From: Planctomycetota bacterium
Lineage (GTDB): Bacteria; Planctomycetota; UBA8108; SXIK01
DNA length: 64,000 nucleotides
Assembly (NCBI GenBank): GCA_965223265.1
Contig: OZ244999.1
Span: 3,392,001-3,456,000, forward strand
Direction of reading: 5' to 3'
Part shown: positions 1 through 64,000 of the stretch, one piece after another
Layout: each line of letters starts with the position of its first letter
Position numbering within the stretch: position 1 is the first letter of the stretch
The notes under the pieces: model-generated
What the model was told of the DNA's origin: nothing
Database searches by the model: none
What the model saw: the letters and a program-made list of their open reading frames with translations, nothing else
Program-made: the position numbers and the translations under genes

Positions 1-164
1 GGCTCGTCGCGTTCGACCCAATTCTCGCCAAGGAGGCCTGACGGGAATTCGCTGAGCGCTTTGATGGGTTGCACGAAACGCGGCGTCTCGACAATCTTGT
101 CGTGAACGAAGCGGATTCCAAACGCGACCCATAGGACTGAGGCGAGCACAACCAGTCGATTCAC
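1..164 (-). CDS. Exosortase-associated EpsI-family protein, 5' part only (runs off the window)
   Basis: GTG overlaps the exosortase TGA (GTGA, 161-164). Open frame MNRLVVLASVLWVAFGIRFVHDKIVETPRFVQPIKALSEFPSGLLGENWVERDE has an N-terminal TM segment and an 'LSEFP...W' EpsI-like motif. Not in the ORF track. Confidence 0.65.
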   Translation of the reverse strand, partial: MNRLVVLASVLWVAFGIRFVHDKIVETPRFVQPIKALSEFPSGLLGENWVERDE

Positions 165-1108
165 AACACTTCGCCCTCCTGCGGCTTCGGGGGAAACACC
201 CACGCGAAGAAGCGGTAGCCGGCAAAGAGGAGGAGGAGACTGAGCACAAAGACTGCGACCCCCACAGCATCGTGCGCGAACCCGCTCGTCAGATCGATGT
301 TGAACTTGTGTAGGCAGGCAGCGACGACGCAAATCCTCACTACATTGACGGCGATCGTTACCGGCACAGCCGTCAGCGTCAGCAGGATGGCTGCCGGCCA
401 GCGGAGCGCGAAGAGGTACGCCATAAGCGTTGACGTCGCTGTGATCGCAACGAGCGAACGGATGCCGCTGCAGGCGTCAGCGACCTCGAGCTGCACGCTA
501 CCAAGGAGGAGCACGTTGCCTTCGGGAAAGGCCGGGACGCCAGTTCGTAGGAGCAATTCGGCGGAGAGGGAGGTGGCGATGGATTTGAGTCCAATGCGGA
601 CGGGCTCGAGGATTGGATTCGGGGGCGGAATGCAGAATAGAAGGAAAAAGAACGGGAACGGGTGCGCTCGCATGAACGCGCGGCCAGTCGCGAACCAAAC
701 CGCCCCCACGATACTCATCCAGAGGGCCAAACGTTCCACCGAGTGGATCGCGGTCAGTCGACCCGCAGCGAAGAGGAGGAGGCCGGTGGCGAGTAAGAAA
801 GCGCCCGCTCGATCGTGTTGACGCGGTAGCTGTGCGATCTCGCGGCGGCGGCCATAGAGGATCGCCGCGGAGATGATCGGAACGAGAAAACCATGCGAGA
901 ACTCGTCATGACGTGACCAATACTCCACGACGGCAACGAGCGTTGGCCAGAATAGCCCCACAAATCCCACGATAGCGAGGATCAGCGGGACTCGAGATCG
1001 CTCGAGAAAGCTCCCAATGGGAGCTATGGAGGTAGATGCGCGGGTGGGAATGGACATACGGCCACAACACCGGAAGATGATCAGGATTCCTATCCAGCGG
1101 CTGGACAT
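161..1108 (-). CDS. Exosortase (EpsH/Xrt family transpeptidase)
   Basis: Multi-TM protein with 'FSHGFLVP' and catalytic Cys/Arg/His motifs VADACSGIRS, NVVRI and AHDAVG. True start may be ATG 1057. Confidence 0.93.
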   Translation of the reverse strand: MSSRWIGILIIFRCCGRMSIPTRASTSIAPIGSFLERSRVPLILAIVGFVGLFWPTLVAVVEYWSRHDEFSHGFLVPIISAAILYGRRREIAQLPRQHDRAGAFLLATGLLLFAAGRLTAIHSVERLALWMSIVGAVWFATGRAFMRAHPFPFFFLLFCIPPPNPILEPVRIGLKSIATSLSAELLLRTGVPAFPEGNVLLLGSVQLEVADACSGIRSLVAITATSTLMAYLFALRWPAAILLTLTAVPVTIAVNVVRICVVAACLHKFNIDLTSGFAHDAVGVAVFVLSLLLLFAGYRFFAWVFPPKPQEGEVL

Positions 1109-1172
1109 TATAGCTCGTTACGGGAGGCGAACTACCGTGTTCTTGCGCGCTGTTGCTGACAGTGAAACGGGG

Positions 1173-1188
1173 TGCAATCGCCATGCCT
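1173..1188 (-). promoter_or_regulatory. Sigma-54 (-24/-12) promoter for the exosortase operon
   Basis: Minus strand reads aGGCAT-ggcga-TTGCA, with exact GG-N10-GC spacing, about 65 bp upstream of the exosortase ORF. Confidence 0.65.
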
Positions 1189-1577
1189 ACGTTACCGGAC
1201 GGTAGCGAGCGCCGGTGACGTGAGGCCTCCTATTCTCTCCTCGGCGAGCTTCGAAATCCCTCAGGTTTTCTCTGACTGGTCTCCAGGCGACCCATTGTCC
1301 CCGGCCTCAACGTTCTTCGACTGAACCACAGATCCGTGAGGAGGTCGCTCAACTTGGACAACCACGTTGCTCTTTCTATAATGAGCTGCCGACGATAGAA
1401 GGAGACCGCGAGCAGTGCGTCCCGTCGAGTTGAGCCGGAATCTGCTGTTCTGGCGTGGACTCGATCCGGACCAGATGCAAGCCATGGCCACCCAGCGCGC
1501 GCACCTCAGGCGACGCTAGTTCGAACATGCATAGACCTATCCGACCCGAGACGTTTCGTTCTCGGCCACGCTCCCTA

Positions 1578-1734
1578 CGCAGGGTCATTGAGAAAAAAAT
1601 CCGGCCGAGAAACTGAACTCTTCATGCCCAACTTGGGGCAATACTGGAAAGTCCCGAAGATGATGTGCGTTTGTCCCGGCCAATCTGGACGCGAATGACT
1701 CGATCTCGACTCGAAACACTTTTTCAGCCGGCTG
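1578..1734 (-). mobile_element. MITE family B, diverged copy
   Basis: Reverse complement CAGCCGGCTGAAAAAGTGTTTCGAG...GCGTCCAGATTGGCCG...CAGTTTCTCGGCCG...TTCTCAATGACCCTG aligns with the copies at 7351, 39898 and 59854. Confidence 0.75.
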
Positions 1735-1785
1735 TTGGGCGTCTGCCCGGCCCTCTGTTCTACGGTTTGCAGACTCCGGTATTCG

Positions 1786-3162
1786 ATGAACGACTTTAGA
1801 TCCGAGTTTGCCGACAACACGACGCTTCACCCCGTCAGTATCGCGGCCGTGATCATCCTTGGGACGGCGCTGATCGCCCTGCCGCGCCGTTTTGCGACGT
1901 TCCCGCTCGTGCTCGTCGCCTGCTTTATTCCTGTCGCTCAACGACTCGTTGTCGCAGGCTTCGATTTCTCGTTGTTGCGTTTGATGATTCTCTTTGGCTG
2001 GACCCGGCTCTTCACGCGCGACGAAATCGCAGGGTTTCGATGGAAACGATTGGATACGCTGATCTGCCTTTGGGCTGCCGCGAAGATCATCACCTTCACG
2101 ATCTGTTTCGGAACGGTCGGCGCTTTCGTCAACCGATTGGGTGGCGCTTTCGAGGCGGTAGGGCTCTATTTTCTCTTTCGGTGCTTGTTGCAAAACCTTG
2201 ACGACGTCGACGCGACGATTCGTAGCTTTATGATCGTGAGCATCCCGGTAGCGTTTGTCTTCATGATCGAAAACATGACCCGGCACAATTTGTTTTCGGT
2301 GTTCGGTGGCGTGCCTGCTGTGACCATGATTCGAGACGGCCGGCTGCGCTGTCAGGGCGCGTTTTCCCATCCCATCATCGCGGGCTGTTTCTGGGCTACG
2401 CTCATCCCCTTAATGGCAGCGCGCTGGTGGAGAGCCCGAGCCCGAACGTTCGTCGTTGCGGCATTTGCCGCCTCCTTCGCAATCATCATTTTCGTTGCCT
2501 CGAGCACGCCGCTCGCGGGCGTGGCGGCTGCCGTGCTCGGCGCAGCGCTATTCCCAATGCGCGAAAACATGCGGGCGCTTCGTTGGAGTTTTGTGTTTGT
2601 CGTTGTTTGTCTTGACATCGTCATGAAAGCCCCGGTTTGGCACCTCATCTCGCGCGTCGATCTTGTCGGTGGATCGACCGGGTACCATAGATATCTTCTC
2701 GTCGATAGCGCGATTCGGAACTTCAACGAGTGGTGGTTGGTCGGCACGGCGTCAACACATCATTGGGGGCATATGATGTACGATGTCGCGAACCAATACG
2801 TGCTCGAGGGTGTGCAGGGGGGGGCCATTTCACTGCTCTTGTTTCTTTTGATGGTGGCGACCGCCTTCGGGGGCGTCGGTCGTTTTTGGCGCTCGGTGAA
2901 ACACGATAAGGGCCAGGTGATCATGGCGTGGGCGCTTGGCATTTCCCTCTTCGTACACACGGTGAATTTCATCGGCGTGTCTTACTTCGGACAGATCACC
3001 ATGCTGTGGTTTATGTTGCTTGCGATTATTGTCACGTTGGATCCAGCCGGTGCCGCGCCGCAGACGTCACGAGTTGTTGAGGAGGAGGACGACGAGCGCT
3101 CGACCGCGAAGATCCAGAGCCAGCCGCGACGAACTCCGTATCTGGGCGCTTTGGTGAGGTGA
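1786..3162 (+). CDS. O-antigen ligase / Wzy polymerase-like membrane protein
   Basis: About 11-12 TM segments with 'RCQGAFSHPI' and 'DVANQY' motifs, in a polysaccharide locus. Start moved to ATG 1786 because the ORF-track TTG sits at the MITE edge. Confidence 0.75.
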   Translation: MNDFRSEFADNTTLHPVSIAAVIILGTALIALPRRFATFPLVLVACFIPVAQRLVVAGFDFSLLRLMILFGWTRLFTRDEIAGFRWKRLDTLICLWAAAKIITFTICFGTVGAFVNRLGGAFEAVGLYFLFRCLLQNLDDVDATIRSFMIVSIPVAFVFMIENMTRHNLFSVFGGVPAVTMIRDGRLRCQGAFSHPIIAGCFWATLIPLMAARWWRARARTFVVAAFAASFAIIIFVASSTPLAGVAAAVLGAALFPMRENMRALRWSFVFVVVCLDIVMKAPVWHLISRVDLVGGSTGYHRYLLVDSAIRNFNEWWLVGTASTHHWGHMMYDVANQYVLEGVQGGAISLLLFLLMVATAFGGVGRFWRSVKHDKGQVIMAWALGISLFVHTVNFIGVSYFGQITMLWFMLLAIIVTLDPAGAAPQTSRVVEEEDDERSTAKIQSQPRRTPYLGALVR

Positions 3163-3298
3163 ATTCCCGCACTCCCGACACGCTTCTCGTCGCCGCCAAC
3201 ATGGCTGATACAGTCGTGGTGTTGAAAAGCGGCGCCGGGGCCGACGAGCTTTCACCGCCACGTCGACAAGGACTCCGATCTCCTCACCGAAAACGCAC

Positions 3299-4078
3299 TT
3301 GACCTACGAGATGACATCTACACCGACTGTCGCGTTCGTTTGCCTTGTCAATCGTCATGACGAGTACGACGCGACGCGAAGGACCCTCGAACCACAGTTT
3401 TCGAGCGGCGATCTGGAGTGCATTCCCGTTCGTGCCGACGAACGAAAGTGGAACGCAGCGGTTGGCTTGAATCACGGTATTGATGCGAGCTCGGCTGATT
3501 GGATCGTCTGCGCCCACCAAGACGTGCGCTTTCCGTCGTCGTGGTGGGAACGAGCCTCCGCACAGCTTCGATCTTGGCGTGGAACAGTAGGTATTGCGGG
3601 GTTGGTTGGCGTTCAGCGCTCGGGAAGATTCGTCGGGCATGTCGTTGATCCGCACGGACACTGTCGTTGGCGTCCCTTGCCGGCGCGCGTCTGCAGTGTT
3701 GACGAGCATGTGATCATCATTCGTCGCGACAGCGGTCTGCGGTTCGATCCAGAGAATCCACACTTTCACTGTTATGGAACCGATATTGCGTTGACAGCGG
3801 CGCGTGACGGCCAGGACGCCATCGTGATCGATGCCCCGGTCTTGCATCTTTCGGGAGGGAAACTCGACGATCGATTTGGAGTTGCATCGGAGTGGCTACT
3901 TGAGAAATGGGGGGGCAGCATGAACGACGTTATTCCAACGTGCGCCGCTGTGATCGCGCGTCAGCGGCACAGGAATTCCCTGCGACGACTACGGGTCCGA
4001 CTGACCCGGCGCCAAAGCCGGACCCGGCGTCACTGCGACTGTGAGTTTGATGTTTCGGAGTTGGTTGATGAGAGCTGA
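3299..4078 (+). CDS. Glycosyltransferase, GT2-like (GT-A fold)
   Basis: Motifs 'GLNHGI...WIVCAHQDV', 'SVDE', 'FHCYGTDI' and 'VLHLSGG'. Confidence 0.85.
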   Translation: MTYEMTSTPTVAFVCLVNRHDEYDATRRTLEPQFSSGDLECIPVRADERKWNAAVGLNHGIDASSADWIVCAHQDVRFPSSWWERASAQLRSWRGTVGIAGLVGVQRSGRFVGHVVDPHGHCRWRPLPARVCSVDEHVIIIRRDSGLRFDPENPHFHCYGTDIALTAARDGQDAIVIDAPVLHLSGGKLDDRFGVASEWLLEKWGGSMNDVIPTCAAVIARQRHRNSLRRLRVRLTRRQSRTRRHCDCEFDVSELVDES

Positions 4079-5501
4079 GACAGCTCCTCTCTCGGTGCTG
4101 ATTGTCGCGTACTATTTTCCCCCACACGGCGGAGCCGGTACGCAGCGGTTCGCCAAGTTCGTCCAGTACTTGCCTGAGTTCGGGGTCACACCGATCGTCG
4201 TCACCTCCGACGCACGCGACACAAATCCGAACGCACCGGTGCGCGACGACGCCATTCAAGTTCCGCCGGGAACAAAAGTCATCCGCGTCGCAGGCGAGTC
4301 GACCCCGCGCACGCTGATGCAGCGCATTCGACGCCGTGCAAGGTTGATCGCGGACTACGACGAATGGGTAGCGCTCGCCTGGCCTGTTGTTGAGGCTGCG
4401 ATCGAAGAGCACCGTCCGGACGCCGTCATCACGACACTGTCACCGTACGCAGCATCTGACCTGGGGATCCGTGTTCAGCGCCGTTTCCGTCTGCCGTGGA
4501 TCGTCGACCTGCGAGACCCGTGGGCACTGGATGGCTGGAGAGTCTACCCCACCTACATCCACGCGCTTTTCGATCTTAACCGCATGCGGCGTACCTTATC
4601 CCTGGCAGACATCGTTGTTGCGAATACACCCGCATCTCGACGCGAATACGAGAATCTAGTGCCTGCTGCGAGGGGCAAAACGTGGACGATCTCGAATGGG
4701 TTTGATCCGGCAGATTTTTCCGGGGGAACTCAGAGCGGGGACCGCGAAACCTTCTCGAGTCGGTCGTGTGAGGAGGGTGGCGACGTCTTCCGATTGGCTC
4801 ACATCGGCACGCTTCACAATGTCGACGAGCCTCGGCCGACGTTTTTTGAACGATGCCGGCAGAAGAGCTGGCGCCGAGTTGAGTATTCGGCAAGATCAGG
4901 TCGTCATCTCTTTGAGGCTGTCGCGAGACTGAAACGATCCGCCCCCGACTTGTTCGCGCATCTGCGCCTCGAATTGGTCGGGATCGTCCATCCTAGTCAT
5001 CGACGACTGGCGGCGAGACTGGACATCTCCGATCACGTTTTCGAGCATGGCTATCAGCGACATCGAGATTCGCTCAAGATCCTCGAGCGCAGCTCTGCGG
5101 TATTCCTCCCACTTCATGCGATTCCCGACGGGGAGGAGGCGCTCATCGTTCCTGGTAAGACTTACGAAGCACTCGCGAGCGGAAAACACATCATCGCGGC
5201 GTTTCCAGACGGAGACGGAAAGCGGCTCATAGAGATGAGTGGAGCCGGTCGAGTGTGCAGTCCGACTTCAGCGTCGGGACTCTACGAAGCGCTCCGCGAG
5301 GCCATCGCGCTCTGGCGTGACGGGAGTCCCTGCTTGGGTGCGCGACGAGCTGATCTGGAACCATTCACCAGAAGAAGTTTAACGCGTCGACTCGCCGCTG
5401 CGATTGGTTTCGTTACCGGACGACGGCACGAAGCCTTGCTCGACGACCCCTGGAAAGAACTGGAGCGACGAATCGAAGAACGCGGCAGTGCTGTCTCCTG
5501 A
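4068..5501 (+). CDS. Glycosyltransferase, GT4 family (GT-B fold)
   Basis: Motifs 'AYYFPPHGGAGTQR', 'DLRDPW', 'ISNGFDPADF' and 'PGKTYEALASGK'. Confidence 0.9.
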   Translation: MRAETAPLSVLIVAYYFPPHGGAGTQRFAKFVQYLPEFGVTPIVVTSDARDTNPNAPVRDDAIQVPPGTKVIRVAGESTPRTLMQRIRRRARLIADYDEWVALAWPVVEAAIEEHRPDAVITTLSPYAASDLGIRVQRRFRLPWIVDLRDPWALDGWRVYPTYIHALFDLNRMRRTLSLADIVVANTPASRREYENLVPAARGKTWTISNGFDPADFSGGTQSGDRETFSSRSCEEGGDVFRLAHIGTLHNVDEPRPTFFERCRQKSWRRVEYSARSGRHLFEAVARLKRSAPDLFAHLRLELVGIVHPSHRRLAARLDISDHVFEHGYQRHRDSLKILERSSAVFLPLHAIPDGEEALIVPGKTYEALASGKHIIAAFPDGDGKRLIEMSGAGRVCSPTSASGLYEALREAIALWRDGSPCLGARRADLEPFTRRSLTRRLAAAIGFVTGRRHEALLDDPWKELERRIEERGSAVS

Positions 5502-5707
5502 CGTCGAAACCGACGGTTCCGTACCCACTTCGACTCTTCCGACGGGTCCGTCCACCGCTGGGCGAATTGCCGATATTTTTCGAGGACGGTTCAATTTCGG
5601 ATCCGTTAAGCTCCGCCACGATGAACGGTCGAAGTCTAAAGATGTGCACACGTCTTACGCTGCACGTCTGTCTGTTGCAGCACACTTGACTCCTGGCTCT
5701 TCTTTCG

Positions 5708-6442
5708 ATGTCTGCTCGTTTGACTCCGACAACCACGACTCCTGAAGACGCAATCACTGCGGTCGACGATGGGCCAACGAGTCCCTCGTGTCCGCTCGTA
5801 AGTTGCCTCAACTTTCACGGGGTAGGTACTCCTTGCCGCGAGCTCGAGCCTGGTGAGCAAGACTTTTGGATCTCCGCTGAGTCATTCGAGGCGATACTCA
5901 CAGCCGTCGGGTCGCTTGGGCCCGTCATGATTACCGTAGACGATGGGAACAAGTCTGACGTGGAGACCGTGCTTCCGATCTTGCAGCGGTTCTCTCTCTC
6001 TGCGACTTTCTTCGTCGTTGCGGGACGTGTGAATGCGCCTGGGTTTCTTTCCGCGGACGACATCAGATGCCTGACGGAAGCGGGCATGCGCATCGGCTCG
6101 CACGGCATGACGCACCGGTGCTGGCGTGGCATGACTCAGAGGCAGATGAACGAAGAGTTCGTCGCTGCGAGGAAGTGTCTCGAAACGGTGGTGGGGGAAC
6201 CGGTCGACGAAGCGGCCTGTCCGTTTGGAAGCTACGGCCGCCGAGTGCTGTCACAATTGCGTCAACTCGGCTACCGGCGTGTCTACACAAGTGACGGCGC
6301 ACCGCCGAGGCCCGGCGCGTGGCTCATGTCTCGACTGCCGATTCGACGCCGTCATTCTGCGCAGCAGATCGCCGAAGAGATCGCACGTCAGCGCGGGCAC
6401 TGGTTCAGACGGTTCAAAATGATGCTGAAGCAGCTCGTCTGA
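5708..6442 (+). CDS. Polysaccharide deacetylase (CE4/NodB family)
   Basis: Motifs 'ITVDDG', 'IGSHGMTH' and 'ACPFG'. Confidence 0.9.
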   Translation: MSARLTPTTTTPEDAITAVDDGPTSPSCPLVSCLNFHGVGTPCRELEPGEQDFWISAESFEAILTAVGSLGPVMITVDDGNKSDVETVLPILQRFSLSATFFVVAGRVNAPGFLSADDIRCLTEAGMRIGSHGMTHRCWRGMTQRQMNEEFVAARKCLETVVGEPVDEAACPFGSYGRRVLSQLRQLGYRRVYTSDGAPPRPGAWLMSRLPIRRRHSAQQIAEEIARQRGHWFRRFKMMLKQLV

Positions 6443-6454
6443 CCGCACATGTAA

Positions 6455-6605
6455 GCTGCGCGCAGAGAAAGTCATTCGGCCGAGAAACAGAGCCGCTCAC
6501 GCCCAACTCGACCGCGTACTCGCCGTGCTCGTATGATCAACAGGCCCGACGAGGACTACAGTCGAGATGGGCACGAATGACTCGGTTTTCGACTTCGAGA
6601 CGACT
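6455..6605 (-). mobile_element. MITE family B, degenerate copy
   Basis: Reverse complement contains CGCGGTCGAGTTGGGCGTGAG...GTTTCTCGGCCGAATGACTTTCTC, matching the right half of the 39898 copy. The terminal repeats are eroded. Confidence 0.6.
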
Positions 6606-6625
6606 ACGCCTCAAACGCAATCGAT

Positions 6626-7057
6626 TTACGGAGCCAGTGCGTCTGCTGCAAGTTCGTCCGACGGCAAGCTCTCGTTGCCGTACCAGTCGTACGCGGCCAC
6701 CGAGATGTAGTACCGTCCCGGCGCCAGGTCCTGGAGGACGACACTGGTGAGACTTCCGACGTCCGTCGCGGTGTCGTACTGTCCGCTGGTCGGGCCGTCG
6801 TAAACAACGTAGCCGGCGACATCATTGGCTACCGTGCCATCGGGGTTCGTAGAGACGGGATCCCACTCGATGGCAATGCTTGCTGCGCCTTCCTCTGGTC
6901 GCTCGGGAGTCTCGTTTGGAGACTGCACATCCGTCGGCGTAGACGGATCCACGCCTCGATTGGCAACGTCGGATTCTTCGCCGCAACCGATGCACATCGC
7001 AAGAGCGCAAGCGACTGCGACCCGTCGCCAGCTCGTCAAGGTCGTTTTCTGTAACAT
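6626..7057 (-). CDS. Putative lipoprotein with a fibronectin type III domain
   Basis: Signal peptide ending in the lipobox-like 'MCIGC'. FN3 pattern 'EWDP...VAGYVVY...LAPGRYYISVAAYD..GNES..S'. Purine-rich RBS before ATG 7057. Confidence 0.8.
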   Translation of the reverse strand: MLQKTTLTSWRRVAVACALAMCIGCGEESDVANRGVDPSTPTDVQSPNETPERPEEGAASIAIEWDPVSTNPDGTVANDVAGYVVYDGPTSGQYDTATDVGSLTSVVLQDLAPGRYYISVAAYDWYGNESLPSDELAADALAP

Positions 7058-7135
7058 GACTCTCTCCCCGCTTTTCTCCTTACGTCGCGAACGAGACTTC
7101 GAAACGAACGAAACGGAACCAACGATTACCGGCCT

Positions 7136-7151
7136 TGCAACGCAAGTGCCG
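7136..7151 (-). promoter_or_regulatory. Sigma-54 (-24/-12) promoter for the FN3 lipoprotein gene
   Basis: Minus strand reads cGGCAC-ttgcg-TTGCA, a near-consensus match about 80 bp upstream of ATG 7057. Confidence 0.72.
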
Positions 7152-7350
7152 ATATCCAAACATCTCCCCTAACATTGTTGATCATTGGCAGTTGTATCGC
7201 GTCGTCAGGAGTCCAGGGCGAGTGAGGGACCGGTAAGAATTGCCACGATCGAGTTTTCGGCCGGGGCGAAATGCCTTGGTGGTGCAGCCGTGACCACAAA
7301 TGAAGTCAGCGCGCTCGCAGCGATGGCCGATGGAGAGAGTAGTCGTCTAA

Positions 7351-7509
7351 CAGCCGGTTGAATGAGTGCTTCGAGTCGAGGACTGGTCGCTCCGTGTTCG
7401 GATCGGCCGTGGCAAGCGCATGGAGTCTCCGAGATTCTCGAGTGTTGACACGGTCCAGCTGGGCGTAAAGAAGCCAGTTCCTCGGCCGAGTGACTCTTTC
7501 AACAGGCTG
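7351..7509 (+). mobile_element. MITE family B, full copy with CTAA flanking duplication
   Basis: Imperfect TIRs CAGCCGGTTGAATGAGT and ACTCTTTCAACAGGCTG. CTAA lies on both sides (7347-7350 and 7510-7513). Ends 45 bp upstream of the NRPS ATG. Confidence 0.8.
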
Positions 7510-7554
7510 CTAACCGTCTCTCTGCAGTTGCATGCCGCCGCCTGAGGTTTCCCC

Positions 7555-10500
7555 ATGCCGAAGAACGAACACGACGCTGTATTCGTCGGAAACGACGTCT
7601 TGCTAATCGAGTGTGCCCGTCGTTGGAGGGAGCGTGGCCACGCCGTAAGCCGTGTCGTGACCGAGGCAAAGAAGGTGTCCATGTGGGCTCAAGCTGAAGG
7701 CATCTCAGTGTGCACAAGTGCGGAGGCCGCGTGGGAAGACCGCGAGAGCACTGATTTCCTCTTCAGCATTAGCTACCTTGATGTCCTGCCGCGCGAGGCG
7801 ATCTCGCTAGCGACAGAGGGGGCGATCAACTTCCACGACGGCCCGTTGCCGCGATATGCTGGCCTCAACACTCCAGTATGGGCACTCATCAACCGCGAGA
7901 ACAAGTACGGCATCACTTGGCATTTGCTTGAGTCGCAGATCGACGCCGGAGACATTGTCTGTCAGCGGCTTTTCGATCTCGAGCCAGGTGATACAGCTGT
8001 GTCCGTTAACACGAAGTGTTTTCAAGCCGCAATTGACGGTTTTGAAGAATTGCTCGATCGACTCGAACGTGGAGAGCTCGAACGTCGGGCGCAAGATCAA
8101 ACGCAGCGAAGCTACTACAGAAAGTACCAGCGGCCTCCGGCTGCGTGCGTGATCGACTGGACTCGGTCGGCCAAGGAGATCGAGGCACTGGTTCGCGCTC
8201 TCGACTTTGGGCGCTACCGAAACCCCGTGGGCGTCGCGAAGCTCGTTAAACAAGGAAAGGCTTTCTGCGTCCGAAAAGCTCGAATCGGCGCTGATGAGAA
8301 CGACGCGTCTCCGGGAACCGTGATCGCGGTCGAGCCGGCTGAAATCACTGTCGCGACTGGCGACGGCCTCCTAGCCATTCAGAGTGTGTCAACGCTGGAA
8401 GGACGGGAGGTCAGTCTTGATGATCTTGCGACCGAGCTCCGTCTGACTCCCGGGGCTCGCCTGGACCTGTTGTCGCCGGAGATGCATGAAGAGCTGACGG
8501 GGTATGCTGAATCGCTAGCCCGTTCAGAGGAGTTCTGGGCGCAGCGTTTGCACGAGCTTTCGCCGCTTGACGCCCGCGCCTTGTTCCCGGAGCGAGCCGG
8601 CGGCCGTTTGACGAACACCTCAGCTCGATCGTTGCCGATTGCTGTGCCGCGTTCGTTCGCAGAGGCGTTCACCAATCTGGGACTGGCGGAAGCACTTTCC
8701 GGCGCGATAGGGGCGTATCTGTCCCGCCTCTGCAATGAGCACGAGTTCGACATAGGATTCGTGGGAGACGCACTTCGTCGACAGAGTGCGCGTTTCGATG
8801 CTTTCACCACGCCGGTCGTGCCGCTTCATTTTCGTTTCGCGCCTGACCAACGTTTCGACACGTTCATGAATTCACTGATCTGGGAACTGGACCAGGTCCG
8901 CACCCACCAGACGTGGTTGCGAGATCTTGTCTCAAGAGTTTCTGACTTGCACGGGCGTGTCGATTTGACGCGTCGTAGTGTGTGCCCGATCGTGATCTCG
9001 GTACAAGAACCAGGCGAAACGCTTCATCTGGCCGATGCTGATCTGGCTTTCGCGATCACAGATGATTTTGAAGCCTGCCACTGCATCTTCAACTCGAGCA
9101 TCTTTGACAGCGCCGCCGTAGTCGCGCTGGTTGCACGCCTTGAGGCATTCTTGGCTCAGATAGCGAGTCAACCAGACGCGCCGATCTCGGCGCTGAATCT
9201 GCTTCCGGATGCCGAGCGCGAAAAGTTGATCTGTGAATGGAATCAGACGGAAGTCGACGTCCCGCAGGACGTCTGTGTTCATCAGTTGATCGAAGAACAA
9301 GCGAGAAAATCCCCGAGTGCCGTCGCTGTCGTTGTTGACGAACGGGAGTTCACGTACGAACAACTGGATGAGCGCGCGAACGAGCTAGCGGCTTACCTTG
9401 CCCACCGGGGTGTCGGGCCGGAGTCGATTGTCGGCATTTGCCTCGAGCGATCGATTGACGCACTAGTCTCGATCATCGGTATCCACAAGGCGGGTGGCTG
9501 TTATCTTCCCCTCGACCCGTCACTGCCGCGCGACCGTATCGCTTTCGTCCTCAAGGATTCTCAGGCGAGCTTGGTACTGACACACGAGGCTCTGAGGTCG
9601 ACGCTTCCGGATGGTGAGTTTGAGCTCGTCTCCATCGACGCCGAGTGGGATGAAATTCGCGCCACGGAGGTTCCCCCCGTCGCGGCGCTCCCGGTCGGTG
9701 CAAACGCTGCCTACGTCACGTATACGTCCGGGTCGACCGGTAGCCCAAAGGGTGTCGTGGTGGAGCACCGCAACGTCGTCAATTTCTTCGTCGCCATGGA
9801 TCGCTGCATCGGCAACGACGCCGGTGGCGTTTGGCTCGCCGTGACGAACTTGTCCTTCGATATCTCGGTTCTTGAACTGCTCTGGACTCTGGCGCGCGGA
9901 TTCAAAATTGTTCTCTACAGCGGGTCGGAAAGTCATAGGCCTCGCAAAAGGAAAACAACAGCCGCTAGCGTGGCGCTAAGCCTTTACTACTTCTCAAGCC
10001 ACGAGGGCGCCGATGATCGTCGCTATCGGCTCCTCCACGAGGGAGCGAAATTCGCGGACGAGCATGGATTCGAGGCTGTGTGGACCCCGGAGCGGCATTT
10101 TCACGCCTTCGGTGGTCTTTATCCTAACCCGGCGGTAACGAGCGCTGCCCTCGCGACAATCACCCAGCGGGTTCACCTTCGCGCCGGGAGCGTCGTCCTG
10201 CCACTTCACCATCCAATTCGCGTTGCAGAGGATTGGGCGGTCGTGGACAACCTCTCGGGCGGCCGAGTTGGGATTTCGTTCGCGTCAGGCTGGCAGCCGG
10301 CAGATTTCGTCTTGGCGCCGGAGAACTATGCCGACGCGAAGGAAATCATGTTTCGAAACATTGAGCTCGTCCAGCGTTTGTGGCGAGGCGAGACGGTGAA
10401 CTTTCCTGGTCCCAAAGGTGATGTTTCAGTACGAACGCTGCCGCGCCCGACTCAATCAGAGCTGCCGACCTGGGTGACGACGGCGGGGAACATCGACACC

Positions 10501-12237
10501 TACCGCCGTGCGGGCGAAACAGGAGCATTCGTTCTGACCCACCTGCTTGGACAGTCGATCGAAGAGCTGATTCCGAAGATCCAAGCATACCGCGAAGCGA
10601 GGCAGAATCACGGGTACGATCCGTCAACGGGTAGAGTGACCCTTATGCTTCACACCTTCGTTGGCGACAGCGATGCTGAAGCACGCGAGCTGGTCAGGGG
10701 GCCGCTGAAAGAATACCTCGGAAGCTCACTCAACCTGATCAAGAAGTACGCTTGGGCGTTTCCGACTTTCAAGAAACCTCAAGACAGCGAGGCTGCGCCG
10801 GAAGATGAATTCGAAAAACTGACCGACGCGGATCATGAGGCTATTCTCGAGCATGCGTTCGAGCGCTACTACACGTCGAGTGGGCTTCTCGGAGACGTAG
10901 GCCATTGTCTCGATCGCGTCGAAGAGCTAGGTGCTGCGGGGGTTGACGAGATCGCCTGTCTGGTCGACTTCGGCGTTGGTGAGTCCGACGTCCTCAGAGC
11001 ATTGCCGCGACTTGACGCAGTGCGCCAGAGAGGGCAAGCAGGTCGAGCGGATGGCCCAAGTGGCCACTCCTCGATTGCAGATCTGATGCGGCGACATCGC
11101 GTCACGCATTTTCAATGCACACCGTCGATGATCCGCATCCTCATGCAAGACCCCGACGCGCGCGCATCGTTCGGCGGTTTGAAACATCTCTTGCTCGGCG
11201 GCGAAGCGTTTCCCGAGGATCTACTGGGCGAACTGCGGACAGTCGTTGGGGGGCGCATCACGAACATGTACGGTCCGACGGAGACGACGGTGTGGTCGTC
11301 GGTTCACGACGTCGGACCGGACGCTGAACGCGTACCAATCGGGCGCCCGGTCGCCAACACGAAGCTCTACGTCCTCAACGGCGAGTTAGAGCCAGTACCG
11401 GTCGGGGTGCCTGGCGAGCTCTACATTGGGGGAGCCGGCGTGACCCGAGGCTACTTGCACCAACCTGAATTGACCGCGCAGCGTTTTCTAGAGGACCCGT
11501 TCGACACGAACTCGGGACGGATCTACCGAACCGGAGATCTTGTCCGCGTTGGTCCCGACGGGGTCGTCGAGTTTCTCGGCCGCACAGACTATCAAGTAAA
11601 GATCCGCGGGCACCGCGTTGAGCTCGAGGAGATCGAGGCGCAGCTCGGTCGGCACCCAAGCGTGAAGACAGCAGCAGTGGTCATTCGCCAAGTCGGCGCC
11701 GATGACTCCTCGCTTGTTGCCTTCCTGGAGTGTCCTACCACCCCGCCGGCGACGAAAGAACTTCGCACGTTCTTACGCCGGGAGCTTCCGGACTACATGT
11801 GCCCGTCACGATTCGCCTTCGTCGACTCGATGCCCCTAACGACCAACGGGAAAATCGATCGCAAAGGCCTCCCCGACCTCAGCGAGGTAAGAACCGCGAC
11901 CCGCGAGGTGGAACTCGTCGCACCTGCAAACGACACTGAATCAAGTCTAGCGCAGATTTGGCAGGATCTCCTCGAAATCCCAGCTGTGAGCGTGCGCGAG
12001 AACTTCTTCGATCTAGGCGGTAACTCGTTGCTGGTCGTCCGACTCCAGAGGGAGCTGGAGAGTCGACTCGGCCTCAAGTGCTCGCTGACTGACCTGTACC
12101 GCCACCCGACGATTCACTCCTTCGCTGCTTCTCTGGCTGGAGAACCTAGGGAATCTCTCGCGACGGATGCGGGGCGCGGAAAACGTCGCCGAGAGGCGCT
12201 ACAACGACGGCGACGGGGAAAGCAGGGAGCTCAATGA
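7555..12237 (+). CDS. Stand-alone NRPS-like protein: formyltransferase, degenerate C domain, adenylation domain interrupted by a luciferase-like monooxygenase (MupA/Atu3671 type), PCP
   Basis: Formyltransferase 'INFHDGPLPRYAG'; A3 'YTSGSTGSPKG'; A4 'SFDISV'; LLM 'AVWTPERHFHAFGGLYPNP'; A5 'NMYGPTETT'; A7 'YRTGD'; A10 'NGKIDR'; PCP 'FFDLGGNSLL'. No thioesterase. Confidence 0.92.
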   Translation: MPKNEHDAVFVGNDVLLIECARRWRERGHAVSRVVTEAKKVSMWAQAEGISVCTSAEAAWEDRESTDFLFSISYLDVLPREAISLATEGAINFHDGPLPRYAGLNTPVWALINRENKYGITWHLLESQIDAGDIVCQRLFDLEPGDTAVSVNTKCFQAAIDGFEELLDRLERGELERRAQDQTQRSYYRKYQRPPAACVIDWTRSAKEIEALVRALDFGRYRNPVGVAKLVKQGKAFCVRKARIGADENDASPGTVIAVEPAEITVATGDGLLAIQSVSTLEGREVSLDDLATELRLTPGARLDLLSPEMHEELTGYAESLARSEEFWAQRLHELSPLDARALFPERAGGRLTNTSARSLPIAVPRSFAEAFTNLGLAEALSGAIGAYLSRLCNEHEFDIGFVGDALRRQSARFDAFTTPVVPLHFRFAPDQRFDTFMNSLIWELDQVRTHQTWLRDLVSRVSDLHGRVDLTRRSVCPIVISVQEPGETLHLADADLAFAITDDFEACHCIFNSSIFDSAAVVALVARLEAFLAQIASQPDAPISALNLLPDAEREKLICEWNQTEVDVPQDVCVHQLIEEQARKSPSAVAVVVDEREFTYEQLDERANELAAYLAHRGVGPESIVGICLERSIDALVSIIGIHKAGGCYLPLDPSLPRDRIAFVLKDSQASLVLTHEALRSTLPDGEFELVSIDAEWDEIRATEVPPVAALPVGANAAYVTYTSGSTGSPKGVVVEHRNVVNFFVAMDRCIGNDAGGVWLAVTNLSFDISVLELLWTLARGFKIVLYSGSESHRPRKRKTTAASVALSLYYFSSHEGADDRRYRLLHEGAKFADEHGFEAVWTPERHFHAFGGLYPNPAVTSAALATITQRVHLRAGSVVLPLHHPIRVAEDWAVVDNLSGGRVGISFASGWQPADFVLAPENYADAKEIMFRNIELVQRLWRGETVNFPGPKGDVSVRTLPRPTQSELPTWVTTAGNIDTYRRAGETGAFVLTHLLGQSIEELIPKIQAYREARQNHGYDPSTGRVTLMLHTFVGDSDAEARELVRGPLKEYLGSSLNLIKKYAWAFPTFKKPQDSEAAPEDEFEKLTDADHEAILEHAFERYYTSSGLLGDVGHCLDRVEELGAAGVDEIACLVDFGVGESDVLRALPRLDAVRQRGQAGRADGPSGHSSIADLMRRHRVTHFQCTPSMIRILMQDPDARASFGGLKHLLLGGEAFPEDLLGELRTVVGGRITNMYGPTETTVWSSVHDVGPDAERVPIGRPVANTKLYVLNGELEPVPVGVPGELYIGGAGVTRGYLHQPELTAQRFLEDPFDTNSGRIYRTGDLVRVGPDGVVEFLGRTDYQVKIRGHRVELEEIEAQLGRHPSVKTAAVVIRQVGADDSSLVAFLECPTTPPATKELRTFLRRELPDYMCPSRFAFVDSMPLTTNGKIDRKGLPDLSEVRTATREVELVAPANDTESSLAQIWQDLLEIPAVSVRENFFDLGGNSLLVVRLQRELESRLGLKCSLTDLYRHPTIHSFAASLAGEPRESLATDAGRGKRRREALQRRRRGKQGAQ

Positions 12238-12923
12238 CCACTGAGGCGCAACACGCTGCAGCGTCGGCGCCGTTGCAGCCCAGCGCGATCGCGCCTCTGT
12301 TCCCCGCAGGTGTGATCGTTGAGACCGAACTGGCTTGCTGTGACCCGGTCCGCGCCGCTTCGAAGCGCCAGGCGGCACGAAACTCTCGCGCGGCAGAGCG
12401 CGACGCCGGACGACGCGCTGCACTGCGGGCGCTACGTCGTCTCGGATGCCATGAGGGTGCGCTCGACTCTCAGGCCAATGGTGCACCGGTGTGGCCGCGG
12501 GGATTCGTAGGCAGCATTTCGCACACTGTCGGTCAATGCATCTCGATTGTCGCGCGGCGTGACGATTTCGTCTCGGTCGGCGTCGACATCGAGCCCTTTA
12601 TCGGTATACCGCCAGATCTCTGGAGCACGATTTGCACGCCAGCTGAACTCGATTGGTTGCGCTACGGTCGCAACGACCAGGAAGATTTGGCGCGCCTGAT
12701 TTTCTCCGCGAAGGAGAGTGTCTATAAGTGCCAATTTCCCGAGACCGACAGATTCCTGGAGTTTACAGACGTCAGGCTCTGTCTCGATCTGTGCAGCCAT
12801 CACTTTTCTGTAGGACAAACGAGTGACACGACGCTGGACCAGGTTTTGCTGCGCATCTTGGGGAGCTGGGCCGTGGCCGACTCTTGGCTTGTCACTTTCG
12901 CAGCCCTTCCGGAGCCGCGGTAG
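12234..12923 (+). CDS. 4'-phosphopantetheinyl transferase (EntD/Sfp-like)
   Basis: Motifs 'PVWPRGFVGSISHT', 'VGVDIE' and 'FSAKESVYK'. ATGA overlap with the NRPS stop. Confidence 0.93.
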   Translation: MTTEAQHAAASAPLQPSAIAPLFPAGVIVETELACCDPVRAASKRQAARNSRAAERDAGRRAALRALRRLGCHEGALDSQANGAPVWPRGFVGSISHTVGQCISIVARRDDFVSVGVDIEPFIGIPPDLWSTICTPAELDWLRYGRNDQEDLARLIFSAKESVYKCQFPETDRFLEFTDVRLCLDLCSHHFSVGQTSDTTLDQVLLRILGSWAVADSWLVTFAALPEPR

Positions 12924-13228
12924 GTCGAAGACGCATTGATCAACTGAATTTGGGGCGCGAGCAGAAGCCACAGCGACCGTCGTTTATGGGTTCATCGGCC
13001 GCTTTCTCGTCGTCCTACCATTGGGCTAATTTTTTCACGCCCTCATTCCGACGACCAGAGAGAGGACCACGTGTCCGCTGCGCATCGACTCCCCGTGTTG
13101 ACACCTGGAGCTGTTCGGCTTAGATGTACTCGCCCCTAGCGAACGAGGAGACGTTTGCCGCTAGGTTCAGTCCATACGGCGGATGCGCAACTGTAGGGAA
13201 TCGCATCGAGCTTAGAAGGCAATCGCTG

Positions 13229-14113
13229 ATGAAGAGTCTGCGCAGCGTTTATTTGCTAGGTGGATCAGTACGGCGTTCGCCTCTGACCGCAGCTCTCGGA
13301 CGCTCGGCGATCGATCTTCCTATCGACCCTGACCGCAGCGTGCTCGGCGCTTGGCAGAGTCACGTTGGAGATCTCGCGCAGCGCAATGGAAGTGATTCGC
13401 TTGCACTTCGAGTGATCCTGGACCGCACTGCCCCAGAACCGGCCCCACGACAATCTCCTTTTGGCGTCGAGCTTTCAATCGAGCGCGACCCGATTGAGTT
13501 TCGCGGCACCGCCGGCGTGCTGAAAGACGTCACCTCCGAACTCTCCGACGATGAGCTCATCTTGGTTGGTAACGCCTCGCAACTGCTTTTGCGGCCCCTG
13601 GCGACGTTGGTGGACGCTTTGGCTGACGAGGCAGCCGACTTCGTCGCTTTGTCGCACGCCGACGGCACACCAAGCGGGCTGATGCTGCTGCGGCGCGCCT
13701 GTCTGACGCTCATCCCCGACATCGGATTTATCGACATGAAGGAACAGGCGATCCCAATGATCGCAAAGGATTTCACGGTTCGCATCATCGAACACCCTGA
13801 ACGAACAGGTGTCCCCATGCGGACCTGTGCAGAGTACGTCTCGGCACTACAGTTCTATCACCGGCGCAATGTCGGTAGTGCCGCTGAGAACGATCCCTTC
13901 GCGGAGGAGTGGCGTTCGTCATTCGCGATCGTTGAGAAGGGAGCCGAGGTAGGTCAAGACGTGGTCATTCATGACTCTGTGGTGCTGGCCGGCGCGCGCG
14001 TTGAGGAACAGGCCTTTCTTGTCCGCTCCATTGTTGGTTCAATGGGAACCATTCGTGGCCATCAAACGGTGGTGAATCAGGTTGTTTCCGCCGGGGTCAG
14101 AGAATCGCTGTGA
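13229..14113 (+). CDS. Degenerate sugar-phosphate nucleotidyltransferase-like protein with C-terminal hexapeptide repeats
   Basis: 'VYLLGGSVRRSPL' is a degenerate version of the GGxGTRLxPLT motif. Also 'GTAGVLK' and a beta-helix-like tail 'VEKGAEVGQDVVIHDSVVLAGARV'. Confidence 0.65.
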   Translation: MKSLRSVYLLGGSVRRSPLTAALGRSAIDLPIDPDRSVLGAWQSHVGDLAQRNGSDSLALRVILDRTAPEPAPRQSPFGVELSIERDPIEFRGTAGVLKDVTSELSDDELILVGNASQLLLRPLATLVDALADEAADFVALSHADGTPSGLMLLRRACLTLIPDIGFIDMKEQAIPMIAKDFTVRIIEHPERTGVPMRTCAEYVSALQFYHRRNVGSAAENDPFAEEWRSSFAIVEKGAEVGQDVVIHDSVVLAGARVEEQAFLVRSIVGSMGTIRGHQTVVNQVVSAGVRESL

Positions 14114-14123
14114 GTCAGAGTGA

Positions 14124-15647
14124 TTGGAGGCTCGCCGAAAGTTGCCTGAAATGCAGGTGTTAGACCAAAACACGTCGACGGATCTCGCGCCCCCGACGTT
14201 GTGGGGGTTACCACCAGTGCAACTTCACGACAGCTTTTGGGCCGCTGCCGGTGTCCAGGTCGTACGGCGCGACGAGGAGCTGGACATCGACCAGAACGCT
14301 GGGCTCTATCTCCTTTGCGACTCCAACATGCTCGTCCTGTTCGAGCTGCCCCGTATCAGCCATGCCTTCAGCAGTGGCCGCACGAAAGCGATCATCTTCC
14401 GCGTCGCGGATCGCTTCGACGAAGGATACCGAGAAATCGCCGTCACTACGGACAACGAACGGAGTGTCCGATTCGAGCGGGTCTATCGCAATAGTGCACC
14501 ACGGATTTCTCGCTTGATTCTAACGACGGACCCCAAGATCGCGACCGAGTGGTGTACGACCGCCGAGGCGAGGTCCAGCTGGCGACTGATGTTCGAGTTG
14601 ATATCTCCAGTCTCGCGCACGGTCTCGACCGAGGATGGAAGGATTTTCGATCTCGAGTCAGAAAGAGAAGTGATGGACTTTGTGCGCGAGCTGCTCACGC
14701 GGTGGAAGTCACCGAACAGCGTCATCGATCGTGTGCGGGAGATTCGCTCGGGGGTGTGGGTCGACCATGATGCGGTGATCGCGGACAACGCAAGGCTTGT
14801 GGGGCCGCTCTGGGTTGGATCGGGTAGAGAGATCGATTCGCGCACGACCGCAGCCGGACCAGCCGTGATGTGGGACGCGCCGGATGCGAGGCCGAGCACC
14901 AACGGATTCTCGATCGCGCGGCTCAATGGTGCGATGGTGCGTGGATCGTCGCCGCGTCGATCGCGGTGTTGCCCGAAGACTTACTTCGGCAAACGCACGC
15001 TCGACATCATGATTTCGCTCGTCGCATTGGCGATCACGTTGCCATTCTATCCGTTGATTATGCTGGTCATTTGGTTGGATGACCGACGTCCGTTTTTTTT
15101 CGCGCATCAACGTGAGACGGTCGGTGGGACCGACTTTCCGTGCATCAAGTTTCGCACGATGCGGCGCGACGCAGAAAAACTCGCAGAGAAATTTGCCGCA
15201 CAGAATCAAGCCGACGGCCCTCAGGTCAATATCAAAGACGACCCTCGCTTGCTCCGCGTCGGCTCATTCCTTCGCAAAGCGAACATCGATGAACTGCCGC
15301 AATTCTTCAACGTGCTTCTCGGTCATATGTCCGTCGTCGGGCCGCGGCCGAGCCCCTTCAAAGAGAATCAGTTCTGCCCACCCTGGCGCGAGGGACGTCT
15401 GAGCGTCAGGCCTGGCATCACGGGACTTTGGCAAGTGTGTCGAACGCGTGAACCAGGAATCGACTTTCAGGAGTGGGTACGCTACGACCTCGAGTACGTC
15501 GAAAAGATGTCGCTGAAGCTCGACCTATGGATCCTCTGCCGTACCGTGGTCACCATCATTCGTCCGATCCTCCAAAAGCTGAAATCGAAGTCAAAGCGTG
15601 CGGCCGCAGACAGCGACGAGCAGACGCCTCGGAATCCAGAGTCGTGA
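14124..15647 (+). CDS. Priming (initiating) sugar transferase with a long N-terminal extension
   Basis: C-terminal bacterial sugar transferase motifs 'KRTLDI', 'KFRTM', 'DELPQFFNVLLGHMSVVGPRP', 'RPGITGLWQV' and 'DLEYV'. Confidence 0.9.
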   Translation: MEARRKLPEMQVLDQNTSTDLAPPTLWGLPPVQLHDSFWAAAGVQVVRRDEELDIDQNAGLYLLCDSNMLVLFELPRISHAFSSGRTKAIIFRVADRFDEGYREIAVTTDNERSVRFERVYRNSAPRISRLILTTDPKIATEWCTTAEARSSWRLMFELISPVSRTVSTEDGRIFDLESEREVMDFVRELLTRWKSPNSVIDRVREIRSGVWVDHDAVIADNARLVGPLWVGSGREIDSRTTAAGPAVMWDAPDARPSTNGFSIARLNGAMVRGSSPRRSRCCPKTYFGKRTLDIMISLVALAITLPFYPLIMLVIWLDDRRPFFFAHQRETVGGTDFPCIKFRTMRRDAEKLAEKFAAQNQADGPQVNIKDDPRLLRVGSFLRKANIDELPQFFNVLLGHMSVVGPRPSPFKENQFCPPWREGRLSVRPGITGLWQVCRTREPGIDFQEWVRYDLEYVEKMSLKLDLWILCRTVVTIIRPILQKLKSKSKRAAADSDEQTPRNPES

Positions 15648-15662
15648 CTTCGATTCGCGGCT

Positions 15663-17174
15663 CTATAAAAGCTCTTGAATGACTTCGCCTTCGGCGTCGG
15701 TGAGCCGCTCCTGGCGACCGTTATGGAGAACCGTCAGGTCGAAATGGTCGAGGCCCAGGAGGTGAAGAATCGTAGCGTGGAGATCGTTGACGTGGCAGCG
15801 ATGTTCGACGGCGCGCAGGCCAAGCTCGTCGGTCGCACCGACAATGCGTCCTCCCTGGACTCCTCCGCCCGCCATCCAGAAGCTGAATCCGAATGGGTTG
15901 TGATCGCGTCCATACTTTCCCTGAGACATGGGAGTGCGTCCGAACTCCCCGCCCCAGACGACCAGCGTCGAGTCGAGCAGGCCGCGCTGACGTAGATCTT
16001 TGAGCAAGGCTGCGACGGGCTGGTCGGACTGACGCGCCATGCGCTTGTGGTTTTCTTCCACATTGCCGTGTGCATCCCAGGTCAAATTGCCGGGCCCGCC
16101 GCCGTGATAAAGCTGCACGAAACGGACGCCGCGCTCGACGAGGCGACGGGCAAGAAGACACCGTCGTCCGAATTCGGCGGTTGTCGCGTTCTCGAGCCCA
16201 TAGAGCTCGCGGGTGGCTTGTGGCTCCCGCGTCAAATCGACGGCTTCCGGTGCGTGAGCTTGCATGCGAAACGCCAGCTCATAGGCCGCCGCTCGCGCAT
16301 CGAGCTCGTCGTCGACTCCGTTTCTCTGGAGATCATTCAGCTCCCGAAGTAGGTCCAGGCTGCGACGCTGTTGCGAGCGGCTTCGATTGCCGGCTGGTTT
16401 GAGGTCGAAAATTGGATGGTCGCCGGGGTGCAGAATCGTGCCCTGATAAACAGCGGGCAAAAATCCTGAGCTCCAGCAAGGCGGACCGCCAGTGAGCGGA
16501 CCGTCCGGGTCGAGCATGACTACGAACGCCGGCAGGTTTTGCGATTCGCTGCCGAGACCGTAGAGCACCCACGAGCCAAGACTGGGGAATCCCATGAGTG
16601 TGCGTCCGCTGTTCATCTGGTACATCGCGGGCGCGTGCGTGACGCTGTCGGCGTGGCAGGAGCGAATCACGGAGATGTCATCCACGCACGTCGACAGATG
16701 CGGAAACAGGTCTGAGACTTCGATGCCGGAGTTGCCGCAGCGGGAAAAGCTGCGGTGACAACGGAGCAGGAGAGATTTCTCGGTCGTCCGCTGCGTCATG
16801 ACGTTCCCGAAGCTTGGCGGCAACGGTTGACCATGAAGACGACCCAGGAGCGGCTTGGGGTCAAACGTCTCCATTTGGCTCGGCCCGCCAACCATAAACA
16901 GAAAAATCACGGACTTGGCCTGCGGCGCGAAGTCAGCTGATTTCGGTGCCAACGGAGCCGCCGCTGAGTCGTTGCGGTTGGACCCGCCTCGCTGCTTGGC
17001 CTCTAGGACACCTTCTTCAGCCAGCAAAGAAGCCAAAGCGATGGAGCCGAAACCCATACCGCTTTCAGTCAAGAAGCGGCGACGAGAGGTCGTACGACCC
17101 GGGCCAAGGCAGCGTTGAAGAGGACTCATGGAGTGATGCGACGTTGGCATGGACATTCTGCTCAATGGATCCAA
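15663..17174 (-). CDS. DUF1501 family protein
   Basis: 'SRRRFL', '[16 protein letters not shown]', '[13 protein letters not shown]' and 'WGGEFGRTP...GRDH'. Confidence 0.93.
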
Positions 17175-19522
17175 ACGAACTCATCCAGATTGAACATGAC
17201 GAGGCAAAAATCCGCCAGGGCTTCGGTGTCGAAAGGCCCTGCGGCGGGGTGCGTGGTGGGGGCCGTGGTGAACGTGTTCGGCGCACTCGCGAGTGGGGCG
17301 TTTGCGTGCCGTTTTTCGTTCTTCAGAGATTCGGTGTGCCGCCGGAGGAACTCGACGCTTGCTTGCCGCTCCGCAACCGTTGGCGATCGCCCGAACGCTA
17401 GGGTATACGCACGTTCGACCCACCTGGCGGCTTCACCGGCGTTCCCTTCGTCCAGCAATCGCGCGGCGAAGGCGCGCGATGCGTTGTGTATGAATTCGCT
17501 GTTGAGAAGATTGAGCGCTTGGCCGACGTGTGTGCTGCGCGAACGCTCGCCACACGAGACGACCGTGTCCGGGGCGTCAAAAACGGTGAAGATCGTCGGT
17601 CTCAGGTTGCGTTTAACGAAAAGGTAGACACTGCGCCTCGCGTGGTCGCGGGGGTCGGCGTTAGGGATCCATTTACCCTTGTACATCTGCGACTCGAGTT
17701 CCCTCCCGAGAGGCGTTCGCACGCCCGGGCCGCCTCGGCGGCGCTGGAGTTTGCCCGAAACGGCAAGCACTGCATCGCGGAGCGGTTCTGCCTCGAGACG
17801 TTTGCGGCGGGCCCGCCAAAGAAGGCTGTTCTCTGGATCGACGTCACGGGCCGCAGGTCGGTCCACGCTGGCTTGCTGGTAGACCGACGACAGCAGGAGG
17901 AGACGCTGCAGGTGCTTGAGGCTCCAACCAGATTCGACCAGCTCCACCGCAAGCCAATCGAGAAGCTCCGGGTGAGACGGCGCCGCTCCGTGACCGCCGA
18001 AATCGTTCGGTGTTGTCACAAGTCCGGCGCCGAAGAGGTGCTGCCACATGCGGTTGACCATGACGCGCGCGGTGAGTGGATTCTCAGGCGACGTGAGCCA
18101 CTGCGACAGCCACGTGCGACGTCCCGTGGAGCGTGAATCTCCCGACGGTGCCGGTTGCAGCCTTGCCGGTGGCTGCGCCGGTGGCGACAGCGACGAGGGA
18201 ACTCCGGGGCCGACTTGCACGCCGTGATCTCCCGGAACGCCTCGGACCAGGACAAAGGTGGCCGGAGCCTTCGGTGCTCCCTCAGTGACCGACATGAGGG
18301 CCGGTGGAGGCGTCGGTCTCTGCAGCACGTGGGCATCCATTAGCCCAACGAGCCGTTGGTGCCTGGCGGCGGCATCGTCCGTGAGCGCGTCGGCAAGCTC
18401 AAGGCGCGTAATCGACAGCGAAGTGGCTGCTTCTACCGCCAGCTGCTCCTCCAGCTCGGTGCGCTCGCCCTCCGGTTGCTCGAGGGCGCGCTGCATCGCC
18501 ACCGGCAGGGCGGAGCGTTTCACGTCCATCAATCGCTCGCGAAACGGCTCTTCGAGTTCCTTTAATCGCTCCGTCAGGCGGTCATTTTCGGCCTGCCACA
18601 CTTCCATCGCGGCGTCGTGTGCGGCGAGAACGTCCGGCGGCGCAAGTGAGATATCGCGTGGCTGTGTGGCGGCGAAGAACGCCTGCAAGCGATAGTAGTC
18701 ATCTTGCGACACCGGGTCGAAACGGTGATCGTGGCACTTCGCGCAGCCAATCGTCAGGCCGAGAAACGCCGTGCCGACCATGTCGGTCATCTCGACGAGC
18801 AGCTCCTGGCGATTCTTCGCTTCATCCTGCATGCCACCATTGAGGCGTAGAGGGCCGAGACGGTGAACACCTACCGCGGTGAGGGCTGCGGGATCCTCCG
18901 GCGCGATTTCGTCACCGGCAATCTGCAATTGAACGAACTCGTCATACGGCAGATCCGTCACCAAGGCATCAATCACCCAATCGCGGTATCTCCAAGCGTG
19001 TGGGCGTGGATCGTCGTACTCAAAACCGTCACTGTCGGCATAGCGCACGACGTCGAACCAGTGCTGTCCCCAACGCTCGCCATAGGCCGCACTGGCGAGA
19101 AGCCGATCGACGACCTTCGTAAAAGCATCGGGGGACTCGTCAGCGACGAAGTCCGCGATCTCCGCCGGAGTTGGCGGCAGGCCGGTGAGGTCGAACGTGA
19201 CGCGGCGCAGAAGAGCACGGCGGCCCGCGCGTGGTGACATAGTGAGACCTTTGGCGTGCAGACCTGCAGCCACGAAAGCGTCGACCGGCGTGCGGACGCT
19301 CGCGCCGTCGATCTCCGGCACGGCCGGCCGCTGGGGCGGCTGGAAGGACCAAAGCGTCCCCGCGTGCGCGGTCGTCTCCGTTTCTGGGTTTGCGACGGCC
19401 TCCAGCCCCGGCATCAGCACGGTACTGAGCGCAGCGAACGCCAGGGCGCGCAGAACGGCAGACAGTTTTCGTGATGCGAAGCCTTGCCCACGAGGCAGGC
19501 TTTTCCGCTGCTGCGACGTCAC
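17162..19522 (-). CDS. DUF1549/DUF1553 (PSD1-type) planctomycete protein
   Basis: '[13 protein letters not shown]', '[18 protein letters not shown]', CxxCH in 'CAKCHDH' and '[11 protein letters not shown]'. Confidence 0.93.
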
Positions 19523-19834
19523 AGTCGGCGACCTCTCAATCGATCTTCACCGTAGACTCGAAACCATCACCGAGCGGCCGGGCGGTCGTCCTTCGCACCA
19601 CACCGCTGCTCCCATTGAACCAAACCGGCGCATCGAGTCGCAACGTCTTTCCCGGGCGCGAGTAAGAGTCGCTGACTCGTCGGCGCCGGCGCGCTTGCCG
19701 CTGCGGCCACGAGCGGCCTGTTAAAACGCGCGTTTCGGGCGACTTTGGGCCGAGGACGGCGGCCGTAGGGTAGGAGCGCTCGAGCGAATCTCTGAGGCCT
19801 GCGTCTCAGAAGGTTCTCAGCTCCAGCGTGGCTT

Positions 19835-21319
19835 CTACCGCAGCTCGAGCTGTGACGGAGGCGGTACAAAACTCCCGGCATGCGCGTTCTTGAGTTCCTC
19901 AATCGCAGCGACGATGTCGGGGTGATGCGCGGCGACGTCGTCGGTTTCGCTGGGGTCGGTCTCGAGGTTGTACAGCAGTGGTGGGTCTTGCGTCTTTGCA
20001 GGTTCACCGCCATAGCTCGACTTGGTGATAAAGTGGGCTTTGAAAGGCCCCTTGCGGACGGCAAAGATTTGGCGACCGCGGTAGAAGAACATGTGATCTC
20101 GGGGACTCTCGCTCGAACCCTCCAGAAGTTTCGACAGGTCGAAGCCGTCGAGCACGCGATCTGCTGGCGGCGGCGCGCCGGCAAGGGCGAGAAACGTCGG
20201 CAGGAGATCAAGCGTCGAGGCCATGCCCGGTTGTACCGAGGCGGCCGGGACACGACCTGGCCACCATGCGATCGTCGGCTCCCGCATGCCGCCTTCCCAT
20301 GTTGAACCTTTGCCGTCACGCAGCAGTCCTGCCGAGCCGCCCTGGCGCCCAAACGTCAACCACGGTCCGTTGTCGCTCGTGAAGACAACCAGCGTGCGGC
20401 GATCAAGGCCCTCGCGGCGCAGCGTTTCGAGGACCTGGCCGACCGACCAGTCGATTTCCTCAATGACGTCGCCGTAGAGTCCGCGCAAACTTTGGCCTCG
20501 AAACTCCGTCGATCGAAACAGAGGCACGTGAGGCATGGAGTGCGCGAGATAGAGAAAGAAGGGCTCGTCTTTGTTTTTCTTGATGAACTCGACGGCTTCT
20601 TCTGTGTAGCGGCGCGTGAGAAGAGGTTGATCGGCGGGTCGCTCCACCACTTTCTCACCTCGCATGAGAGGCACGTTCCAGTATTCGACCTTTGGCTTGT
20701 GAAACGCCTCGCGACCGCGTGGGGCGGAGCTGACTCGATCCATGTCGTTCGAATACGGAATGCCGAAGTACTCGTCGAATCCGTGGCGCGTCGGCAGGAA
20801 CTCCGGGAGATGGCCAAGGTGCCACTTGCCCACGCATGCGGTGCGGTAGCCCTTGGCCTTCAGCGCTTCCGCGATCGTGACTTCGTCTGCCTGAATCCCG
20901 CCCTTCGAGTCGGGGAACAGCACGCGGCGGCGATCGCTGGACATGCCGTTGCGAATCGGCAGCCGGCCGGTGAGCAGTGCCGCCCGGCTGGGCGTGCAGA
21001 CGCAGGCGGCAGAGTAGAACTGTGTCAGCTTCATCCCTTCGCGCGCCATGCGGTCGAGCTGCGGCGTGCGGATCGTTGGATGGCCGTAGCAGCCGAGGTC
21101 GCCGTAGCCCAAATCGTCACAAAAGATCACGACGAAATTGGGCGAGGTTTTATCCGGCGCAGCTCTCACCGGCGCGCTGCCGGCGATGATGACGAAGATG
21201 ATGAAGCAAAGTGCTGAGCTCATCGCTTTGGCGGGCGTGATCTCGACAACGCATCTCGATAGGCGTCGAACTGCTTTCATTGATTTCTCCACGATTGCGG
21301 ACAAGGCAGCGGGGCGCAT
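19835..21319 (-). CDS. Arylsulfatase (formylglycine-dependent, S1 family)
   Basis: 'DDLGYGD', CxPxR motif 'CTPSRAALLTG', 'GKWHLG' and 'FTSDNGP'. The real start is probably downstream (~21280 or ~21223). Confidence 0.95.
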   Translation of the reverse strand: MRPAALSAIVEKSMKAVRRLSRCVVEITPAKAMSSALCFIIFVIIAGSAPVRAAPDKTSPNFVVIFCDDLGYGDLGCYGHPTIRTPQLDRMAREGMKLTQFYSAACVCTPSRAALLTGRLPIRNGMSSDRRRVLFPDSKGGIQADEVTIAEALKAKGYRTACVGKWHLGHLPEFLPTRHGFDEYFGIPYSNDMDRVSSAPRGREAFHKPKVEYWNVPLMRGEKVVERPADQPLLTRRYTEEAVEFIKKNKDEPFFLYLAHSMPHVPLFRSTEFRGQSLRGLYGDVIEEIDWSVGQVLETLRREGLDRRTLVVFTSDNGPWLTFGRQGGSAGLLRDGKGSTWEGGMREPTIAWWPGRVPAASVQPGMASTLDLLPTFLALAGAPPPADRVLDGFDLSKLLEGSSESPRDHMFFYRGRQIFAVRKGPFKAHFITKSSYGGEPAKTQDPPLLYNLETDPSETDDVAAHHPDIVAAIEELKNAHAGSFVPPPSQLELR

Positions 21320-21389
21320 GTAGTAGCAACGTGTACGTAGGGTGCGACAAGACGCTACGCGCTAAGAGCCTCCTCGCAGTCGACGGCCC

Positions 21390-22793
21390 CTACACGAGCT
21401 CCTGGATCACCGGTCGGTTGTCTACGAGGTAGTGAGGGCGACCGTCACTGTCCACGAGCGTCGTATTGTTCGCGTCGATTCCGAGCGTGCGGTAGAGCGT
21501 CGCGAAGACTTCGCGGTAATGCACCGGTCGATCCTGTGCGCTGTCACCGAGCCGCGTCGTCGAACCGATCACTTGTCCCATCTTCATGCCGCCGCCAGCG
21601 AGCAGACACGAGGCAACCTGCGGCCAGTGATCACGTCCTCGGCCGCTGTTGATCTTTGGTGTGCGGCCGAACTCTCCCCAGACGACGACGGCGACCTCGT
21701 CGAGGAGTCCCTGCTCCTCGAGGTCCGTCACGAGTGCGTAGACGCCTTGGTCGAGCAAGGGCAACGTCGCGCGGGCTTTGTTGAAGTTGTCGCTGTGCCA
21801 GTCCCAGTTGTATCCGCCTCGGCTCTCGCGATCGAGCGGCCAACGGCTAAAGTTGAGCGTGACACAGCGCACACCGGCCTGCACGAGGCGGCGCGCTACG
21901 AGGAACTGCTCGAGCAGCTTGGCGCTGCCTTTTTCTGCTTTGCCCCCTTCGATCAGATAACGTCGTCGAAGGCTTTCACTTTCGGTGGAGATGTCGAACG
22001 CGCGTGCGAGTGCGCCCGAGCTGAGGATACCGAGCGCTTGACGAGTGAAGCTGTCAACGCCATGCATCTGCCCACGAGCGTCGACTTCACTGTGGAGGCG
22101 ATCGAGACTTGCGCGCAAACGACGGCGATCGCTCAACCGGTCGAGGGTCACGCCGCTCAATTGCATATCGGCGTGGGAACTCCCGCGCGGCTCAAAGCCC
22201 GCGTGGGCAGCGCCGAGGTAGCCGGGTTGCCCGATCGACGCGCGCGTCATCGACAGATCCCGTTTGGTGCCAAGACTGATGAACGGTGGCACACCGGGGC
22301 TCTTGGGTCCCATGATTCTCGAAATAACCGAGCCGATCGACGGCCACCCACCCTTGGGATAGCCAGGAATCCGGGGCGAATCGTCTTGCTGTGGATGCGT
22401 CTCCCAGCCGGTGATGCACTGGTGGACGTTGTGATCGTCGAGAGCCCCGACGAGCGAGCGAATCACAGCCAACCGGTCCATGATCGACGCGACTCTGGGC
22501 ATCAGCTCGCAGATCCTGATCCCCATCACGTTCGTTGGGATCGACCGAAACTCGCCGCGAATCTCGGTGGGGGCGTCCTCTTTGATGTCATACGTGTCTT
22601 GGTGCGGAGGGCCGCCGGGAAGAACGACCATGATGATGGCGCGGCGTGACGCTTCGATCCCCGCGACCGCCTCGGCGCGCAGGATCTCTGGCAGCGTCAG
22701 CCCACCGCCGAACGCCAAGCCTCCGACCTGGAGGAAGCTACGTCGGGTGAGCCCGTCGCAGTAGACGGATCCCGGTCCTAAGATTTTTAGCAT
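21390..22793 (-). CDS. DUF1501 family protein
   Basis: 'CDGLTRRSFL', 'GGPPHQDTYD', 'ARRLVQAGVR' and 'WGEFGRTPKIN...GRDHW'. Confidence 0.93.
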   Translation of the reverse strand: MLKILGPGSVYCDGLTRRSFLQVGGLAFGGGLTLPEILRAEAVAGIEASRRAIIMVVLPGGPPHQDTYDIKEDAPTEIRGEFRSIPTNVMGIRICELMPRVASIMDRLAVIRSLVGALDDHNVHQCITGWETHPQQDDSPRIPGYPKGGWPSIGSVISRIMGPKSPGVPPFISLGTKRDLSMTRASIGQPGYLGAAHAGFEPRGSSHADMQLSGVTLDRLSDRRRLRASLDRLHSEVDARGQMHGVDSFTRQALGILSSGALARAFDISTESESLRRRYLIEGGKAEKGSAKLLEQFLVARRLVQAGVRCVTLNFSRWPLDRESRGGYNWDWHSDNFNKARATLPLLDQGVYALVTDLEEQGLLDEVAVVVWGEFGRTPKINSGRGRDHWPQVASCLLAGGGMKMGQVIGSTTRLGDSAQDRPVHYREVFATLYRTLGIDANNTTLVDSDGRPHYLVDNRPVIQELV

Positions 22794-23064
22794 CGGTCTC
22801 GCACCTTGACCAAACGATGCGCCCATTCGCGCATCTCCATGACCACGTCCAAGTTAGTGAAGAGAGGCGGCAGGTTCAAGTCTCTTGCTGGCCCGAGGGC
22901 GCCGAGAACGCGGAGTTTTCCGGCGCCTCCCATCCCTTGGGAGCAGCGGTAGAAGTTATTTGCCGCCGCGGCGAGCCCGAAGGAGCGGTACTGCGCCGCG
23001 GGACGATCAGGCGGGCGTAGCGCGCGGCGGAGATTCAACCCCGAACCACGTCGTCAGCAGGCGA

Positions 23065-24378
23065 CTAACCGAGCGTCGGTAGTGACCATGGCGTGCGGTA
23101 CTCCTTAGTTAGGAGCGCCTGGGCCTCTGGGTCGCCTTCGATCTGCTCGGTGTCAGGATTGAATTTGAGCACCCGTCCGACCCGATAACCGACTTCACCG
23201 AGGTGAATCACTCCACACGTCAGGTGCGCTTCGTCGGCGTCTGCGATCGGGCTCTTGCGTGAGCGCACGCTCGCCAAGAAGTCCTGCATATGGTATCGAG
23301 CCCGCGCGCTGGTCTGCTTCATGCCAGGCCCTTTTTCTTCTTTTCGTCCGAGGTAGACCTGAAAATAGCCTCGGCGTGAAAAGATCATGTAACCCTTGGT
23401 GCCGTAGAAAGCGTTGCCGCTGTCGAAACCATGAAGGCCGTACGGCGTGAACATGCGATCCTCGTAGAGGAGCACGCGCCCATCGGCGTACTCGTAGGCG
23501 ACCGACATGTTGTCCGGGTACTCGGTCAGGCCTCCAGCTGCAGCGCGACTGCCGTGCGACGTGATGCGAACGGGGTGTGTGCTGACGCCAAGCAGCCAGC
23601 GACCGATGTCGATGTCGTGAGCGCCGTCGTCGCCGATGTCGCCGTTACCGTAATCGCGGAATTGACGCCACGTGCGGTGGAAGCGGTTCTCGTTGAACGG
23701 TCGTTTGGGGGCAGGTCCGAGCCACAGATCGTAATCGACACCAGGAGGCGGCGCCGAGTCCGGTTTCGGCTCGAGGTGTCGGCGTTTTTGCACGTTCCAA
23801 GCCTTCGCCATCCTGACCTCGCCGAGGATGCCCGAGGCGATGACTTCTCGCGCCTTGGTCGTGAACTCCGCTGAGCGGGTCTGCGTTCCGTGCTGAACGA
23901 TACGGCCCAGACGCCGCGCCGCGTCGGCCAGAGCACGACCTTCTGAAAAGACGTGGCTGGCCGGCTTCTCGACATAAGCATCCTTGCCACCGCGAAGCAG
24001 CTGTAGAGCCATGGGGACGTGCCAGTGATGCGGCGTGGCGACCACCGTAGCGTCGACGTCGCGCGCGTCGGCTACGTGACGAAAGTCCTTGACGAGCTTC
24101 GGTTCCCCGCCACCCGCCTCTTTGACGGCGTCTGCGCCGCGCGTCCTCACCTGCGGGTCGACGTCGCAGAGCATCGTGATGCGCGCCTGAGACTTCAGTT
24201 CGAGCAACCGCCGCACGTGCCCGAACCCCATGCCGTTGAAACCGACGACAGCCATGGGGATCTGTTCATTGGGAGACCCAAAGGCAACGCGCACCTGAGG
24301 CGCGGCGAAGGCACCCGCGGCAGCAGCGCCGGCGGCGGCCCGACCGAGAAAACGACGTCGAGTGACTTTCTTCATCAT
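23065..24378 (-). CDS. Tat-exported Gfo/Idh/MocA oxidoreductase
   Basis: Tat motif 'TRRRFL', plus 'ATPHHWH', 'YVEKP' and 'YDLWLGPAP'. Confidence 0.92.
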   Translation of the reverse strand: MMKKVTRRRFLGRAAAGAAAAGAFAAPQVRVAFGSPNEQIPMAVVGFNGMGFGHVRRLLELKSQARITMLCDVDPQVRTRGADAVKEAGGGEPKLVKDFRHVADARDVDATVVATPHHWHVPMALQLLRGGKDAYVEKPASHVFSEGRALADAARRLGRIVQHGTQTRSAEFTTKAREVIASGILGEVRMAKAWNVQKRRHLEPKPDSAPPPGVDYDLWLGPAPKRPFNENRFHRTWRQFRDYGNGDIGDDGAHDIDIGRWLLGVSTHPVRITSHGSRAAAGGLTEYPDNMSVAYEYADGRVLLYEDRMFTPYGLHGFDSGNAFYGTKGYMIFSRRGYFQVYLGRKEEKGPGMKQTSARARYHMQDFLASVRSRKSPIADADEAHLTCGVIHLGEVGYRVGRVLKFNPDTEQIEGDPEAQALLTKEYRTPWSLPTLG

Positions 24379-24731
24379 GCTGAGACTCCTCTATGAGCAG
24401 TGGAACAGACTCAGTGTAGCGAAAAACGAGCCCAAGAACACGTCCAGTGAGTGTGAGTCTTCAGATGAAGCGCTCGCCAAGTGCGAGAATCAGGAGGACA
24501 ACGCCCAGCGCGGGCACGCCGTATTTCGCGAAACGATAGGCGTTGGTACGGCGGCGATCGATCACAAGTTTCTTTATGCGGCGAGGCGCGCGGTCGAATC
24601 GAGCTGATCGCCGAATCAAAACGGTCCGGGACTGGCTCCGGGGCCATGCCTGACAGTTTCTGTAACTCTCGACGGATGCAGGTCGGATGCGCGACGGCGG
24701 TCGAATCGTGGCGTAACGGTCGAATTAGCAG

Positions 24732-25727
24732 CTAACTCGGGTCCCACTGCGCCCGGCACACCGCTGAGGTCAACACCCCTGGATTGACGACGTGGCGGGG
24801 ACGTTCCTTCCGCAGCACCTGACTCACGTGCTCGGCGGCCCGTTGCGCGAGGTCGGAGATCGCCTGCTCTGAATAGAACGCCGCATGCGGTGTAGCGATC
24901 ACGCGCGGGTGGGTCAACAGTGGATGGTCGGCCGGTGGCGGCTCCGTCGTCAGCACGTCCAAAGCGGCGCCGGCGATTTCGCCGCTCTGGAGCGCATGCA
25001 GGAGCGCATCTTCGTCAACGAGCGCGCCGCGCGATGTATTGATCAAGAGTGCCGATGGTTTCATGCGCCTGAACGCGGCGGCGTCGATCAAATATCGCGT
25101 CGAGTCGTTCAGCGGTGCGTGCAGTGAGACAAAATCGGAGCGCGAAAGGAGTTCGTCCAGCGCCGCGACCGGCTCGGCGTCCGCCAGTGAGGTGCTGCTG
25201 TTGAACCGCGGAGTGTGAGCCAGAACTGTGAGCCCAAGAGCCGTCGCTTTGCGTGCCACCGCGCGGGCGGTGTTGCCAAAACCGACCAGGCCAAGCGTCT
25301 GGCCGCGAAGGCGCTGGACACCTCGTCCAGTGCTCAGATCCCAGACGGACCGTGATGTCGAATGGTCGAACGCGACGATTCGCCGCGCCCACGCAAGGAG
25401 TAGAGCCAGGACATGATCCGAAACCTCGTCGAGGCAAAAGTCGGGGACGTTCGTGACCACAATCCCCAAGCGCGTCGCCGCCTCGACGTCGATGTTGTCC
25501 ACGCCGATTCCGTAGCGACTCACGACCTGAACCTTGGGTGCGGATTCGAGGACGGCGGCACTGACTGACTTCCAGCACGTGAGGATCGCGTCGGATTGTG
25601 GCGCCAGGCGCAGGAGCTCGTCTTCGTCGCCAGAGTCGGCAACAACGAGCTCGACTCCCAGCGGCTTCAGCACGGCACGCTCGATAGCCAGGTTCGGCCA
25701 CGCGTAGTCAGTTACGAGAACGTTCAA
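24732..25727 (-). CDS. D-isomer-specific 2-hydroxyacid dehydrogenase (CtBP/SerA-like)
   Basis: '[10 protein letters not shown]', '[10 protein letters not shown]', 'INTSRG' and 'TPHAAFYS'. Start estimated at TTG 25727. Confidence 0.9.
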
Positions 25728-26079
25728 ATCGGTGTCCACTCCAATGAATGTATCCGGATCGGCAGCGCAGGTGTCGGGTCTCCCGGTCCGGGTCGATAGC
25801 CGAAGCAACGCCATGCGGCAGCATCGGCGCGGCGTTGAAAACTCGCTGGCTGCGTCGTCGACGCGTAGAGGCGCGGTTTCTTGCTGCCAGCTGGAGACAG
25901 GCTCTTCAGCCGAGGGTTTCGTTCTCCACAGGTCTGTTCTATCCTATCAGCCCGCCCCCAAAAACATTCGGCCTGCCCGTCGAGCTCAGGAGCTTCCGCT
26001 GTCCAAATCGATTCGTGGCATTGCCTGCGAAGCGGCGCTCGGCAAGGGCAAACAACCACTTCTGGAGCGTGACCGCGAT

Positions 26080-28473
26080 ATGAAGATCACCACCTCAACC
26101 GTGTGCGCCTTTGTCGCTCTCTCCATTCAGGTCTGCGTCGGCGTGCTCTGGTGCTCGTCGCTTCAGGCCCGCGACGAACGACCCAACATTCTCTTCATCT
26201 TCACCGACGACCATGCGGCGCACGCCATCAGCGCCTACGGATCACGCATCAACACGACGCCGAACATGGATCGATTGGCGCAGCAAGGAATGCTTTTTCG
26301 GAACTGCTTTGTGACCAATTCAATCTGCGGGCCGAGTCGAGCGGTGATCTTGACGGGAAAGCATAGTCACATCAACGGCTTCATGACCAACGGCGACCGT
26401 TTCGACGGCTCGCAGCAGACGTTTCCAAAGTTGCTACGAAAGGCCGGGTACCAGACGGCGATCTTCGGTAAGTGGCACCTGCGTACCGAACCAACAGGCT
26501 TCGACGCCTGGGAGGTGCTCAGGGGACAGGGGCCGTACTACAACCCGACGCTCCGCACTCCTTCGGGGCCGGTCGAGCACGTCGGCTACACCACGGACAT
26601 CATCACCGACCGAACGCTCGAGTGGTTGAAAAAAGGGAGAGATTCCTCGAAGCCGTTCATGCTCATGAGTCAACACAAAGCGCCGCACCGATCATGGCAG
26701 CCAGGGCCGAAGCATTTGACGCGCTACGATGGCGTCGACATTCCCGAACCGCCGACGCTGTTCGACGACTACAGCGGCCGAGGGCGCGCCGCGAAGCAGC
26801 AAAAGATGACGATTGCCCAGCATCTCACCGAGGGTGATCTGAAGCTCGTCACGCCGAAGAACCTGACAGAGGACCAACGGGAGCAGTGGGACCGCGCCTA
26901 CGGTCCGAAGAACAAGGCGTTTCGCGATGCCAACCTGCAGGGAAAGGAGCTCGTACGCTGGAAGTATCAGCGCTATGTCAAAGACTACCTGCGCTGCGTC
27001 GACTCGGTCGACGACAACATAGGCCGTCTGCTCGAGTACCTCGACGAGAGCGGCCTCGCGGAGAACACCGTCGTCATCTACTCATCCGACCAAGGCTGGT
27101 ACCTCGGCGATCATGGCTGGTACGACAAAAGGTGGATGTACGAGGAGTCGCTGCGCATGCCGTTGATTGTGCGCTGGCCAGGGGTCGTGGCGAGCGGCAG
27201 CGAAAATCGCGATCTCACGTCGAATCTCGATTTCGCTTCGACGTTTCTGGACATCGCCGGCGCCGAGATTCCCGCTGACCTGCAGGGTCGAAGTCTCGTG
27301 CCGCTCCTCAGAGGGGTCGCTCCGATCGAATGGCGCCAGAGTATCTACTATCAGTACTATGAGTACCCGGGCGCCCACAGTGTGCGGCGTCACTACGGCG
27401 TGCGAACCGAAAAGTACAAGCTGATCCACTTCTACAATCTCGGCGAGTGGGAGTTCTACGACCTTGATCGCGATCCGGATGAGCTGCAGAACCGGTACGA
27501 CGACCCAGCATACGCACAAGTGATTTCGACCCATCGAGAGGAGCTGGACCGCCTGCGCGAGCGCTATCAAGTGCCGGTCGACTCGCGATCGATTCTGCAC
27601 AAGTCGAATCGGGTGCGCGTCTTGATCTGGGACGAGCAGCAACCGAGCCAAAAGAAGGCATACCCCAACTACCTGGGCAACCAGATCGCTGCGGAGCTTG
27701 CCAAGAATGAGCTTTTGGACGTCACGTCAGCCCGATTTGCAGATCCGGAATTCGGCCTGACCAATGCGGCCATCGAACGCGCAGATGTCCTCGTTTGGTG
27801 GGGCCATCAAAAACACGGTGATGTCCCCGACGACAAGGCCGCTGCGATCGTCCGCCGCATCGAAAATGGCGAGCTGGCGATGATCACTCTGCACTCGGCG
27901 CATTGGGCGACGCCGTTTCGCATGGCGATGGAGTCGCGGGCTGCACAGGATGCTCTTGCAGCGCTGCCGGCAGAGGAGCGGAGTAAGGCGAGAGTGACGT
28001 TCGTCGGCGAGCGGATTCGCCGGCCTCCTCCTGCCTCGAAGCGGCTGGCGCTCCAGACAGAGTACAGTCGCGGGGCTGACGGTGTGATTGAAGTCTCGAT
28101 CGAAACACCGAACTGCTGCTTTCCTCGCTGTTGCCATCCGGCGGAGCCCTCGACCGTCCGCACACTCCTCCCCGACCATCCGATCGCCGTGGGGATTCCG
28201 GCGAGCTTCGTTCTGCCGGAGACGGAGATGTACGATGAGCCGTTCCATGTTCCGGCGCCGGACGCCGTCATCTTCGAGGAGTTTTGGCAGGACGGCGAGC
28301 ACTTCCGCAGCGGCGCGCTGTGGGATGTCGGCGACGGAAAGGTCTTTTACTTCCGCCCAGGGCATGAGACCTACAAGGTGTTCTTTGAGCCGATGGCACT
28401 TAAGATCGTCGAGAATGCCGCACTTTGGCTCGGCGAGGGTGTTCGAAATCGTCGAGGGCCTCACCGTGGTTAA
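26080..28473 (+). CDS. Secreted sulfatase fused to a C-terminal ThuA-like domain
   Basis: Signal peptide from ATG 26080; 'FTDDH', 'CGPSRA', 'GKWHL' and 'DKRWMYEES'. These are followed by ThuA motifs 'VLVWWGH', 'LHSAH', 'EMYDEPF' and '[10 protein letters not shown]'. Confidence 0.88.
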
Positions 28474-28541
28474 GTCGAAACGGCCTCGGAATCCCCGCGA
28501 AACTCGTCCGGCCAGGCCGGCGCGAAATGGCCAAACTCGAG
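28472..28541 (+). mobile_element. MITE family A, right-end fragment with an intact (empty) TIR
   Basis: ...CCCGCGAAACTCGTCCGGCCAGGCCGGCGCGAAATGGCCAAACTCGAG is identical to 60241-60288. Confidence 0.85.
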
Positions 28542-28549
28542 TAGCTTAG

Positions 28550-28641
28550 CAGCCTGTTGAAAAAGTGCTTCGAGCTGAAAACTGGTCGCTTCGCGTCCAG
28601 ATCAGCCGCGGCGAACGCAGGTAATCTCCGAGATTTTCGAG
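28550..28641 (+). mobile_element. MITE family B, left-half fragment
   Basis: CAGCCTGTTGAAAAAGTGCTTCGAGCTGAAAACTGGTC...GAGATTTTCGAG matches the start of the 39898 copy. It is preceded by TTAG. Confidence 0.85.
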
Positions 28642-28987
28642 GCTCGCCAATTGGGTGCGGTGTTAGGTGTCTATTCGGTCCTCACCGGCGATCCTTGATA
28701 TGGTCTCAATATGGGCACTTGCAACGAACCGTTCCTTCGAGGATAACGGAGTGGAGTGCGCCTCGTCGTGAGGCGATGCGTTCGTAGGGTGAATTTCAAG
28801 ACGCGTAAGGGCGGGTTTCGTTGGTGTCTATCGCAGACGCGGTAGTGCCAGAGCGCGGCAGGCAGTCGTTGCACGCGGTTTCGGCGGACCAAACGTGCCC
28901 GAGACGAGTTTCGTTTCGAATGAGTCGGTGCTCGGGTTAGTTCCCGGGTCAGACATTTCCGAAGGGTTGCGTTGCAAGGAGGTGCGC

Positions 28988-30328
28988 ATGCAGCGGTTTA
29001 CCGTTTTCGCTTTGGCGTTTGTCTTGACGGCGGCGTGGGGGACACGAGGGGTGGCGCAGGAAGGAGTCATCTCGGGTTGTATCTTGTGGGATGTCAACTG
29101 TAACGGCGTCTACGACGAAGGCGTCGATCTAGGCATCGAGGGCGTGGAGATCACACTTCTTGACGCAGGTGGCGCTCCAACGGGAATCTCGACGGTTTCC
29201 GCGAACACGACGGCGCCCGGCTTCTACGGGTTTGAGAACTTGGTGCAACAGCCCTACCAGGTCAGTGTCGCCGACATCCCGGGGTTCGAACTCAACGCGG
29301 TGCAGTGTCTGACCCCGTGGCCTGCCTGCGACGACACGACCGAGAACCCGAAGCCGGTCGACATCACAGACCACAACCTCAGAATGAAGCTCAACTTCCT
29401 GTACTGCAGAGAACCGGAACCGCCGGCTTCGCTCTGTTGGATGACCGGTGGTGGTGTCAAGTTCGATTCGATCACCAGAACACACAACGCAGAAATGTCG
29501 ACCTCCAACGGGCCGAAGGACAGCGTTGGCGGCGTGGTTGCGCCTTCTTGCAGCGGCTTCCCGAGCAATGGCGGGCAGTGGAATCACGTCGCCCACGGCC
29601 TCAAGCTCCACCTCACGGGCTTCGACATTGAGGTCGTTCGCTGCGGCAACGTCGACGGCCACCCGCCAGGGACTGATTCACCTGTGTGCGAGGTCAACTT
29701 CATCGAGTGGGTAGGAACCGGGCGGCTCCAAGGCATCGGAGGTAACAAATTCGGTCCGATCGACGTGTCGTTCTTCGGGCGTGTCGAAGACCGCAACGAA
29801 CCGGGTAACGAGCAGAGCGCCAAGTCTGGCGGGGATATTGATCGCTACTTCCTGCGAGTGGTTGACGGTGGCGGCACGGTTCACATCCTCGTCGATGAGG
29901 ACGGTGTCGACGATGGCGCTGTCGATCCGCTGACGATCACCGGCGGCAACTTCCAGATCCACTGCACGAGCTGCGACGACGAAGTCGACGGCGGTGGTGG
30001 TGCGGAGGATCCGCTCGATTGGGTCAGCCCCATCTTGCGTGACGGTCTCGGTGAGGGGATGTACTTCCTCCGCGGGGACTCGAACTCCGACGGCCTCGTC
30101 GACGTGTCGGATGCGATTTTCACACTCGGCGACCTGTTCATGGACACCGGCCGTCCGAGCTGCTTCGACGCTGCCGACACCAATGACGACGGCGTGATCG
30201 ATCTTTCCGATCCGGTCTCGACGCTCGAAGCGCTCTACGTTGGCGCGTTCACGATTCCGGCTCCGTATCCAGAAGCTGGGCCTGACGCGACGCGTACAGA
30301 CAATCTGAACTGCGTCCTCTATCGCTGA
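28988..30328 (+). CDS. Secreted Cys-rich protein with an SdrD-B-like domain and a C-terminal dockerin/EF-hand-like domain
   Basis: AGGAGG RBS and signal peptide. SdrD-B-like 'ISGCILWDVNCNGVYDEGVDLGIEGVEITL'. C-terminal 'FLRGDSNSDGLVDVSD...CFDAADTNDDGVIDLSD'. Confidence 0.8.
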   Translation: MQRFTVFALAFVLTAAWGTRGVAQEGVISGCILWDVNCNGVYDEGVDLGIEGVEITLLDAGGAPTGISTVSANTTAPGFYGFENLVQQPYQVSVADIPGFELNAVQCLTPWPACDDTTENPKPVDITDHNLRMKLNFLYCREPEPPASLCWMTGGGVKFDSITRTHNAEMSTSNGPKDSVGGVVAPSCSGFPSNGGQWNHVAHGLKLHLTGFDIEVVRCGNVDGHPPGTDSPVCEVNFIEWVGTGRLQGIGGNKFGPIDVSFFGRVEDRNEPGNEQSAKSGGDIDRYFLRVVDGGGTVHILVDEDGVDDGAVDPLTITGGNFQIHCTSCDDEVDGGGGAEDPLDWVSPILRDGLGEGMYFLRGDSNSDGLVDVSDAIFTLGDLFMDTGRPSCFDAADTNDDGVIDLSDPVSTLEALYVGAFTIPAPYPEAGPDATRTDNLNCVLYR

Positions 30329-30384
30329 AGCGACTTGCATGACGCGGCCAACTCGGTCGCTTGCATTTCGCCGATAGGAGGGGT

Positions 30385-30424
30385 GAAGCCCTCGGGTTTT
30401 CGGACCCGGGGGCTTCGTTTTTTT
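30385..30424 (+). terminator. Rho-independent terminator
   Basis: GAAGCCCTCGGGT-loop-ACCCGGGGGCTTC followed by G and T7, 56 bp after the 30328 stop. Confidence 0.85.
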
Positions 30425-30629
30425 GTCGTGGGCCGCCTGGCCCGCGCGCGATGATTTGAACGCAACGGCGATCAATGAGAATCGCGCCTCGAAGGACTCG
30501 AACACGCGGCGCTGCTCGGATAAGCTGCTGTGTTTCGCGCCGTGCAGCGAAAGGCTCTGCGACAAGATCGCCGGTTTCGCTATGTGAGACACGCCGCGTC
30601 CAACTTTAGAGGTCTTCGCGAGATCGCCC

Positions 30630-31625
30630 ATGCCCGCCGTCTTGATCACCCCCGAAGCGCTGATCGACAAACCCGGAAAAAACACTGAAGTGCTCGAGGC
30701 GGCCGGCCTCGAGATTCGCTACCCGAAGAATCACCAGCTCGTCCGCGGGCTCACCAGCGAGGAGGAGCTGATCGCGGAACTTCAGGGATGCGCGGCAATC
30801 GTTGCCGGCGGCGAGTATTTGACCGCGAGCGCGATTGCCGCCCTTCCCGAGTTGCGTGTGATCGCGCGCTGCGGCGTCGGGTATGACCGTGTTGACGTAG
30901 ACGCTGCGACGGCGCGGACGATTCCCGTGACGATCACGCCCACTGCGAACCACGAAGGCGTGGCGGAGCACGCCTTGTCTCTTCTCTTCGCCGTCGCCAA
31001 GACCGTCGTCAAGACCGATCGTGCACTGCGCGCCGGGCATTGGCCACGAACGCTCACACGCCCCCTTCGCAGCACCACCATCGGCCTCGTCGGGCTCGGC
31101 CGCGTTGGACGCAGCATGGCGCTGCGCTGCTTGGCGCTGGGGATGAAGGTTATCGCCAGCGACGTGGCACCGCCCCGGGCGTTCGTCGACGAGCACGGAA
31201 TCGAGCTCGTCGACCGTGACACTCTGCTGGCGCGTGCGGACTGGGTCAGCCTTCACTGCCCGCTCACACCTGAGACGCGAAACTCCTTCGACGCCGACTG
31301 TTTTGCGAAGATGCGATTCGGGAGCGCGTTCATCAACACAGCGCGCGGCGAAATCGTCGTTGAAGAAGATCTGGTTGCGGCTCTCCTCTCAGGCCACCTC
31401 GGCGGGGCGGGCCTTGACGTCTTTCAGACCGAGCCACCGCCGCCCGATCATCCGCTGCTGGGGCTTGAGAATGTCGTCGTCACTCCTCATCTCTCCGGCC
31501 TCGATGAGATCTCGATGCGCAACATGGGCATCGAGGCCTGCGAGTGCATCGCGCGACTCTACCGGGGTGAGTGGCCTGAGGGCGCGGTGGTCAACGCCCA
31601 ATTGCGCCACGGTTGGAGATGGTGA
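30630..31625 (+). CDS. Phosphoglycerate dehydrogenase-like D-2-hydroxyacid dehydrogenase
   Basis: 'RCGVGYDRVD', 'GLVGLGRVG', 'FINTARG', 'AGLDVF' and 'TPHLSG'. Confidence 0.9.
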   Translation: MPAVLITPEALIDKPGKNTEVLEAAGLEIRYPKNHQLVRGLTSEEELIAELQGCAAIVAGGEYLTASAIAALPELRVIARCGVGYDRVDVDAATARTIPVTITPTANHEGVAEHALSLLFAVAKTVVKTDRALRAGHWPRTLTRPLRSTTIGLVGLGRVGRSMALRCLALGMKVIASDVAPPRAFVDEHGIELVDRDTLLARADWVSLHCPLTPETRNSFDADCFAKMRFGSAFINTARGEIVVEEDLVAALLSGHLGGAGLDVFQTEPPPPDHPLLGLENVVVTPHLSGLDEISMRNMGIEACECIARLYRGEWPEGAVVNAQLRHGWRW

Positions 31626-31662
31626 TCGAAGCGTGAACTCGAGTTTGGCCATTCGGTGCACC

Positions 31663-31766
31663 AAAGTAGCAGGCACACTCCTGTGTGCCGTCGCTCTTGT
31701 ACCGTGGACCGTGACCGTCACGGATTCGGAGGTCCGGACGGCACACAGGAGTGTGCCTGCTACTTT
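31663..31766. repeat. REP doublet (REPIN-like) forming a perfect 30-bp inverted repeat
   Basis: AAAGTAGCAGGCACACTCCTGTGTGCCGTC (31663-31692) and its exact reverse complement (31737-31766). Each arm is GTAG plus the internal palindrome GGCACAC-TCCT-GTGTGCC. Confidence 0.85.
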
Positions 31767-31871
31767 TCGGACAAAGAGTTCTTGAGCGCTCACAAACTTG
31801 CCCAGGGGAGCAAGAAGTGCGAAAGGCCTCTGAATCCCGCCGAACTCGTCCGGCCAGGCCGGCGCGAAACG

Positions 31872-33859
31872 GTAGAGTCGAGAGGTGGCGCAGTGGTTTA
31901 GGCCAAGGACTTTCCGTTTCCGGCTCTTTCGTCTGCCGGTGCCATATAGCCTCAGACCGTGCCCTGTTTCCACCTCCCGCTCATCAAACCGGACGTGCGG
32001 TTTTCCCGCATCCGGCTTTCGGACAAGGTTCATACTTTCGCCCACGGAAAGTTGCGCGTCCGCTCAGTGAGTCGGACTAGACCGAGTACGCGGTGCAGGT
32101 ATGTGTCGGGAAATCGTGACGTTCCTCGACCCGGCACTTTGTGTTTACGGCACAACCACTGACGCAGCCGGTTGCCGGCGTGCAAATCCACGGTGGCATA
32201 GGCCTTGCTAACAGGCCCAAGGCGGAAGTAGTTGGCCCAGCCGATCATGGTTCGGTTGAGTTCAGCTACGAGCTCCTTGGCGTCGCGGGTACTCCAGCGA
32301 CGGCTGGTCTTTTCACTAATCGTGCGACAAAGCCCCACGACCTTCTTCTTGGACGGGCGTGTGCCGATGTAGGCTCGACCCGTCTTAGGCGACCAGCACC
32401 TTCCCAGCGTGTAGCCCAGAAAGTCGAACGTCTCGTCCGGGACGCGGCATTGACGTGTCTTTGACTCGTTCACCGTCAGCTTCAGCCGTTGCATCATGTT
32501 CCTCATCACGCGCATGGCCTCGTCGGCACTGCCGCGACAGCAGATCACGAAATCGTCGGCGTAGTTGACAATTCGGGCGCGCAAGCGCCTCTGGTACCCG
32601 AGCACCTTCCAACCCACGATGAATCGTCGCATGTAGAGGTTACTAAGCAGCGGTGAGATCGGAGCGCCTTGCGGACAGCCCCGGCCCTCGTCCTTATTGC
32701 GCGTCGTTCGTTGTTTTCGACCCCGCTCGTCCGTCTCTTCTACCGGCGCGACAAGCCACATCTTGATCAGGTGCAGTACCTGTTTATCACTGATGCGACG
32801 TGCCACCGATTTCATGAGCTCGGTGTGTGGGATCGTGTCGAAGTAGCCGCTTAAGTCTGCGTCGATGACCTCTGTATGGCCAGTATTCAGTAGCGAGTGG
32901 ATCTTGCCTATGGCCTCCAAAGCGCTACGGTTGGGACGGTAGGCGTACTGCTCCGGCTGCAGGTCTGCCTCGAATATCGCTTCGAGGATCAGCACGGCTG
33001 CCGTCTGCACGACACGGTCGCGGATCGTTGGGATACCCAACGGCCGCTGCTTACCATTCGCCTTCGGAATATACACCCGGCGAACCGCTTGCGGACGATA
33101 CCTCTTCTCTTTGAGCTCCGTCGTCAGTTCGTCCAACCACCGCTCGAGACCTTCTCTCTCGATGTCTTCGAACCGCTCGCCGTCCACTCCTGCGGCTCCA
33201 CCGTTGGCACGGCAGCAGCGGTAGGCGTGTTCGAGAACGTCCGGTCGATACACCTTGTCGTAGAGGGCATAGAAACGAAAGTTGGGCGATTCCTTCGCTT
33301 TGGTATGTAACGCCGCCTGCAGCTTCCGAACCTTTGGTGGGGTTGGTAGGCTCATGCCAATCTCCCGGCTCTCATGGCTTCTGACGTTAGCCTTGAACTA
33401 AGGCCCCTTCCCTCGACCGGCATTACCCGGCGTCTGCGGTACTACGGGCCTATCCGCCGCCCTGGACGGCCCGGCCTGCTCCTCGCGGAGTTCCGGTTTG
33501 GCGCTCACGCCGCGCCACCGTCGGGGTTTCCCGTGTTGCATCGAATCTCCGTTGGCACGCATGCCATCGCCACTACCCCGGCAGGAACCACTGGATGCTG
33601 TCGCTCTTCTCGTCCATTGGTTGGCAGCCTTCCCCTGTTTAGCGGAGGGTCGGCTCCTGCATTGACTCTTTCGAGGCCTGCTCGGCGTTCACTCACGTTA
33701 CGGCCTGCGTGCTCGCTGGGTCGCCCAGCGACCCTTTTCCTGAAGTACTTCGACGTAGGTCGTTGCCTCCCTCCGTCGCTCCGGGTGCTACCGGCTGGAG
33801 CGACCAGTTGCCGGGTGGGATTCTCACCCACTGAGGATTCGTGCCTTTTCACGGCGTAC
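31872..33859 (-). mobile_element. Group II intron, full length (1988 nt)
   Basis: 5' end GTACGCCGTG at 33859. Domain V AAGCCGGATGCGGGAAAACCGCACGTCCGGTTTG (~32018-31985) has the AGC triad. Domain VI has a bulged A at 31878 and the intron ends ...CTCTAC at 31872. Joining the flanks restores the MITE TIR. Confidence 0.93.
32030..33355 (-). CDS. ltrA: Group II intron reverse transcriptase/maturase without an endonuclease domain
   Basis: RT0 'GAAGVDG', '[14 protein letters not shown]', '[16 protein letters not shown]', 'YADD', 'FDFLGY' and domain X 'GWANYF'. No C-terminal HNH motif. Confidence 0.97.
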
Positions 33860-33924
33860 GCCAAACTCGAGGTTAGGAGCGGATTCAGATCAAGCGCGGG
33901 CAGAGGGCAACGGACGTCCCGCGA

Positions 33925-35058
33925 TCAACCAGCGATCCGTTCCACCGCTTGCAACAGCGCTTTGATGTAGCCGTAGCCGAAGGCGAACCCCTGCAGCCCG
34001 CCTGGATCGTCTTTGTGACCGGGCATGTGGTCAGGCATGAGCATGTACTCGTAGTCGACTTCGTGAAGCGTCAGCGCGACCTCAAGCATGTCCATGTCGC
34101 CTTCGTCCGGGTACACCTCTTGAAAGTCGTCGCGCCGGCCGCGGATGTTGCGAAAGTGGATATTGAAGATCTTCTTTCGCTTGCCGAAGTACCGGATGAC
34201 TTCGTGGATCTCACGACGCGGGTCTTGCAGCATTTCGGCAGTTGTCCCAAGGCAAAGATTGAATCCGTGGTAGGGACTCTCCTCGATCGCGGCGAATCTT
34301 TTGAGCCCTTCGAACGTGCCAAGCACGCGGTCGATTCCCTGGTAGCCTTCCGGCGGCATACCAGGATCGTGCGGGTGACAAGCAGCGCGAATCTTGTATT
34401 CGTTACAGACAGGAATGATACGTTCGAGAAAGTACGTGATGCGTTCCCAAAAGATGTCGGCAGTGACGTGGCCGGCTCGAGTGAGCGGTGTCGGCGGCTT
34501 GGCGTCGCGCAGGCGCCACGTGCTGTACGAAGAGCCGCCGCGGCCGGGAGTGCGTTCAGTGCGAGGCACACCGAGAAGGCTCATGTTGTACTTCATAGCG
34601 GGAATGCCGGCGGCGGCGCAGTGTGCGATCATCTTTTGAATGTGCTCAATGTCGCGATCGCGCTCGGGGCTCTTTCCGAGCATGATGGCGCCCCGTTTCT
34701 CACGATCGATGTGGCTCGAACTAAGAAACGGCAATGCGACCATGTCGAGCGTGATGCCGTGACGTTCGCAAAGCTCGCGGGTTTTCTCCAGGTCTTCCAC
34801 GCTCCAGTAGCCACGTTCGCCGGGATGCGGCGGGTAGCCGCAGATGTGGTTGACGCCGTGGCGCTTGAAATACTCCAGCCGCTCCGGGGTGGTTCCTGGG
34901 CGCTGCGTGCCAACGTACATTTTGACTGGGCGCCTCGGCCGCGCGGGCGATCGGTCGGGGGTCGCCGCGCGCGTCGGCTTGTGCGCGGAAGTCGTGGCGG
35001 CTACGGCGGCTCCACCCAGTCCGGCAGTGGCGGTGGTGAGAAAGTCACGGCGATTCAT
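33925..35058 (-). CDS. uxuA: Mannonate dehydratase (UxuA family) with a Tat-like leader
   Basis: 'MNRRDFL', 'ACHPHDP', 'IHFRNIRG', 'DEGDMDM' and 'MPDHMP'. Confidence 0.82.
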   Translation of the reverse strand: MNRRDFLTTATAGLGGAAVAATTSAHKPTRAATPDRSPARPRRPVKMYVGTQRPGTTPERLEYFKRHGVNHICGYPPHPGERGYWSVEDLEKTRELCERHGITLDMVALPFLSSSHIDREKRGAIMLGKSPERDRDIEHIQKMIAHCAAAGIPAMKYNMSLLGVPRTERTPGRGGSSYSTWRLRDAKPPTPLTRAGHVTADIFWERITYFLERIIPVCNEYKIRAACHPHDPGMPPEGYQGIDRVLGTFEGLKRFAAIEESPYHGFNLCLGTTAEMLQDPRREIHEVIRYFGKRKKIFNIHFRNIRGRRDDFQEVYPDEGDMDMLEVALTLHEVDYEYMLMPDHMPGHKDDPGGLQGFAFGYGYIKALLQAVERIAG

Positions 35059-35514
35059 TACAGACCTCGTGGCTCAGGTTGGTGGTGGCCTCGCCCCCTC
35101 CTATCGGTCGAGCTCGGCAGTGAGAGGCTACCTGGACTCCATTTCCTGCGTCTGCAAAAAAAAGCTGAGCGAAAGTCTCGTTGGTGGCGATGCATCGCTC
35201 ACCTCATGGAGCCGCCACGAGCGGGGGCGCTGCGCCTGTCGACTTCGGAGCTGCGTGCGTGCCTCCGCGCCTGCCTCCTCATTCGGCTCGGTTTCTCAAC
35301 TTCAAGCACACGTCGGATCCGTTCGACGCAGGGCGCCGGCGTCCAACAACACCAAACACGGAGCACGGGTTCGATGACTCAAATCGAGCTTCTGCAAGAC
35401 TTTCGGAGATCTCGTGAGAACCATAGCTGGAGTGACTTGAAACGATCCGAGGTCGAGAGTCGAGCGTGCATTGGTGTTACTGTTTTGTGTGTAAGAAAAG
35501 ATTACACTTTCGAC

Positions 35515-35543
35515 TTGCGTCTGAGTCGCGCAGCGGCTACCGT
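35515..35543 (+). promoter_or_regulatory. Candidate sigma-70 promoter
   Basis: TTGCGT-N17-TACCGT, preceded by the palindrome GTGTAA-N7-TTACAC (35489-35507). Confidence 0.45.
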
Positions 35544-35549
35544 GAGCGT

Positions 35550-35719
35550 TGCTTAAGTCCGGGACGACTTGATACACGTTGCCCGGCAGCAACTCTTGGA
35601 ACGCGTCGATTGACGCGCGACGTCGAACCCCTGCCCGTGGGAATTCCGGGGGGAAGGCAAGGGAAAGACGTGATCAAGGCTTCGACCGGCGAGCCGACGG
35701 AATCGCCGGTCTTTTTTTT
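35550..35719 (+). ncRNA. Candidate structured small RNA of unknown family
   Basis: Lies between a candidate promoter and a + strand terminator, with no credible + strand gene. Long-range pairings CTTGATaCACGT/ACGTGATCAAG and CTCTTGGAA/TTCCGGGGG. Confidence 0.4.
35683..35719 (+). terminator. Rho-independent terminator, + strand orientation
   Basis: GACCGGCGA-loop-TCGCCGGTC followed by T8. Confidence 0.75.
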
Positions 35720-35778
35720 GGGGGCGAGGTTTCGCTCTTCTCTCGTAGCGCTTGGCGCGGCGTCTCTCGCCAGCGACT

Positions 35779-38700
35779 CTAACGGTCGCAGCCGAGCGCG
35801 TCCTGCGTGGTGTCGACACCGCCATTGGGGAACGGCGCGGCGGGCGGCGGACCGCTCCTGAAAAGGTAGTTGAGGACGCCGAGGGCGTCGGAGAGGTCCA
35901 GCGTACCGCTGTCATCGACGTCAGCGCTGTCCTCGCACGGCAGCGCGGCACCGCGAAACAGCCGGAGCAAGATGGCGATCCCGTCGCTGACGTTGAGGCG
36001 CTCATCGCGGTCGGCGTCACCGCGGGTGAAGATGACACCGTCGACGACGCTGACGCGCAAGGTAGAGACCGCCGGCGGTGAGTTCTCGTCCTGGGTGAAG
36101 CCCGCGATCGTGAATTCGCTCACGTCTTCGGTGAGGGTGATCGGACGCTGCCAACGCGTGGGAGTCACCCAATTCGGCTCGAACGGGAGCTCGCTGCCGT
36201 CCGGCTCGGTGAGGACGAACCTCTCAATCTCGACAGGGGCGTCGCCCTCGAGGACGATCTCCCGATCGTTCGTGCTGAGCTCTGGCGCACCGACGAACCC
36301 GAATCGATCCGTCAGGAGCGGAGCTATTTCCTCACGGCCCATCTCATGGGCACGATTGATAAAAGCGGTAAAAATAAGGCCTTCACGTCGATCCAGGGCT
36401 GTCAGAAACGGCGCCGCATCCTCCTCGTTCCAGTAAGTGCGAAAGGCGTCCTCAAGGACGCGGAGGTAGACTCGCACGAACTTCGGGCGTGACAGGATGC
36501 GCCGCAGGAAAGGATTACCGCCGGGAAACAACGTGCGATGCTCGCGCAGCGCCCCGTCGATGTCGAAAGGGATGTGAACCCAGCGTTCGTCGACAGGGTT
36601 GTAGGCGATGTAGCCGTTTTTACCACCAATGAACAGCGCGTCCCAGTCAGCCACCAGAAGACGAAACGCGATGGCGCGGAGAAACTGCTCGATGTGAAAG
36701 GACGCATCGATGGTGGCGTCGAAGGTGGCGTCGTCGGTTTCTGCGGCGTCGGCTACTTTTGTCATCGTGGCGAAACGGGTCCAATCGTCGCGGGTCTGGT
36801 GAATGCTATGGAACCAGTAAGCGCGGTAATTCTCAGATTGACCGCCGCGATACGTCAACGTGGCGCTGCCAAATCCATTCGCCAGCATCGTGCAAGAGTC
36901 GCCGAAGTACTGCCGACCGGTTCCCTTGAGCACCACTGCCGCATCGGTGCTCTCGTCGCCGTACCACTTGGCGACGTAGTCGGTGTCCATGGGCTGCACA
37001 AAGGCTCTCGTCCCTTGGACAGTCCCGTTCACTGCTGTCGCCACATACAGATACTCAGCCGCCGGCGTTGGCGCTTCTGACGTTCCCGCACGTGTCAACA
37101 GGTAGTGGGCGGCGCCTTCGTTTTTGTTCTCGCCGCGGTTGCTGATGTTGATCGAGCGTCGTCCGCGAAGAAAAGGTTTGTCTCTGTTGAATGAGACACG
37201 AAAGTTCTTGCCGATCGAGACGTCGCGTGTCCATGGGCTGCCGCGATAACGTACCCCGACGTCATAGAAGACCTGACTGTCATTGAGTACGAGCGTACCG
37301 CTCACCAAGTCGTTAGAGTGAACGGGTCGGGCCCGCAGCTGGCGATTCTGATCCTCGTCAAGAATCAGTCGTGCCACGTCGACCGGCGCAGTGATGGCGC
37401 GTTCGACCATGAAAACGTGAGTCTCTTCAGGTGCGTTGACGGGAAAGCGCCGCACGGCGCCTAAGGAATCAACTGCTTCGACGTAGTAAACCCAGCGCGT
37501 GCGATTCGCGAAGCTACCAATCGTCCCGCCATAGATCCCATCTCCGGCGCTACCGTCGTTGGCCTCACCGGAATCGACCAGAGAGACACTCGTGAATTCG
37601 CCGAGCGGCGAGTCTTCTTGGAAGAAGACGTGGACGCTCTCTATCCCGTCGGCGTCGGAAACCCTGGCAGCTATGCTCACCGGTTCGTCCGCACGTGGCG
37701 AGGCAGGGTGATGTCGCACGTGAGAGAAAACTGGACCCAACTGCACACTTCCCGTCTCCTCGCGTAGGCGGAGTGTGGCGCTGTTTTCGCGCCCGGGGGT
37801 GCCGAGATTCGTCGGCACAGTCAAACGCAAACGCGCACCGAGGCCGTTACCCGAGACAGCATCGTAGCTGCCGGGCGTGAACTCGCCGTGAGTGATCAGC
37901 AGGCTCGAGCCGAGCTGCCACTTCGCCCACAAAGAAACGTCATAGCTTCCGGCATCCATGACGGGGTCTGTGTCGACTTCGATGCGGTTGCACCGCGTAT
38001 CCCCTTTGCCTGTTGCGACCAGCTGAAGTGCTGCAGATCCCGACTGCACGTCATGTGTGACGATTCCGGAGTGCACATGAGTCCCTTCGATTTTCCACGG
38101 TGTTGTGTCGGTCTCGAACCCGGGATTGGGCACGAAGTTGTCGCTACCACCGCTGCGGCGAATCGACACGTCGTCGATGAGGCAAATCCCCTTTTCGACC
38201 AAGAAGATATGAAATTCAGTCTCGAGCACAGGAGCGAAATCAGGCGCCGTGTAGGTGAGTTCTTCCCAGGTGGCTTTCGTCGACTCGTCGCTGTGCGTCC
38301 ACGCCGAAGCGACGCCGTTATCTTGCCGCGGATCGATGAGCTCCAGGCTCGCACCTCGGCCGTCGGCCCATTCGGACCAGACGCCACCATCGAAGTAACG
38401 CACTTCATCCACGAGATTGCCGGCGCCATCGAAAAGGGTGAGATTCTCACCGCGGTTGCTCAGCCTTCCTTGATACGGGCCGAAAACCTCAGAGAGCCCG
38501 TGGTGGCCTGCGACCAGTTCAGGGGCGTTGCTCAAAACGAGATACTCTCCAGGTCCAAGCGCTGTGCCGGCGGGAAAGCTGAACTCGATGCCGTCGAAAT
38601 GGTAGCCTGACAAATCGCGAGCCGTCTCGCCGCGGTTGTAGAGTTCGACGAATTCTCCTTCACGGTCCTCAGGCGGATGGTAAAAGATTTCGTTGATGAC

Positions 38701-39720
38701 GAGATCAAGGTCGCGCTCGACCGCGTTCGCAGCTTCCGGTGTCGGCGTGAGACTTATCCAACCGGGCCGTTGACCGTCGGGATATCTCGCTTCGGAGTAA
38801 GAGCCGATCTCGGCACCGGGAGGTGCCGCGCGCGCGAACGCTTCTGCCGCGACGACGCTACCGTCGTCGCGGCGGAGAAAGAGCTCTACCTCAGGCGTCG
38901 ACAGCGCCACCGAGCTTTCAGACTCCGTGACGACAAGAAAGCCGCGTGGCGGCACAGACGTTCCAGCCTCAAATCGGTATCCTGCTTGATCGACGTCGTC
39001 ACTGAGTGTATGTCCGCCCAGGTCGATCGGAACGCTCGTCGAGTTGAAGATTTCGATCCACCCATCGCCGGATGCACCGCGAAAAAGCTCGTTGAAGACG
39101 AGTGGCGCCCGCGGCGTAAAGCCTCCTGGACGTGTCTCAGGAATCGAGGCGGAATCGAAATCGACGGTGCCTGGATCGCCGCCGAGTGAGGCGCTCAGAG
39201 TCCAGTGCTCAGGCTCGCTGTGATCGAGAAGGCCATGAATAAGCGTCAAGCTGTGCCCCGTTCCGTTCGCCCCCAACGGCCATTTGCCGCTGGCGTTGTA
39301 GCGTAGCGTCGCAACCAAGGCGCCAACGTGGTTGACCAGGGTGATTCGTTCTCTGCCGTTATTGAGGCGTCCGCTGAAGTCTCCAACTGCGTTTTCGATG
39401 CCGTAACGAGCTCGGACGGCATCGACATTGGAGCAGACAACGATGACCTCACGCGCACCCAGGACAGTCCTCGGAGGGAACGTGAACTCGATCCCTTCGA
39501 CGAACGCGAATCCGGAGAGATCTTGCGGGGTGGACGTTTCGTTGGCGACCTCGATAAACTCTAACGAATCTTCGCCCTCGACCGGGTGGTAATGAATCTC
39601 CGAAAAGACGACCCCAAACGCCGGACGAGTTATGCACACTAGAAGTAGCAACTGAAACAGCCAAGGGAGTCGCCGCGTGCTGCAGCTCACGCTGTTTGCT
39701 GCGATCTGTCGTTTCGTCAC
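35779..39720 (-). CDS. Secreted lamin-tail-domain / CotH kinase-like protein with a C-terminal dockerin-like domain
   Basis: Repeated LTD motifs 'VVFSEIHYHP', 'LVFNEL' and 'LVINEIFYHP'. CotH-like 'GVRYRGS', 'ADWDA' and 'IPFDID'. C-terminal 'FTRGDADRD...CEDSADVDDSG'. GTG 39720 has an AGGAG RBS. Confidence 0.85.
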   Translation of the reverse strand: MTKRQIAANSVSCSTRRLPWLFQLLLLVCITRPAFGVVFSEIHYHPVEGEDSLEFIEVANETSTPQDLSGFAFVEGIEFTFPPRTVLGAREVIVVCSNVDAVRARYGIENAVGDFSGRLNNGRERITLVNHVGALVATLRYNASGKWPLGANGTGHSLTLIHGLLDHSEPEHWTLSASLGGDPGTVDFDSASIPETRPGGFTPRAPLVFNELFRGASGDGWIEIFNSTSVPIDLGGHTLSDDVDQAGYRFEAGTSVPPRGFLVVTESESSVALSTPEVELFLRRDDGSVVAAEAFARAAPPGAEIGSYSEARYPDGQRPGWISLTPTPEAANAVERDLDLVINEIFYHPPEDREGEFVELYNRGETARDLSGYHFDGIEFSFPAGTALGPGEYLVLSNAPELVAGHHGLSEVFGPYQGRLSNRGENLTLFDGAGNLVDEVRYFDGGVWSEWADGRGASLELIDPRQDNGVASAWTHSDESTKATWEELTYTAPDFAPVLETEFHIFLVEKGICLIDDVSIRRSGGSDNFVPNPGFETDTTPWKIEGTHVHSGIVTHDVQSGSAALQLVATGKGDTRCNRIEVDTDPVMDAGSYDVSLWAKWQLGSSLLITHGEFTPGSYDAVSGNGLGARLRLTVPTNLGTPGRENSATLRLREETGSVQLGPVFSHVRHHPASPRADEPVSIAARVSDADGIESVHVFFQEDSPLGEFTSVSLVDSGEANDGSAGDGIYGGTIGSFANRTRWVYYVEAVDSLGAVRRFPVNAPEETHVFMVERAITAPVDVARLILDEDQNRQLRARPVHSNDLVSGTLVLNDSQVFYDVGVRYRGSPWTRDVSIGKNFRVSFNRDKPFLRGRRSINISNRGENKNEGAAHYLLTRAGTSEAPTPAAEYLYVATAVNGTVQGTRAFVQPMDTDYVAKWYGDESTDAAVVLKGTGRQYFGDSCTMLANGFGSATLTYRGGQSENYRAYWFHSIHQTRDDWTRFATMTKVADAAETDDATFDATIDASFHIEQFLRAIAFRLLVADWDALFIGGKNGYIAYNPVDERWVHIPFDIDGALREHRTLFPGGNPFLRRILSRPKFVRVYLRVLEDAFRTYWNEEDAAPFLTALDRREGLIFTAFINRAHEMGREEIAPLLTDRFGFVGAPELSTNDREIVLEGDAPVEIERFVLTEPDGSELPFEPNWVTPTRWQRPITLTEDVSEFTIAGFTQDENSPPAVSTLRVSVVDGVIFTRGDADRDERLNVSDGIAILLRLFRGAALPCEDSADVDDSGTLDLSDALGVLNYLFRSGPPPAAPFPNGGVDTTQDALGCDR

Positions 39721-39897
39721 ATGGACTCCTTTCCGAGGCGCCGTCTGCGGGCGGATCCTGCTCCTTGAAGCGGATACCTCCTGCCGGCATCCCTCCGTCG
39801 AAACCATCTTAGCCCGCGGCCGTTCGCTGGCGAATTACATTCCGCAGGCTGTGTGGGAACGGTCCAGGGTCCGAACGCTGGGGCCGTTCCCGTACAG

Positions 39898-40057
39898 CAG
39901 CCCGTTGAAAAAGTGCTTCGAGCCGAAAACTGGTCTCTTCGCGTCCAGATCGGCCGCGGTAAACGCAGGCAATCTTCGAGATTTTCGAGTATTGACGCGG
40001 TCGAGCTGGGCGTGAAGAGGCCAGTTTCCTCGGCCGAATGACTTTCTCAATGGGCTG
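39898..40057 (+). mobile_element. MITE family B, full copy
   Basis: TIRs CAGCCCGTTGAAAAAG and CTTTCTCAATGGGCTG, followed by CTAG. Sits between divergent genes, 22 bp before the iorA-like start. Confidence 0.88.
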
Positions 40058-40079
40058 CTAGCCCGAGTCAGGAGACAAC

Positions 40080-41699
40080 TTGCCTATTCAATCCCTCAGC
40101 GGTGATGCCGCATTCGCCCGGGGTGCGCTCGAGGCCGGCGTGGCTGTCGTCGCGAGTTATCCCGGATCTCCCAGCTCTGGGACCGTGCAGGAGCTCCTAC
40201 GCCTGACGGATCCCAGCGACGTGTACGTCGAATGGTCGACGAACGAAAAGGTCGCCTTCGAGCTGGCTCTCGGCGCATCCATCGCCGGTAGTCGGGCTCT
40301 TGTGTGTGTCAAAAGTGTCGGCATGAACGCGCTCGTCGACCCGCTCATGGTTGCCAACCTCACCGGTGTGCGCGGCGGCATGGTCGTTCTGCTCGGAGAC
40401 GATCCTGGCGCGTACGGATCGCAGAATGATCAGGACACACGCCCGCTGGCAGAGTTCGCGGAGTTGCCGCTCCTTGAACCGGCGACACCCCAGGCGGCGA
40501 AAGATCTCATGGTCACGGCCTTTGAGATTTCCGAACAACTTGAGACTCTCGTCATTCTTCGCGAGACACGAAGTTTCTCTCAGTGTGGCGCGGATGTGTC
40601 TGTTGCGGAGTTGCCGCAGCGCAAACCGCGTGTTGCATACCGCCGTGAAGCGTGTCGATATGTGCCGTTTCCGAAAAACGCCGTGAAGATGCATGCAGAT
40701 CTTCATGCCAAGGTGCAGCGTCTGCAGCAGTGGATGGAGACGATTTCGCAGAACGTCTCTTTCGGCACCGGTGCACGCGGCGTTGTCGCAGTCGGGTTCG
40801 CTGCGTCGAAGCTCGATGACGTGCTGGCGGACTTCAGTGGCGAACTGCGGCGGTTAAACCTTGCAAGCGTCTTCCCGCTGCCGCGTCAGCGCGTCGCAGG
40901 TTTTCTGCGCGAGTGCGACGAAGTCCTGGTGCTGGAAGAAAACGAACCATACGTCGAGACGCAGCTGAAAGCGATAGCCTACGACGCAGAGCTCCACGTC
41001 TCGATTCATGGCAAGACTAGCGGTCACGTGAGCAGAGAGGGGGAGCTCTTTCGCTGGCAGATCGAGGAGTCCCTGCGGCAGTTTCTCGGTGAGCACACTG
41101 CGCAGCCGCGATACAGTGCGGCAGATGAGGCCGCCGAGCTGCCGCGCCGACGCGACAACTGCGCGGGTTGCCCGTTTCGCGCCATCGTCGAGACGCTTCG
41201 TGAAGTCGCGGCCGAGCTTGACCTCGACCCGATGGTGGTCGGCGACCCCGGCTGCCTCGTGAAAGCGTCGGACCTTTTCGACGCCAAATTCGCCATGGGA
41301 TCGGCGGTCGCAGCAGCTCAAGGGTTCCTGCGCGGCGGAGTCGAGTCGCGGTCGATTGCTGTTTTCGGCGATTCCGCGTTCTTTCATACCTCGATTCCCG
41401 GGGTCATCAACGCGGTACAACACGGCGCCGAGATTCACATGCTCGTGCTCGACAACCGATCCACAGTGACGTCCGGGTTCCAGCCAAACCCTGGCAGCGC
41501 TGAGACGGCTCGGGGCGATCCAGCGCCACACATCAGTATCGAAGCGATTGCAGCCGCTTGTGGTGTGCCGAATGTCTTTTCTGTTGATCCCAGCGGCGAT
41601 CTTGCCAAGCTTCGCATCGCGTTTTTGGAATTCCTGCAGGCAGACGGGCCGGCACTGCTGGTCGTTCGGCAGCTCTGCGAGCGCCCGGAGGGGACTTAG
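40080..41699 (+). CDS. iorA: Indolepyruvate ferredoxin oxidoreductase alpha subunit-like TPP enzyme, lacking the C-terminal ferredoxin
   Basis: 'SYPGSPSS', 'EWSTNEKVAFE', 'KSVGMN', 'SQNDQDTR', 'CAGCP', 'GDPGC' and the TPP motif 'GDSAFFH...LDN'. Confidence 0.82.
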   Translation: MPIQSLSGDAAFARGALEAGVAVVASYPGSPSSGTVQELLRLTDPSDVYVEWSTNEKVAFELALGASIAGSRALVCVKSVGMNALVDPLMVANLTGVRGGMVVLLGDDPGAYGSQNDQDTRPLAEFAELPLLEPATPQAAKDLMVTAFEISEQLETLVILRETRSFSQCGADVSVAELPQRKPRVAYRREACRYVPFPKNAVKMHADLHAKVQRLQQWMETISQNVSFGTGARGVVAVGFAASKLDDVLADFSGELRRLNLASVFPLPRQRVAGFLRECDEVLVLEENEPYVETQLKAIAYDAELHVSIHGKTSGHVSREGELFRWQIEESLRQFLGEHTAQPRYSAADEAAELPRRRDNCAGCPFRAIVETLREVAAELDLDPMVVGDPGCLVKASDLFDAKFAMGSAVAAAQGFLRGGVESRSIAVFGDSAFFHTSIPGVINAVQHGAEIHMLVLDNRSTVTSGFQPNPGSAETARGDPAPHISIEAIAAACGVPNVFSVDPSGDLAKLRIAFLEFLQADGPALLVVRQLCERPEGT

Positions 41700-41952
41700 T
41701 GACGGTCGGCGACGGTTTCTCTCACGCGCTCCAGCGCTTCAATTGCGGCGACCTCTCAAACGACGACGGCGTGGAACTGGCGAAGCGGATTCACGCGAAT
41801 CCAGCCAGATCTGCTATGATATGAAGAGCCAGTTCTTGTTTCACTGGCAGAGAGAACCACGGCTATCTCGCCGCCGGTTGTCGAAAACTGCTGTCCTCGC
41901 GCCCTCTTGTGAATTCACGGCGTAGCGACCTTGCCGCTGATCGGCTGACCTC

Positions 41953-43182
41953 ATGAGCGATATCGTCCAACTGGGTGACTTCTCCCCGGACCACAATCAC
42001 CACACGGTGCATCGACAACGCTTCGACGTCCGCTTCTCGTATGACGTCCACTTCACTCGTGGGGTCTTTGATCCTCGCAATTCGCTTCTGCCCGACGTCA
42101 TGGAGTCTTGTGGCGAAAAGAAGCGCCATCGCTTACTCGTAGCGATCGATTCCGGAGTCGCTGCGGCACACCCTGAATTAGTCCGACAGATCAAAGACTA
42201 CGGCCATCGATACCAAGAGCGGATCGAACTGGTGTCAACACCGGAGATCGTCGCTGGCGGCGAAAGCGTCAAATCCGACTGGTCCCTCGTCGAAGACCTC
42301 ATGATCTCCCTCGGCAACCACCACATGGATCGACAGAGCTTCGTTCTCGCCATCGGGGGCGGTAGCGTGCTTGACATGGTTGGATTCGTCGCTGCGCTCG
42401 TGCATCGCGGCCTCCGATTGATTCGCATGCCGACCACGGTGCTCGCCCAAAACGACGCAGGCGTCGGCGTCAAGAACGGTATGAATGAACACGGGATGAA
42501 GAATTTTGTCGGAACATTTGCCCCACCCTTCGCGGTGATCAACGACTTTTCGTTCTTGCCGACGCTGACTGACGAGCATTGGCGTGGGGGCATAGCCGAG
42601 GCGTTCAAGGTCGCGTTGATCAAGGACGCCGAATTCTTCGATTTCCTCGTTCGCGAGTCCGAGGCGTTTCGCGCCCGCCGTCAAGGACCGATGGAGGAAC
42701 TGATTCGCCGCTGCGCGATCCTCCACCTGGAACACATCGCAAGCACCGGGGACCCGTTCGAGATGGGGACCGCTCGGCCTTTGGACTTCGGGCATTGGTC
42801 AGCACACAAGCTCGAAACCTTGTCGAACTACCGCATCAGTCACGGCGCGGCAGTCGCGGTGGGAGTGGCACTGGACTCCTACTATGCAATGAAGAAGGGA
42901 TTCATTACCTCGAGCGATTTCGGTCGCGTTCTCTCCGGACTCACGCAAAGCGGCCTTGCGGTGTGGTACCCAGAACTAGATCGACGCGATGCCAACGGAA
43001 CGCTTCAGATACTCGCCGGCCTCGAAGAGTTTCGCGAACACCTCGGCGGAACATTGACGGTGACGCTCCCTCGTCCGGTTGGCGAAAAGTGCGAGGTTCA
43101 CCACGTCAATGTGGACTGGGTCGAAGAAGGAATCGTGTATCTGCGCACATTTGAGAGAGACCGTCGTCAAACTGCGAACTGA
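41953..43182 (+). CDS. 3-dehydroquinate synthase-like sugar phosphate cyclase (EboD-type)
   Basis: 'AIGGGSVLD', 'PTTVLAQNDAGVGVKNG' and 'HLEHIASTGDPFEMGTARPLDFGHWSAHKLE'. Confidence 0.88.
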   Translation: MSDIVQLGDFSPDHNHHTVHRQRFDVRFSYDVHFTRGVFDPRNSLLPDVMESCGEKKRHRLLVAIDSGVAAAHPELVRQIKDYGHRYQERIELVSTPEIVAGGESVKSDWSLVEDLMISLGNHHMDRQSFVLAIGGGSVLDMVGFVAALVHRGLRLIRMPTTVLAQNDAGVGVKNGMNEHGMKNFVGTFAPPFAVINDFSFLPTLTDEHWRGGIAEAFKVALIKDAEFFDFLVRESEAFRARRQGPMEELIRRCAILHLEHIASTGDPFEMGTARPLDFGHWSAHKLETLSNYRISHGAAVAVGVALDSYYAMKKGFITSSDFGRVLSGLTQSGLAVWYPELDRRDANGTLQILAGLEEFREHLGGTLTVTLPRPVGEKCEVHHVNVDWVEEGIVYLRTFERDRRQTAN

Positions 43183-43360
43183 AACCGTCCTTGACGCGCT
43201 CGACTGGTGTCTCGAACCCGCGCAGCTGGAGATGGGTAGGAGCTTCGCTAAAAGGTCGATGGAGGGTCTTAGCGGGGTTCGCAACATCGCGAGACGAACG
43301 TGAATCCGGAGGTCGTGCCGTCGACTTCAAGGGCGCACGACGCCGACTGAGGAGGAGCGA

Positions 43361-44143
43361 ATGGGAGTTTTTGAGCGATTTCGACTCGACGGCAAACGCT
43401 TCCTGATCACCGGGGGCAGCCGTGGGCTCGGCAAAGAGATGGCTCTTGCCTTCGCCGAGGCTGGAGCTGACGGCGTACTCGTCGGCCGGGATCATGAGGC
43501 TCTTGAGACGACGGCGGACGCCCTGCGCGCGCTTGGCTGCGACGCCGCGATCGTGACCGCTGACGTTGGCGAACCACGCGAGTGTGAGGCGCTATGCGAA
43601 GAGATGGTGGAGAACCACCCACCGATCGACATCCTGGTCAACAACGTCGGCGGGCGCTGTATCGACGTCGCAACGGAGGATTTGCCGCTCGCGGAGTGGC
43701 AGAGAATCATAGACCTGAATCTTACGAGTACATTCATCTGCACGAAGGTCCTCGGTGGTGCTATGGTCCGGCGCGGAAACGGCGGACGTGTGATCAACAA
43801 CGCTTCCATCTCGGGCCTTATCGCCAACCGGGGAATCGGGGGGCGTTCCTACGAAACGTCAAAGGCGGCGGTGATCCAGTTTACGCGTGCCGTCGCCGTC
43901 GACTGGGCGCCTCACGGAGTCACCGTAAATGCGATCTGCCCAGGTGGGTTTCTGACCGCTCCGAATCGGCGCTGGGCACACGAAAAACCAGAAGTGATCG
44001 CGGAATTCGAAGCGCAAATCCCGATGGGCCGACTTGGCGAACCGCGGGATATCGGCCCGCTTGCCCTCTACTTGGCAAGCGACGCTTCAAGCTACGTGAC
44101 CGGTTCGAATTTCGTCATAGACGGTGGTTACACTGCGTGGTGA
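43361..44143 (+). CDS. Short-chain dehydrogenase/reductase
   Basis: 'TGGSRGLG', 'NNVG', YxxxK in 'YETSK' and 'IDGGYTAW'. GAGGAG RBS. Confidence 0.95.
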   Translation: MGVFERFRLDGKRFLITGGSRGLGKEMALAFAEAGADGVLVGRDHEALETTADALRALGCDAAIVTADVGEPRECEALCEEMVENHPPIDILVNNVGGRCIDVATEDLPLAEWQRIIDLNLTSTFICTKVLGGAMVRRGNGGRVINNASISGLIANRGIGGRSYETSKAAVIQFTRAVAVDWAPHGVTVNAICPGGFLTAPNRRWAHEKPEVIAEFEAQIPMGRLGEPRDIGPLALYLASDASSYVTGSNFVIDGGYTAW

Positions 44144-44405
44144 GGCTTGTAGCGTAGAAGCGGGGCTATGCAGCCGCGGCGATGTGTCTCACTCTCAGGC
44201 CGACGACGGGCAGGCTTCGTCGTCGGGGTGGGCCGGGGCCGCGCGGCTGGCGGTGGTGCGGCAGAGGTTTTCGGTCGACCAAGCAGATTCGTCGCGTCGT
44301 TGCCTTCCGAGAACGCGAGGCTCACTGCAAAAATCGGCGCACCGTCGTACTCTTTTTGGTCTTCGCTCGTGTCGTGTACGTTGCACGTGAAGATCTCAGT
44401 TTATT

Positions 44406-46370
44406 GTGACTAGTGCAGCAGTTGGAGCCATGGTAGGGACGACGACAACAGAGAGTACAGCGGCCAGCGCGGCTCAGAGCGAACGCTCTTTCGATTCCGA
44501 TCGCGAAGCGTCGGCGCCGGAACAAAAACGCTCCGTCGATCTGGAAAACGCCGGGCATGACGCCGCCTCGACTGCGACGAGCACGGCAAAAGAGGTCGAC
44601 CCCAGCGGCACAGCGAATCGTGCCTCGACTACCCACGGCGCGGCAGGCGAGACCGGAGTTGCCGCCGAATCCGTCAACACCGCGCAGCCTAACCACGTTG
44701 ACTCCGTCGCGAAAAAGCACGCTTGTGATTCCGAGACGACCGCTGTTCCTGAGTCATCACCGGTGTCGAAACGGCGAGCTTTTGAGGCCATTCGGGCGGT
44801 CGCTAGGCGCGCTCCACCGTGGTCTTCTGGTGTCCTGATCGTGGTCGTCGGAATGATTCTGGTTGGGGCTGTCGCCCTCCCGATCGGGCTTGTGGTCCGC
44901 GCGTTGGAGCCACCAAGTATCTTCGCGATGGTTCTTATCCTTCTGCTCGGAGGGTTTACTTTCGCTTCGAGTTTTCGCTGGTTTCGAGAGCTCTTGAACC
45001 ATCTTGTGAACTCCGACACGGTGGAGCAACGAGTCGGAGACGAAAGTGGGTCTCAGCAACCAGATTCACAGGAGATGAGTCGCCCGCTGGTTCAGACTTC
45101 GGAAACGCCGACTCGACCAAGTCAAGGCGGCCTAGGCGCAGGGGAGCTGTTGCAGGATACGATTGGCGAACTGTTTCGCCTGCAGACGACCGTCGAAACT
45201 GTGGAAAAGCGGCTGCGGAGCGACACTTTGCGTGAGATCTCCCGTGTGAGGACTCTCGTCGAAACTCTCGTCGAGCAGTCGACGGAACCACAAGCCGCGG
45301 CCGAAGTCGCGGGAACTGCGATCGGTAGCGAAATCGTAGCGGCGCAGAGAGATGCACTTGCCGCCTCGCAGGAGGAGAACGCGACGCTGCGAGAAAGCAT
45401 CCTCGAGCTCAAGGCGGAGATCGAAGCAAAGGACGAACAGATTCAGTGTCTTGAAGAGCAGTGTGCCGAGTGGTGGCAGGACCAAATCTTCCTTCTCGAG
45501 CATGGAGATGAAGCCAGCGGCGAGGTCGAAGCTGCCGAGGAGCCTTCGACGCTGACAGCTGAAGACGGACGTGACGCGGGGAGTTCAGCAGATGCATTTG
45601 AGACTTCCGCTGGGCTGGCGAACGATTTGCCGCCAAGCGCGAGCATCGAAGTTGAGGACGTCCGAATTCTGGCTCGCGTTGTTCCCCAGCTGAGAAGTCA
45701 TGTGCAATCGGTCTCACGTTGGGCCGCCGAGCACGAGGAGGATCGTACATCAGCGTCGGCGAAGAGCAGTGACGAACGCACCGAGCATCAGCGCAAAGCA
45801 ATGGAAGTGCGGACTCACCTGGTGGCACTCGAGTTGTTACTCAATCAGGTGGCGGACTACTCGAAACTACACTCACGCGCATGGCAAACGGTGTATTCGA
45901 AGGTGAAGATCCGCGAATTCGTCGACCGCTGCCTCAGCGATATCAAGTCCGTCATCGAACGGCATGGATTGAAGGTGCGCACCCACGTGCCGCGACGCTT
46001 ATGTGTAGAGACTGACCGGCGGCTCTTGGCTCGAATTCTTCGCGAGCTACTGACGAATGCGGTGAAGTATACGAGTCGCGGCGGTGAAGTCTCGATCGCG
46101 GCCGAGAAGTGGAAGAGCGATTCCGGTGTGAAAGGGATCCGTTTGACCGTACGCGACAACGGTCCCGGCATCGCGCCGAACGACTTCGATCGCGTCTTTG
46201 AACCCTTCGAACAGGGGAACCAACCACGCTTCGCCCTCAGTACGCTTGGCGTTGGCCTCGGGCTCACACTGGTCCGTGAGTGCGTCGACTACTTGGACGG
46301 AAGCATCACTGTCGAGAGCGATCCTGGGCTCGGCAGCGTCTTCACCGTCTTTGTGCCTGGTCATTCTTGA
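44406..46370 (+). CDS. Membrane-bound histidine kinase-like ATPase with an atypical H-box
   Basis: Two TM segments and a coiled coil. N-box 'ELLTNAVKYT', G1 'DNGPGI', F 'FEPF' and G2 'GVGLGL'. Confidence 0.82.
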   Translation: MTSAAVGAMVGTTTTESTAASAAQSERSFDSDREASAPEQKRSVDLENAGHDAASTATSTAKEVDPSGTANRASTTHGAAGETGVAAESVNTAQPNHVDSVAKKHACDSETTAVPESSPVSKRRAFEAIRAVARRAPPWSSGVLIVVVGMILVGAVALPIGLVVRALEPPSIFAMVLILLLGGFTFASSFRWFRELLNHLVNSDTVEQRVGDESGSQQPDSQEMSRPLVQTSETPTRPSQGGLGAGELLQDTIGELFRLQTTVETVEKRLRSDTLREISRVRTLVETLVEQSTEPQAAAEVAGTAIGSEIVAAQRDALAASQEENATLRESILELKAEIEAKDEQIQCLEEQCAEWWQDQIFLLEHGDEASGEVEAAEEPSTLTAEDGRDAGSSADAFETSAGLANDLPPSASIEVEDVRILARVVPQLRSHVQSVSRWAAEHEEDRTSASAKSSDERTEHQRKAMEVRTHLVALELLLNQVADYSKLHSRAWQTVYSKVKIREFVDRCLSDIKSVIERHGLKVRTHVPRRLCVETDRRLLARILRELLTNAVKYTSRGGEVSIAAEKWKSDSGVKGIRLTVRDNGPGIAPNDFDRVFEPFEQGNQPRFALSTLGVGLGLTLVRECVDYLDGSITVESDPGLGSVFTVFVPGHS

Positions 46371-49300
46371 CACCTGGCACGGTTGCCTCGATTCCCAAAC
46401 AGGAATGACCGCGTTCCATGAACGCCTGGATGAGCGGTTTCTCTGCGGCGGTCAGGTCATCGCAAGCGCGGATGCGCTGTAACCGAGCTTCCTCGGTTGG
46501 CTCCTCTTCGATGATGCGAGCTGCGATCGCTTCCGCGACGAGGTTCTGGTACCTCTGTGGTGTCCAAGTTCGCCTCGCACCCTCAAGCGTTCTAAACCAC
46601 ATGCGCACGGTGTTGTCGTCACCGGCTGAGATGATGCAGTTCTCGTCGCGCGTGATTGCGAGAGCGCTCACTCGGCTCGTGTGCTCCTCCAAGACCGCGA
46701 TGCGCTTCAGGGCCTTCATATCCCAGATCACGACCGTTCGGTCTTCGCTCGCTGACACTAGGCGCGTGCCGTCTGCAAGGTAGGCGATGGCGCGAACGTT
46801 GTAAACGTGCCCTCTGAGAATCTGAGGTGGGGCATCGGCTCGGGAGTTTGACAGCGCCCAAACGTAAATACTGCCGTTCGAACATCCGCAAGCAATCTGC
46901 TGCCCATCTTGACGTACGGCTAGCGCTCTGCCGTGCTCAGGCAACCCGTCGAGCGTCTGGATGAGTTCTCCTGTTCGAACATCCCAGAGCTTGACAGTCG
47001 GGTCGTCCGCACTCGAGGCGAGGATCGGACGCTGCGGAAGAAACACTGTCTGCAGGACAGTTTTCCGCGCGTAGTCTTTGAGGTTCCCATGCGGTTTTTG
47101 CCATTTGAGTTCGGGTTTGGGGCCGCGCATGTCGTAGACGCGGACGAAGCCGTCTTCACTACCAGCCGCCAAAAACCCGTCAGCACTCCACTCGATCGAG
47201 CGGATCGAACCCTTGAATCCACGGATCGTAGTGACGGATCCCGATCCCGAGACTGGCCAGATGTGAATCGTGCGCTTTTTGTCACCCGACGCGACAAATC
47301 GATTTGTCGGATCGAAGGCGACGGCCCAGACGTCGTCGGAATGGCCTTCGTAGACCTTCACCGTAGTGCCTGTCATGTCGCGGACAATCACTTGGCTGTT
47401 CTGGTCGCCGGCTGCGAAAAGAGTGTCATCCGAACTGATGTCGACACAGGTGACGAATCCGTCGTGCGAGCAGAGGGTCGAAACGCCCGCGGTGGTCAAT
47501 AGATCCCATTCCTTGACCATGCCGTCGACAGATGCCGAGTAGAAGCGCTCGCCCTTGATTCTGATCGATGAGACTCCTGCCTGGTGACCTGGGAGAATCG
47601 CGACCTGTCTCACCGCACGAACATCGATGACCGAAATCGTACCATCTTCGTTGGCTGCGAGAATTTGGCGATCACCCGCCATGAAGGTGACGCACCGAAC
47701 GCTGCGACGATTGATGATGACTCGCGAACGTTCATTAGTTCTTAGGTCAACGATTTCCACCGTTCCGAAGAGCGCGTCTTTCTGGTTCCGCGTGCCGGCA
47801 GCGAGAAGACGGCCATCACGCGAGATCGCGAGACTTAGCGGTCGGTCCTGCAACTGAATGGGGGCCTTCGGCTGCCGGTTGTGCGGATCCCATCGATAAA
47901 CTTTCCCCTTGTAGTGGCTGGCGTACAGCGTGCCGTCTGGGCCGTACAGCACGAAGTCGACGAGGCCGAATTCAACGGGGCGCACCTCTAATTGGGAAAG
48001 ATCTTTGAGATTCCAAATCCACACGTTGTCGGGGCCGGAGACCGCGACAGATTCGCTGTCGGGGCTGATGGCGATGCTGCGAGCGTTCGCTGGAATGCCG
48101 GTTTGAGGGTCCATCTTGTCACGAGCGGGTGAGACACGACGGACCGAATCGTCCGTGAAATCCCACACCAGCACACCGGAATCTGACGTCGCGGCAACGA
48201 CCTCCGTCGCGGTGCACGCGATGCGCATAGGATAGATTCCGCCATCCAAAGCGTGCACAATCGTGCGTTTGCTTTGAAGATCGGTAATGCGAATCGTGCC
48301 GTCTCGAGAGCTCGAAACGAGACGTCCGTCATCGAGAAACGCGATATCGGTGATCCCGTCTTCGTGACTGAGGACGTCGCCGAGCGAAAGATCGCAGCGC
48401 AATCGCAAGTGATCGTAGGCGAAGGAATCGTGGAAAGCGCTCGGCCAGCGCTGCAGGTCAAGGGCCGCCTCCGCGAAGTCACGATTGTTGATCTTTTGGC
48501 TGGCGCTACGGCCGACGGAATGGACGAGAATCCTCTCGGCTCGCTGCAGCGCCGAAAACGTCAGTGCGAAGGAAAGCGAGAGACCGATGATCACTAGGGC
48601 TGCCAGCAAAGCCGAGATCAAAACGATACGACGGTGCCGCACCATGAGGCGCGCACCGCGATCCCAGAGCGCCGGGCGCTGCGCGACGATCCGCCGTCCT
48701 CTGGAGAATCTCGTCAAATCCTGCGCCAGCTCAGCGCCGGTTTGATAGCGATCCTCAGGGTGCTTCTCCAGACATCTGTGGATGATCGTCTCAAGGTCGA
48801 CGTGGATCGCCGGATTGGTGCGTCTCGCCGGCGTTGGAGCTTTGTGAATGACGTTCAGTAGCGTCTGACGTTGTGTCTCTCCTCGGCATGGGCGCTCAAG
48901 CGTTAGGAGCTCGTAGAGTGTGGCGCCGAGACTGTAAATGTCCGTTCGGTGATCGATCGGCATCTCGCGAGGCGAAGCTTGCTCCGGACTCATGTAGGAG
49001 GGCGTGCCCACGATATCGCCGCTCATTGTCAGGCTAGTGACACCCTCGAGTCGTGCCAAGCCGAAGTCCAAAAGGCGAATCGCACGACTCGCATCGATCA
49101 CGAGGTTTGAAGGTTTGACGTCGCGGTGAATGACATTCATTGAATGGGCCGTGTCGAGGCCACTGGCGACGCCAGCGAAAAGTTCGGCGACGCACCGCTG
49201 CTCCGTGACCGAATCAACGCGAAGGAGATCGATCGCGGCGACGAGCTTCGCCGACGGCAAATCATCGTCTTCGGACAGGTTCTGCGAAGGCTTCGAATCC

Positions 49301-49887
49301 TTGGGAGGAGCCGAATCACATTCGAGCTTGGTTGACACTTGGGAGGGGTCGCGAACTTCTCTCACGTGAGAGATGACCTGAGCCAGCGTCACGCCATCGA
49401 CCAGTTCCATGGCGAAGTACGGACGGTCTTCATGGCGGCCGACATCGTAAACCGGCACGATGTTGTCGTGCTTCAGAGACGCGGCGACTTCAGCCTCCCG
49501 GAGAAATCGCTTGAACGCAACCTGATCGTCTGAAAGCGAGAAGGGCAGAATCTTGAGGGCTACTCGCCGCTTCTCAGAAGGCTGCCATGCCTCGTAGACG
49601 ATGCCCATTCCCCCTTGTCCAACGACACGGCGCAGTTCGTACTCGCCGATCATCGTTCTCTCTGAGAGCGGCTGAGAGTTGACGGGGATGCCGCGGAAGG
49701 TTTCTATTTCTAAGAGAATCCGTGCGGCAAATTGCGGGTACTGACTAATGACCTCAGCAGCACTGATCTGCTCGCCGAGAATAATCCGATCGATGTACTC
49801 CGCGACGGCGTCATTCAGCGCTGCGTCGTCGTCGATCGGTGTGTCGTCGGTGCGCCCGTCACCAGGGTCGCTGGTAGGATCTGCCAC
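46342..49887 (-). CDS. Serine/threonine protein kinase with a TM segment and WD40 repeats
   Basis: 'VGQGGMGIVY', 'VALK', 'IHRDVKPSN', 'DFGLA' and 'YMSPEQ', then many GH...WD repeats. GTG 49887 has a GGAGG RBS. Confidence 0.95.
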   Translation of the reverse strand: MADPTSDPGDGRTDDTPIDDDAALNDAVAEYIDRIILGEQISAAEVISQYPQFAARILLEIETFRGIPVNSQPLSERTMIGEYELRRVVGQGGMGIVYEAWQPSEKRRVALKILPFSLSDDQVAFKRFLREAEVAASLKHDNIVPVYDVGRHEDRPYFAMELVDGVTLAQVISHVREVRDPSQVSTKLECDSAPPKDSKPSQNLSEDDDLPSAKLVAAIDLLRVDSVTEQRCVAELFAGVASGLDTAHSMNVIHRDVKPSNLVIDASRAIRLLDFGLARLEGVTSLTMSGDIVGTPSYMSPEQASPREMPIDHRTDIYSLGATLYELLTLERPCRGETQRQTLLNVIHKAPTPARRTNPAIHVDLETIIHRCLEKHPEDRYQTGAELAQDLTRFSRGRRIVAQRPALWDRGARLMVRHRRIVLISALLAALVIIGLSLSFALTFSALQRAERILVHSVGRSASQKINNRDFAEAALDLQRWPSAFHDSFAYDHLRLRCDLSLGDVLSHEDGITDIAFLDDGRLVSSSRDGTIRITDLQSKRTIVHALDGGIYPMRIACTATEVVAATSDSGVLVWDFTDDSVRRVSPARDKMDPQTGIPANARSIAISPDSESVAVSGPDNVWIWNLKDLSQLEVRPVEFGLVDFVLYGPDGTLYASHYKGKVYRWDPHNRQPKAPIQLQDRPLSLAISRDGRLLAAGTRNQKDALFGTVEIVDLRTNERSRVIINRRSVRCVTFMAGDRQILAANEDGTISVIDVRAVRQVAILPGHQAGVSSIRIKGERFYSASVDGMVKEWDLLTTAGVSTLCSHDGFVTCVDISSDDTLFAAGDQNSQVIVRDMTGTTVKVYEGHSDDVWAVAFDPTNRFVASGDKKRTIHIWPVSGSGSVTTIRGFKGSIRSIEWSADGFLAAGSEDGFVRVYDMRGPKPELKWQKPHGNLKDYARKTVLQTVFLPQRPILASSADDPTVKLWDVRTGELIQTLDGLPEHGRALAVRQDGQQIACGCSNGSIYVWALSNSRADAPPQILRGHVYNVRAIAYLADGTRLVSASEDRTVVIWDMKALKRIAVLEEHTSRVSALAITRDENCIISAGDDNTVRMWFRTLEGARRTWTPQRYQNLVAEAIAARIIEEEPTEEARLQRIRACDDLTAAEKPLIQAFMERGHSCLGIEATVPGVKNDQAQRR

Positions 49888-50479
49888 TACCGTCGATTCC
49901 TCCGGGGGGCTGCGCCGGCAGGGCAAGGCTCCCGCTCTCATCGCCGAACAGAATGCGGAGTCGGTCGAGCGCGCGGCGCACGAGCTTCGTCACCGCCGCA
50001 GGAGATCGGCCCATCTGGGCCGCTACGTCGCGGATCGGCATTTGTTGGATGCGCGTCATCACCAGCACGTCACGATAGTCGTCAGGAAGCGATGAGATTG
50101 CGGCCTCCAAACGTTCAAAGCGTTCGATTCGCCGCAGCGTCCGGCTTGGAGTGGGATCCGCTCCTGGTTCGTCTCCAAGCCGAGCGGCACGTCGCTTCAC
50201 TCGGCGGCCGATCTCGGCGATGCGACTATGCGCGATGGTAGCGAGCCACGCGAAGAAGGCCCGGTCCCCGTTCCAAGTGAATTCAGGCAAACGCTTGAAC
50301 GCAGCTAGAAACACATCCTGGAGCACATCCTCAGGATCGGCATAGCCGCGAAGGTGCTCTCCGGTGCGATCGCAAATGAATTTTCTCAGGCGCGGTCGGT
50401 ACTGTTCTATCAGCGCCTGAAACGCCTCTTCAACGCCGGCAGCAGCAGCCTTAACAAGAGATTCGTTGTCTTGGGACAT
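49859..50479 (-). CDS. ECF sigma-70 factor (planctomycete type, kinase-coupled)
   Basis: 'DPEDVLQDVF', 'FFAWLATIA', 'TPSR', 'LPDDYRDVL' and the HTH 'VAAQMGRSPAAV...RA'. Overlaps the kinase start. Confidence 0.92.
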   Translation of the reverse strand: MSQDNESLVKAAAAGVEEAFQALIEQYRPRLRKFICDRTGEHLRGYADPEDVLQDVFLAAFKRLPEFTWNGDRAFFAWLATIAHSRIAEIGRRVKRRAARLGDEPGADPTPSRTLRRIERFERLEAAISSLPDDYRDVLVMTRIQQMPIRDVAAQMGRSPAAVTKLVRRALDRLRILFGDESGSLALPAQPPGGIDGSGRSYQRPW

Positions 50480-50840
50480 CGGGACCCTCGGGCTGAAGTG
50501 ATCCGCTAGCGAAACCTCGAGAACAAGCGACGAGAAAGATTATGAAAGCGTAAATAAAGACATCATTGAGTGTAGGACAAATCGGGCCTCAAAGGAAGCT
50601 GCAACAGCGCTATCGGCGGGGTCACGCGGCCTGGAATCTCTTCGTAACCATGTTGATGGACGGTCGTTAGAGACGGCCGAGACGGGTGCAGTGGCCTGGT
50701 CTCAGTGCGGTCAGTTGCCCCTTATTGACCCTGAGGGGATTAAGGGTCGAGCCGGAGAATAAGGGGCCATCTCGAGGCCACTGGCGAGGCAAGAGCGTCC
50801 AAGCGGCAGAACGGCGCGCGTGGTAAAACTTGACGCCGCG

Positions 50841-52235
50841 CTAAGGCCAATCACGCAGTAGAAAATAGCACAGCAGCGTCGTCACAACCGCACCGACTAG
50901 ATTGAGCACGAAGCCTTGCTTCACCATGTCTTTGACCGTCAGCCGCCCGCTCCCAAAAACGATGGCGTTCGGCGCCGTTGCCACCGGCAGCATGAAGGCG
51001 CAGCTGGCGCTCACAGCAGCCGGGACCATCAATAACGCCGGTTCGATCCCGGCGGCGCGACCAGCCTCCGCAAGGACCGGCATGAGAAGTGTGGTCGTGG
51101 CCGTGTTGCTGGTGAGTTCTGTGAGGAAAGTGACTGTAAGTGCGACGATGAAGATCAAAGGTAGAGAAGGCCAAGTGGCGAGAAGCGACAGACGCTTCCC
51201 GAGTGCGACGCTGAGTCCGGTCTCTTGAAAGCCGGCCGCGATCGCGAGACCACCACCGAAAAGAAGGAGAAGCCCCCAGGGAATCCGCACGGCTGTCTGC
51301 CAGTCGAGGAGAGCATTGCCTGTGCCGTCGGGAATCAAAAACATCGCGCAGACCGCCACCAAGGCCACTGTGCCATCCCCGACCCATTCCGGTTGGCTCA
51401 AAAGCGAGCTCCAGCCGCCGAACGGCTCCGATCGGGTCACCCATGCGATCGCGGTGAGGCCGAAGACCGTGAGAACTCGCACTTCGGCCGGACGCCACTT
51501 GCCAGGGTGAGGAATGGTGAGTTTCTCGGCCGGCCCTAGTCTCCGGCTCAGCCAGAGCCAAGCCAACGGCACAAGGATGACGACGACGGGGACACCGATC
51601 TTCATCCACGAGAGAAACGTGATCTCGGCGGTCGGATCGACACGCTCCATGTACTGCGCTTTGAAGACCAGATTGGGTGGAGTGCCGACCGGTGTTCCGA
51701 TACCGCCGACGTTGGCTGCGTAGGCGACGCCGAGAAGCAGCGGTAAGGCGAGTTTGTCGTCGCGGCTCTGCTCGAGCACAGCCATTGCCACGGGGAGTAG
51801 CATGAGCGTTGTCGCGGAGTTCGAGATCCACATGCTGAGGACGGCCGAAGCGGTCATGAATCCTAAGACGAGCCGGCGTCCACCCGATCCACCGACCGCC
51901 CGCACCATTCCGAGGGCCAGGCGGCGATGGGCACCGCTGCTTTCCATCGCGCGGGAGAGCATGAAACCACCGAGGAGAAGAAGGATCAATCGGTGCCCGT
52001 AGGCGCCTGCCACAGCTTTCTCGCTCAGCACTCCCGTCAGCGGAAAAAGCGCGAATGGAAGCATCGACGTGGCCGGGATCGGAATCGCTTCCGTAACCCA
52101 CCACACCGCGCAAAGCGTCGTGATGGCCGCACACCAAGCCGCTTCTGACTTCGCGTCGTACGCGAGGCAGACAAGTCCGACGCAAGAGGCGATGATCGGT
52201 CCGGCGAGGAGAGCCGCTGACGTGCGGCGGTTCAT
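50841..52235 (-). CDS. SLC13/DASS family sodium:dicarboxylate or sulfate symporter
   Basis: 'WWVTEAIP', 'SMWISNSATT', 'GTPVGTPPN', 'TELTSNTATT' and 'FMLPVATAPNAIV'. Confidence 0.93.
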   Translation of the reverse strand: MNRRTSAALLAGPIIASCVGLVCLAYDAKSEAAWCAAITTLCAVWWVTEAIPIPATSMLPFALFPLTGVLSEKAVAGAYGHRLILLLLGGFMLSRAMESSGAHRRLALGMVRAVGGSGGRRLVLGFMTASAVLSMWISNSATTLMLLPVAMAVLEQSRDDKLALPLLLGVAYAANVGGIGTPVGTPPNLVFKAQYMERVDPTAEITFLSWMKIGVPVVVILVPLAWLWLSRRLGPAEKLTIPHPGKWRPAEVRVLTVFGLTAIAWVTRSEPFGGWSSLLSQPEWVGDGTVALVAVCAMFLIPDGTGNALLDWQTAVRIPWGLLLLFGGGLAIAAGFQETGLSVALGKRLSLLATWPSLPLIFIVALTVTFLTELTSNTATTTLLMPVLAEAGRAAGIEPALLMVPAAVSASCAFMLPVATAPNAIVFGSGRLTVKDMVKQGFVLNLVGAVVTTLLCYFLLRDWP

Positions 52236-52637
52236 CCTTCGGCGAGGAGGTGCGTCAGAGTTCTCTGGCTGGATGTTCACGAATTCGTGCTTCGTCAGTC
52301 CTTGGTTGGGTCGAGGTATAGCATGTTTGCCGATCGGTAGCCAGGAACGTGCTCCGAGGAGAAACACAACGAGTGGCGCCAGGGCTCGCCACTTGAGTGC
52401 TTCGAGTGTGCGACGCACGAGACCGAACATGTATCTGGCTGCACGCTCGATCGTGCGACCTTGACTTCGCTCGGACGCTGGACAAGACTTGGTGCTTCAA
52501 TGAATGACCTTCCGCCGACATCGAAACGTGATTCGAGTGGCGGCTTCTCCGCCCATCCCCTCACTCGATTGCGACAAGCGCGCTTCGCCGATGGCTGGAA
52601 CCAAAGAACGTTCACAAGATTCACCAAGCGGACTTGA

Positions 52638-55600
52638 TTGATGGTTTTCGATTGCATCGCGAGCCGTTGCGACTGCAGCAAGTTGCCTTCTCTTGCCGGT
52701 CCGGTCATCGCACTCTTCACGCTTCTCGTGCTAGGGGACGCGTGCTTTTCCACGGAGACGCCGACCTCGGAAGCAACCATCGAGCGTCAAGTCGAGTGGA
52801 GCACGTCGCGTGTTGTGGGCACCCCAGAGCCGCCCCGGCCGTACGCGGCCGAACGCGTCTTTCCAAACCTGCAGTTCGTCAATCCCGTCGTGGTGACGCA
52901 GCAGCCGAATCTGCAGCGCCTCTTCGTCGTCGAACAGTTGGGGAAAATCTTCAGCTTCCCAAGCGACCGCGATGTCCTGCGCCCGGACCTGGCAGTCGAC
53001 GTCGCGTCGATTGGCGGCGTCACGGCCGTCTACGGTATGGAGTTTCACCCGCGCTTCGCCGACAACCGCTTCGTGTTCATATGCTACGTCAGCCCGCAGC
53101 GAGATCCACATGGGACAAGCGTATCGCGATTCGAGGTGACGGAACTCGATCCACCGCGAATTGATCTGGCGACGGAGCAGCAGATCATCACATGGGTCTC
53201 GGGCGGTCACAATGGCGGCTGTCTGAAGTTCGGCCACGACCGAATGCTCTACATCTCCACTGGAGATGCGACGGCACCGTTTCCGCCAGACGGTTTGAAT
53301 ACGGGGCAGGACAACAGTGACCTTTTGTCGGCAATCCTGCGCATTGATATCGACCGTGCGGCAAGCGGTCGAGCCTACTCAATCCCTGCTGACAACCCTT
53401 TCGTTGCCCTCGAGACCGAACGCGCCGAGGTTTGGGCCTACGGTTTTCGGAATCCCTGGAAGATGAGCTTTGGGCCAAAGGGGCACCTGTGGGTCGGCGA
53501 CGTGGGCTGGGAATTGTGGGAGATGATCTACCGCGTCAAATCTGGTGGAAACTACGGTTGGAGTGTGATGGAAGGTCCGCAGCGTGTGAAGCCAGACGAT
53601 CGCATCGGCCCAACTCCGATTCTTCCTGCGACCGCTGCACACTCGCATACCGAAGCGAGGTCCATCACCGGTGGCATGGTCTATCAGGGGGCGCGCCTGC
53701 CCGAACTACAGCATGCCTACATCTATGCTGACTACGAGACAGGGAAGATCTGGGCGCTGAGCATGGCTGGAGACGAGGTGACCTCGATCGATGAGATCGC
53801 TGACTCGACGCTACGGATCGTCGCGTTCGGTGAAGACTATCGGGGCGAGCTCTTTTTCGCTGCACACCAAGGTGGAGGCCTGTACCGGCTGCGGCGAACC
53901 ACCGTCGACGCCGGTACCCCGACGTTTCCGCAGACTCTCAGCGCGACGGGAATCTTTCGGGCGCTGTCGGATTTGGAACCCGAGAGCGGAGTGTACGAGT
54001 ATCGCCTGAGTGTCGAACCATGGATGAACGGAGCGACGGCGGTACGGCACGTTGCAGTTCCCGGTAGCGCGTCGATCGATGCCAGTTCGCCGCTGACATG
54101 GAGTTTTCCAGCTGGAACCGTTTTGGTGAAAACACTGTCGATGGAAATGGAAGTTGGCAACCCTGCGAGCGCCCGTCGCATCGAGACGCAGCTTCTCCAC
54201 CGCGGGGATGACGCGGAGTGGCGACCGTACACCTATGCGTGGAACGAAAACCAAACGGACGCTCGGCTTGTTCCGGCCAGTGGAGAAAAAGTCGTTCTTC
54301 CAATTGTCGATGCTTCGTCACCGCACGCCTCAACCCCTCGACGCTTCACGTGGCGTTTTCACAACCGGACGCTCTGTCTGATTTGCCACAACACGTTTAG
54401 CCATTCTGTGCTCGGCCTGAACTCTCGTCGACTCAACCGAGATGTCGAGCCCGCAGATCATCGCATCAACCAATTGGAATACTTTCAGCAGGTCGGTCTA
54501 CTGCAGAACGCATACGAGACGAGTCCTGCCTCTGTGGCGACTCTTCCTGACCCCATCGACTCGTCCGTGCCGGTCAGTTTGCGGGCGCGTTCCTACCTGC
54601 ATGCAAACTGCGCCCACTGTCACCGCCGTCATAGCGGCGGGACCTCCGCCGTCGAGCTGCCCTTCGAGACAGATCTCGCGAAGACGCACACTGTCGGCGT
54701 CAGACCCGGGCTCGGGGCATTCGGCATCGACGACGCCGCGATCGTTAGCCCCGGCGATCCTCACCGTTCGACGCTCTTTTACCGATTCGTCACTTCCGGT
54801 GCAGCCCGCATGCCGCGCCTCGGCTCAAGTGTGGTCGACCTGAAAGGAACGGAACTTCTTCATGAATGGATCCGATCGTTGCGCCCTGCCGTCGGCGATG
54901 GCAATTCTGCGCCGAAAGGCGCCGAGGCTGACAACGTCGCCAGCGAATCTCGCGGCAAAGCGTTGATGAAAGAGCGCGATGAGCTCACCAAGATCTTGCG
55001 ACAGGCTTCCGAGGATGAGCGTCAACGTGTCATCGCGCGCCTTCTCGCAACGACCAGTGATGCTCTCCGACTGGTACTCCTGATCGATACCGGCGTGGTC
55101 GAAGCGACGATCGCGGACGAGATCGTTCAGCGTGGACTGGAAGCTGAAAGCGCGTACGTCCGCGCGCTCTTCGAACGTTTTCTTCCTGAAGAAGCCCAGG
55201 TCGACCGGTTGGGTGAGTCGTTCGAGATGGAGGAAGTGTTGTCGCTCATCGGCGACGTCGATCGCGGGGCGAAGCTCTTTCGTGGTGAGGGGGCGGCGCG
55301 CTGCGGGGACTGCCACAAGGTGCACGGAAGTGGACAAGACGTGGGGCCGGATCTGACAGAGATCTCTAAAAAATATTCTGCACGAGAACTTCTCGAGAGC
55401 ATCGTCGACCCGTCAAAGAAGATCGAGCCGGCGTACGTCTCTTACGTGTTGATCACGACAGGCGGCACGGTCGTCACGGGGCTCCTCCTCGAACGCAACG
55501 ACAAGCGGGTCGTGCTCAAGGAGAGCAACGGAGAGGTCGTGGAAGTTGTCGCCACCGACGTTCAGGCGTTGTCACCGCAGCAGGTGTCACTCATGCCGGA

Positions 55601-55712
55601 GATGCTGCTTCGGGACATGACAGCGCAGCAGGCGGCAGACCTCCTGGCTTTCTTGCTGGCGACGACGAACACGGGGGTCCAGAGTGCCGCGCCGGATGCC
55701 GGTGGCCGTTGA
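52638..55712 (+). CDS. PQQ/GSDH-type sugar dehydrogenase beta-propeller fused to c-type heme domains
   Basis: 'GHNGG', 'WAYGFRNPW' and 'GGNYGW'. Three CxxCH motifs (CLICH, CAHCH, CGDCH) and a planctomycete heme-binding tail 'GPDLT...LLESIVDPS...SLMP'. Confidence 0.9.
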   Translation: MMVFDCIASRCDCSKLPSLAGPVIALFTLLVLGDACFSTETPTSEATIERQVEWSTSRVVGTPEPPRPYAAERVFPNLQFVNPVVVTQQPNLQRLFVVEQLGKIFSFPSDRDVLRPDLAVDVASIGGVTAVYGMEFHPRFADNRFVFICYVSPQRDPHGTSVSRFEVTELDPPRIDLATEQQIITWVSGGHNGGCLKFGHDRMLYISTGDATAPFPPDGLNTGQDNSDLLSAILRIDIDRAASGRAYSIPADNPFVALETERAEVWAYGFRNPWKMSFGPKGHLWVGDVGWELWEMIYRVKSGGNYGWSVMEGPQRVKPDDRIGPTPILPATAAHSHTEARSITGGMVYQGARLPELQHAYIYADYETGKIWALSMAGDEVTSIDEIADSTLRIVAFGEDYRGELFFAAHQGGGLYRLRRTTVDAGTPTFPQTLSATGIFRALSDLEPESGVYEYRLSVEPWMNGATAVRHVAVPGSASIDASSPLTWSFPAGTVLVKTLSMEMEVGNPASARRIETQLLHRGDDAEWRPYTYAWNENQTDARLVPASGEKVVLPIVDASSPHASTPRRFTWRFHNRTLCLICHNTFSHSVLGLNSRRLNRDVEPADHRINQLEYFQQVGLLQNAYETSPASVATLPDPIDSSVPVSLRARSYLHANCAHCHRRHSGGTSAVELPFETDLAKTHTVGVRPGLGAFGIDDAAIVSPGDPHRSTLFYRFVTSGAARMPRLGSSVVDLKGTELLHEWIRSLRPAVGDGNSAPKGAEADNVASESRGKALMKERDELTKILRQASEDERQRVIARLLATTSDALRLVLLIDTGVVEATIADEIVQRGLEAESAYVRALFERFLPEEAQVDRLGESFEMEEVLSLIGDVDRGAKLFRGEGAARCGDCHKVHGSGQDVGPDLTEISKKYSARELLESIVDPSKKIEPAYVSYVLITTGGTVVTGLLLERNDKRVVLKESNGEVVEVVATDVQALSPQQVSLMPEMLLRDMTAQQAADLLAFLLATTNTGVQSAAPDAGGR

Positions 55713-55746
55713 GCGTATCCGGACCGAGCTTATTCTCGGTGAGCGT

Positions 55747-57606
55747 TCACCGCTCGCTGATCGTAACAAGCGCCTCTGTCACCGGGCCATAGTCTCGGGC
55801 GTCTACCGAGACCTGAGCGGTTAACAAGTGGCGCCGATTGAGTCGATTGCTCGTGGCTGCAGCGATAGAGAAAGTGACCTCACCTTTTGCTTCTGGCTCC
55901 AACGTGATCTGTGCGCTCCGAGGTCGACAAGAAAACTCCAGCTCGCCACCTCTCAGATAGAGATTGAAGGTCGCGGTCCGGTCGAACGAGTTTCGCAATT
56001 CGACGGTGACCGGCATCTCGGTTCCAGCCGAGTCGAGACTTATCTGATAGGGGAGAATGCGTGCCCAGAACAGATCGATTCCGAGATCTGCAGGTTCCGG
56101 AAGGAGCTTTCGCCAGAGCGACTCCTTCTTCTCGATATAGCCTCGATGTTCAGCGAACGCTTCGTCGGGGATCTTCCAGTAGGGGCCGTGACCCGGGCAG
56201 AGGAGGTCTGGTCGTAGGCGATCAAATTCGTCGGCGCACTTTCGATGCATCGACAGCGTTAAAGAGTTGCGCAGAACGGTGTTGACCATCCACTCACGTT
56301 GACGATCCGGTAGATAGCGCTTGAGTGGATAACTGCTGTCACCACTGAATAACACCCTGCGCCCATCGATCTCACCGAGGATCGCCGCATGGAACTCGGT
56401 TTGCCCAGGGTAGAAGACAATCTCTAGCGGAAACTCTTCCCATGTGAAAGAATCGCCGTCTTGAAAACGTCGATCGATACGAATCGGATCGGGAAAAAGG
56501 CAGGGCGTATTCCAACGCTCCGGAGATTCGAGCACCTTGGCGACATCCTCAAGTGCCCAGCACTGCGTGTTGTGGTGTCGTTGAAGGTGGGGTATGCCGC
56601 ACACGTGATCGTCGTGAATGTGAGTAGGAATGACGAGGTCGAAGCTTGAGATGCCCCAGCGCTCGCGTAGTTCATCCAAATGATGTTCTATGAAGCGGAG
56701 CGTCGCGAACGGCTCCGGCGAGTGCAGTGCCGTCATAAACGTAGTGTGAGACGGATGGGGGTAGTCGATAAAGAGGGCTCGTCCTGTGTCGGACTTGATT
56801 ACGTAGAAGTTCGAGCACGTCTCACCGCTTCCCCATAGCAGGTGAGGCGAGATCTCCTCCATTTCGATCTCATGTGCGAAGCGGTGTCCGACTCGGTCGG
56901 TTTGCAAGTCCATGAGTTCGTGCAGTCGCGCGTCGAGAAGATCGATGCAGGGTTTGGGGTCGTCGATCAGCGGCCCGTGTGACGGCAAAACGATCTCAGG
57001 TTCCTCTTTTTTCAGTGCTTGGAGCGACTGTGCCACCCAGTTTGCACCGACGATGTCGCCGTATTCGTACTCAAGTGCGTGGAGTTGGTAGAGCTTGCCG
57101 CCGGCGTGCAGGAGGTCCCCGGTGAAGGCCACGCGACGACCGTCAACGGCGCCCACCAGTGACACGCTGCCGAGGGTGTGGCCTGGAGTCGGGAGAACGA
57201 AGAACTCGTACGTCCCCCAGTCGAATTTCTCATAGTCGAGAAGCGACGCTTGAACGGGCACGCTCTCCCCGAGAGAGAAGAACGTGCTGCGGTCGTTGTA
57301 GTTGTCGTAGATCCGTTTCTGCTGCCAATAGTCACTGGCGTTCTCGAAGAGATAGCGTTCGTGCTGCGGTACGGCGAGCCGGGCCCCCTTGCTAGCGAGC
57401 TCGCCGGCGCCGGAGCATTGGTCACGGTGGTGATGTGTGAACAGCACCCAGTCGATACTTGCGACTCCAGCAGTCGAGGCGAGCGACTCGATGTGGCCGC
57501 TGCCGCAATCGATGACGAGCCCACGCGTTCCGTCGCGAACGAGGTAGGAATTGCAGGTATCTTCGTAGACGAAGAGGTTGGGTAGAATCTGTCTCAGGTT
57601 GGACAT
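55747..57606 (-). CDS. Tandem metallo-beta-lactamase-fold hydrolase
   Basis: Domain 1 has 'THHHRDQ', 'TPGHT', 'FTGD' and 'PSHG'. Domain 2 has 'THIHDDH', 'FSGD' and 'PGHG'. Start at ATG 57606. Confidence 0.85.
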   Translation of the reverse strand: MSNLRQILPNLFVYEDTCNSYLVRDGTRGLVIDCGSGHIESLASTAGVASIDWVLFTHHHRDQCSGAGELASKGARLAVPQHERYLFENASDYWQQKRIYDNYNDRSTFFSLGESVPVQASLLDYEKFDWGTYEFFVLPTPGHTLGSVSLVGAVDGRRVAFTGDLLHAGGKLYQLHALEYEYGDIVGANWVAQSLQALKKEEPEIVLPSHGPLIDDPKPCIDLLDARLHELMDLQTDRVGHRFAHEIEMEEISPHLLWGSGETCSNFYVIKSDTGRALFIDYPHPSHTTFMTALHSPEPFATLRFIEHHLDELRERWGISSFDLVIPTHIHDDHVCGIPHLQRHHNTQCWALEDVAKVLESPERWNTPCLFPDPIRIDRRFQDGDSFTWEEFPLEIVFYPGQTEFHAAILGEIDGRRVLFSGDSSYPLKRYLPDRQREWMVNTVLRNSLTLSMHRKCADEFDRLRPDLLCPGHGPYWKIPDEAFAEHRGYIEKKESLWRKLLPEPADLGIDLFWARILPYQISLDSAGTEMPVTVELRNSFDRTATFNLYLRGGELEFSCRPRSAQITLEPEAKGEVTFSIAAATSNRLNRRHLLTAQVSVDARDYGPVTEALVTISER

Positions 57607-57658
57607 CGAATCATTCCCGAACTGATTGCATTGAGGCAGGCGCGACTGCCGGAAGCAT

Positions 57659-58438
57659 CTACGTTCCGGCTCGTCGCCATCGATCAAAAGCTCCGGCAGT
57701 CTCACGCATACCGTTTGCGAGGAGGCCACCATCGGAGCCACACGCGATGAAGGTGAACCCTTCGTCGATGTAGCGCCCGATATCGGCCGGTTGGGCAACC
57801 AAGATTCCAGCCGCCTTCCCGGTAGCTCCACAAGCGGCAACGACGCGTCTGGTCGCCGCGCGAAAATCCGGGTGATCGAAGTTCGAGCGCTGGCCAAGTG
57901 CGACGCTCAGATCAAGCGGCCCGACGAAAAGGCAGTCGATGCGCTCAACAGCTGCGATCTCTTCTGCATTTTCGACGCCGTCGACGGTCTCAATCTGAGC
58001 CACCAGGAGCAGGTTGTCATTGACCGTGGTGAAGTAGTTGTCGAAATCGGATCCGAACGTTGAGGCGCGGGTAAAACGCGCCACTCCGCGCTGTCCGTTC
58101 GGTGGATAGAGAGCCGTAGTGACGACCTTTTCCGCCTCCCCAGCTGTGCTAACAAACGGCACCATAAGCCCGGCGGGCCCCAGATCGAGGATGCGCTTGA
58201 ACGTCGCCGCAGAGCATTCGGGGACGCGTACGATCGGGCTCGCGTTGCTAGCCTGAACTGCCTGCAACTGCTGCACGAGCTGCTGGCGGCCTCCGAGTCC
58301 GTGTTCTAGATCGAAGAGGAGCCAGTCAAATCCTGCTTGAGAGCTGATTTCGGCGACGGCGCTTGAGCCAAGGCCGAGGAACGTGCCGGCGAGCACGCGC
58401 GACTCGAGCGCCGCCTGTCGAATCCATGGAATCGTCAT
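57659..58438 (-). CDS. HpcH/HpaI aldolase family protein
   Basis: 'GFDWLLFDLEH', 'YPPNGQRG', 'QIET' and 'LFVGPLDLS'. Confidence 0.93.
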   Translation of the reverse strand: MTIPWIRQAALESRVLAGTFLGLGSSAVAEISSQAGFDWLLFDLEHGLGGRQQLVQQLQAVQASNASPIVRVPECSAATFKRILDLGPAGLMVPFVSTAGEAEKVVTTALYPPNGQRGVARFTRASTFGSDFDNYFTTVNDNLLLVAQIETVDGVENAEEIAAVERIDCLFVGPLDLSVALGQRSNFDHPDFRAATRRVVAACGATGKAAGILVAQPADIGRYIDEGFTFIACGSDGGLLANGMRETAGAFDRWRRAGT

Positions 58439-58461
58439 GTTCTGTGCTTCGCCACCGCGCC

Positions 58462-59829
58462 CTATTGACTTCTATGAGAAGGAGCTTTCGTCGGGGTGCT
58501 CGGTCTCGGCCCCCCCGGTTCGATCCATTTCGGCTCGGGCATATCCTCGGTAATGATCTTCCACGTTGCACCCATTTCGCGTACCGCGCGGAAGTCCTTC
58601 GGTCGATACGAGAAGTGAAGCTGCGGCGTCTGAATGACTGCTCCGCCGCGATGTCTCGACTCCATCATGGCGTCGAGCATACCGGTCACGAGGAGGGTCC
58701 GCTCGGCTGGGTAAGGGGCCTCGCCGGTGACGATGTGCAGCTGAATCGCCCGCGAGAGTGCTTTGAACAGGTTTCGATTACGCCATGGTCCGACGTAGTA
58801 GCTCGTGGCGAGTGGGTTCGTTTGTCCTTCAACGTAGCACGCAAAGTTCCAACGAAAATCATTGCTACCGATGCGGATGACCGTCGCCTGCAAGCCATCA
58901 CGGTAAGTGACGATCGTGGCATGCGAAGGGCGAGCCGAACCGTCAAGCGGCTCGACGAACTTGCGCAGCGGGCGTGCCTCGCCGAGCTCGGCGAGCATTG
59001 CCGCTTCAGCTAGTTCGAAAGACCAGCGCCCGTTGTCCGCCGCCTCCCAGACGGCGTCGCCTTCGAGGAACTCGACTTTCTCCACACCAGTCTCACCGCC
59101 GGCGCGAAACTCGATCAGCGACTGTAGAACCTCCATGATGTGAAAGTCATAGATTTCCAAGGGGCCACCGTGGATCGCCACGGCTTCCTTCAATTTCGCT
59201 CCGCTCGGGATGTCGATAGGGGGGCGTCGCTGCGCGAGCGGCACCGAACTACCCGCAAGAAGTGGCGCGTTGTGGCGCTTGGCCGCTTCGACCATCTCTT
59301 TGGCCCAGTCCCAGCGATACGAAAGGTGCTTGTCGTTGAAGACCGGGACGGACCGCCCGCTTCTGTCGAATACGGCGATGATTTCGTCGAAGAATCGTTT
59401 CCTTGGGTAGAGGATCTGTCCCTTTTCGTTGCGTGGGTAGTTGCCAAACTCGGCGATCGAGAGCACGCCGTCGACGGCAAGTGTGTCACCACCGAGACAG
59501 AGAGCCGCCTCAATCGTCGGATAGATCGTGATGCCGTACTCCCTAGCTACGCGCCCCGACATATCGCCGCTTTCAGGATTCTGATCAACGTAGAAGCTCA
59601 CGACGTCAACGCCAGGGTCTGTGAGCTCGCCGTTAAAGTAGTAGTGCTCGAGGAAGTTCTCGAGGATGACGTGGGCGTGCGATCGATAGGTGAACTCAGT
59701 GATCAACGCCGCCACCTTCGGACGAGAGGCGTCGGCAGCGAGTGGGCTTGTGAGGAGAAAGAGAGTAAGCACCCAGAGCGAGCTGCACTGAAGCGTGCGT
59801 CGGTAGACGTCTGGTTGAAAGTGATTCAT
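58462..59829 (-). CDS. Conserved secreted protein with a possible Gfo/Idh/MocA-like fold
   Basis: Signal peptide, then 'SHAHVI', 'VPVFNDKHLSY', 'AGSSVP', 'YDFH' and 'PYPAERTLLVTG'. The ORF-track N-terminus upstream of 59829 derives largely from MITE B. Confidence 0.75.
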   Translation of the reverse strand: MNHFQPDVYRRTLQCSSLWVLTLFLLTSPLAADASRPKVAALITEFTYRSHAHVILENFLEHYYFNGELTDPGVDVVSFYVDQNPESGDMSGRVAREYGITIYPTIEAALCLGGDTLAVDGVLSIAEFGNYPRNEKGQILYPRKRFFDEIIAVFDRSGRSVPVFNDKHLSYRWDWAKEMVEAAKRHNAPLLAGSSVPLAQRRPPIDIPSGAKLKEAVAIHGGPLEIYDFHIMEVLQSLIEFRAGGETGVEKVEFLEGDAVWEAADNGRWSFELAEAAMLAELGEARPLRKFVEPLDGSARPSHATIVTYRDGLQATVIRIGSNDFRWNFACYVEGQTNPLATSYYVGPWRNRNLFKALSRAIQLHIVTGEAPYPAERTLLVTGMLDAMMESRHRGGAVIQTPQLHFSYRPKDFRAVREMGATWKIITEDMPEPKWIEPGGPRPSTPTKAPSHRSQ

Positions 59830-59853
59830 GTTTCGTGGTGATCCGTGGCTGAA

Positions 59854-60031
59854 CAGTCCGTTGAGAAAATGCTTCGAGCCGAAAACTGGTCTCTTCGCGT
59901 CCAGATCGGCCGCGTCAAACGCAGGCAATCTTCGCGCCCTCTTCTTTCGATTCTGATGGCGAGTATTGACGCGGCCCGTCTGGGCGTGAAGAGGTCAGTT
60001 TCCTCGGCCGAATGACTTTTTCAATGGGCTG
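59854..60031 (+). mobile_element. MITE family B, full copy with a small internal insertion
   Basis: TIRs CAGTCCGTTGAGAAA and TTTTTCAATGGGCTG. The body is nearly identical to the 39898 copy. Confidence 0.88.
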
Positions 60032-60035
60032 TCAA

Positions 60036-60288
60036 CTCGAGTTTGGCCATTTCGCGTCGAGCCTGCGAACGCCAGGAGCGTCGAGGCCAAGGAGCGACGA
60101 CAACGCGATCCCGCTCGGGTCGTGGCGGAGGAGCGACGCAGGCATCGGCGCTCCTGGCGTTCCCCGAAGGGCCGGACAGGAGTTTTTGAACATGCACAAG
60201 GGTTCTCAGGGTACTAAAAAGTCGAAAGGGCCTTTGAATTCCCGCGAAACTCGTCCGGCCAGGCCGGCGCGAAATGGCCAAACTCGAG
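60036..60288. mobile_element. MITE family A, intact 253-bp copy
   Basis: Perfect 21-bp TIRs CTCGAGTTTGGCCATTTCGCG (60036-60056 and 60268-60288), with a GTCAA direct repeat on both flanks. Confidence 0.9.
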
Positions 60289-60403
60289 GTCAAGTCAAAA
60301 GCGGTGCCTCGACGGCGACGACCAGGGGGCGCTACACCCACCATGGGAACTGAGGTGCACGTCCATGATGCTGTTCCCCATCATGGGTAACCCACAAACG
60401 CGT

Positions 60404-61723
60404 TCACGACAAAACTGGATTCAGGGCGCTGCGACCCATGCCGGCGTAGGCAAACCCTAGGCTCTTGATCTGTTCTGGGGTGTAAATGTTACGGCAATCG
60501 ATCATGTTCGGGTCGCGCATGAGGTCTTTAACACGGTTGAGATCGAGATTGCGAAACACATCCCATTCCGTCATGACGACGACAGCGTCGGCGTCTCGCA
60601 CCGCATCATACGGGGTTTGGGCGTATGAGATCGAGTCGCCGAACACCCCTTGAGTGTTCTCCACAGCCTCGGGATCGTATGCCGTGACCGAGGCCCCTTC
60701 TTCCAGCAACTGCTCGATGAGCGTGAGAGAGGCGGACTCGCGGATGTCGTCCGTCCTCGGCTTGAACGCCAGTCCCCAAACCGCAATCTGTTTGCCGTTC
60801 AACTCAGGTAGGAATCGTTGAATGCGCGCCAGATGAGATTTCTTGTGATGCTCGTTGACCTGATCGATGGCGCGGAACAGCGTTGCGCTGACCTGGTGAC
60901 TCTCCAGCGTGTCGATGAGGGATCGAACGTCCTTTGGGAAACAGGAACCTCCGTAACCCGGCGACGCCTGCAAGAATCGTGACCCTATGCGCGTGTCGAG
61001 TCCGATCCCGGTCGCGATATCCTTAATATCTGCACCGATTTTTTCGCAGAGCCCGGTGAGCGCGTTCATGAACGAGATGCGGCAGGCGAGCATAGCATTC
61101 GCCGCGTACTTGATGAGCTCGGCAGTCTCGCAATTCATGAAAAGAATAGGGCGATTCACGCGGGAGTGTGAGGAATAGAGCCGCCGCATGACCTCCTTCG
61201 CGCGCTCACTTTCCGCGCCAATGACGATGCGGTCCGGGTTTTGAAAGTCCTTTATGGCAGCGCCTTCTTTCAAGAACTCCGGATTCGAGATCACCTCGAA
61301 CTCAACGTCTGTTAATTTGCTCAGCTCACGTGTTAAACGCCGAGCCGTACCAACGGGCACGGTGCTTTTGTCCACGATTAATGTGAAATCGTCGATGTGC
61401 TGCACGACTGACTCGGCCGCCTGAAAGACATAGGACATTTCCGCCTTGCCGGAGCTTCGCTGCGGCGTACCGACGCAGATAAAGACGACCTGCCGGCCTG
61501 GAATCGCGTCTGCGAGTTGCGTTGTGAACGTCAGTCGTCCCTCGGAGACGTTGCGTTGGATCAGCTCCGCGAGACCAGGTTCGTAGATCGGCACCTTGCC
61601 GTCGTTCAGCTGGGCAATCTTCTCGGCGTCGATGTCCAAGCAGGTGACGTCGTTGCCGAGATCGGCAAAGCACGCTCCCGTCACGAGTCCTACGTATCCT
61701 GTACCAACGATCGCGACCCTCAT
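60404..61723 (-). CDS. ugd: UDP-glucose 6-dehydrogenase
   Basis: 'VGTGYVGL', 'KSTVPVGT', 'NPEFLKEG', 'GYGGSCFPKD' and 'FKPRTDDIRES'. Confidence 0.96.
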   Translation of the reverse strand: MRVAIVGTGYVGLVTGACFADLGNDVTCLDIDAEKIAQLNDGKVPIYEPGLAELIQRNVSEGRLTFTTQLADAIPGRQVVFICVGTPQRSSGKAEMSYVFQAAESVVQHIDDFTLIVDKSTVPVGTARRLTRELSKLTDVEFEVISNPEFLKEGAAIKDFQNPDRIVIGAESERAKEVMRRLYSSHSRVNRPILFMNCETAELIKYAANAMLACRISFMNALTGLCEKIGADIKDIATGIGLDTRIGSRFLQASPGYGGSCFPKDVRSLIDTLESHQVSATLFRAIDQVNEHHKKSHLARIQRFLPELNGKQIAVWGLAFKPRTDDIRESASLTLIEQLLEEGASVTAYDPEAVENTQGVFGDSISYAQTPYDAVRDADAVVVMTEWDVFRNLDLNRVKDLMRDPNMIDCRNIYTPEQIKSLGFAYAGMGRSALNPVLS

Positions 61724-62012
61724 TGGTGAGCTCCTCTGATGTCGAAAGTTGTCACGCCGCTCGCGAGACTTTCGCGACGACGGGGTCTACAAATGTGCTT
61801 TTTTAACCAATGCTGCAAAAACAACGCTCCGCCATTGTTCCCATTGACGCCTCTTCCGCCAACGAAATATGGACTGAAGGCACGCATGTGCGGGGCTGCC
61901 CCGTGCGGGAGCGGGCTCCTTTGCTCGAATGTCGACGTCGCGGCCAGCCATGCCACCCGCGCGTCAGCGTGGGGGTCGTCCGTTCGCCCATGCACTGCGG
62001 CTCCATCACACG

Positions 62013-64000
62013 CTATCTGGGACGAGGAGTCGTTGACTCGCTTCCAAGGTTGAACACTGGGCGAAAACCGGTAACGGGTAGTCTGCTTTGTGGCGCGAGA
62101 CCGTGTCGGTACGCGGAGCGACAATGGACCGCGTGATGCATCCAACTGCCACCGCGCACAGAGCGCAGCTTACTGCCGGATTGAGCCACGGGGTCCAGCG
62201 CGGACGCGTCCTCGCGTGCGTAGAAGTCCGGGTCGAAGACGTCGGCGCACCACTCCATGACGTTGCCGTGCATGTTGTGGAGGCCGAATCCGTTGGCGCG
62301 GAAAGCGTCGACTGGTACCGTTTTGCCACGACGACGTCCCTCGGCTGCGCCGGGCGTGGGATGGCGCCCGTCGAAATTGAACGCATCGTCGCCGGGGTTA
62401 ACGCCGATGCCAAACGCACCGGCCGCCCCGCCGCGCGCAGCATACTCCCACTGCGCTTCACTCGGGAGTTCAAGGCCAGCGAGCTGGCAGAATTTGACAC
62501 AATCGTCCCAGGAAACCCGCTCGACCGGCAGAGAGCCACCGCGAAACTGCGACGCGCTGTTTTTGTCCATCACGTAGCGCCAGTCAGACTGCGAGACCTC
62601 GTATTTGGCGATCAGAAACGAGCTCAACGTGACCTCGTGGACGGGTCGTTCCTCGGGGGCGCCAGTGTCGGCGGGCGGTGTACCCATGCGGAATGTTGTT
62701 CCCGGCAGGTGCACCATACGAAGTCCGCTGTCGATATGGCGGTACTCCGGCAGGCCTTTGTCGTTGATCATCAGAAAGGTGAGACCAGGGATTCGCAAAC
62801 GAGCATCGCGTGTTGGTGGCGCTGGAGTGGCAGCGCCACCTGGGTTGACGGAGGGCTGGGTGGGAGATTTGCGGAGAACCGTCACCGCGGAGTCGACCGC
62901 CGGGTTCGAGACCGAATCCGAGCGCGCGGTAGATTCGACGTCCGAGCTGAGAGGCGCTTCGGGATCGCCGCTTGTGAGCTCTGTGATCGTCCCAGCCGCG
63001 GTGGGCGGTACCCGCAGCGCAGCGCCTGTGTCATCAGAGCTTTCATCGGGTCGAGGCAACCTGAGCTCTCCCGGCGCGGTGTCTGCCCGAGACACCGAAG
63101 GCGCGTGCGCGTCGGGACGCGAAGGCACCACCGATTCCGACGCCACAACTAGTTCTGTCGCGGCGCTTTCCTCGACGTCGGGTTCCCCCTTGGGTTCTGT
63201 CTCGCCGCTCTCAGTTTCTGGATTCGACGCTGTCGCCGACTTCACCTCCCGATCCACCCCAGCATCCGTGCCCGTCGCTTCTGCCTCTGTCTCTGTCTCC
63301 GTCTCTGTCTCCGTCTCTGTCTCCGTCTCTGTCTCCGTCTCTGTCTCCGTCTCTGTCTCTGCTTCTGTCTCCGTCTCTGCTTCTGTCTCTGCCCCCGCCC
63401 CTGCCTCAGTCTCTGAATCTTCTCCTCCTCCCGCTGCTTCTCCTCCTCCCGCTGCTTCTTCTTCCACCGCCGCACCTACCGCCGCACCTGCCTCGTCCGC
63501 TCTCGTCTCTCCTCCCACCTCTCCGCCCGATGTCGCCGCCACGAGAGCCTGCGACGCCAACGATGCATCCCTCTCGGCGCCGTCGTCTGCGACGAATCCG
63601 GAAATCACGTCGTTCACCGATTCCGGCGCCACGGTCGCTGCCGCTACCGCGTTCGTGGCGTCACGATCGGCATGTGGCGCTCGGCTGACGTCTCCAGACG
63701 CGGCGTTGTCAGCGGCCCCGCCGACGACCAAGAATCCGACTGCGATGATCGCGATGCAGACGATCCCCGCGACAGCACCCGCCAGCCATCTGCGGCGGCG
63801 CGCCGGCACAGGGGGGCTGAGGTTTGGTAGTGTCGCGGCTTCGCTCAAACCGGTCTGGGACACGCGATCGAGTCGTGAGCGTGCCAGTGCGGCTCGCGTG
63901 GCTTCGCCAATGCGAGAAATCACCGCCGCCGGTGGGGGGGAGACAACGCTACAGTGGTTCGCATGATCCGCCTCGGCCGGGACCGACGGAATGGAGTTGA
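62013..64000 (-). CDS. Membrane-anchored protein with a long acidic linker and a C-terminal FGE-sulfatase (SUMF1) domain; probably starts beyond the window edge
   Basis: 'LPSEAQWEYAARGG', 'FGLHNMHGNVMEWC', 'RGGSW' and 'GFRP'. The frame stays open from 63923 to the window end. Confidence 0.87.
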   Translation of the reverse strand, partial: NSIPSVPAEADHANHCSVVSPPPAAVISRIGEATRAALARSRLDRVSQTGLSEAATLPNLSPPVPARRRRWLAGAVAGIVCIAIIAVGFLVVGGAADNAASGDVSRAPHADRDATNAVAAATVAPESVNDVISGFVADDGAERDASLASQALVAATSGGEVGGETRADEAGAAVGAAVEEEAAGGGEAAGGGEDSETEAGAGAETEAETETEAETETETETETETETETETETETETEAEATGTDAGVDREVKSATASNPETESGETEPKGEPDVEESAATELVVASESVVPSRPDAHAPSVSRADTAPGELRLPRPDESSDDTGAALRVPPTAAGTITELTSGDPEAPLSSDVESTARSDSVSNPAVDSAVTVLRKSPTQPSVNPGGAATPAPPTRDARLRIPGLTFLMINDKGLPEYRHIDSGLRMVHLPGTTFRMGTPPADTGAPEERPVHEVTLSSFLIAKYEVSQSDWRYVMDKNSASQFRGGSLPVERVSWDDCVKFCQLAGLELPSEAQWEYAARGGAAGAFGIGVNPGDDAFNFDGRHPTPGAAEGRRRGKTVPVDAFRANGFGLHNMHGNVMEWCADVFDPDFYAREDASALDPVAQSGSKLRSVRGGSWMHHAVHCRSAYRHGLAPQSRLPVTGFRPVFNLGSESTTPRPR
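63285..63390. repeat. 6/12-bp tandem repeat encoding (Glu-Thr)n
   Basis: (GTCTCTGTCTCC)n on the + strand, read as ETETET... in the minus-strand CDS. An adjacent 18-bp duplication encodes AAGGGE twice. Confidence 0.92.

Follow-up and report, generated by a model that had tools for sequence, protein, structure and literature searches.

A single-module NRPS embedded in an exosortase/EPS locus of a Planctomycetota bacterium raises the question of what the module makes and to which partner it hands its product. The gene lies in a window of 64,000 nt, the whole stretch of DNA analysed here (contig OZ244999.1, positions 3,392,001–3,456,000; assembly GCA_965223265.1, genome completeness 91.65%, here coded G000); coordinates count from the first base of the window. 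The first-pass annotation had the module act alone, passing an oxidized formyl-glycyl unit directly to a glycan or lipid in the manner of Dlt-type acylation. Here, we report that this NRPS probably forms the opening half of a two-enzyme assembly line that is widespread and has no reported product. In the reading that we prefer, to which we give about even odds (a probability of roughly 0.5), the NRPS hands a formyl-(hydroxy)glycyl unit in trans to a distant PKS, and the resulting short-chain product is likely to end up on a surface glycan.

The NRPS (7555..12237, + strand, as are all of its domains; 1560 aa) has, according to Pfam and NCBIfam models, the order formyltransferase (F), C-lobe remnant, A domain with an internal monooxygenase, PCP and Arg-rich tail. 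The formyltransferase domain (7555..8433; residues 1–293) comprises Formyl_trans_N (63–158) and Formyl_trans_C (197–293). Its residues N92 and H94 (in 60/60 homologues) and D130 (in 59/60) are those that we take to be catalytic from their role in the PurN/ArnA family. What remains of a starter C domain, its C-terminal portion, comes next (8446..9270; residues 298–572). The Condensation profile covers the NRPS at profile positions 250–455 of 456 only, with 28.9 bits, below the cut-off of 30.6, and the remnant aligns to positions 167–466 of the starter C domains of C-type paralogues (hhalign probability 99.3); HHxxxDG occurs within residues 300–580 in none of 60 NRPS homologues. The formyltransferase takes the place of the HHxxxDG-bearing N-terminal part of the C domain, a natural case of starter-unit engineering. 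The first part of the A domain (9292..9939; AMP-binding, 580–795) runs to A4 and holds D769, I770 and L773; the second part (11071..11871; AMP-binding_C, 1359–1433) holds Q1187, G1215, M1238, W1247 and K1433. The PCP (11947..12129; PP-binding, 1465–1525) has S1491 as its attachment serine, and the Pfam/NCBIfam scan found no thioesterase in the NRPS. Neither a KS nor a second A domain is present within the window. This architecture, with a complete monooxygenase splitting the A domain and no release domain, confirms the first description of the gene, as does the lack of a PKS or second module in the window.

The locus itself appears to be sound. One contig of run X2, possibly from the source sample, confirmed positions 1–16500 with 0 differences, and misassembly of the NRPS locus is rejected as far as this one contig can show. 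Scans for promoters (4 versus 3.2) and terminators (11 versus 14.1) gave chance levels, and there are no informative repeats around the NRPS. A search of genome contigs for related loci with the NRPS protein alone returned three loci and no full-length match.

The luciferase-like monooxygenase between A4 and A5 (9976..11025, +) belongs to NCBIfam family TIGR04020, matching the entire model (positions 1–341) over residues 808–1157 with 490.9 bits against a cut-off of 244.45; its closest solved relative is PuwE (PDB 6KET; E 7.9e-115). The monooxygenase interrupts the A domain downstream of the A4 aspartate, D769, and upstream of Q1187 and the A5 motif (1237–1243). The pocket consists of D769, I770, L773, Q1187, L1213, G1215, M1238, V1246, W1247 and K1433, assigned by GrsA position numbering. 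The register was verified by alignment to LgrA, and the residues agree with the D-I-L-Q-L-G-M-V-W-K previously read by eye; the pocket is glycine-type when read against the glycine reference code. An alignment of 197 monooxygenase-split A domains has D-I-L in all, Q in 191 and W in 190, whatever module follows, and this near-uniformity ties the oxygenase to glycine. The TIGR04020 domain would hydroxylate a carrier-bound thioester in a predicted FMNH2-dependent reaction. PF01613, the one flavin reductase family searched, has no match in the genome (91.65% complete). Elsewhere, at C1:6439737, there is a stand-alone TIGR04020 gene, 51% identical. Together, the formyltransferase residues, the TIGR04020 match and the pocket support as a prediction the N-formylated, oxidized glycyl unit that had been suggested for this module.

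The start of an EntD/Sfp-type PPTase gene (12234..12923, +, 229 aa) overlaps the NRPS stop by ATGA at 12234–12237, in agreement with the translational coupling noted earlier; PF01648 has two matches in the genome, this PPTase and a 143-aa frame. The inferred partner lies outside the window. It is the only type I PKS of the genome (C1:7681967–7688386, 2139 aa, KS-AT-KR-DH-ACP-TE), 4.28 Mb from the NRPS, and no NRPS or PPTase was seen in the surrounding 45 kb. The first-pass annotation had itself named a partner PKS elsewhere as evidence against direct transfer, and at the level of gene content there is one. The catalytic residues of KS, AT, KR, DH, ACP and TE are present and are conserved in 20–24 of 24 PKSs of the PKS/GT2/NRPS/PPTase cassette. 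In the tree, the G000 PKS groups with cassette PKSs, outside a 100-supported clade of seven other hybrid PKSs. G000 has only one further NRPS pair, and this is self-contained. In the AT, the motif reads xA[A/G/S]H rather than the HAFH-type malonyl motif; by analogy with the GAAH of ZmaA (PMC4207774), the xAAH motif is a weak lead towards a hydroxymalonyl extender. The cassette GT2 clade has 11 members in other loci and none in G000, where the best match (161 bits) falls outside the clade and the genome is 91.65% complete. A GT2 at C1:7640711, 41 kb from the PKS, was considered as the displaced cassette GT2 and rejected, as it falls outside the clade.

Gene content across genomes supports this pairing. 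TIGR04020 occurs in an NRPS-size frame in 11 of 401 genomes of the phylum, and a KR-DH PKS block is found in all 11; a near-full block occurs in 2 of the 390 without this NRPS type. Among 61 relatives, the NRPS type comes with the PKS block in 6/6 cases. In the 24 pairs compared, tree distances of NRPS and PKS rise together (Mantel r 0.60, to which close kin contribute part); against the pairing, the two G000 proteins have differing nearest neighbours in their two trees. The NRPS ends in an Arg-rich C-terminal tail (12130..12237, +), a predicted PCP-to-KS docking element in which R1541 and R1545 are invariant across 60 homologues. Such a tail is present in 14/16 modules that precede a PKS versus 0/9 that precede an NRPS, so that, as a simple rule, the partner to which a module hands over can be predicted from its sequence; the G000 NRPS retains the tail typical of PKS-feeding modules. 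We consider it very probable that the NRPS feeds the single PKS of G000. The orthologous glycan locus contains the NRPS in G000 but the PKS in G188 and G120, where the NRPS lies elsewhere, and a split is likewise found within one contig in G188 (partners 3.8 Mb apart) and in G147 (1.65 Mb), NRPS and PKS being complete in each. These split and reciprocal layouts are an argument for regarding the NRPS, the PKS and the glycan locus as one system.

These data bear on two other accounts of the locus. That the module acts alone, its oxidized formyl-glycyl unit going directly to glycan or lipid, would fit the absence of a PKS from the NRPS locus, and there is indeed a tail-less, PKS-less NRPS subfamily with a NeuD/PglB/VioB-family sugar acyltransferase directly downstream (TIGR03570, 167.5 versus a cut-off of 160.8), for which this adjacency makes direct transfer plausible. 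The G000 NRPS keeps its tail, TIGR03570 has no match over the cut-off either alongside it or genome-wide, DltA models score far below their cut-offs on the NRPS (NF003417, 282.8 versus 476; TIGR01734, 272.3 versus 559.85) and neither MBOAT/DltB nor DltD is found among the 22 window ORFs scanned. Because a partner-type PKS is retained in 11/11 genomes as well as in G000, and because the tail of the G000 NRPS is of the PKS-feeding kind, the stand-alone reading is unsupported and we regard it as improbable. The dispersed genes might instead be a relic, or repurposed, in a cassette that is breaking up, so that the NRPS no longer serves its glycan locus; the 4.28 Mb gap, the missing cassette GT2 and the long terminal branches of both G000 proteins would all suit such decay. 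We find this just as doubtful, since the reading frames of NRPS and PKS are both intact with their catalytic residues kept, and since the split recurs in G188 and G147 with whole partners.

If the NRPS feeds the PKS, the genomic setting tips the balance towards a product that serves a surface glycan. Downstream of the PPTase lie genes for a nucleotidyltransferase-like protein (13124..14113, +), retained in G188 and G120, likewise preceding the priming transferase, and for the priming glycosyl-phosphate transferase (Bac_transf; 14124..15647, +). On the other side are a small lipoprotein-like gene between deacetylase and NRPS (6626..7159, −; read by eye), which has no Pfam match and the orthologue of which adjoins the PKS in G188, a polysaccharide deacetylase (5708..6442, +), a GT4 glycosyltransferase (4041..5501, +), a GT2-like glycosyltransferase distinct from the cassette GT2 (3299..4078, +), a Wzy/O-antigen-ligase-like gene (1735..3162, +) and an exosortase (161..1108, −). 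The nucleotidyltransferase-like and lipoprotein-like genes are additions to the flanking genes named in the first pass. Of the latter, the GT4, deacetylase and priming transferase score over their Pfam cut-offs, as does the exosortase; the GT2-like gene falls just under (22.9 versus 23.3), and the Wzy-like gene, with no Pfam or NCBIfam match, is a lead from the ESM Atlas, where Wzy_C occurs in 14% of one cluster set. Beyond the exosortase, outside the window, follow TPR, chain-length-determinant-like and tyrosine-autokinase-like genes, the latter two under their cut-offs. The exosortase/EPS gene set of priming transferase, glycosyltransferases, chain-length determinant, kinase and exosortase is present at the locus; the marker set used gave no match to a flippase or Wza in the NRPS locus, which also holds no acyltransferase able to move the product onto a glycan. 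No homologue of the GT2-like, GT4 or Wzy-like gene of the window was found in other cassette loci, and the deacetylase, for which a role had been proposed, is not a constant neighbour.

The link to polysaccharide genes extends to other genomes. A core glycan-export marker lies within ~10 kb of the NRPS or PKS in 7/12 inspected genomes, against a background of 1.9% of positions in G000, and glycan markers occur in 8/17 parsed metagenome loci against the same 1.9% (a tally that leaves out several loci, among them L042, L044, L075, L086, L096 and L101). The remaining 5/12 genomes, G147, G398, G351, G425 and G219 (weakly), are without clear core markers near either gene, and the pairs in the first three of these are among the points in favour of a rival that we rate as rather unlikely: the product of NRPS and distant PKS would be a small free molecule or a simple glycoside (a signal, a reactive aldehyde or enoate, or a defence compound), tied to the surface polysaccharide by co-regulation alone. 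The complete Ser-Asp-His set of the PKS TE, a TolC gene abutting the PKS in Aminobacter and the dedicated GT2, which could glycosylate a small aglycone, point the same way. Against it, the cassette recurs inside Wza/Wzc/Wzx/Wzy/exosortase loci in planctomycetes, alphaproteobacteria and metagenomes, and the available text of PMC5014874 reports no product for it. A further proposal, which overlaps both this rival and the preferred reading, places the oxygenase one step later, on the β-ketoacyl chain on the PKS carrier, giving a 2-hydroxy and not a 4-hydroxy product. MupA requires β-ketoacyl-ACP in vitro (PMC10952193), and for PuwE a chain built by a PKS is the proposed substrate (PMC4219810); both substrates are polyketide-type chains rather than glycine, a point against the preferred reading. 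We nevertheless judge a later step unlikely, as glycine-coded A domains house the oxygenase even where a TE, another NRPS or an acyltransferase comes next in a PKS-less locus.

Under the trans hand-off that we prefer, the PPTase would prime the PCP, and probably also the carrier domain of the PKS; the A domain, judged by its pocket, would activate glycine; the F domain, judged by its conserved residues, would N-formylate the glycyl group; and the flavin monooxygenase would hydroxylate the glycyl α-carbon, as proposed for MtaG/MelG. The Arg-rich tail would then dock with the KS of the distant PKS (C1:7681967), where one malonyl-type extension with ketoreduction and dehydration might give a four-carbon formamido-hydroxy-butenoyl-type unit, a speculative structure. 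From gene context, the TE may release this unit or transfer it to a sugar acceptor of a Wzx/Wzy-type locus. A tentative generalization, which we hold at somewhat less than even odds, is a cross-phylum NRPS–PKS route to a hydroxylated, formyl-capped four-carbon unit for surface polysaccharide, in which tail docking works megabases apart with either enzyme in the glycan locus, and the tail-less sister form supplies formyl-hydroxyglycine to a sugar N-acyltransferase. From the split and reciprocal layouts, the product should be sought in EPS or capsule and not in solvent extracts alone. In such genomes, cluster-finding tools are also likely to report, wrongly, a stand-alone NRPS plus an orphan PKS.

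Among known systems, Dlt D-alanylation likewise activates a carrier-bound amino acid near envelope-polymer genes; it differs in its free carrier, MBOAT and DltD, none of which was seen in the G000 locus, the probable partner here being a PKS. OzmO and CongA are formyl-glycine starters and, like LgrA (PDB 6MFZ), have an N-terminal formyltransferase for the first aminoacyl-PCP, but the G000 NRPS differs in its C-lobe between F and A and its A-domain oxygenase. MupA and PuwE share the TIGR04020 family and work on or beside a PKS carrier, whereas that of G000 interrupts a glycine-type A domain. By description, MtaG and MelG of myxothiazol and melithiazol synthesis (C-A-MOX-A-T-TE) are also glycine-type modules with a monooxygenase within the A domain, for which the available text of PMC11411415 gives a proposed α-hydroxylation of N-acyl-glycine; they are terminal, with an active C domain and a fused TE, while the G000 NRPS has neither and carries a formyltransferase starter and a PKS-type tail. 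The closest counterpart is the conserved roseobacter PKS/glycosyltransferase/NRPS/PPTase cluster (Martens et al., 2007), known since 2007, listed among secondary-metabolite clusters and described in PMC5014874, which in 2016 identified no product. Our search of a literature set with few subscription journals found no paper naming the cassette product or its split form. We equate the Ruegeria conchae locus with the Martens cluster by gene content; its NRPS is 42.5% identical to that of G000 over 1540 aligned positions, its PKS 40% over the full length and its PPTase 36%, and an Aminobacter plasmid cassette gives full-length values of 42% (NRPS) and 40% (PKS). The roseobacter and G000 systems have identical domain orders, overlapping NRPS and PPTase genes, and an exosortase and priming transferase nearby; they differ in that the roseobacter PKS is clustered with the NRPS, whereas in G000 4.28 Mb separate the two and no cassette GT2 is found.

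The module lies on the single contig of a 9.18 Mb genome (window C1:3392001-3456000), where domain matches place DUF1501, PSD1 and PSCyt2 genes as its neighbours, a gene content suggestive of a planctomycete. Its ORF (window 7555-12237, plus strand) encodes 1560 residues, with a formyltransferase at residues 63-293, a weak and partial Condensation match at 376-558, AMP-binding at 580-795, a TIGR04020 insert at 808-1157 (490.9 bits against a cut-off of 244.45) followed by what remains of the A domain, with a PCP at 1465-1525; no release domain was found in a domain scan of the 1560 residues. The PPTase ORF (12234-12923, plus strand) overlaps the NRPS stop codon, and together with the domain matches this agrees with the PPTase-coupled module described in the first-pass annotation. 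A register checked on LgrA alignments returned the same pocket as had been read by eye, D-I-L-Q-L-G-M-V-W-K, and 60 homologues show no variation at its D, I, L, Q, G, M, W and K; for this reading we assume the GrsA position numbering and the reference glycine code. A single contig from sequencing run X2, possibly from the source sample, covers window 1-16500 with 0 differences. Elsewhere in the window are ORFs resembling a group II intron reverse transcriptase (32030-33355, minus strand) and, by eye, a UDP-sugar dehydrogenase (60404-61723, minus strand).

A profile comparison matches NRPS residues 298-572 to the paralogues' starter C domains, at positions 167-466 (probability 99.3). A pattern search recovered HHxxxDG in 9 of these 12 paralogues, all starting with a full C domain, and in none of 60 formyltransferase-type proteins over the matching region. 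On the simplest reading, the formyltransferase may have taken the place of the catalytic N-terminal part of a starter C domain, each being a putative means of N-acylating glycine.

The gene content noted earlier is confirmed and its interpretation partly supported. The module probably does not work alone: it is the starter of a known NRPS-PKS cassette of roseobacter type, whose two halves lie apart on this chromosome. Domains, motifs, orthology, co-occurrence, the tail and the reciprocal placement are observed, and the chemistry, the docking and the glycan destination are predictions. Among nine KS matches, one belongs to a type I frame, a KS-AT-KR-DH-ACP-TE protein of 2139 residues (C1:7681967-7688386) with neither NRPS nor PPTase near it. 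Its catalytic residues are present (C187, H323, H363, S639, R664, H738, Y1335, H1423, D1594, S1818, S1958, D1985 and H2104). The extender is not certain, as the AT motif departs from the canonical form and is similar to the GAAH motif of the ZmaA-type hydroxymalonyl-specific AT (accessible text of PMC4207774). Clustered genes on Ruegeria conchae and Aminobacter plasmids share 42% identity with the NRPS and 40% with the PKS over their length. A KS-AT tree of 37 rows, with one row left out, pairs the PKS with that of G219, a genome of the same family (support 87), and places it outside a clade of seven other hybrid PKSs (support 100). A 165-bp tandem duplication, 97% identical, lies about 300 bp upstream of this orphan PKS (excerpt L003:11341-11670). 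The sole other NRPS pair in the genome, A-PCP plus C-A-PCP-TE near 6.63 Mb (excerpt L130:7241-13727), is self-contained and needs no outside partner; it has no PPTase match of its own and may use the window PPTase.

The two halves also co-occur. TIGR04020 matches were found in 15 of 401 phylum genomes, 11 of them in a frame of at least 900 residues, and the KR-DH block of the PKS was matched in all 11, including one whose gene is split across two contig ends (G272) and one with a fused hybrid (G351); it was matched at all in 10 of the remaining 390, nearly in full in two (G071 and G113), and these counts include kin and are therefore overstated. Among 61 relatives, likewise not independent, the block occurs in 6/6 with the formyltransferase-C remnant region and alone in two, both incomplete genomes. 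NRPS and PKS tree distances correlate (r 0.60, 24 pairs), but the nearest neighbours of this genome's two proteins differ between the trees.

Beyond the PCP, the NRPS ends in an Arg-rich stretch in which two arginines are invariant, a putative docking element for the PKS. Among PCP-ending modules in the collected loci, this pattern occurs in 14/16 preceding a PKS, 0/9 preceding an NRPS C domain and 6/23 unclassified, and it is present in 99 of 104 single-module homologues. Direct transfer to a sugar, as in the Dlt-like decoration proposed by the first-pass annotation, has its best candidate in a tail-less group outside which the window NRPS falls: loci of this group have no PKS, and a NeuD/PglB/VioB-family acyltransferase over cut-off comes next. 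The eight oxygenase-split glycine modules concerned (L027, L028, L032, L033, L034, L037, L041 and L047), each with the acyltransferase as the directly next gene, form one lineage (81-99.6% identical) and may transfer to an amino sugar; in L048, tail-less and 55% identical, the acyltransferase is upstream. No TIGR03570 match over cut-off was found in the genome under study, and no transferase for a last step is evident in the window locus. Separately, L051:9938-15178 is a formyltransferase-type module in an EPS locus that has no PKS; its C terminus is longer by about 200 residues, which by eye resemble an acyltransferase.

The glycan neighbours of the window module are as first described, the Wzy call being a lead only, and a glycan may be the destination of the finished product. 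An orthologous locus of exosortase, TPR protein, chain-length determinant, kinase, nucleotidyltransferase-like gene (329 residues) and priming transferase contains the NRPS and PPTase here and the PKS in G188, adjoining the same lipoprotein-like gene, with NRPS and PPTase 3.8 Mb away on that contig; in G120 the PKS is again inside and the NRPS is on a separate contig. In G212 and G043, too, Wza, Wzc, WecG and GT genes are found around the PKS, and the NRPS is elsewhere. Across 12 inspected genomes the partners lie within about 13 kb in three, far apart on the same contig in three and on different contigs in six, and a clear core glycan marker is near one partner in seven. Metagenome modules of the formyltransferase type, counted where parsed with at least 8 kb of flank (at least six further loci were left out by the parser), have a core marker at 8/17 and any glycan gene at 14/17; the background in the genome under study, 1.9% of positions, is a rough control, as the marker set was derived from the same loci. 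Against a glycan role, no markers were found near the NRPS or PKS in G147, G398 and G351, and no homologue of the window GT2, GT4 or Wzy-like gene was found in the other loci. Also against it, a GT2 clade of 11 members that accompanies the cassette from Ruegeria to planctomycetes (L107:18970-19980, with orthologues in L011, L044, L062, L075, L084, L086, L101, L102, L112 and L113) has no member in this genome, where PF01613 flavin reductase was not found either. Cassette loci also repeatedly contain another GT2 family and a 2OG-Fe(II) oxygenase (five loci). The genome has a second exosortase/EPS locus (L135, C1:8090001-8110000), with Wza and Wzc matches just beyond, which may offer an alternative acceptor polymer.

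For the embedded oxygenase, known systems offer several substrates. In the accessible texts, MupA hydroxylates beta-ketoacyl-ACP (PMC10952193), hydroxylation of a PKS-made chain is proposed for PuwE (PMC4219810), the closest solved relative, and that of N-acyl-glycine for MtaG/MelG (PMC11411415). We favour formyl-glycyl-PCP as the probable substrate, because the glycine-type pocket is constant in 197 oxygenase-split A domains (D-I-L in 197/197, Q in 191, G in 189, W in 190; exceptions mostly truncated or gapped), whether PKS, NRPS, TE or acyltransferase comes next. The genome also has a free-standing TIGR04020 monooxygenase (L005:9737-10831; C1:6439737-6440831), which shares 51% identity with the embedded domain and has a GT2-WecG pair about 16 kb away, and three oxygenase-split glycine modules (L049, L066 and L103) have the TE-like end of the MtaG-type layout. 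The cassette itself is known without an assigned product; a search outside most subscription journals returned no published report of its product or split form, and the accessible text of PMC5014874 states that the roseobacter product was not identified. The genes of the Ruegeria locus, PKS, GT2, NRPS and PPTase, are the same set as described there.

Follow-up and report, generated by a model that had tools for sequence, protein, structure and literature searches.

The window analysed here, a 64,000-nt stretch of the genome of a Planctomycetota bacterium, contains a UxuA-family gene followed, on the same strand, by a miniature inverted-repeat element (MITE) with one terminal inverted repeat (TIR) split by a group II intron, as well as further, uninterrupted copies of the MITE or its end (Table 1). 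A preliminary description of the region had placed the intron on the minus strand between 33859 and 31872, reading from GTACG to CTAC, and this position proved correct, the assignment lying far beyond chance. When these nucleotides are removed, the joined flanks do, as had been proposed, reproduce the TIR found uninterrupted at 28541-28501 and 60288-60248, the single mismatch being a G for an A at position +2 relative to the insertion point. Without the intron, the host MITE would be 246 bp long, with its opposite TIR at 31638-31658. The four empty GTTTGGC/C sites (the slash marking the insertion point) that had been listed for the window are also present, at 31643 and 60041 on the plus strand and at 28535 and 60282 on the minus strand.

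Table 1. Features of the intron, its host repeat and neighbouring sequences, in window coordinates
Feature	Position	Strand	Basis
Complete group II intron, 1988 nt, GUACG start, CUAC end	31872..33859	-	Rfam RF02003 and RF00029; ends from 5 genomic copies and 60 homologues
Domain I, 5' part, match to RF02003 (group-II-D1D4-4)	33693..33833	-	Rfam, 90.3 bits (gathering threshold 49), E 1.4e-18
EBS2-position GAG; 3-bp pairing possible with CUC at exon -12..-10	33666..33668	-	Alignment with relatives
EBS1, GCUAAAC, in hairpin loop	33637..33643	-	Covariation in fixed register, and fold
EBS3, G287, within GGGGUAGUGGCG	33573	-	Covariation in 60 relatives; pairs with C+1
Intron-encoded protein, 441 aa; RT and maturase (X) domains, no endonuclease domain	32030..33355	-	Pfam RVT_1 E 2.5e-36, GIIM E 2.8e-15
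Domains V and VI	31872..32020	-	RF00029, 45.4 bits (cut-off 40)
5' exon CTCGAGTTTGGC, outer 12 nt of MITE TIR; IBS1 at 33866-33860	33860..33871	-	Sequence
3' exon, starting CGTTTCGCGCCGGCCTGGCCGGACGAGTT; rest of host MITE, 234 bp	31638..31871	-	IBS3 = C31871, followed by A-type subterminal sequence
UxuA-family gene	33925..35058	-	Pfam PF03786, E 1.6e-44
Solo A-type MITE end, one empty target site	28477..28541	-	Inner limit approximate, by eye
Intact unoccupied MITE, 253 bp, two empty target sites	60036..60288	.	Sequence

The RF00029 match spans all 77 positions of the model, and the terminal CUAC has the AY 3' end of mobile bacterial group II introns. Such introns typically have a conserved GUGYG 5' end. 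Here the 5' end is GUACG in each of the five copies found in the genome, a variant at position 3; GUGCG is found in all 60 homologues with defined ends and in a copy on a Planctomyces plasmid, and either GUGCG or GUGUG in three further relatives from the same phylum. These homologues derive from the best 80 loci among 185,579 species, after 20 of the 80 with one undefined intron end had been dropped. The spread of near-identical copies within the genome argues, indirectly, that the GUACG variant is tolerated. The intron-encoded protein (IEP), whose ORF lies in domain IV, matches TIGR04416 with 350 bits (cut-off 300); its GIIM domain ends at residue 410 of 441, leaving 31 residues, and Pfam detects no HNH or other endonuclease family in it at E values up to 0.001. 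Excluding the ORF, the ribozyme is ~662 nt long, falling inside the 450-700 nt quoted for IIE and IIF introns (PMC3753933), a resemblance only, on which no class is assigned.

The repeat interrupted by the intron is multicopy, as previously stated: its 21-mer TIR occurs 64 + 62 times in the genome with up to two mismatches, compared with 0 + 0 times for the reversed control. Eighty-five copies of the 21-bp TIR are exact, and 149 unoccupied ends have three mismatches or fewer. The 45 paired MITEs range from 123 to 504 bp, with 26 being exactly 253 bp long and none encoding a transposase, and BLAST returns 43 near-full-length matches with a median identity of 92.5%. Most of the 45 are bordered by 5-bp target duplications of the CTAGC, GCTAG, CTAAC or TTAAC type (judged by eye and uncounted), that of the host MITE in the window being imperfect (CTAAC vs TTCAC). 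Four 1449-bp elements carry the MITE's outer 14-mer at both ends; in the one of the four examined, the TIR measures 18 bp, the target duplication is TTAAC and the 443-aa transposase matches the IS701-family model NF049999 with 348 bits (cut-off 170). These features show the host repeat to be a transposon of the MITE type, with the 1449-bp IS701-family element as its autonomous partner.

The sequence GCTAAAC in domain I had been proposed to lie in a hairpin loop and to pair with the end of the 5' exon. A minimum-free-energy fold does place it in such a loop, from which it can pair with GTTTGGC at all seven positions, one of them as G-U; the fold served only to show this hairpin loop, the local z-score of -0.31 not being significant. 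The identity of the loop as EBS1 is instead provided by covariation. For this, the pairing register was fixed from 57 homologues, with four of 61 sequences left out through having no anchor motif or too short an exon. Pairing is complete over its first four positions in 44 of the 54 distinct combinations of intron and exon, and GCUAAAC in the window falls into the same register; when exons were shuffled, the mean was 2.04 of 4 and the observed value was reached in none of 2000 shuffles. Similarly, the G suspected of acting as EBS3 can be assigned to intron nt 287, as this column forms a Watson-Crick pair with exon position +1 in 56 of 60 relatives, and pairs in 10 of the 11 in which +1 is other than C. 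By contrast, EBS2-like pairing is weak in this intron, extending over at most 3 bp, compared with 4-5 bp, and EBS2/IBS2 covariation (read by eye), in the relatives. The sequence CUCGA at 33674-33670 was considered as EBS2 and rejected because it is invariant among relatives whatever their exons. IIE and IIF introns are described as able to self-splice without EBS2 (PMC3753933).

Searching the 9.18-Mb genome with BLAST identified five copies of the intron, of which three are intact, another is interrupted by an unrelated IS and the last is an internal-deletion remnant without EBS1. Copies in unrelated targets were named in the preliminary description as the observation that would count against homing to the TIR; all five are at the identical TIR position, between CTCGAGTTT(G/A)GC on the 5' side and C(A/G)(T/A)TTCGCGCC on the 3' side, the 3' exon bases +2 and +3 varying among copies. 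The introns are 98.6-100% identical. The window copy differs from the others by 26-28 nt, with 10 synonymous and 9-10 non-synonymous codon differences in the IEP, while three copies, designated c2, c3 and c4, differ from one another by just 1-2 nt, and the 372 nt retained by the remnant are identical to all three. The host MITEs are only 32.8-80.5% identical in pairwise comparisons and fall into two subfamilies with different internal sequence. Because the hosts are so much more diverged than the introns (0-28 nt), the five insertions are, judging by this contrast, independent retrohoming events. A history in which one ancestral MITE gained the intron, and the IS701 transposase then copied the composite, would account for all five insertions sharing the same MITE end and orientation, but is contradicted by the divergence of the hosts and by the differences at +2 and +3; furthermore, splitting the TIR should hinder its recognition by the transposase. 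Such passive spread is extremely improbable.

It is, by comparison, very probable that the intron, whose encoded protein has no endonuclease domain, is mobile and IIB-like, and that its natural homing site is the TIR of the IS701-derived MITE family. The excised intron RNA, with its bound reverse transcriptase/maturase, would find the TIR through the pairing of EBS1 (GCUAAAC) with GUUUGGC at -7 to -1 and of EBS3 (G287) with the C at +1; it would then reverse-splice at the 12/13 junction of the TIR and be copied into DNA, a step probably primed at replication forks given that the IEP has no endonuclease domain. Insertion would be expected to cripple the invaded MITE end, such that the end is disabled in DNA and potentially restored in RNA by splicing.

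The distribution of copies might alternatively reflect survivorship, if the intron were to enter any GUUUGGC/C-like site and only insertions into harmless MITE ends persisted. Bacterial group II introns are described as generally lying outside housekeeping genes (PMC4424553), and the uninterrupted octamer GTTTGGCC occurs 216 + 223 times in the genome, 110 of these in the counted TIR ends, so candidate octamers do exist outside TIRs, none of them occupied. However, were the octamer alone sufficient, the chance of the four GTTTGGC/C-flanked copies all being in TIRs would be ~0.25^4 = 0.004 by our own arithmetic, and, since three full-length copies and the remnant are only 0-2 nt apart, there has been little time for insertions elsewhere to be removed by selection. 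Neither are any intron fragments found elsewhere when the 9.18-Mb genome is searched by BLAST with the intron. Purging of this kind is an improbable explanation of the pattern, homing to the TIR remaining the preferred one.

Less easily set aside, if still unlikely, is the idea that the intron family has become an immobile relic, or that the window copy at least has, the pattern being the record of a past burst with nothing functional today. Consistent with this are the low occupancy of the TIR ends (five of ~154), the disruption of one copy by an IS and of another by the deletion that removed EBS1, the divergence of the window copy and its unusual GUACG 5' end. Yet three copies (that in the window, c2 and c3) retain an open 441-aa IEP frame, no full-length copy differs from another at EBS1, EBS3 or the sequence around them, and the separation of four copies by only 0-2 nt points to very recent movement; the intron may well be active at present. 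In contig-level runs from two studies, intron contigs have ~4x the depth of the flanks. No contigs in these runs bridge the intron junctions by at least 31 nt or have 31872-33859 removed, an observation without bearing on empty alleles or splicing.

Although the preliminary description envisaged two sites per element, this is unmatched by usage: all five insertions are in A-type ends, despite the availability of 40 exact B-type sites, none of which is occupied, and there are similarly none in the ends of the four IS copies. The probability of such a bias arising by chance is (47/106)^5, or ~0.017 by our own arithmetic, rising to ~0.03-0.04 when strand bias is allowed for, meaning a preference for A-type ends is suggestive only. 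The combination of low occupancy with unused B-type and IS ends indicates either that there are determinants outside the 21-bp TIR or that activity is low. Three candidate determinants are apparent. The flank at -13, which would follow from the transposon's own choice of target, is C in 31 of 42 A-type ends vs 10 of 40 B-type ends; the A-type end has a GC hairpin at +10 to +22; and G is found at +2 in three of the five occupied ends vs 11 of 149 empty ones (Fisher p = 0.005, for a test picked post hoc), a base for which the relatives have only a mild preference (24 of 55). The window classically recognised by group II introns extends from -20 to +5. Tentatively, the intron could be specialised on one MITE end, through recognition that either reaches beyond these limits or depends on context. 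This would create a three-tier chain of parasites, in which an abundant repeat, X, is the target of the MITEs, the IS701 element and MITEs form the second level and the group II intron the third, with each intron insertion immobilising one transposon end and so restraining the MITE family.

Four of the five copies are on the lagging-strand template (with ori at ~7.96 Mb and ter at ~3.54 Mb), which is not significant as a replication-fork bias because exact empty A-type ends are themselves orientated this way by 26 to 16. The reported adjacency of uxuA on the same strand holds, the stop codon of the UxuA-family gene being 65 nt upstream of the intron, and no terminator-like site was found on the minus strand between 31400 and 34200; the intron could be expressed by read-through from uxuA. 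For four of the five copies, a stop-to-stop frame of at least 333 aa in the same orientation lies no more than 158 nt upstream. This does not constitute an enrichment, as a frame of at least 200 aa is also present within 200 nt of 19 of the 42 empty A-type ends.

The nearest relatives of the intron are found in metagenome-assembled genomes of Acidobacteriota, Myxococcota and Gemmatimonadota, with IEPs ~71% identical to that described here, and on plasmid pPL62-3 of Planctomyces sp. SH-PL62 (68%). These share its ribozyme architecture, EBS1 loop and register, EBS3 position and IEP domain set, but each has its own EBS1/IBS1 pair, and the 60 homologues, the plasmid copy and three introns from the same phylum are all outside the TIR. 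None of 40 related genomes contains a close copy of the intron, the matches there being to other group II introns at 68-97% identity over short pieces; the TIR is present in just two of the 40 (with one and three matches), having no transposase at the two loci inspected. A sample of 400 genomes from the phylum contained three related introns, all in other targets, and neither the 5' nor the 3' exon-intron junction had any match in two metagenome scans. From these searches, together with that of the best 80 loci, the association of intron and TIR has been seen in this one genome alone.

Mobile DNA of other kinds is known to provide shelter for group II introns, and the present case would represent one genomic parasite using another as a landing pad. 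With more than 100 near-identical, mostly intergenic targets in both orientations on a single replicating chromosome, it offers a natural system for establishing the rules of strand, context and sequence that govern endonuclease-independent retrohoming, and for testing whether one selfish element limits another by splitting the end bound by its transposase. The B-type ends, which have identical TIRs yet stay unused, form a built-in control and point to target determinants that have gone unrecognised. The intron would also illustrate retargeting through EBS1, in that a lineage widespread across phyla has adopted a host-specific repeat.

This behaviour is of a known type, comparable to the homing of RmInt1 into ISRm2011-2 in Sinorhizobium meliloti, with the MITE end as a new variant of target; no precedent for an intron that homes to a MITE or to a TIR was found in the literature covered. 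RmInt1 is likewise described as an endonuclease-less intron with a multicopy transposable element as its natural homing site and partial occupancy, three of the 13 homing sites in strain 1021 being invaded, and the invaded sites being on the lagging-strand template (PMC1802570). However, its site is in an autonomous IS630-type element, whereas here it is the TIR of a non-autonomous IS701-derived MITE, split at 12/13, and just one of two identical TIRs is used. The IEP is ~34% identical to that of an S. meliloti plasmid intron, which is not necessarily RmInt1. A further parallel is with group IIC introns, which are described as inserting behind terminators or attC, and so also as using repeated intergenic structured motifs as safe sites (PMC1702495). 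These introns are characterised as having no EBS2 and a short EBS1 and as recognising a 5'-exon stem-loop (PMC3753933), unlike the intron described here, in which EBS1 pairs over 7 bp with a defined sequence and a conserved 5' stem-loop is absent. Nesting of an intron and a MITE is also described in Candidatus Thiomargarita nelsonii, albeit in the reverse arrangement, the MITE there being contained in a group I intron that itself lies in a gene (PMC4853749); in the genome analysed here, it is a group II intron that occupies the MITE end, repeatedly and in a site-specific manner.

The exons flanking the window copy of the intron end with CTCGAGTTTGGC on the 5' side and begin with CGTTTCGCGCCGGCCTGGCCGGACGAGTT on the 3' side, and when joined they match the uninterrupted sequences at 28541-28501 and 60288-60248 at all but one base. 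The 21 nt forming the end of this repeat, CTCGAGTTTGGCCATTTCGCG, occur exactly 85 times in the genome and 149 times with at most three mismatches; allowing two mismatches gives 64+62 matches, against 0+0 for a reversed control. These ends are arranged as 45 inverted pairs, including 26 with a spacing of exactly 253 bp, and 59 solo ends, and the elements are flanked by 5 bp duplications, judged by eye, such as CTAGC, GCTAG, CTAAC and TTAAC. The host repeat is a genuine MITE. Its outer 14 nt are common to both ends of four 1449-bp elements, one of which, on inspection, is bounded by an 18-bp TIR and a TTAAC duplication and encodes a 443-aa transposase with matches to Pfam DDE_5 and to NF049999 (IS701 family; 348 bits, cut-off 170). 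Based on these shared ends and the IS701-family transposase, the MITE derives from an IS701-family element and is non-autonomous.

Coordinates of the intron, its genomic copies and associated features
Feature	Position	Strand	Details
Group II intron, 1988 nt	window 33859-31872	minus	Rfam RF02003 and RF00029
RF02003 match (group-II-D1D4-4)	window 33833-33693	minus	90.3 bits, cut-off 49
RF00029 match (domains V/VI)	window 32020-31872	minus	45.4 bits, cut-off 40
IEP (intron-encoded protein) ORF, 441 aa	window 33355-32030	minus	Pfam RVT_1 and GIIM
UxuA-family gene	window 33925-35058	minus	Pfam PF03786, E 1.6e-44
Window copy	genome 3.424 Mb		full length
c2	genome 5.913 Mb		full length; 98.7% identity to window copy
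c3	genome 3.516 Mb		full length; 98.6% identity to window copy
c4	genome 1.895 Mb		interrupted by an unrelated ~1.96-kb IS at nt 1775-1788
Remnant	genome 4.285 Mb (4285302-4285673; locus L098/L100)		372 nt: nt 1-213 joined to 1830-1988
IS in c4	genome 1896552-1898513 (locus L096/L099)		near end of IEP frame
Second copy of this IS	genome 6866101-6868077		99.9% identical

Two further features of the repeats were observed. The host MITE in the window is a member of a second subfamily that carries a long inverted repeat in its interior (GCAGGCACACTCCTGTGTGCC ... GGCACACAGGAGTGTGCCTGC, window 31662-31760); its similarity to the 253-bp subfamily is confined to the ends and the A-type subterminal sequence. 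A third, very abundant repeat, ending ...GAATGACTTTTTCAACGGGCTG followed by YTAR, is found at window ~28542-28600 and 59990-60035 and throughout the genome, with 299 occurrences of its 22-mer at up to three mismatches. It is followed 29 times by the end of a MITE or IS within 12 nt, the B-type side abutting every time; hence the IS701 element and the MITEs appear to target its edge, forming three nested layers.

The intron, for which Rfam matches were taken at the gathering threshold, has the termini 5' GUACG and 3' CUAC. Its IEP matches TIGR04416 (NCBIfam, 350 bits) and comprises a reverse transcriptase (RVT_1, E 2.5e-36) and a maturase domain (GIIM, E 2.8e-15), with no other Pfam domain detected in the 441 aa; as the maturase domain ends at residue 410, the remaining 31 residues leave no space for a DNA-binding/endonuclease module.

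A BLAST search with the window intron identified five copies in the 9.18-Mb single-contig genome, and tblastn found no other intron-type reverse transcriptase family there except one weak fragment. When the flanks of every copy were tabulated, all five lay at the same TIR position, between CTCGAGTTT(G/A)GC and C(A/G)(T/A)TTCGCGCC, which bears out the preliminary description of an intron inserted in the TIR of a multicopy MITE. With the introns removed, the host MITEs, which represent two subfamilies, are 32.8-80.5% identical pairwise, yet the introns differ by 0-28 nt; the insertions are therefore independent, not duplicates of one composite. The window copy differs from the rest by 26-28 nt, c2, c3 and c4 differ among themselves by 1-2 nt, and the remnant's 372 nt are identical to these three over the same stretches, which suggests that four events occurred in a recent burst and that the window copy represents an older lineage. 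The IEP frames are open in the window copy, c2 and c3, and the codons distinguishing the two lineages include 10 synonymous and 9-10 non-synonymous changes, the latter fewer than expected from unconstrained drift. Lacking EBS1 and most of domains I-IV, the remnant, hosted by a diverged MITE with exon GTTTAGC, could not have inserted in that form. The IS in c4 has ends AACTTCC.../...GGAAGTT and a 13-14-nt duplication.

Pairing between intron and exon was compared with that in related introns. The EBS1 register was set by a conserved 3' anchor, for which 57 of 61 sequences were usable; all first four positions are paired in 44 of 54 distinct intron/exon combinations, with a mean of 3.5 of 4 compared to 2.04 for shuffled exons (0/2000 shuffles match the observed value). 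The loop GCUAAAC, previously put forward as EBS1, begins exactly in this register and forms 7/7 pairs with GUUUGGC, and in the remnant's exon, GUUUAGC, the sole G-U becomes A-U. When all columns of the alignment were compared with exon +1, intron nt 287 (a G at window 33573, within GGGGUAGUGGCG) stood out: it is Watson-Crick paired in 56/60 relatives and in 10/11 where +1 is not C. This agrees with the earlier proposal that a G pairs with C+1, and nt 287 is the IIB-type EBS3. By eye, EBS2/IBS2 pairings of 4-5 bp are present in relatives, compared with just GAG against CUC at -12..-10 for the window intron.

The 149 unoccupied ends were classed by subterminal sequence as A-type (CCGGCCTGGCCGGACGAGTT; 63 ends, 42 exact from -12 to +1), B-type (TCGAGCCTGCCAGCGCC...; 50, 40 exact) or various others (36, 19 exact). 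A- and B-type ends are identical over -12 to +9 and different beyond, and each of the five introns occupies an A-type end ((47/106)^5 ~0.017, by hand arithmetic). By coordinates, none of the four IS copies carries an intron copy. As MITE insertion is orientation-specific, C is found at -13 in 31/42 A-type and 10/40 B-type ends; it is present in 4/5 occupied sites. G at +2 (window 31870 in the window copy, and the equivalent base in others) is found in 3/5 occupied sites against 11/149 empty ends (Fisher p = 0.005, post hoc) and in 24/55 relatives; it could reflect a target preference, an insertion-linked change or chance after multiple looks. Taken together, these features suggest, on five insertions, target determinants outside the TIR.

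By GC skew, replication starts at ~7.96 Mb and ends at 3.544 Mb, such that the sense strand of the four burst copies is the lagging-strand template, matching the pattern for RmInt1 in passages of PMC1802570, and that of the window copy the leading-strand template. MITE ends also show an orientation with respect to replication: 26 exact A-type ends are on the lagging-strand template against 16 that are not, and 13 exact B-type ends against 27; because the empty A-type ends are already skewed, the strand bias of the copies is not significant. The UxuA-family gene ends 65 nt upstream of the window copy on the same strand, and no terminator-like site was found on the minus strand of window 31400-34200. 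Read-through from this gene and splicing of the intron may occur. Co-oriented long frames lie within 158 nt of 4/5 copies, not above the MITE-end background. The UxuA-family protein starts MNRRDFL..., then an alanine-rich stretch, by eye resembling a signal for twin-arginine export, which a mannonate dehydratase would not usually carry; the protein additionally matches a xylose-isomerase-like TIM-barrel family.

Among the best 80 of 580 confirmed related loci, IEP identity peaks at 71% (Acidobacteriota, Myxococcota and Gemmatimonadota MAGs), followed by Bradyrhizobium and many Proteobacteria (56-59%). In the 60 with both ends placeable, the 5' end is always GTGCG and the window TIR never forms the exons; the same intron/target pair was found in no other genome or metagenome searched. 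A Planctomyces sp. SH-PL62 plasmid copy (IEP 68%; EBS1 GACATAA, exon TTATGTC) and three same-phylum genomes follow the same pairing rule at different targets. Five homologous introns (L005, L063, L071, L076, L077) measure 3.3-5.8 kb instead of ~1.99 kb, and in L063 and L076 both the 5' and the 3' portion of the intron match again internally, suggesting that one intron lies within another or that other insertions are present. The 3' exons of two related introns in Methyloglobulus records (L068, L071), CGAACTTCCCAAAATGGTTGATATGAGCCA and CGACATTACAAAAAAGGTTGATATTAGCCA, are clearly homologous; homing into repeated sequence may thus recur within this lineage.

The original observation and its core interpretation hold, and the system offers a good natural setting in which to study how fork-dependent retrohoming selects its targets. 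In the incompletely covered full-text literature, no group II intron was found to be described as homing into a MITE or TIR. Other mobile DNA often surrounds bacterial introns, according to passages of PMC4424553, and RmInt1 with ISRm2011-2 is an established case in which an intron without an endonuclease homes into a multicopy transposable element (in passages of PMC1802570). By contrast with that pair, the intron here sits in the terminal inverted repeat itself, and the element is a non-autonomous MITE; over 100 target copies are empty; only one of two identical ends is occupied; and the intron forms part of a wider nesting of third repeat, IS701/MITE and intron.
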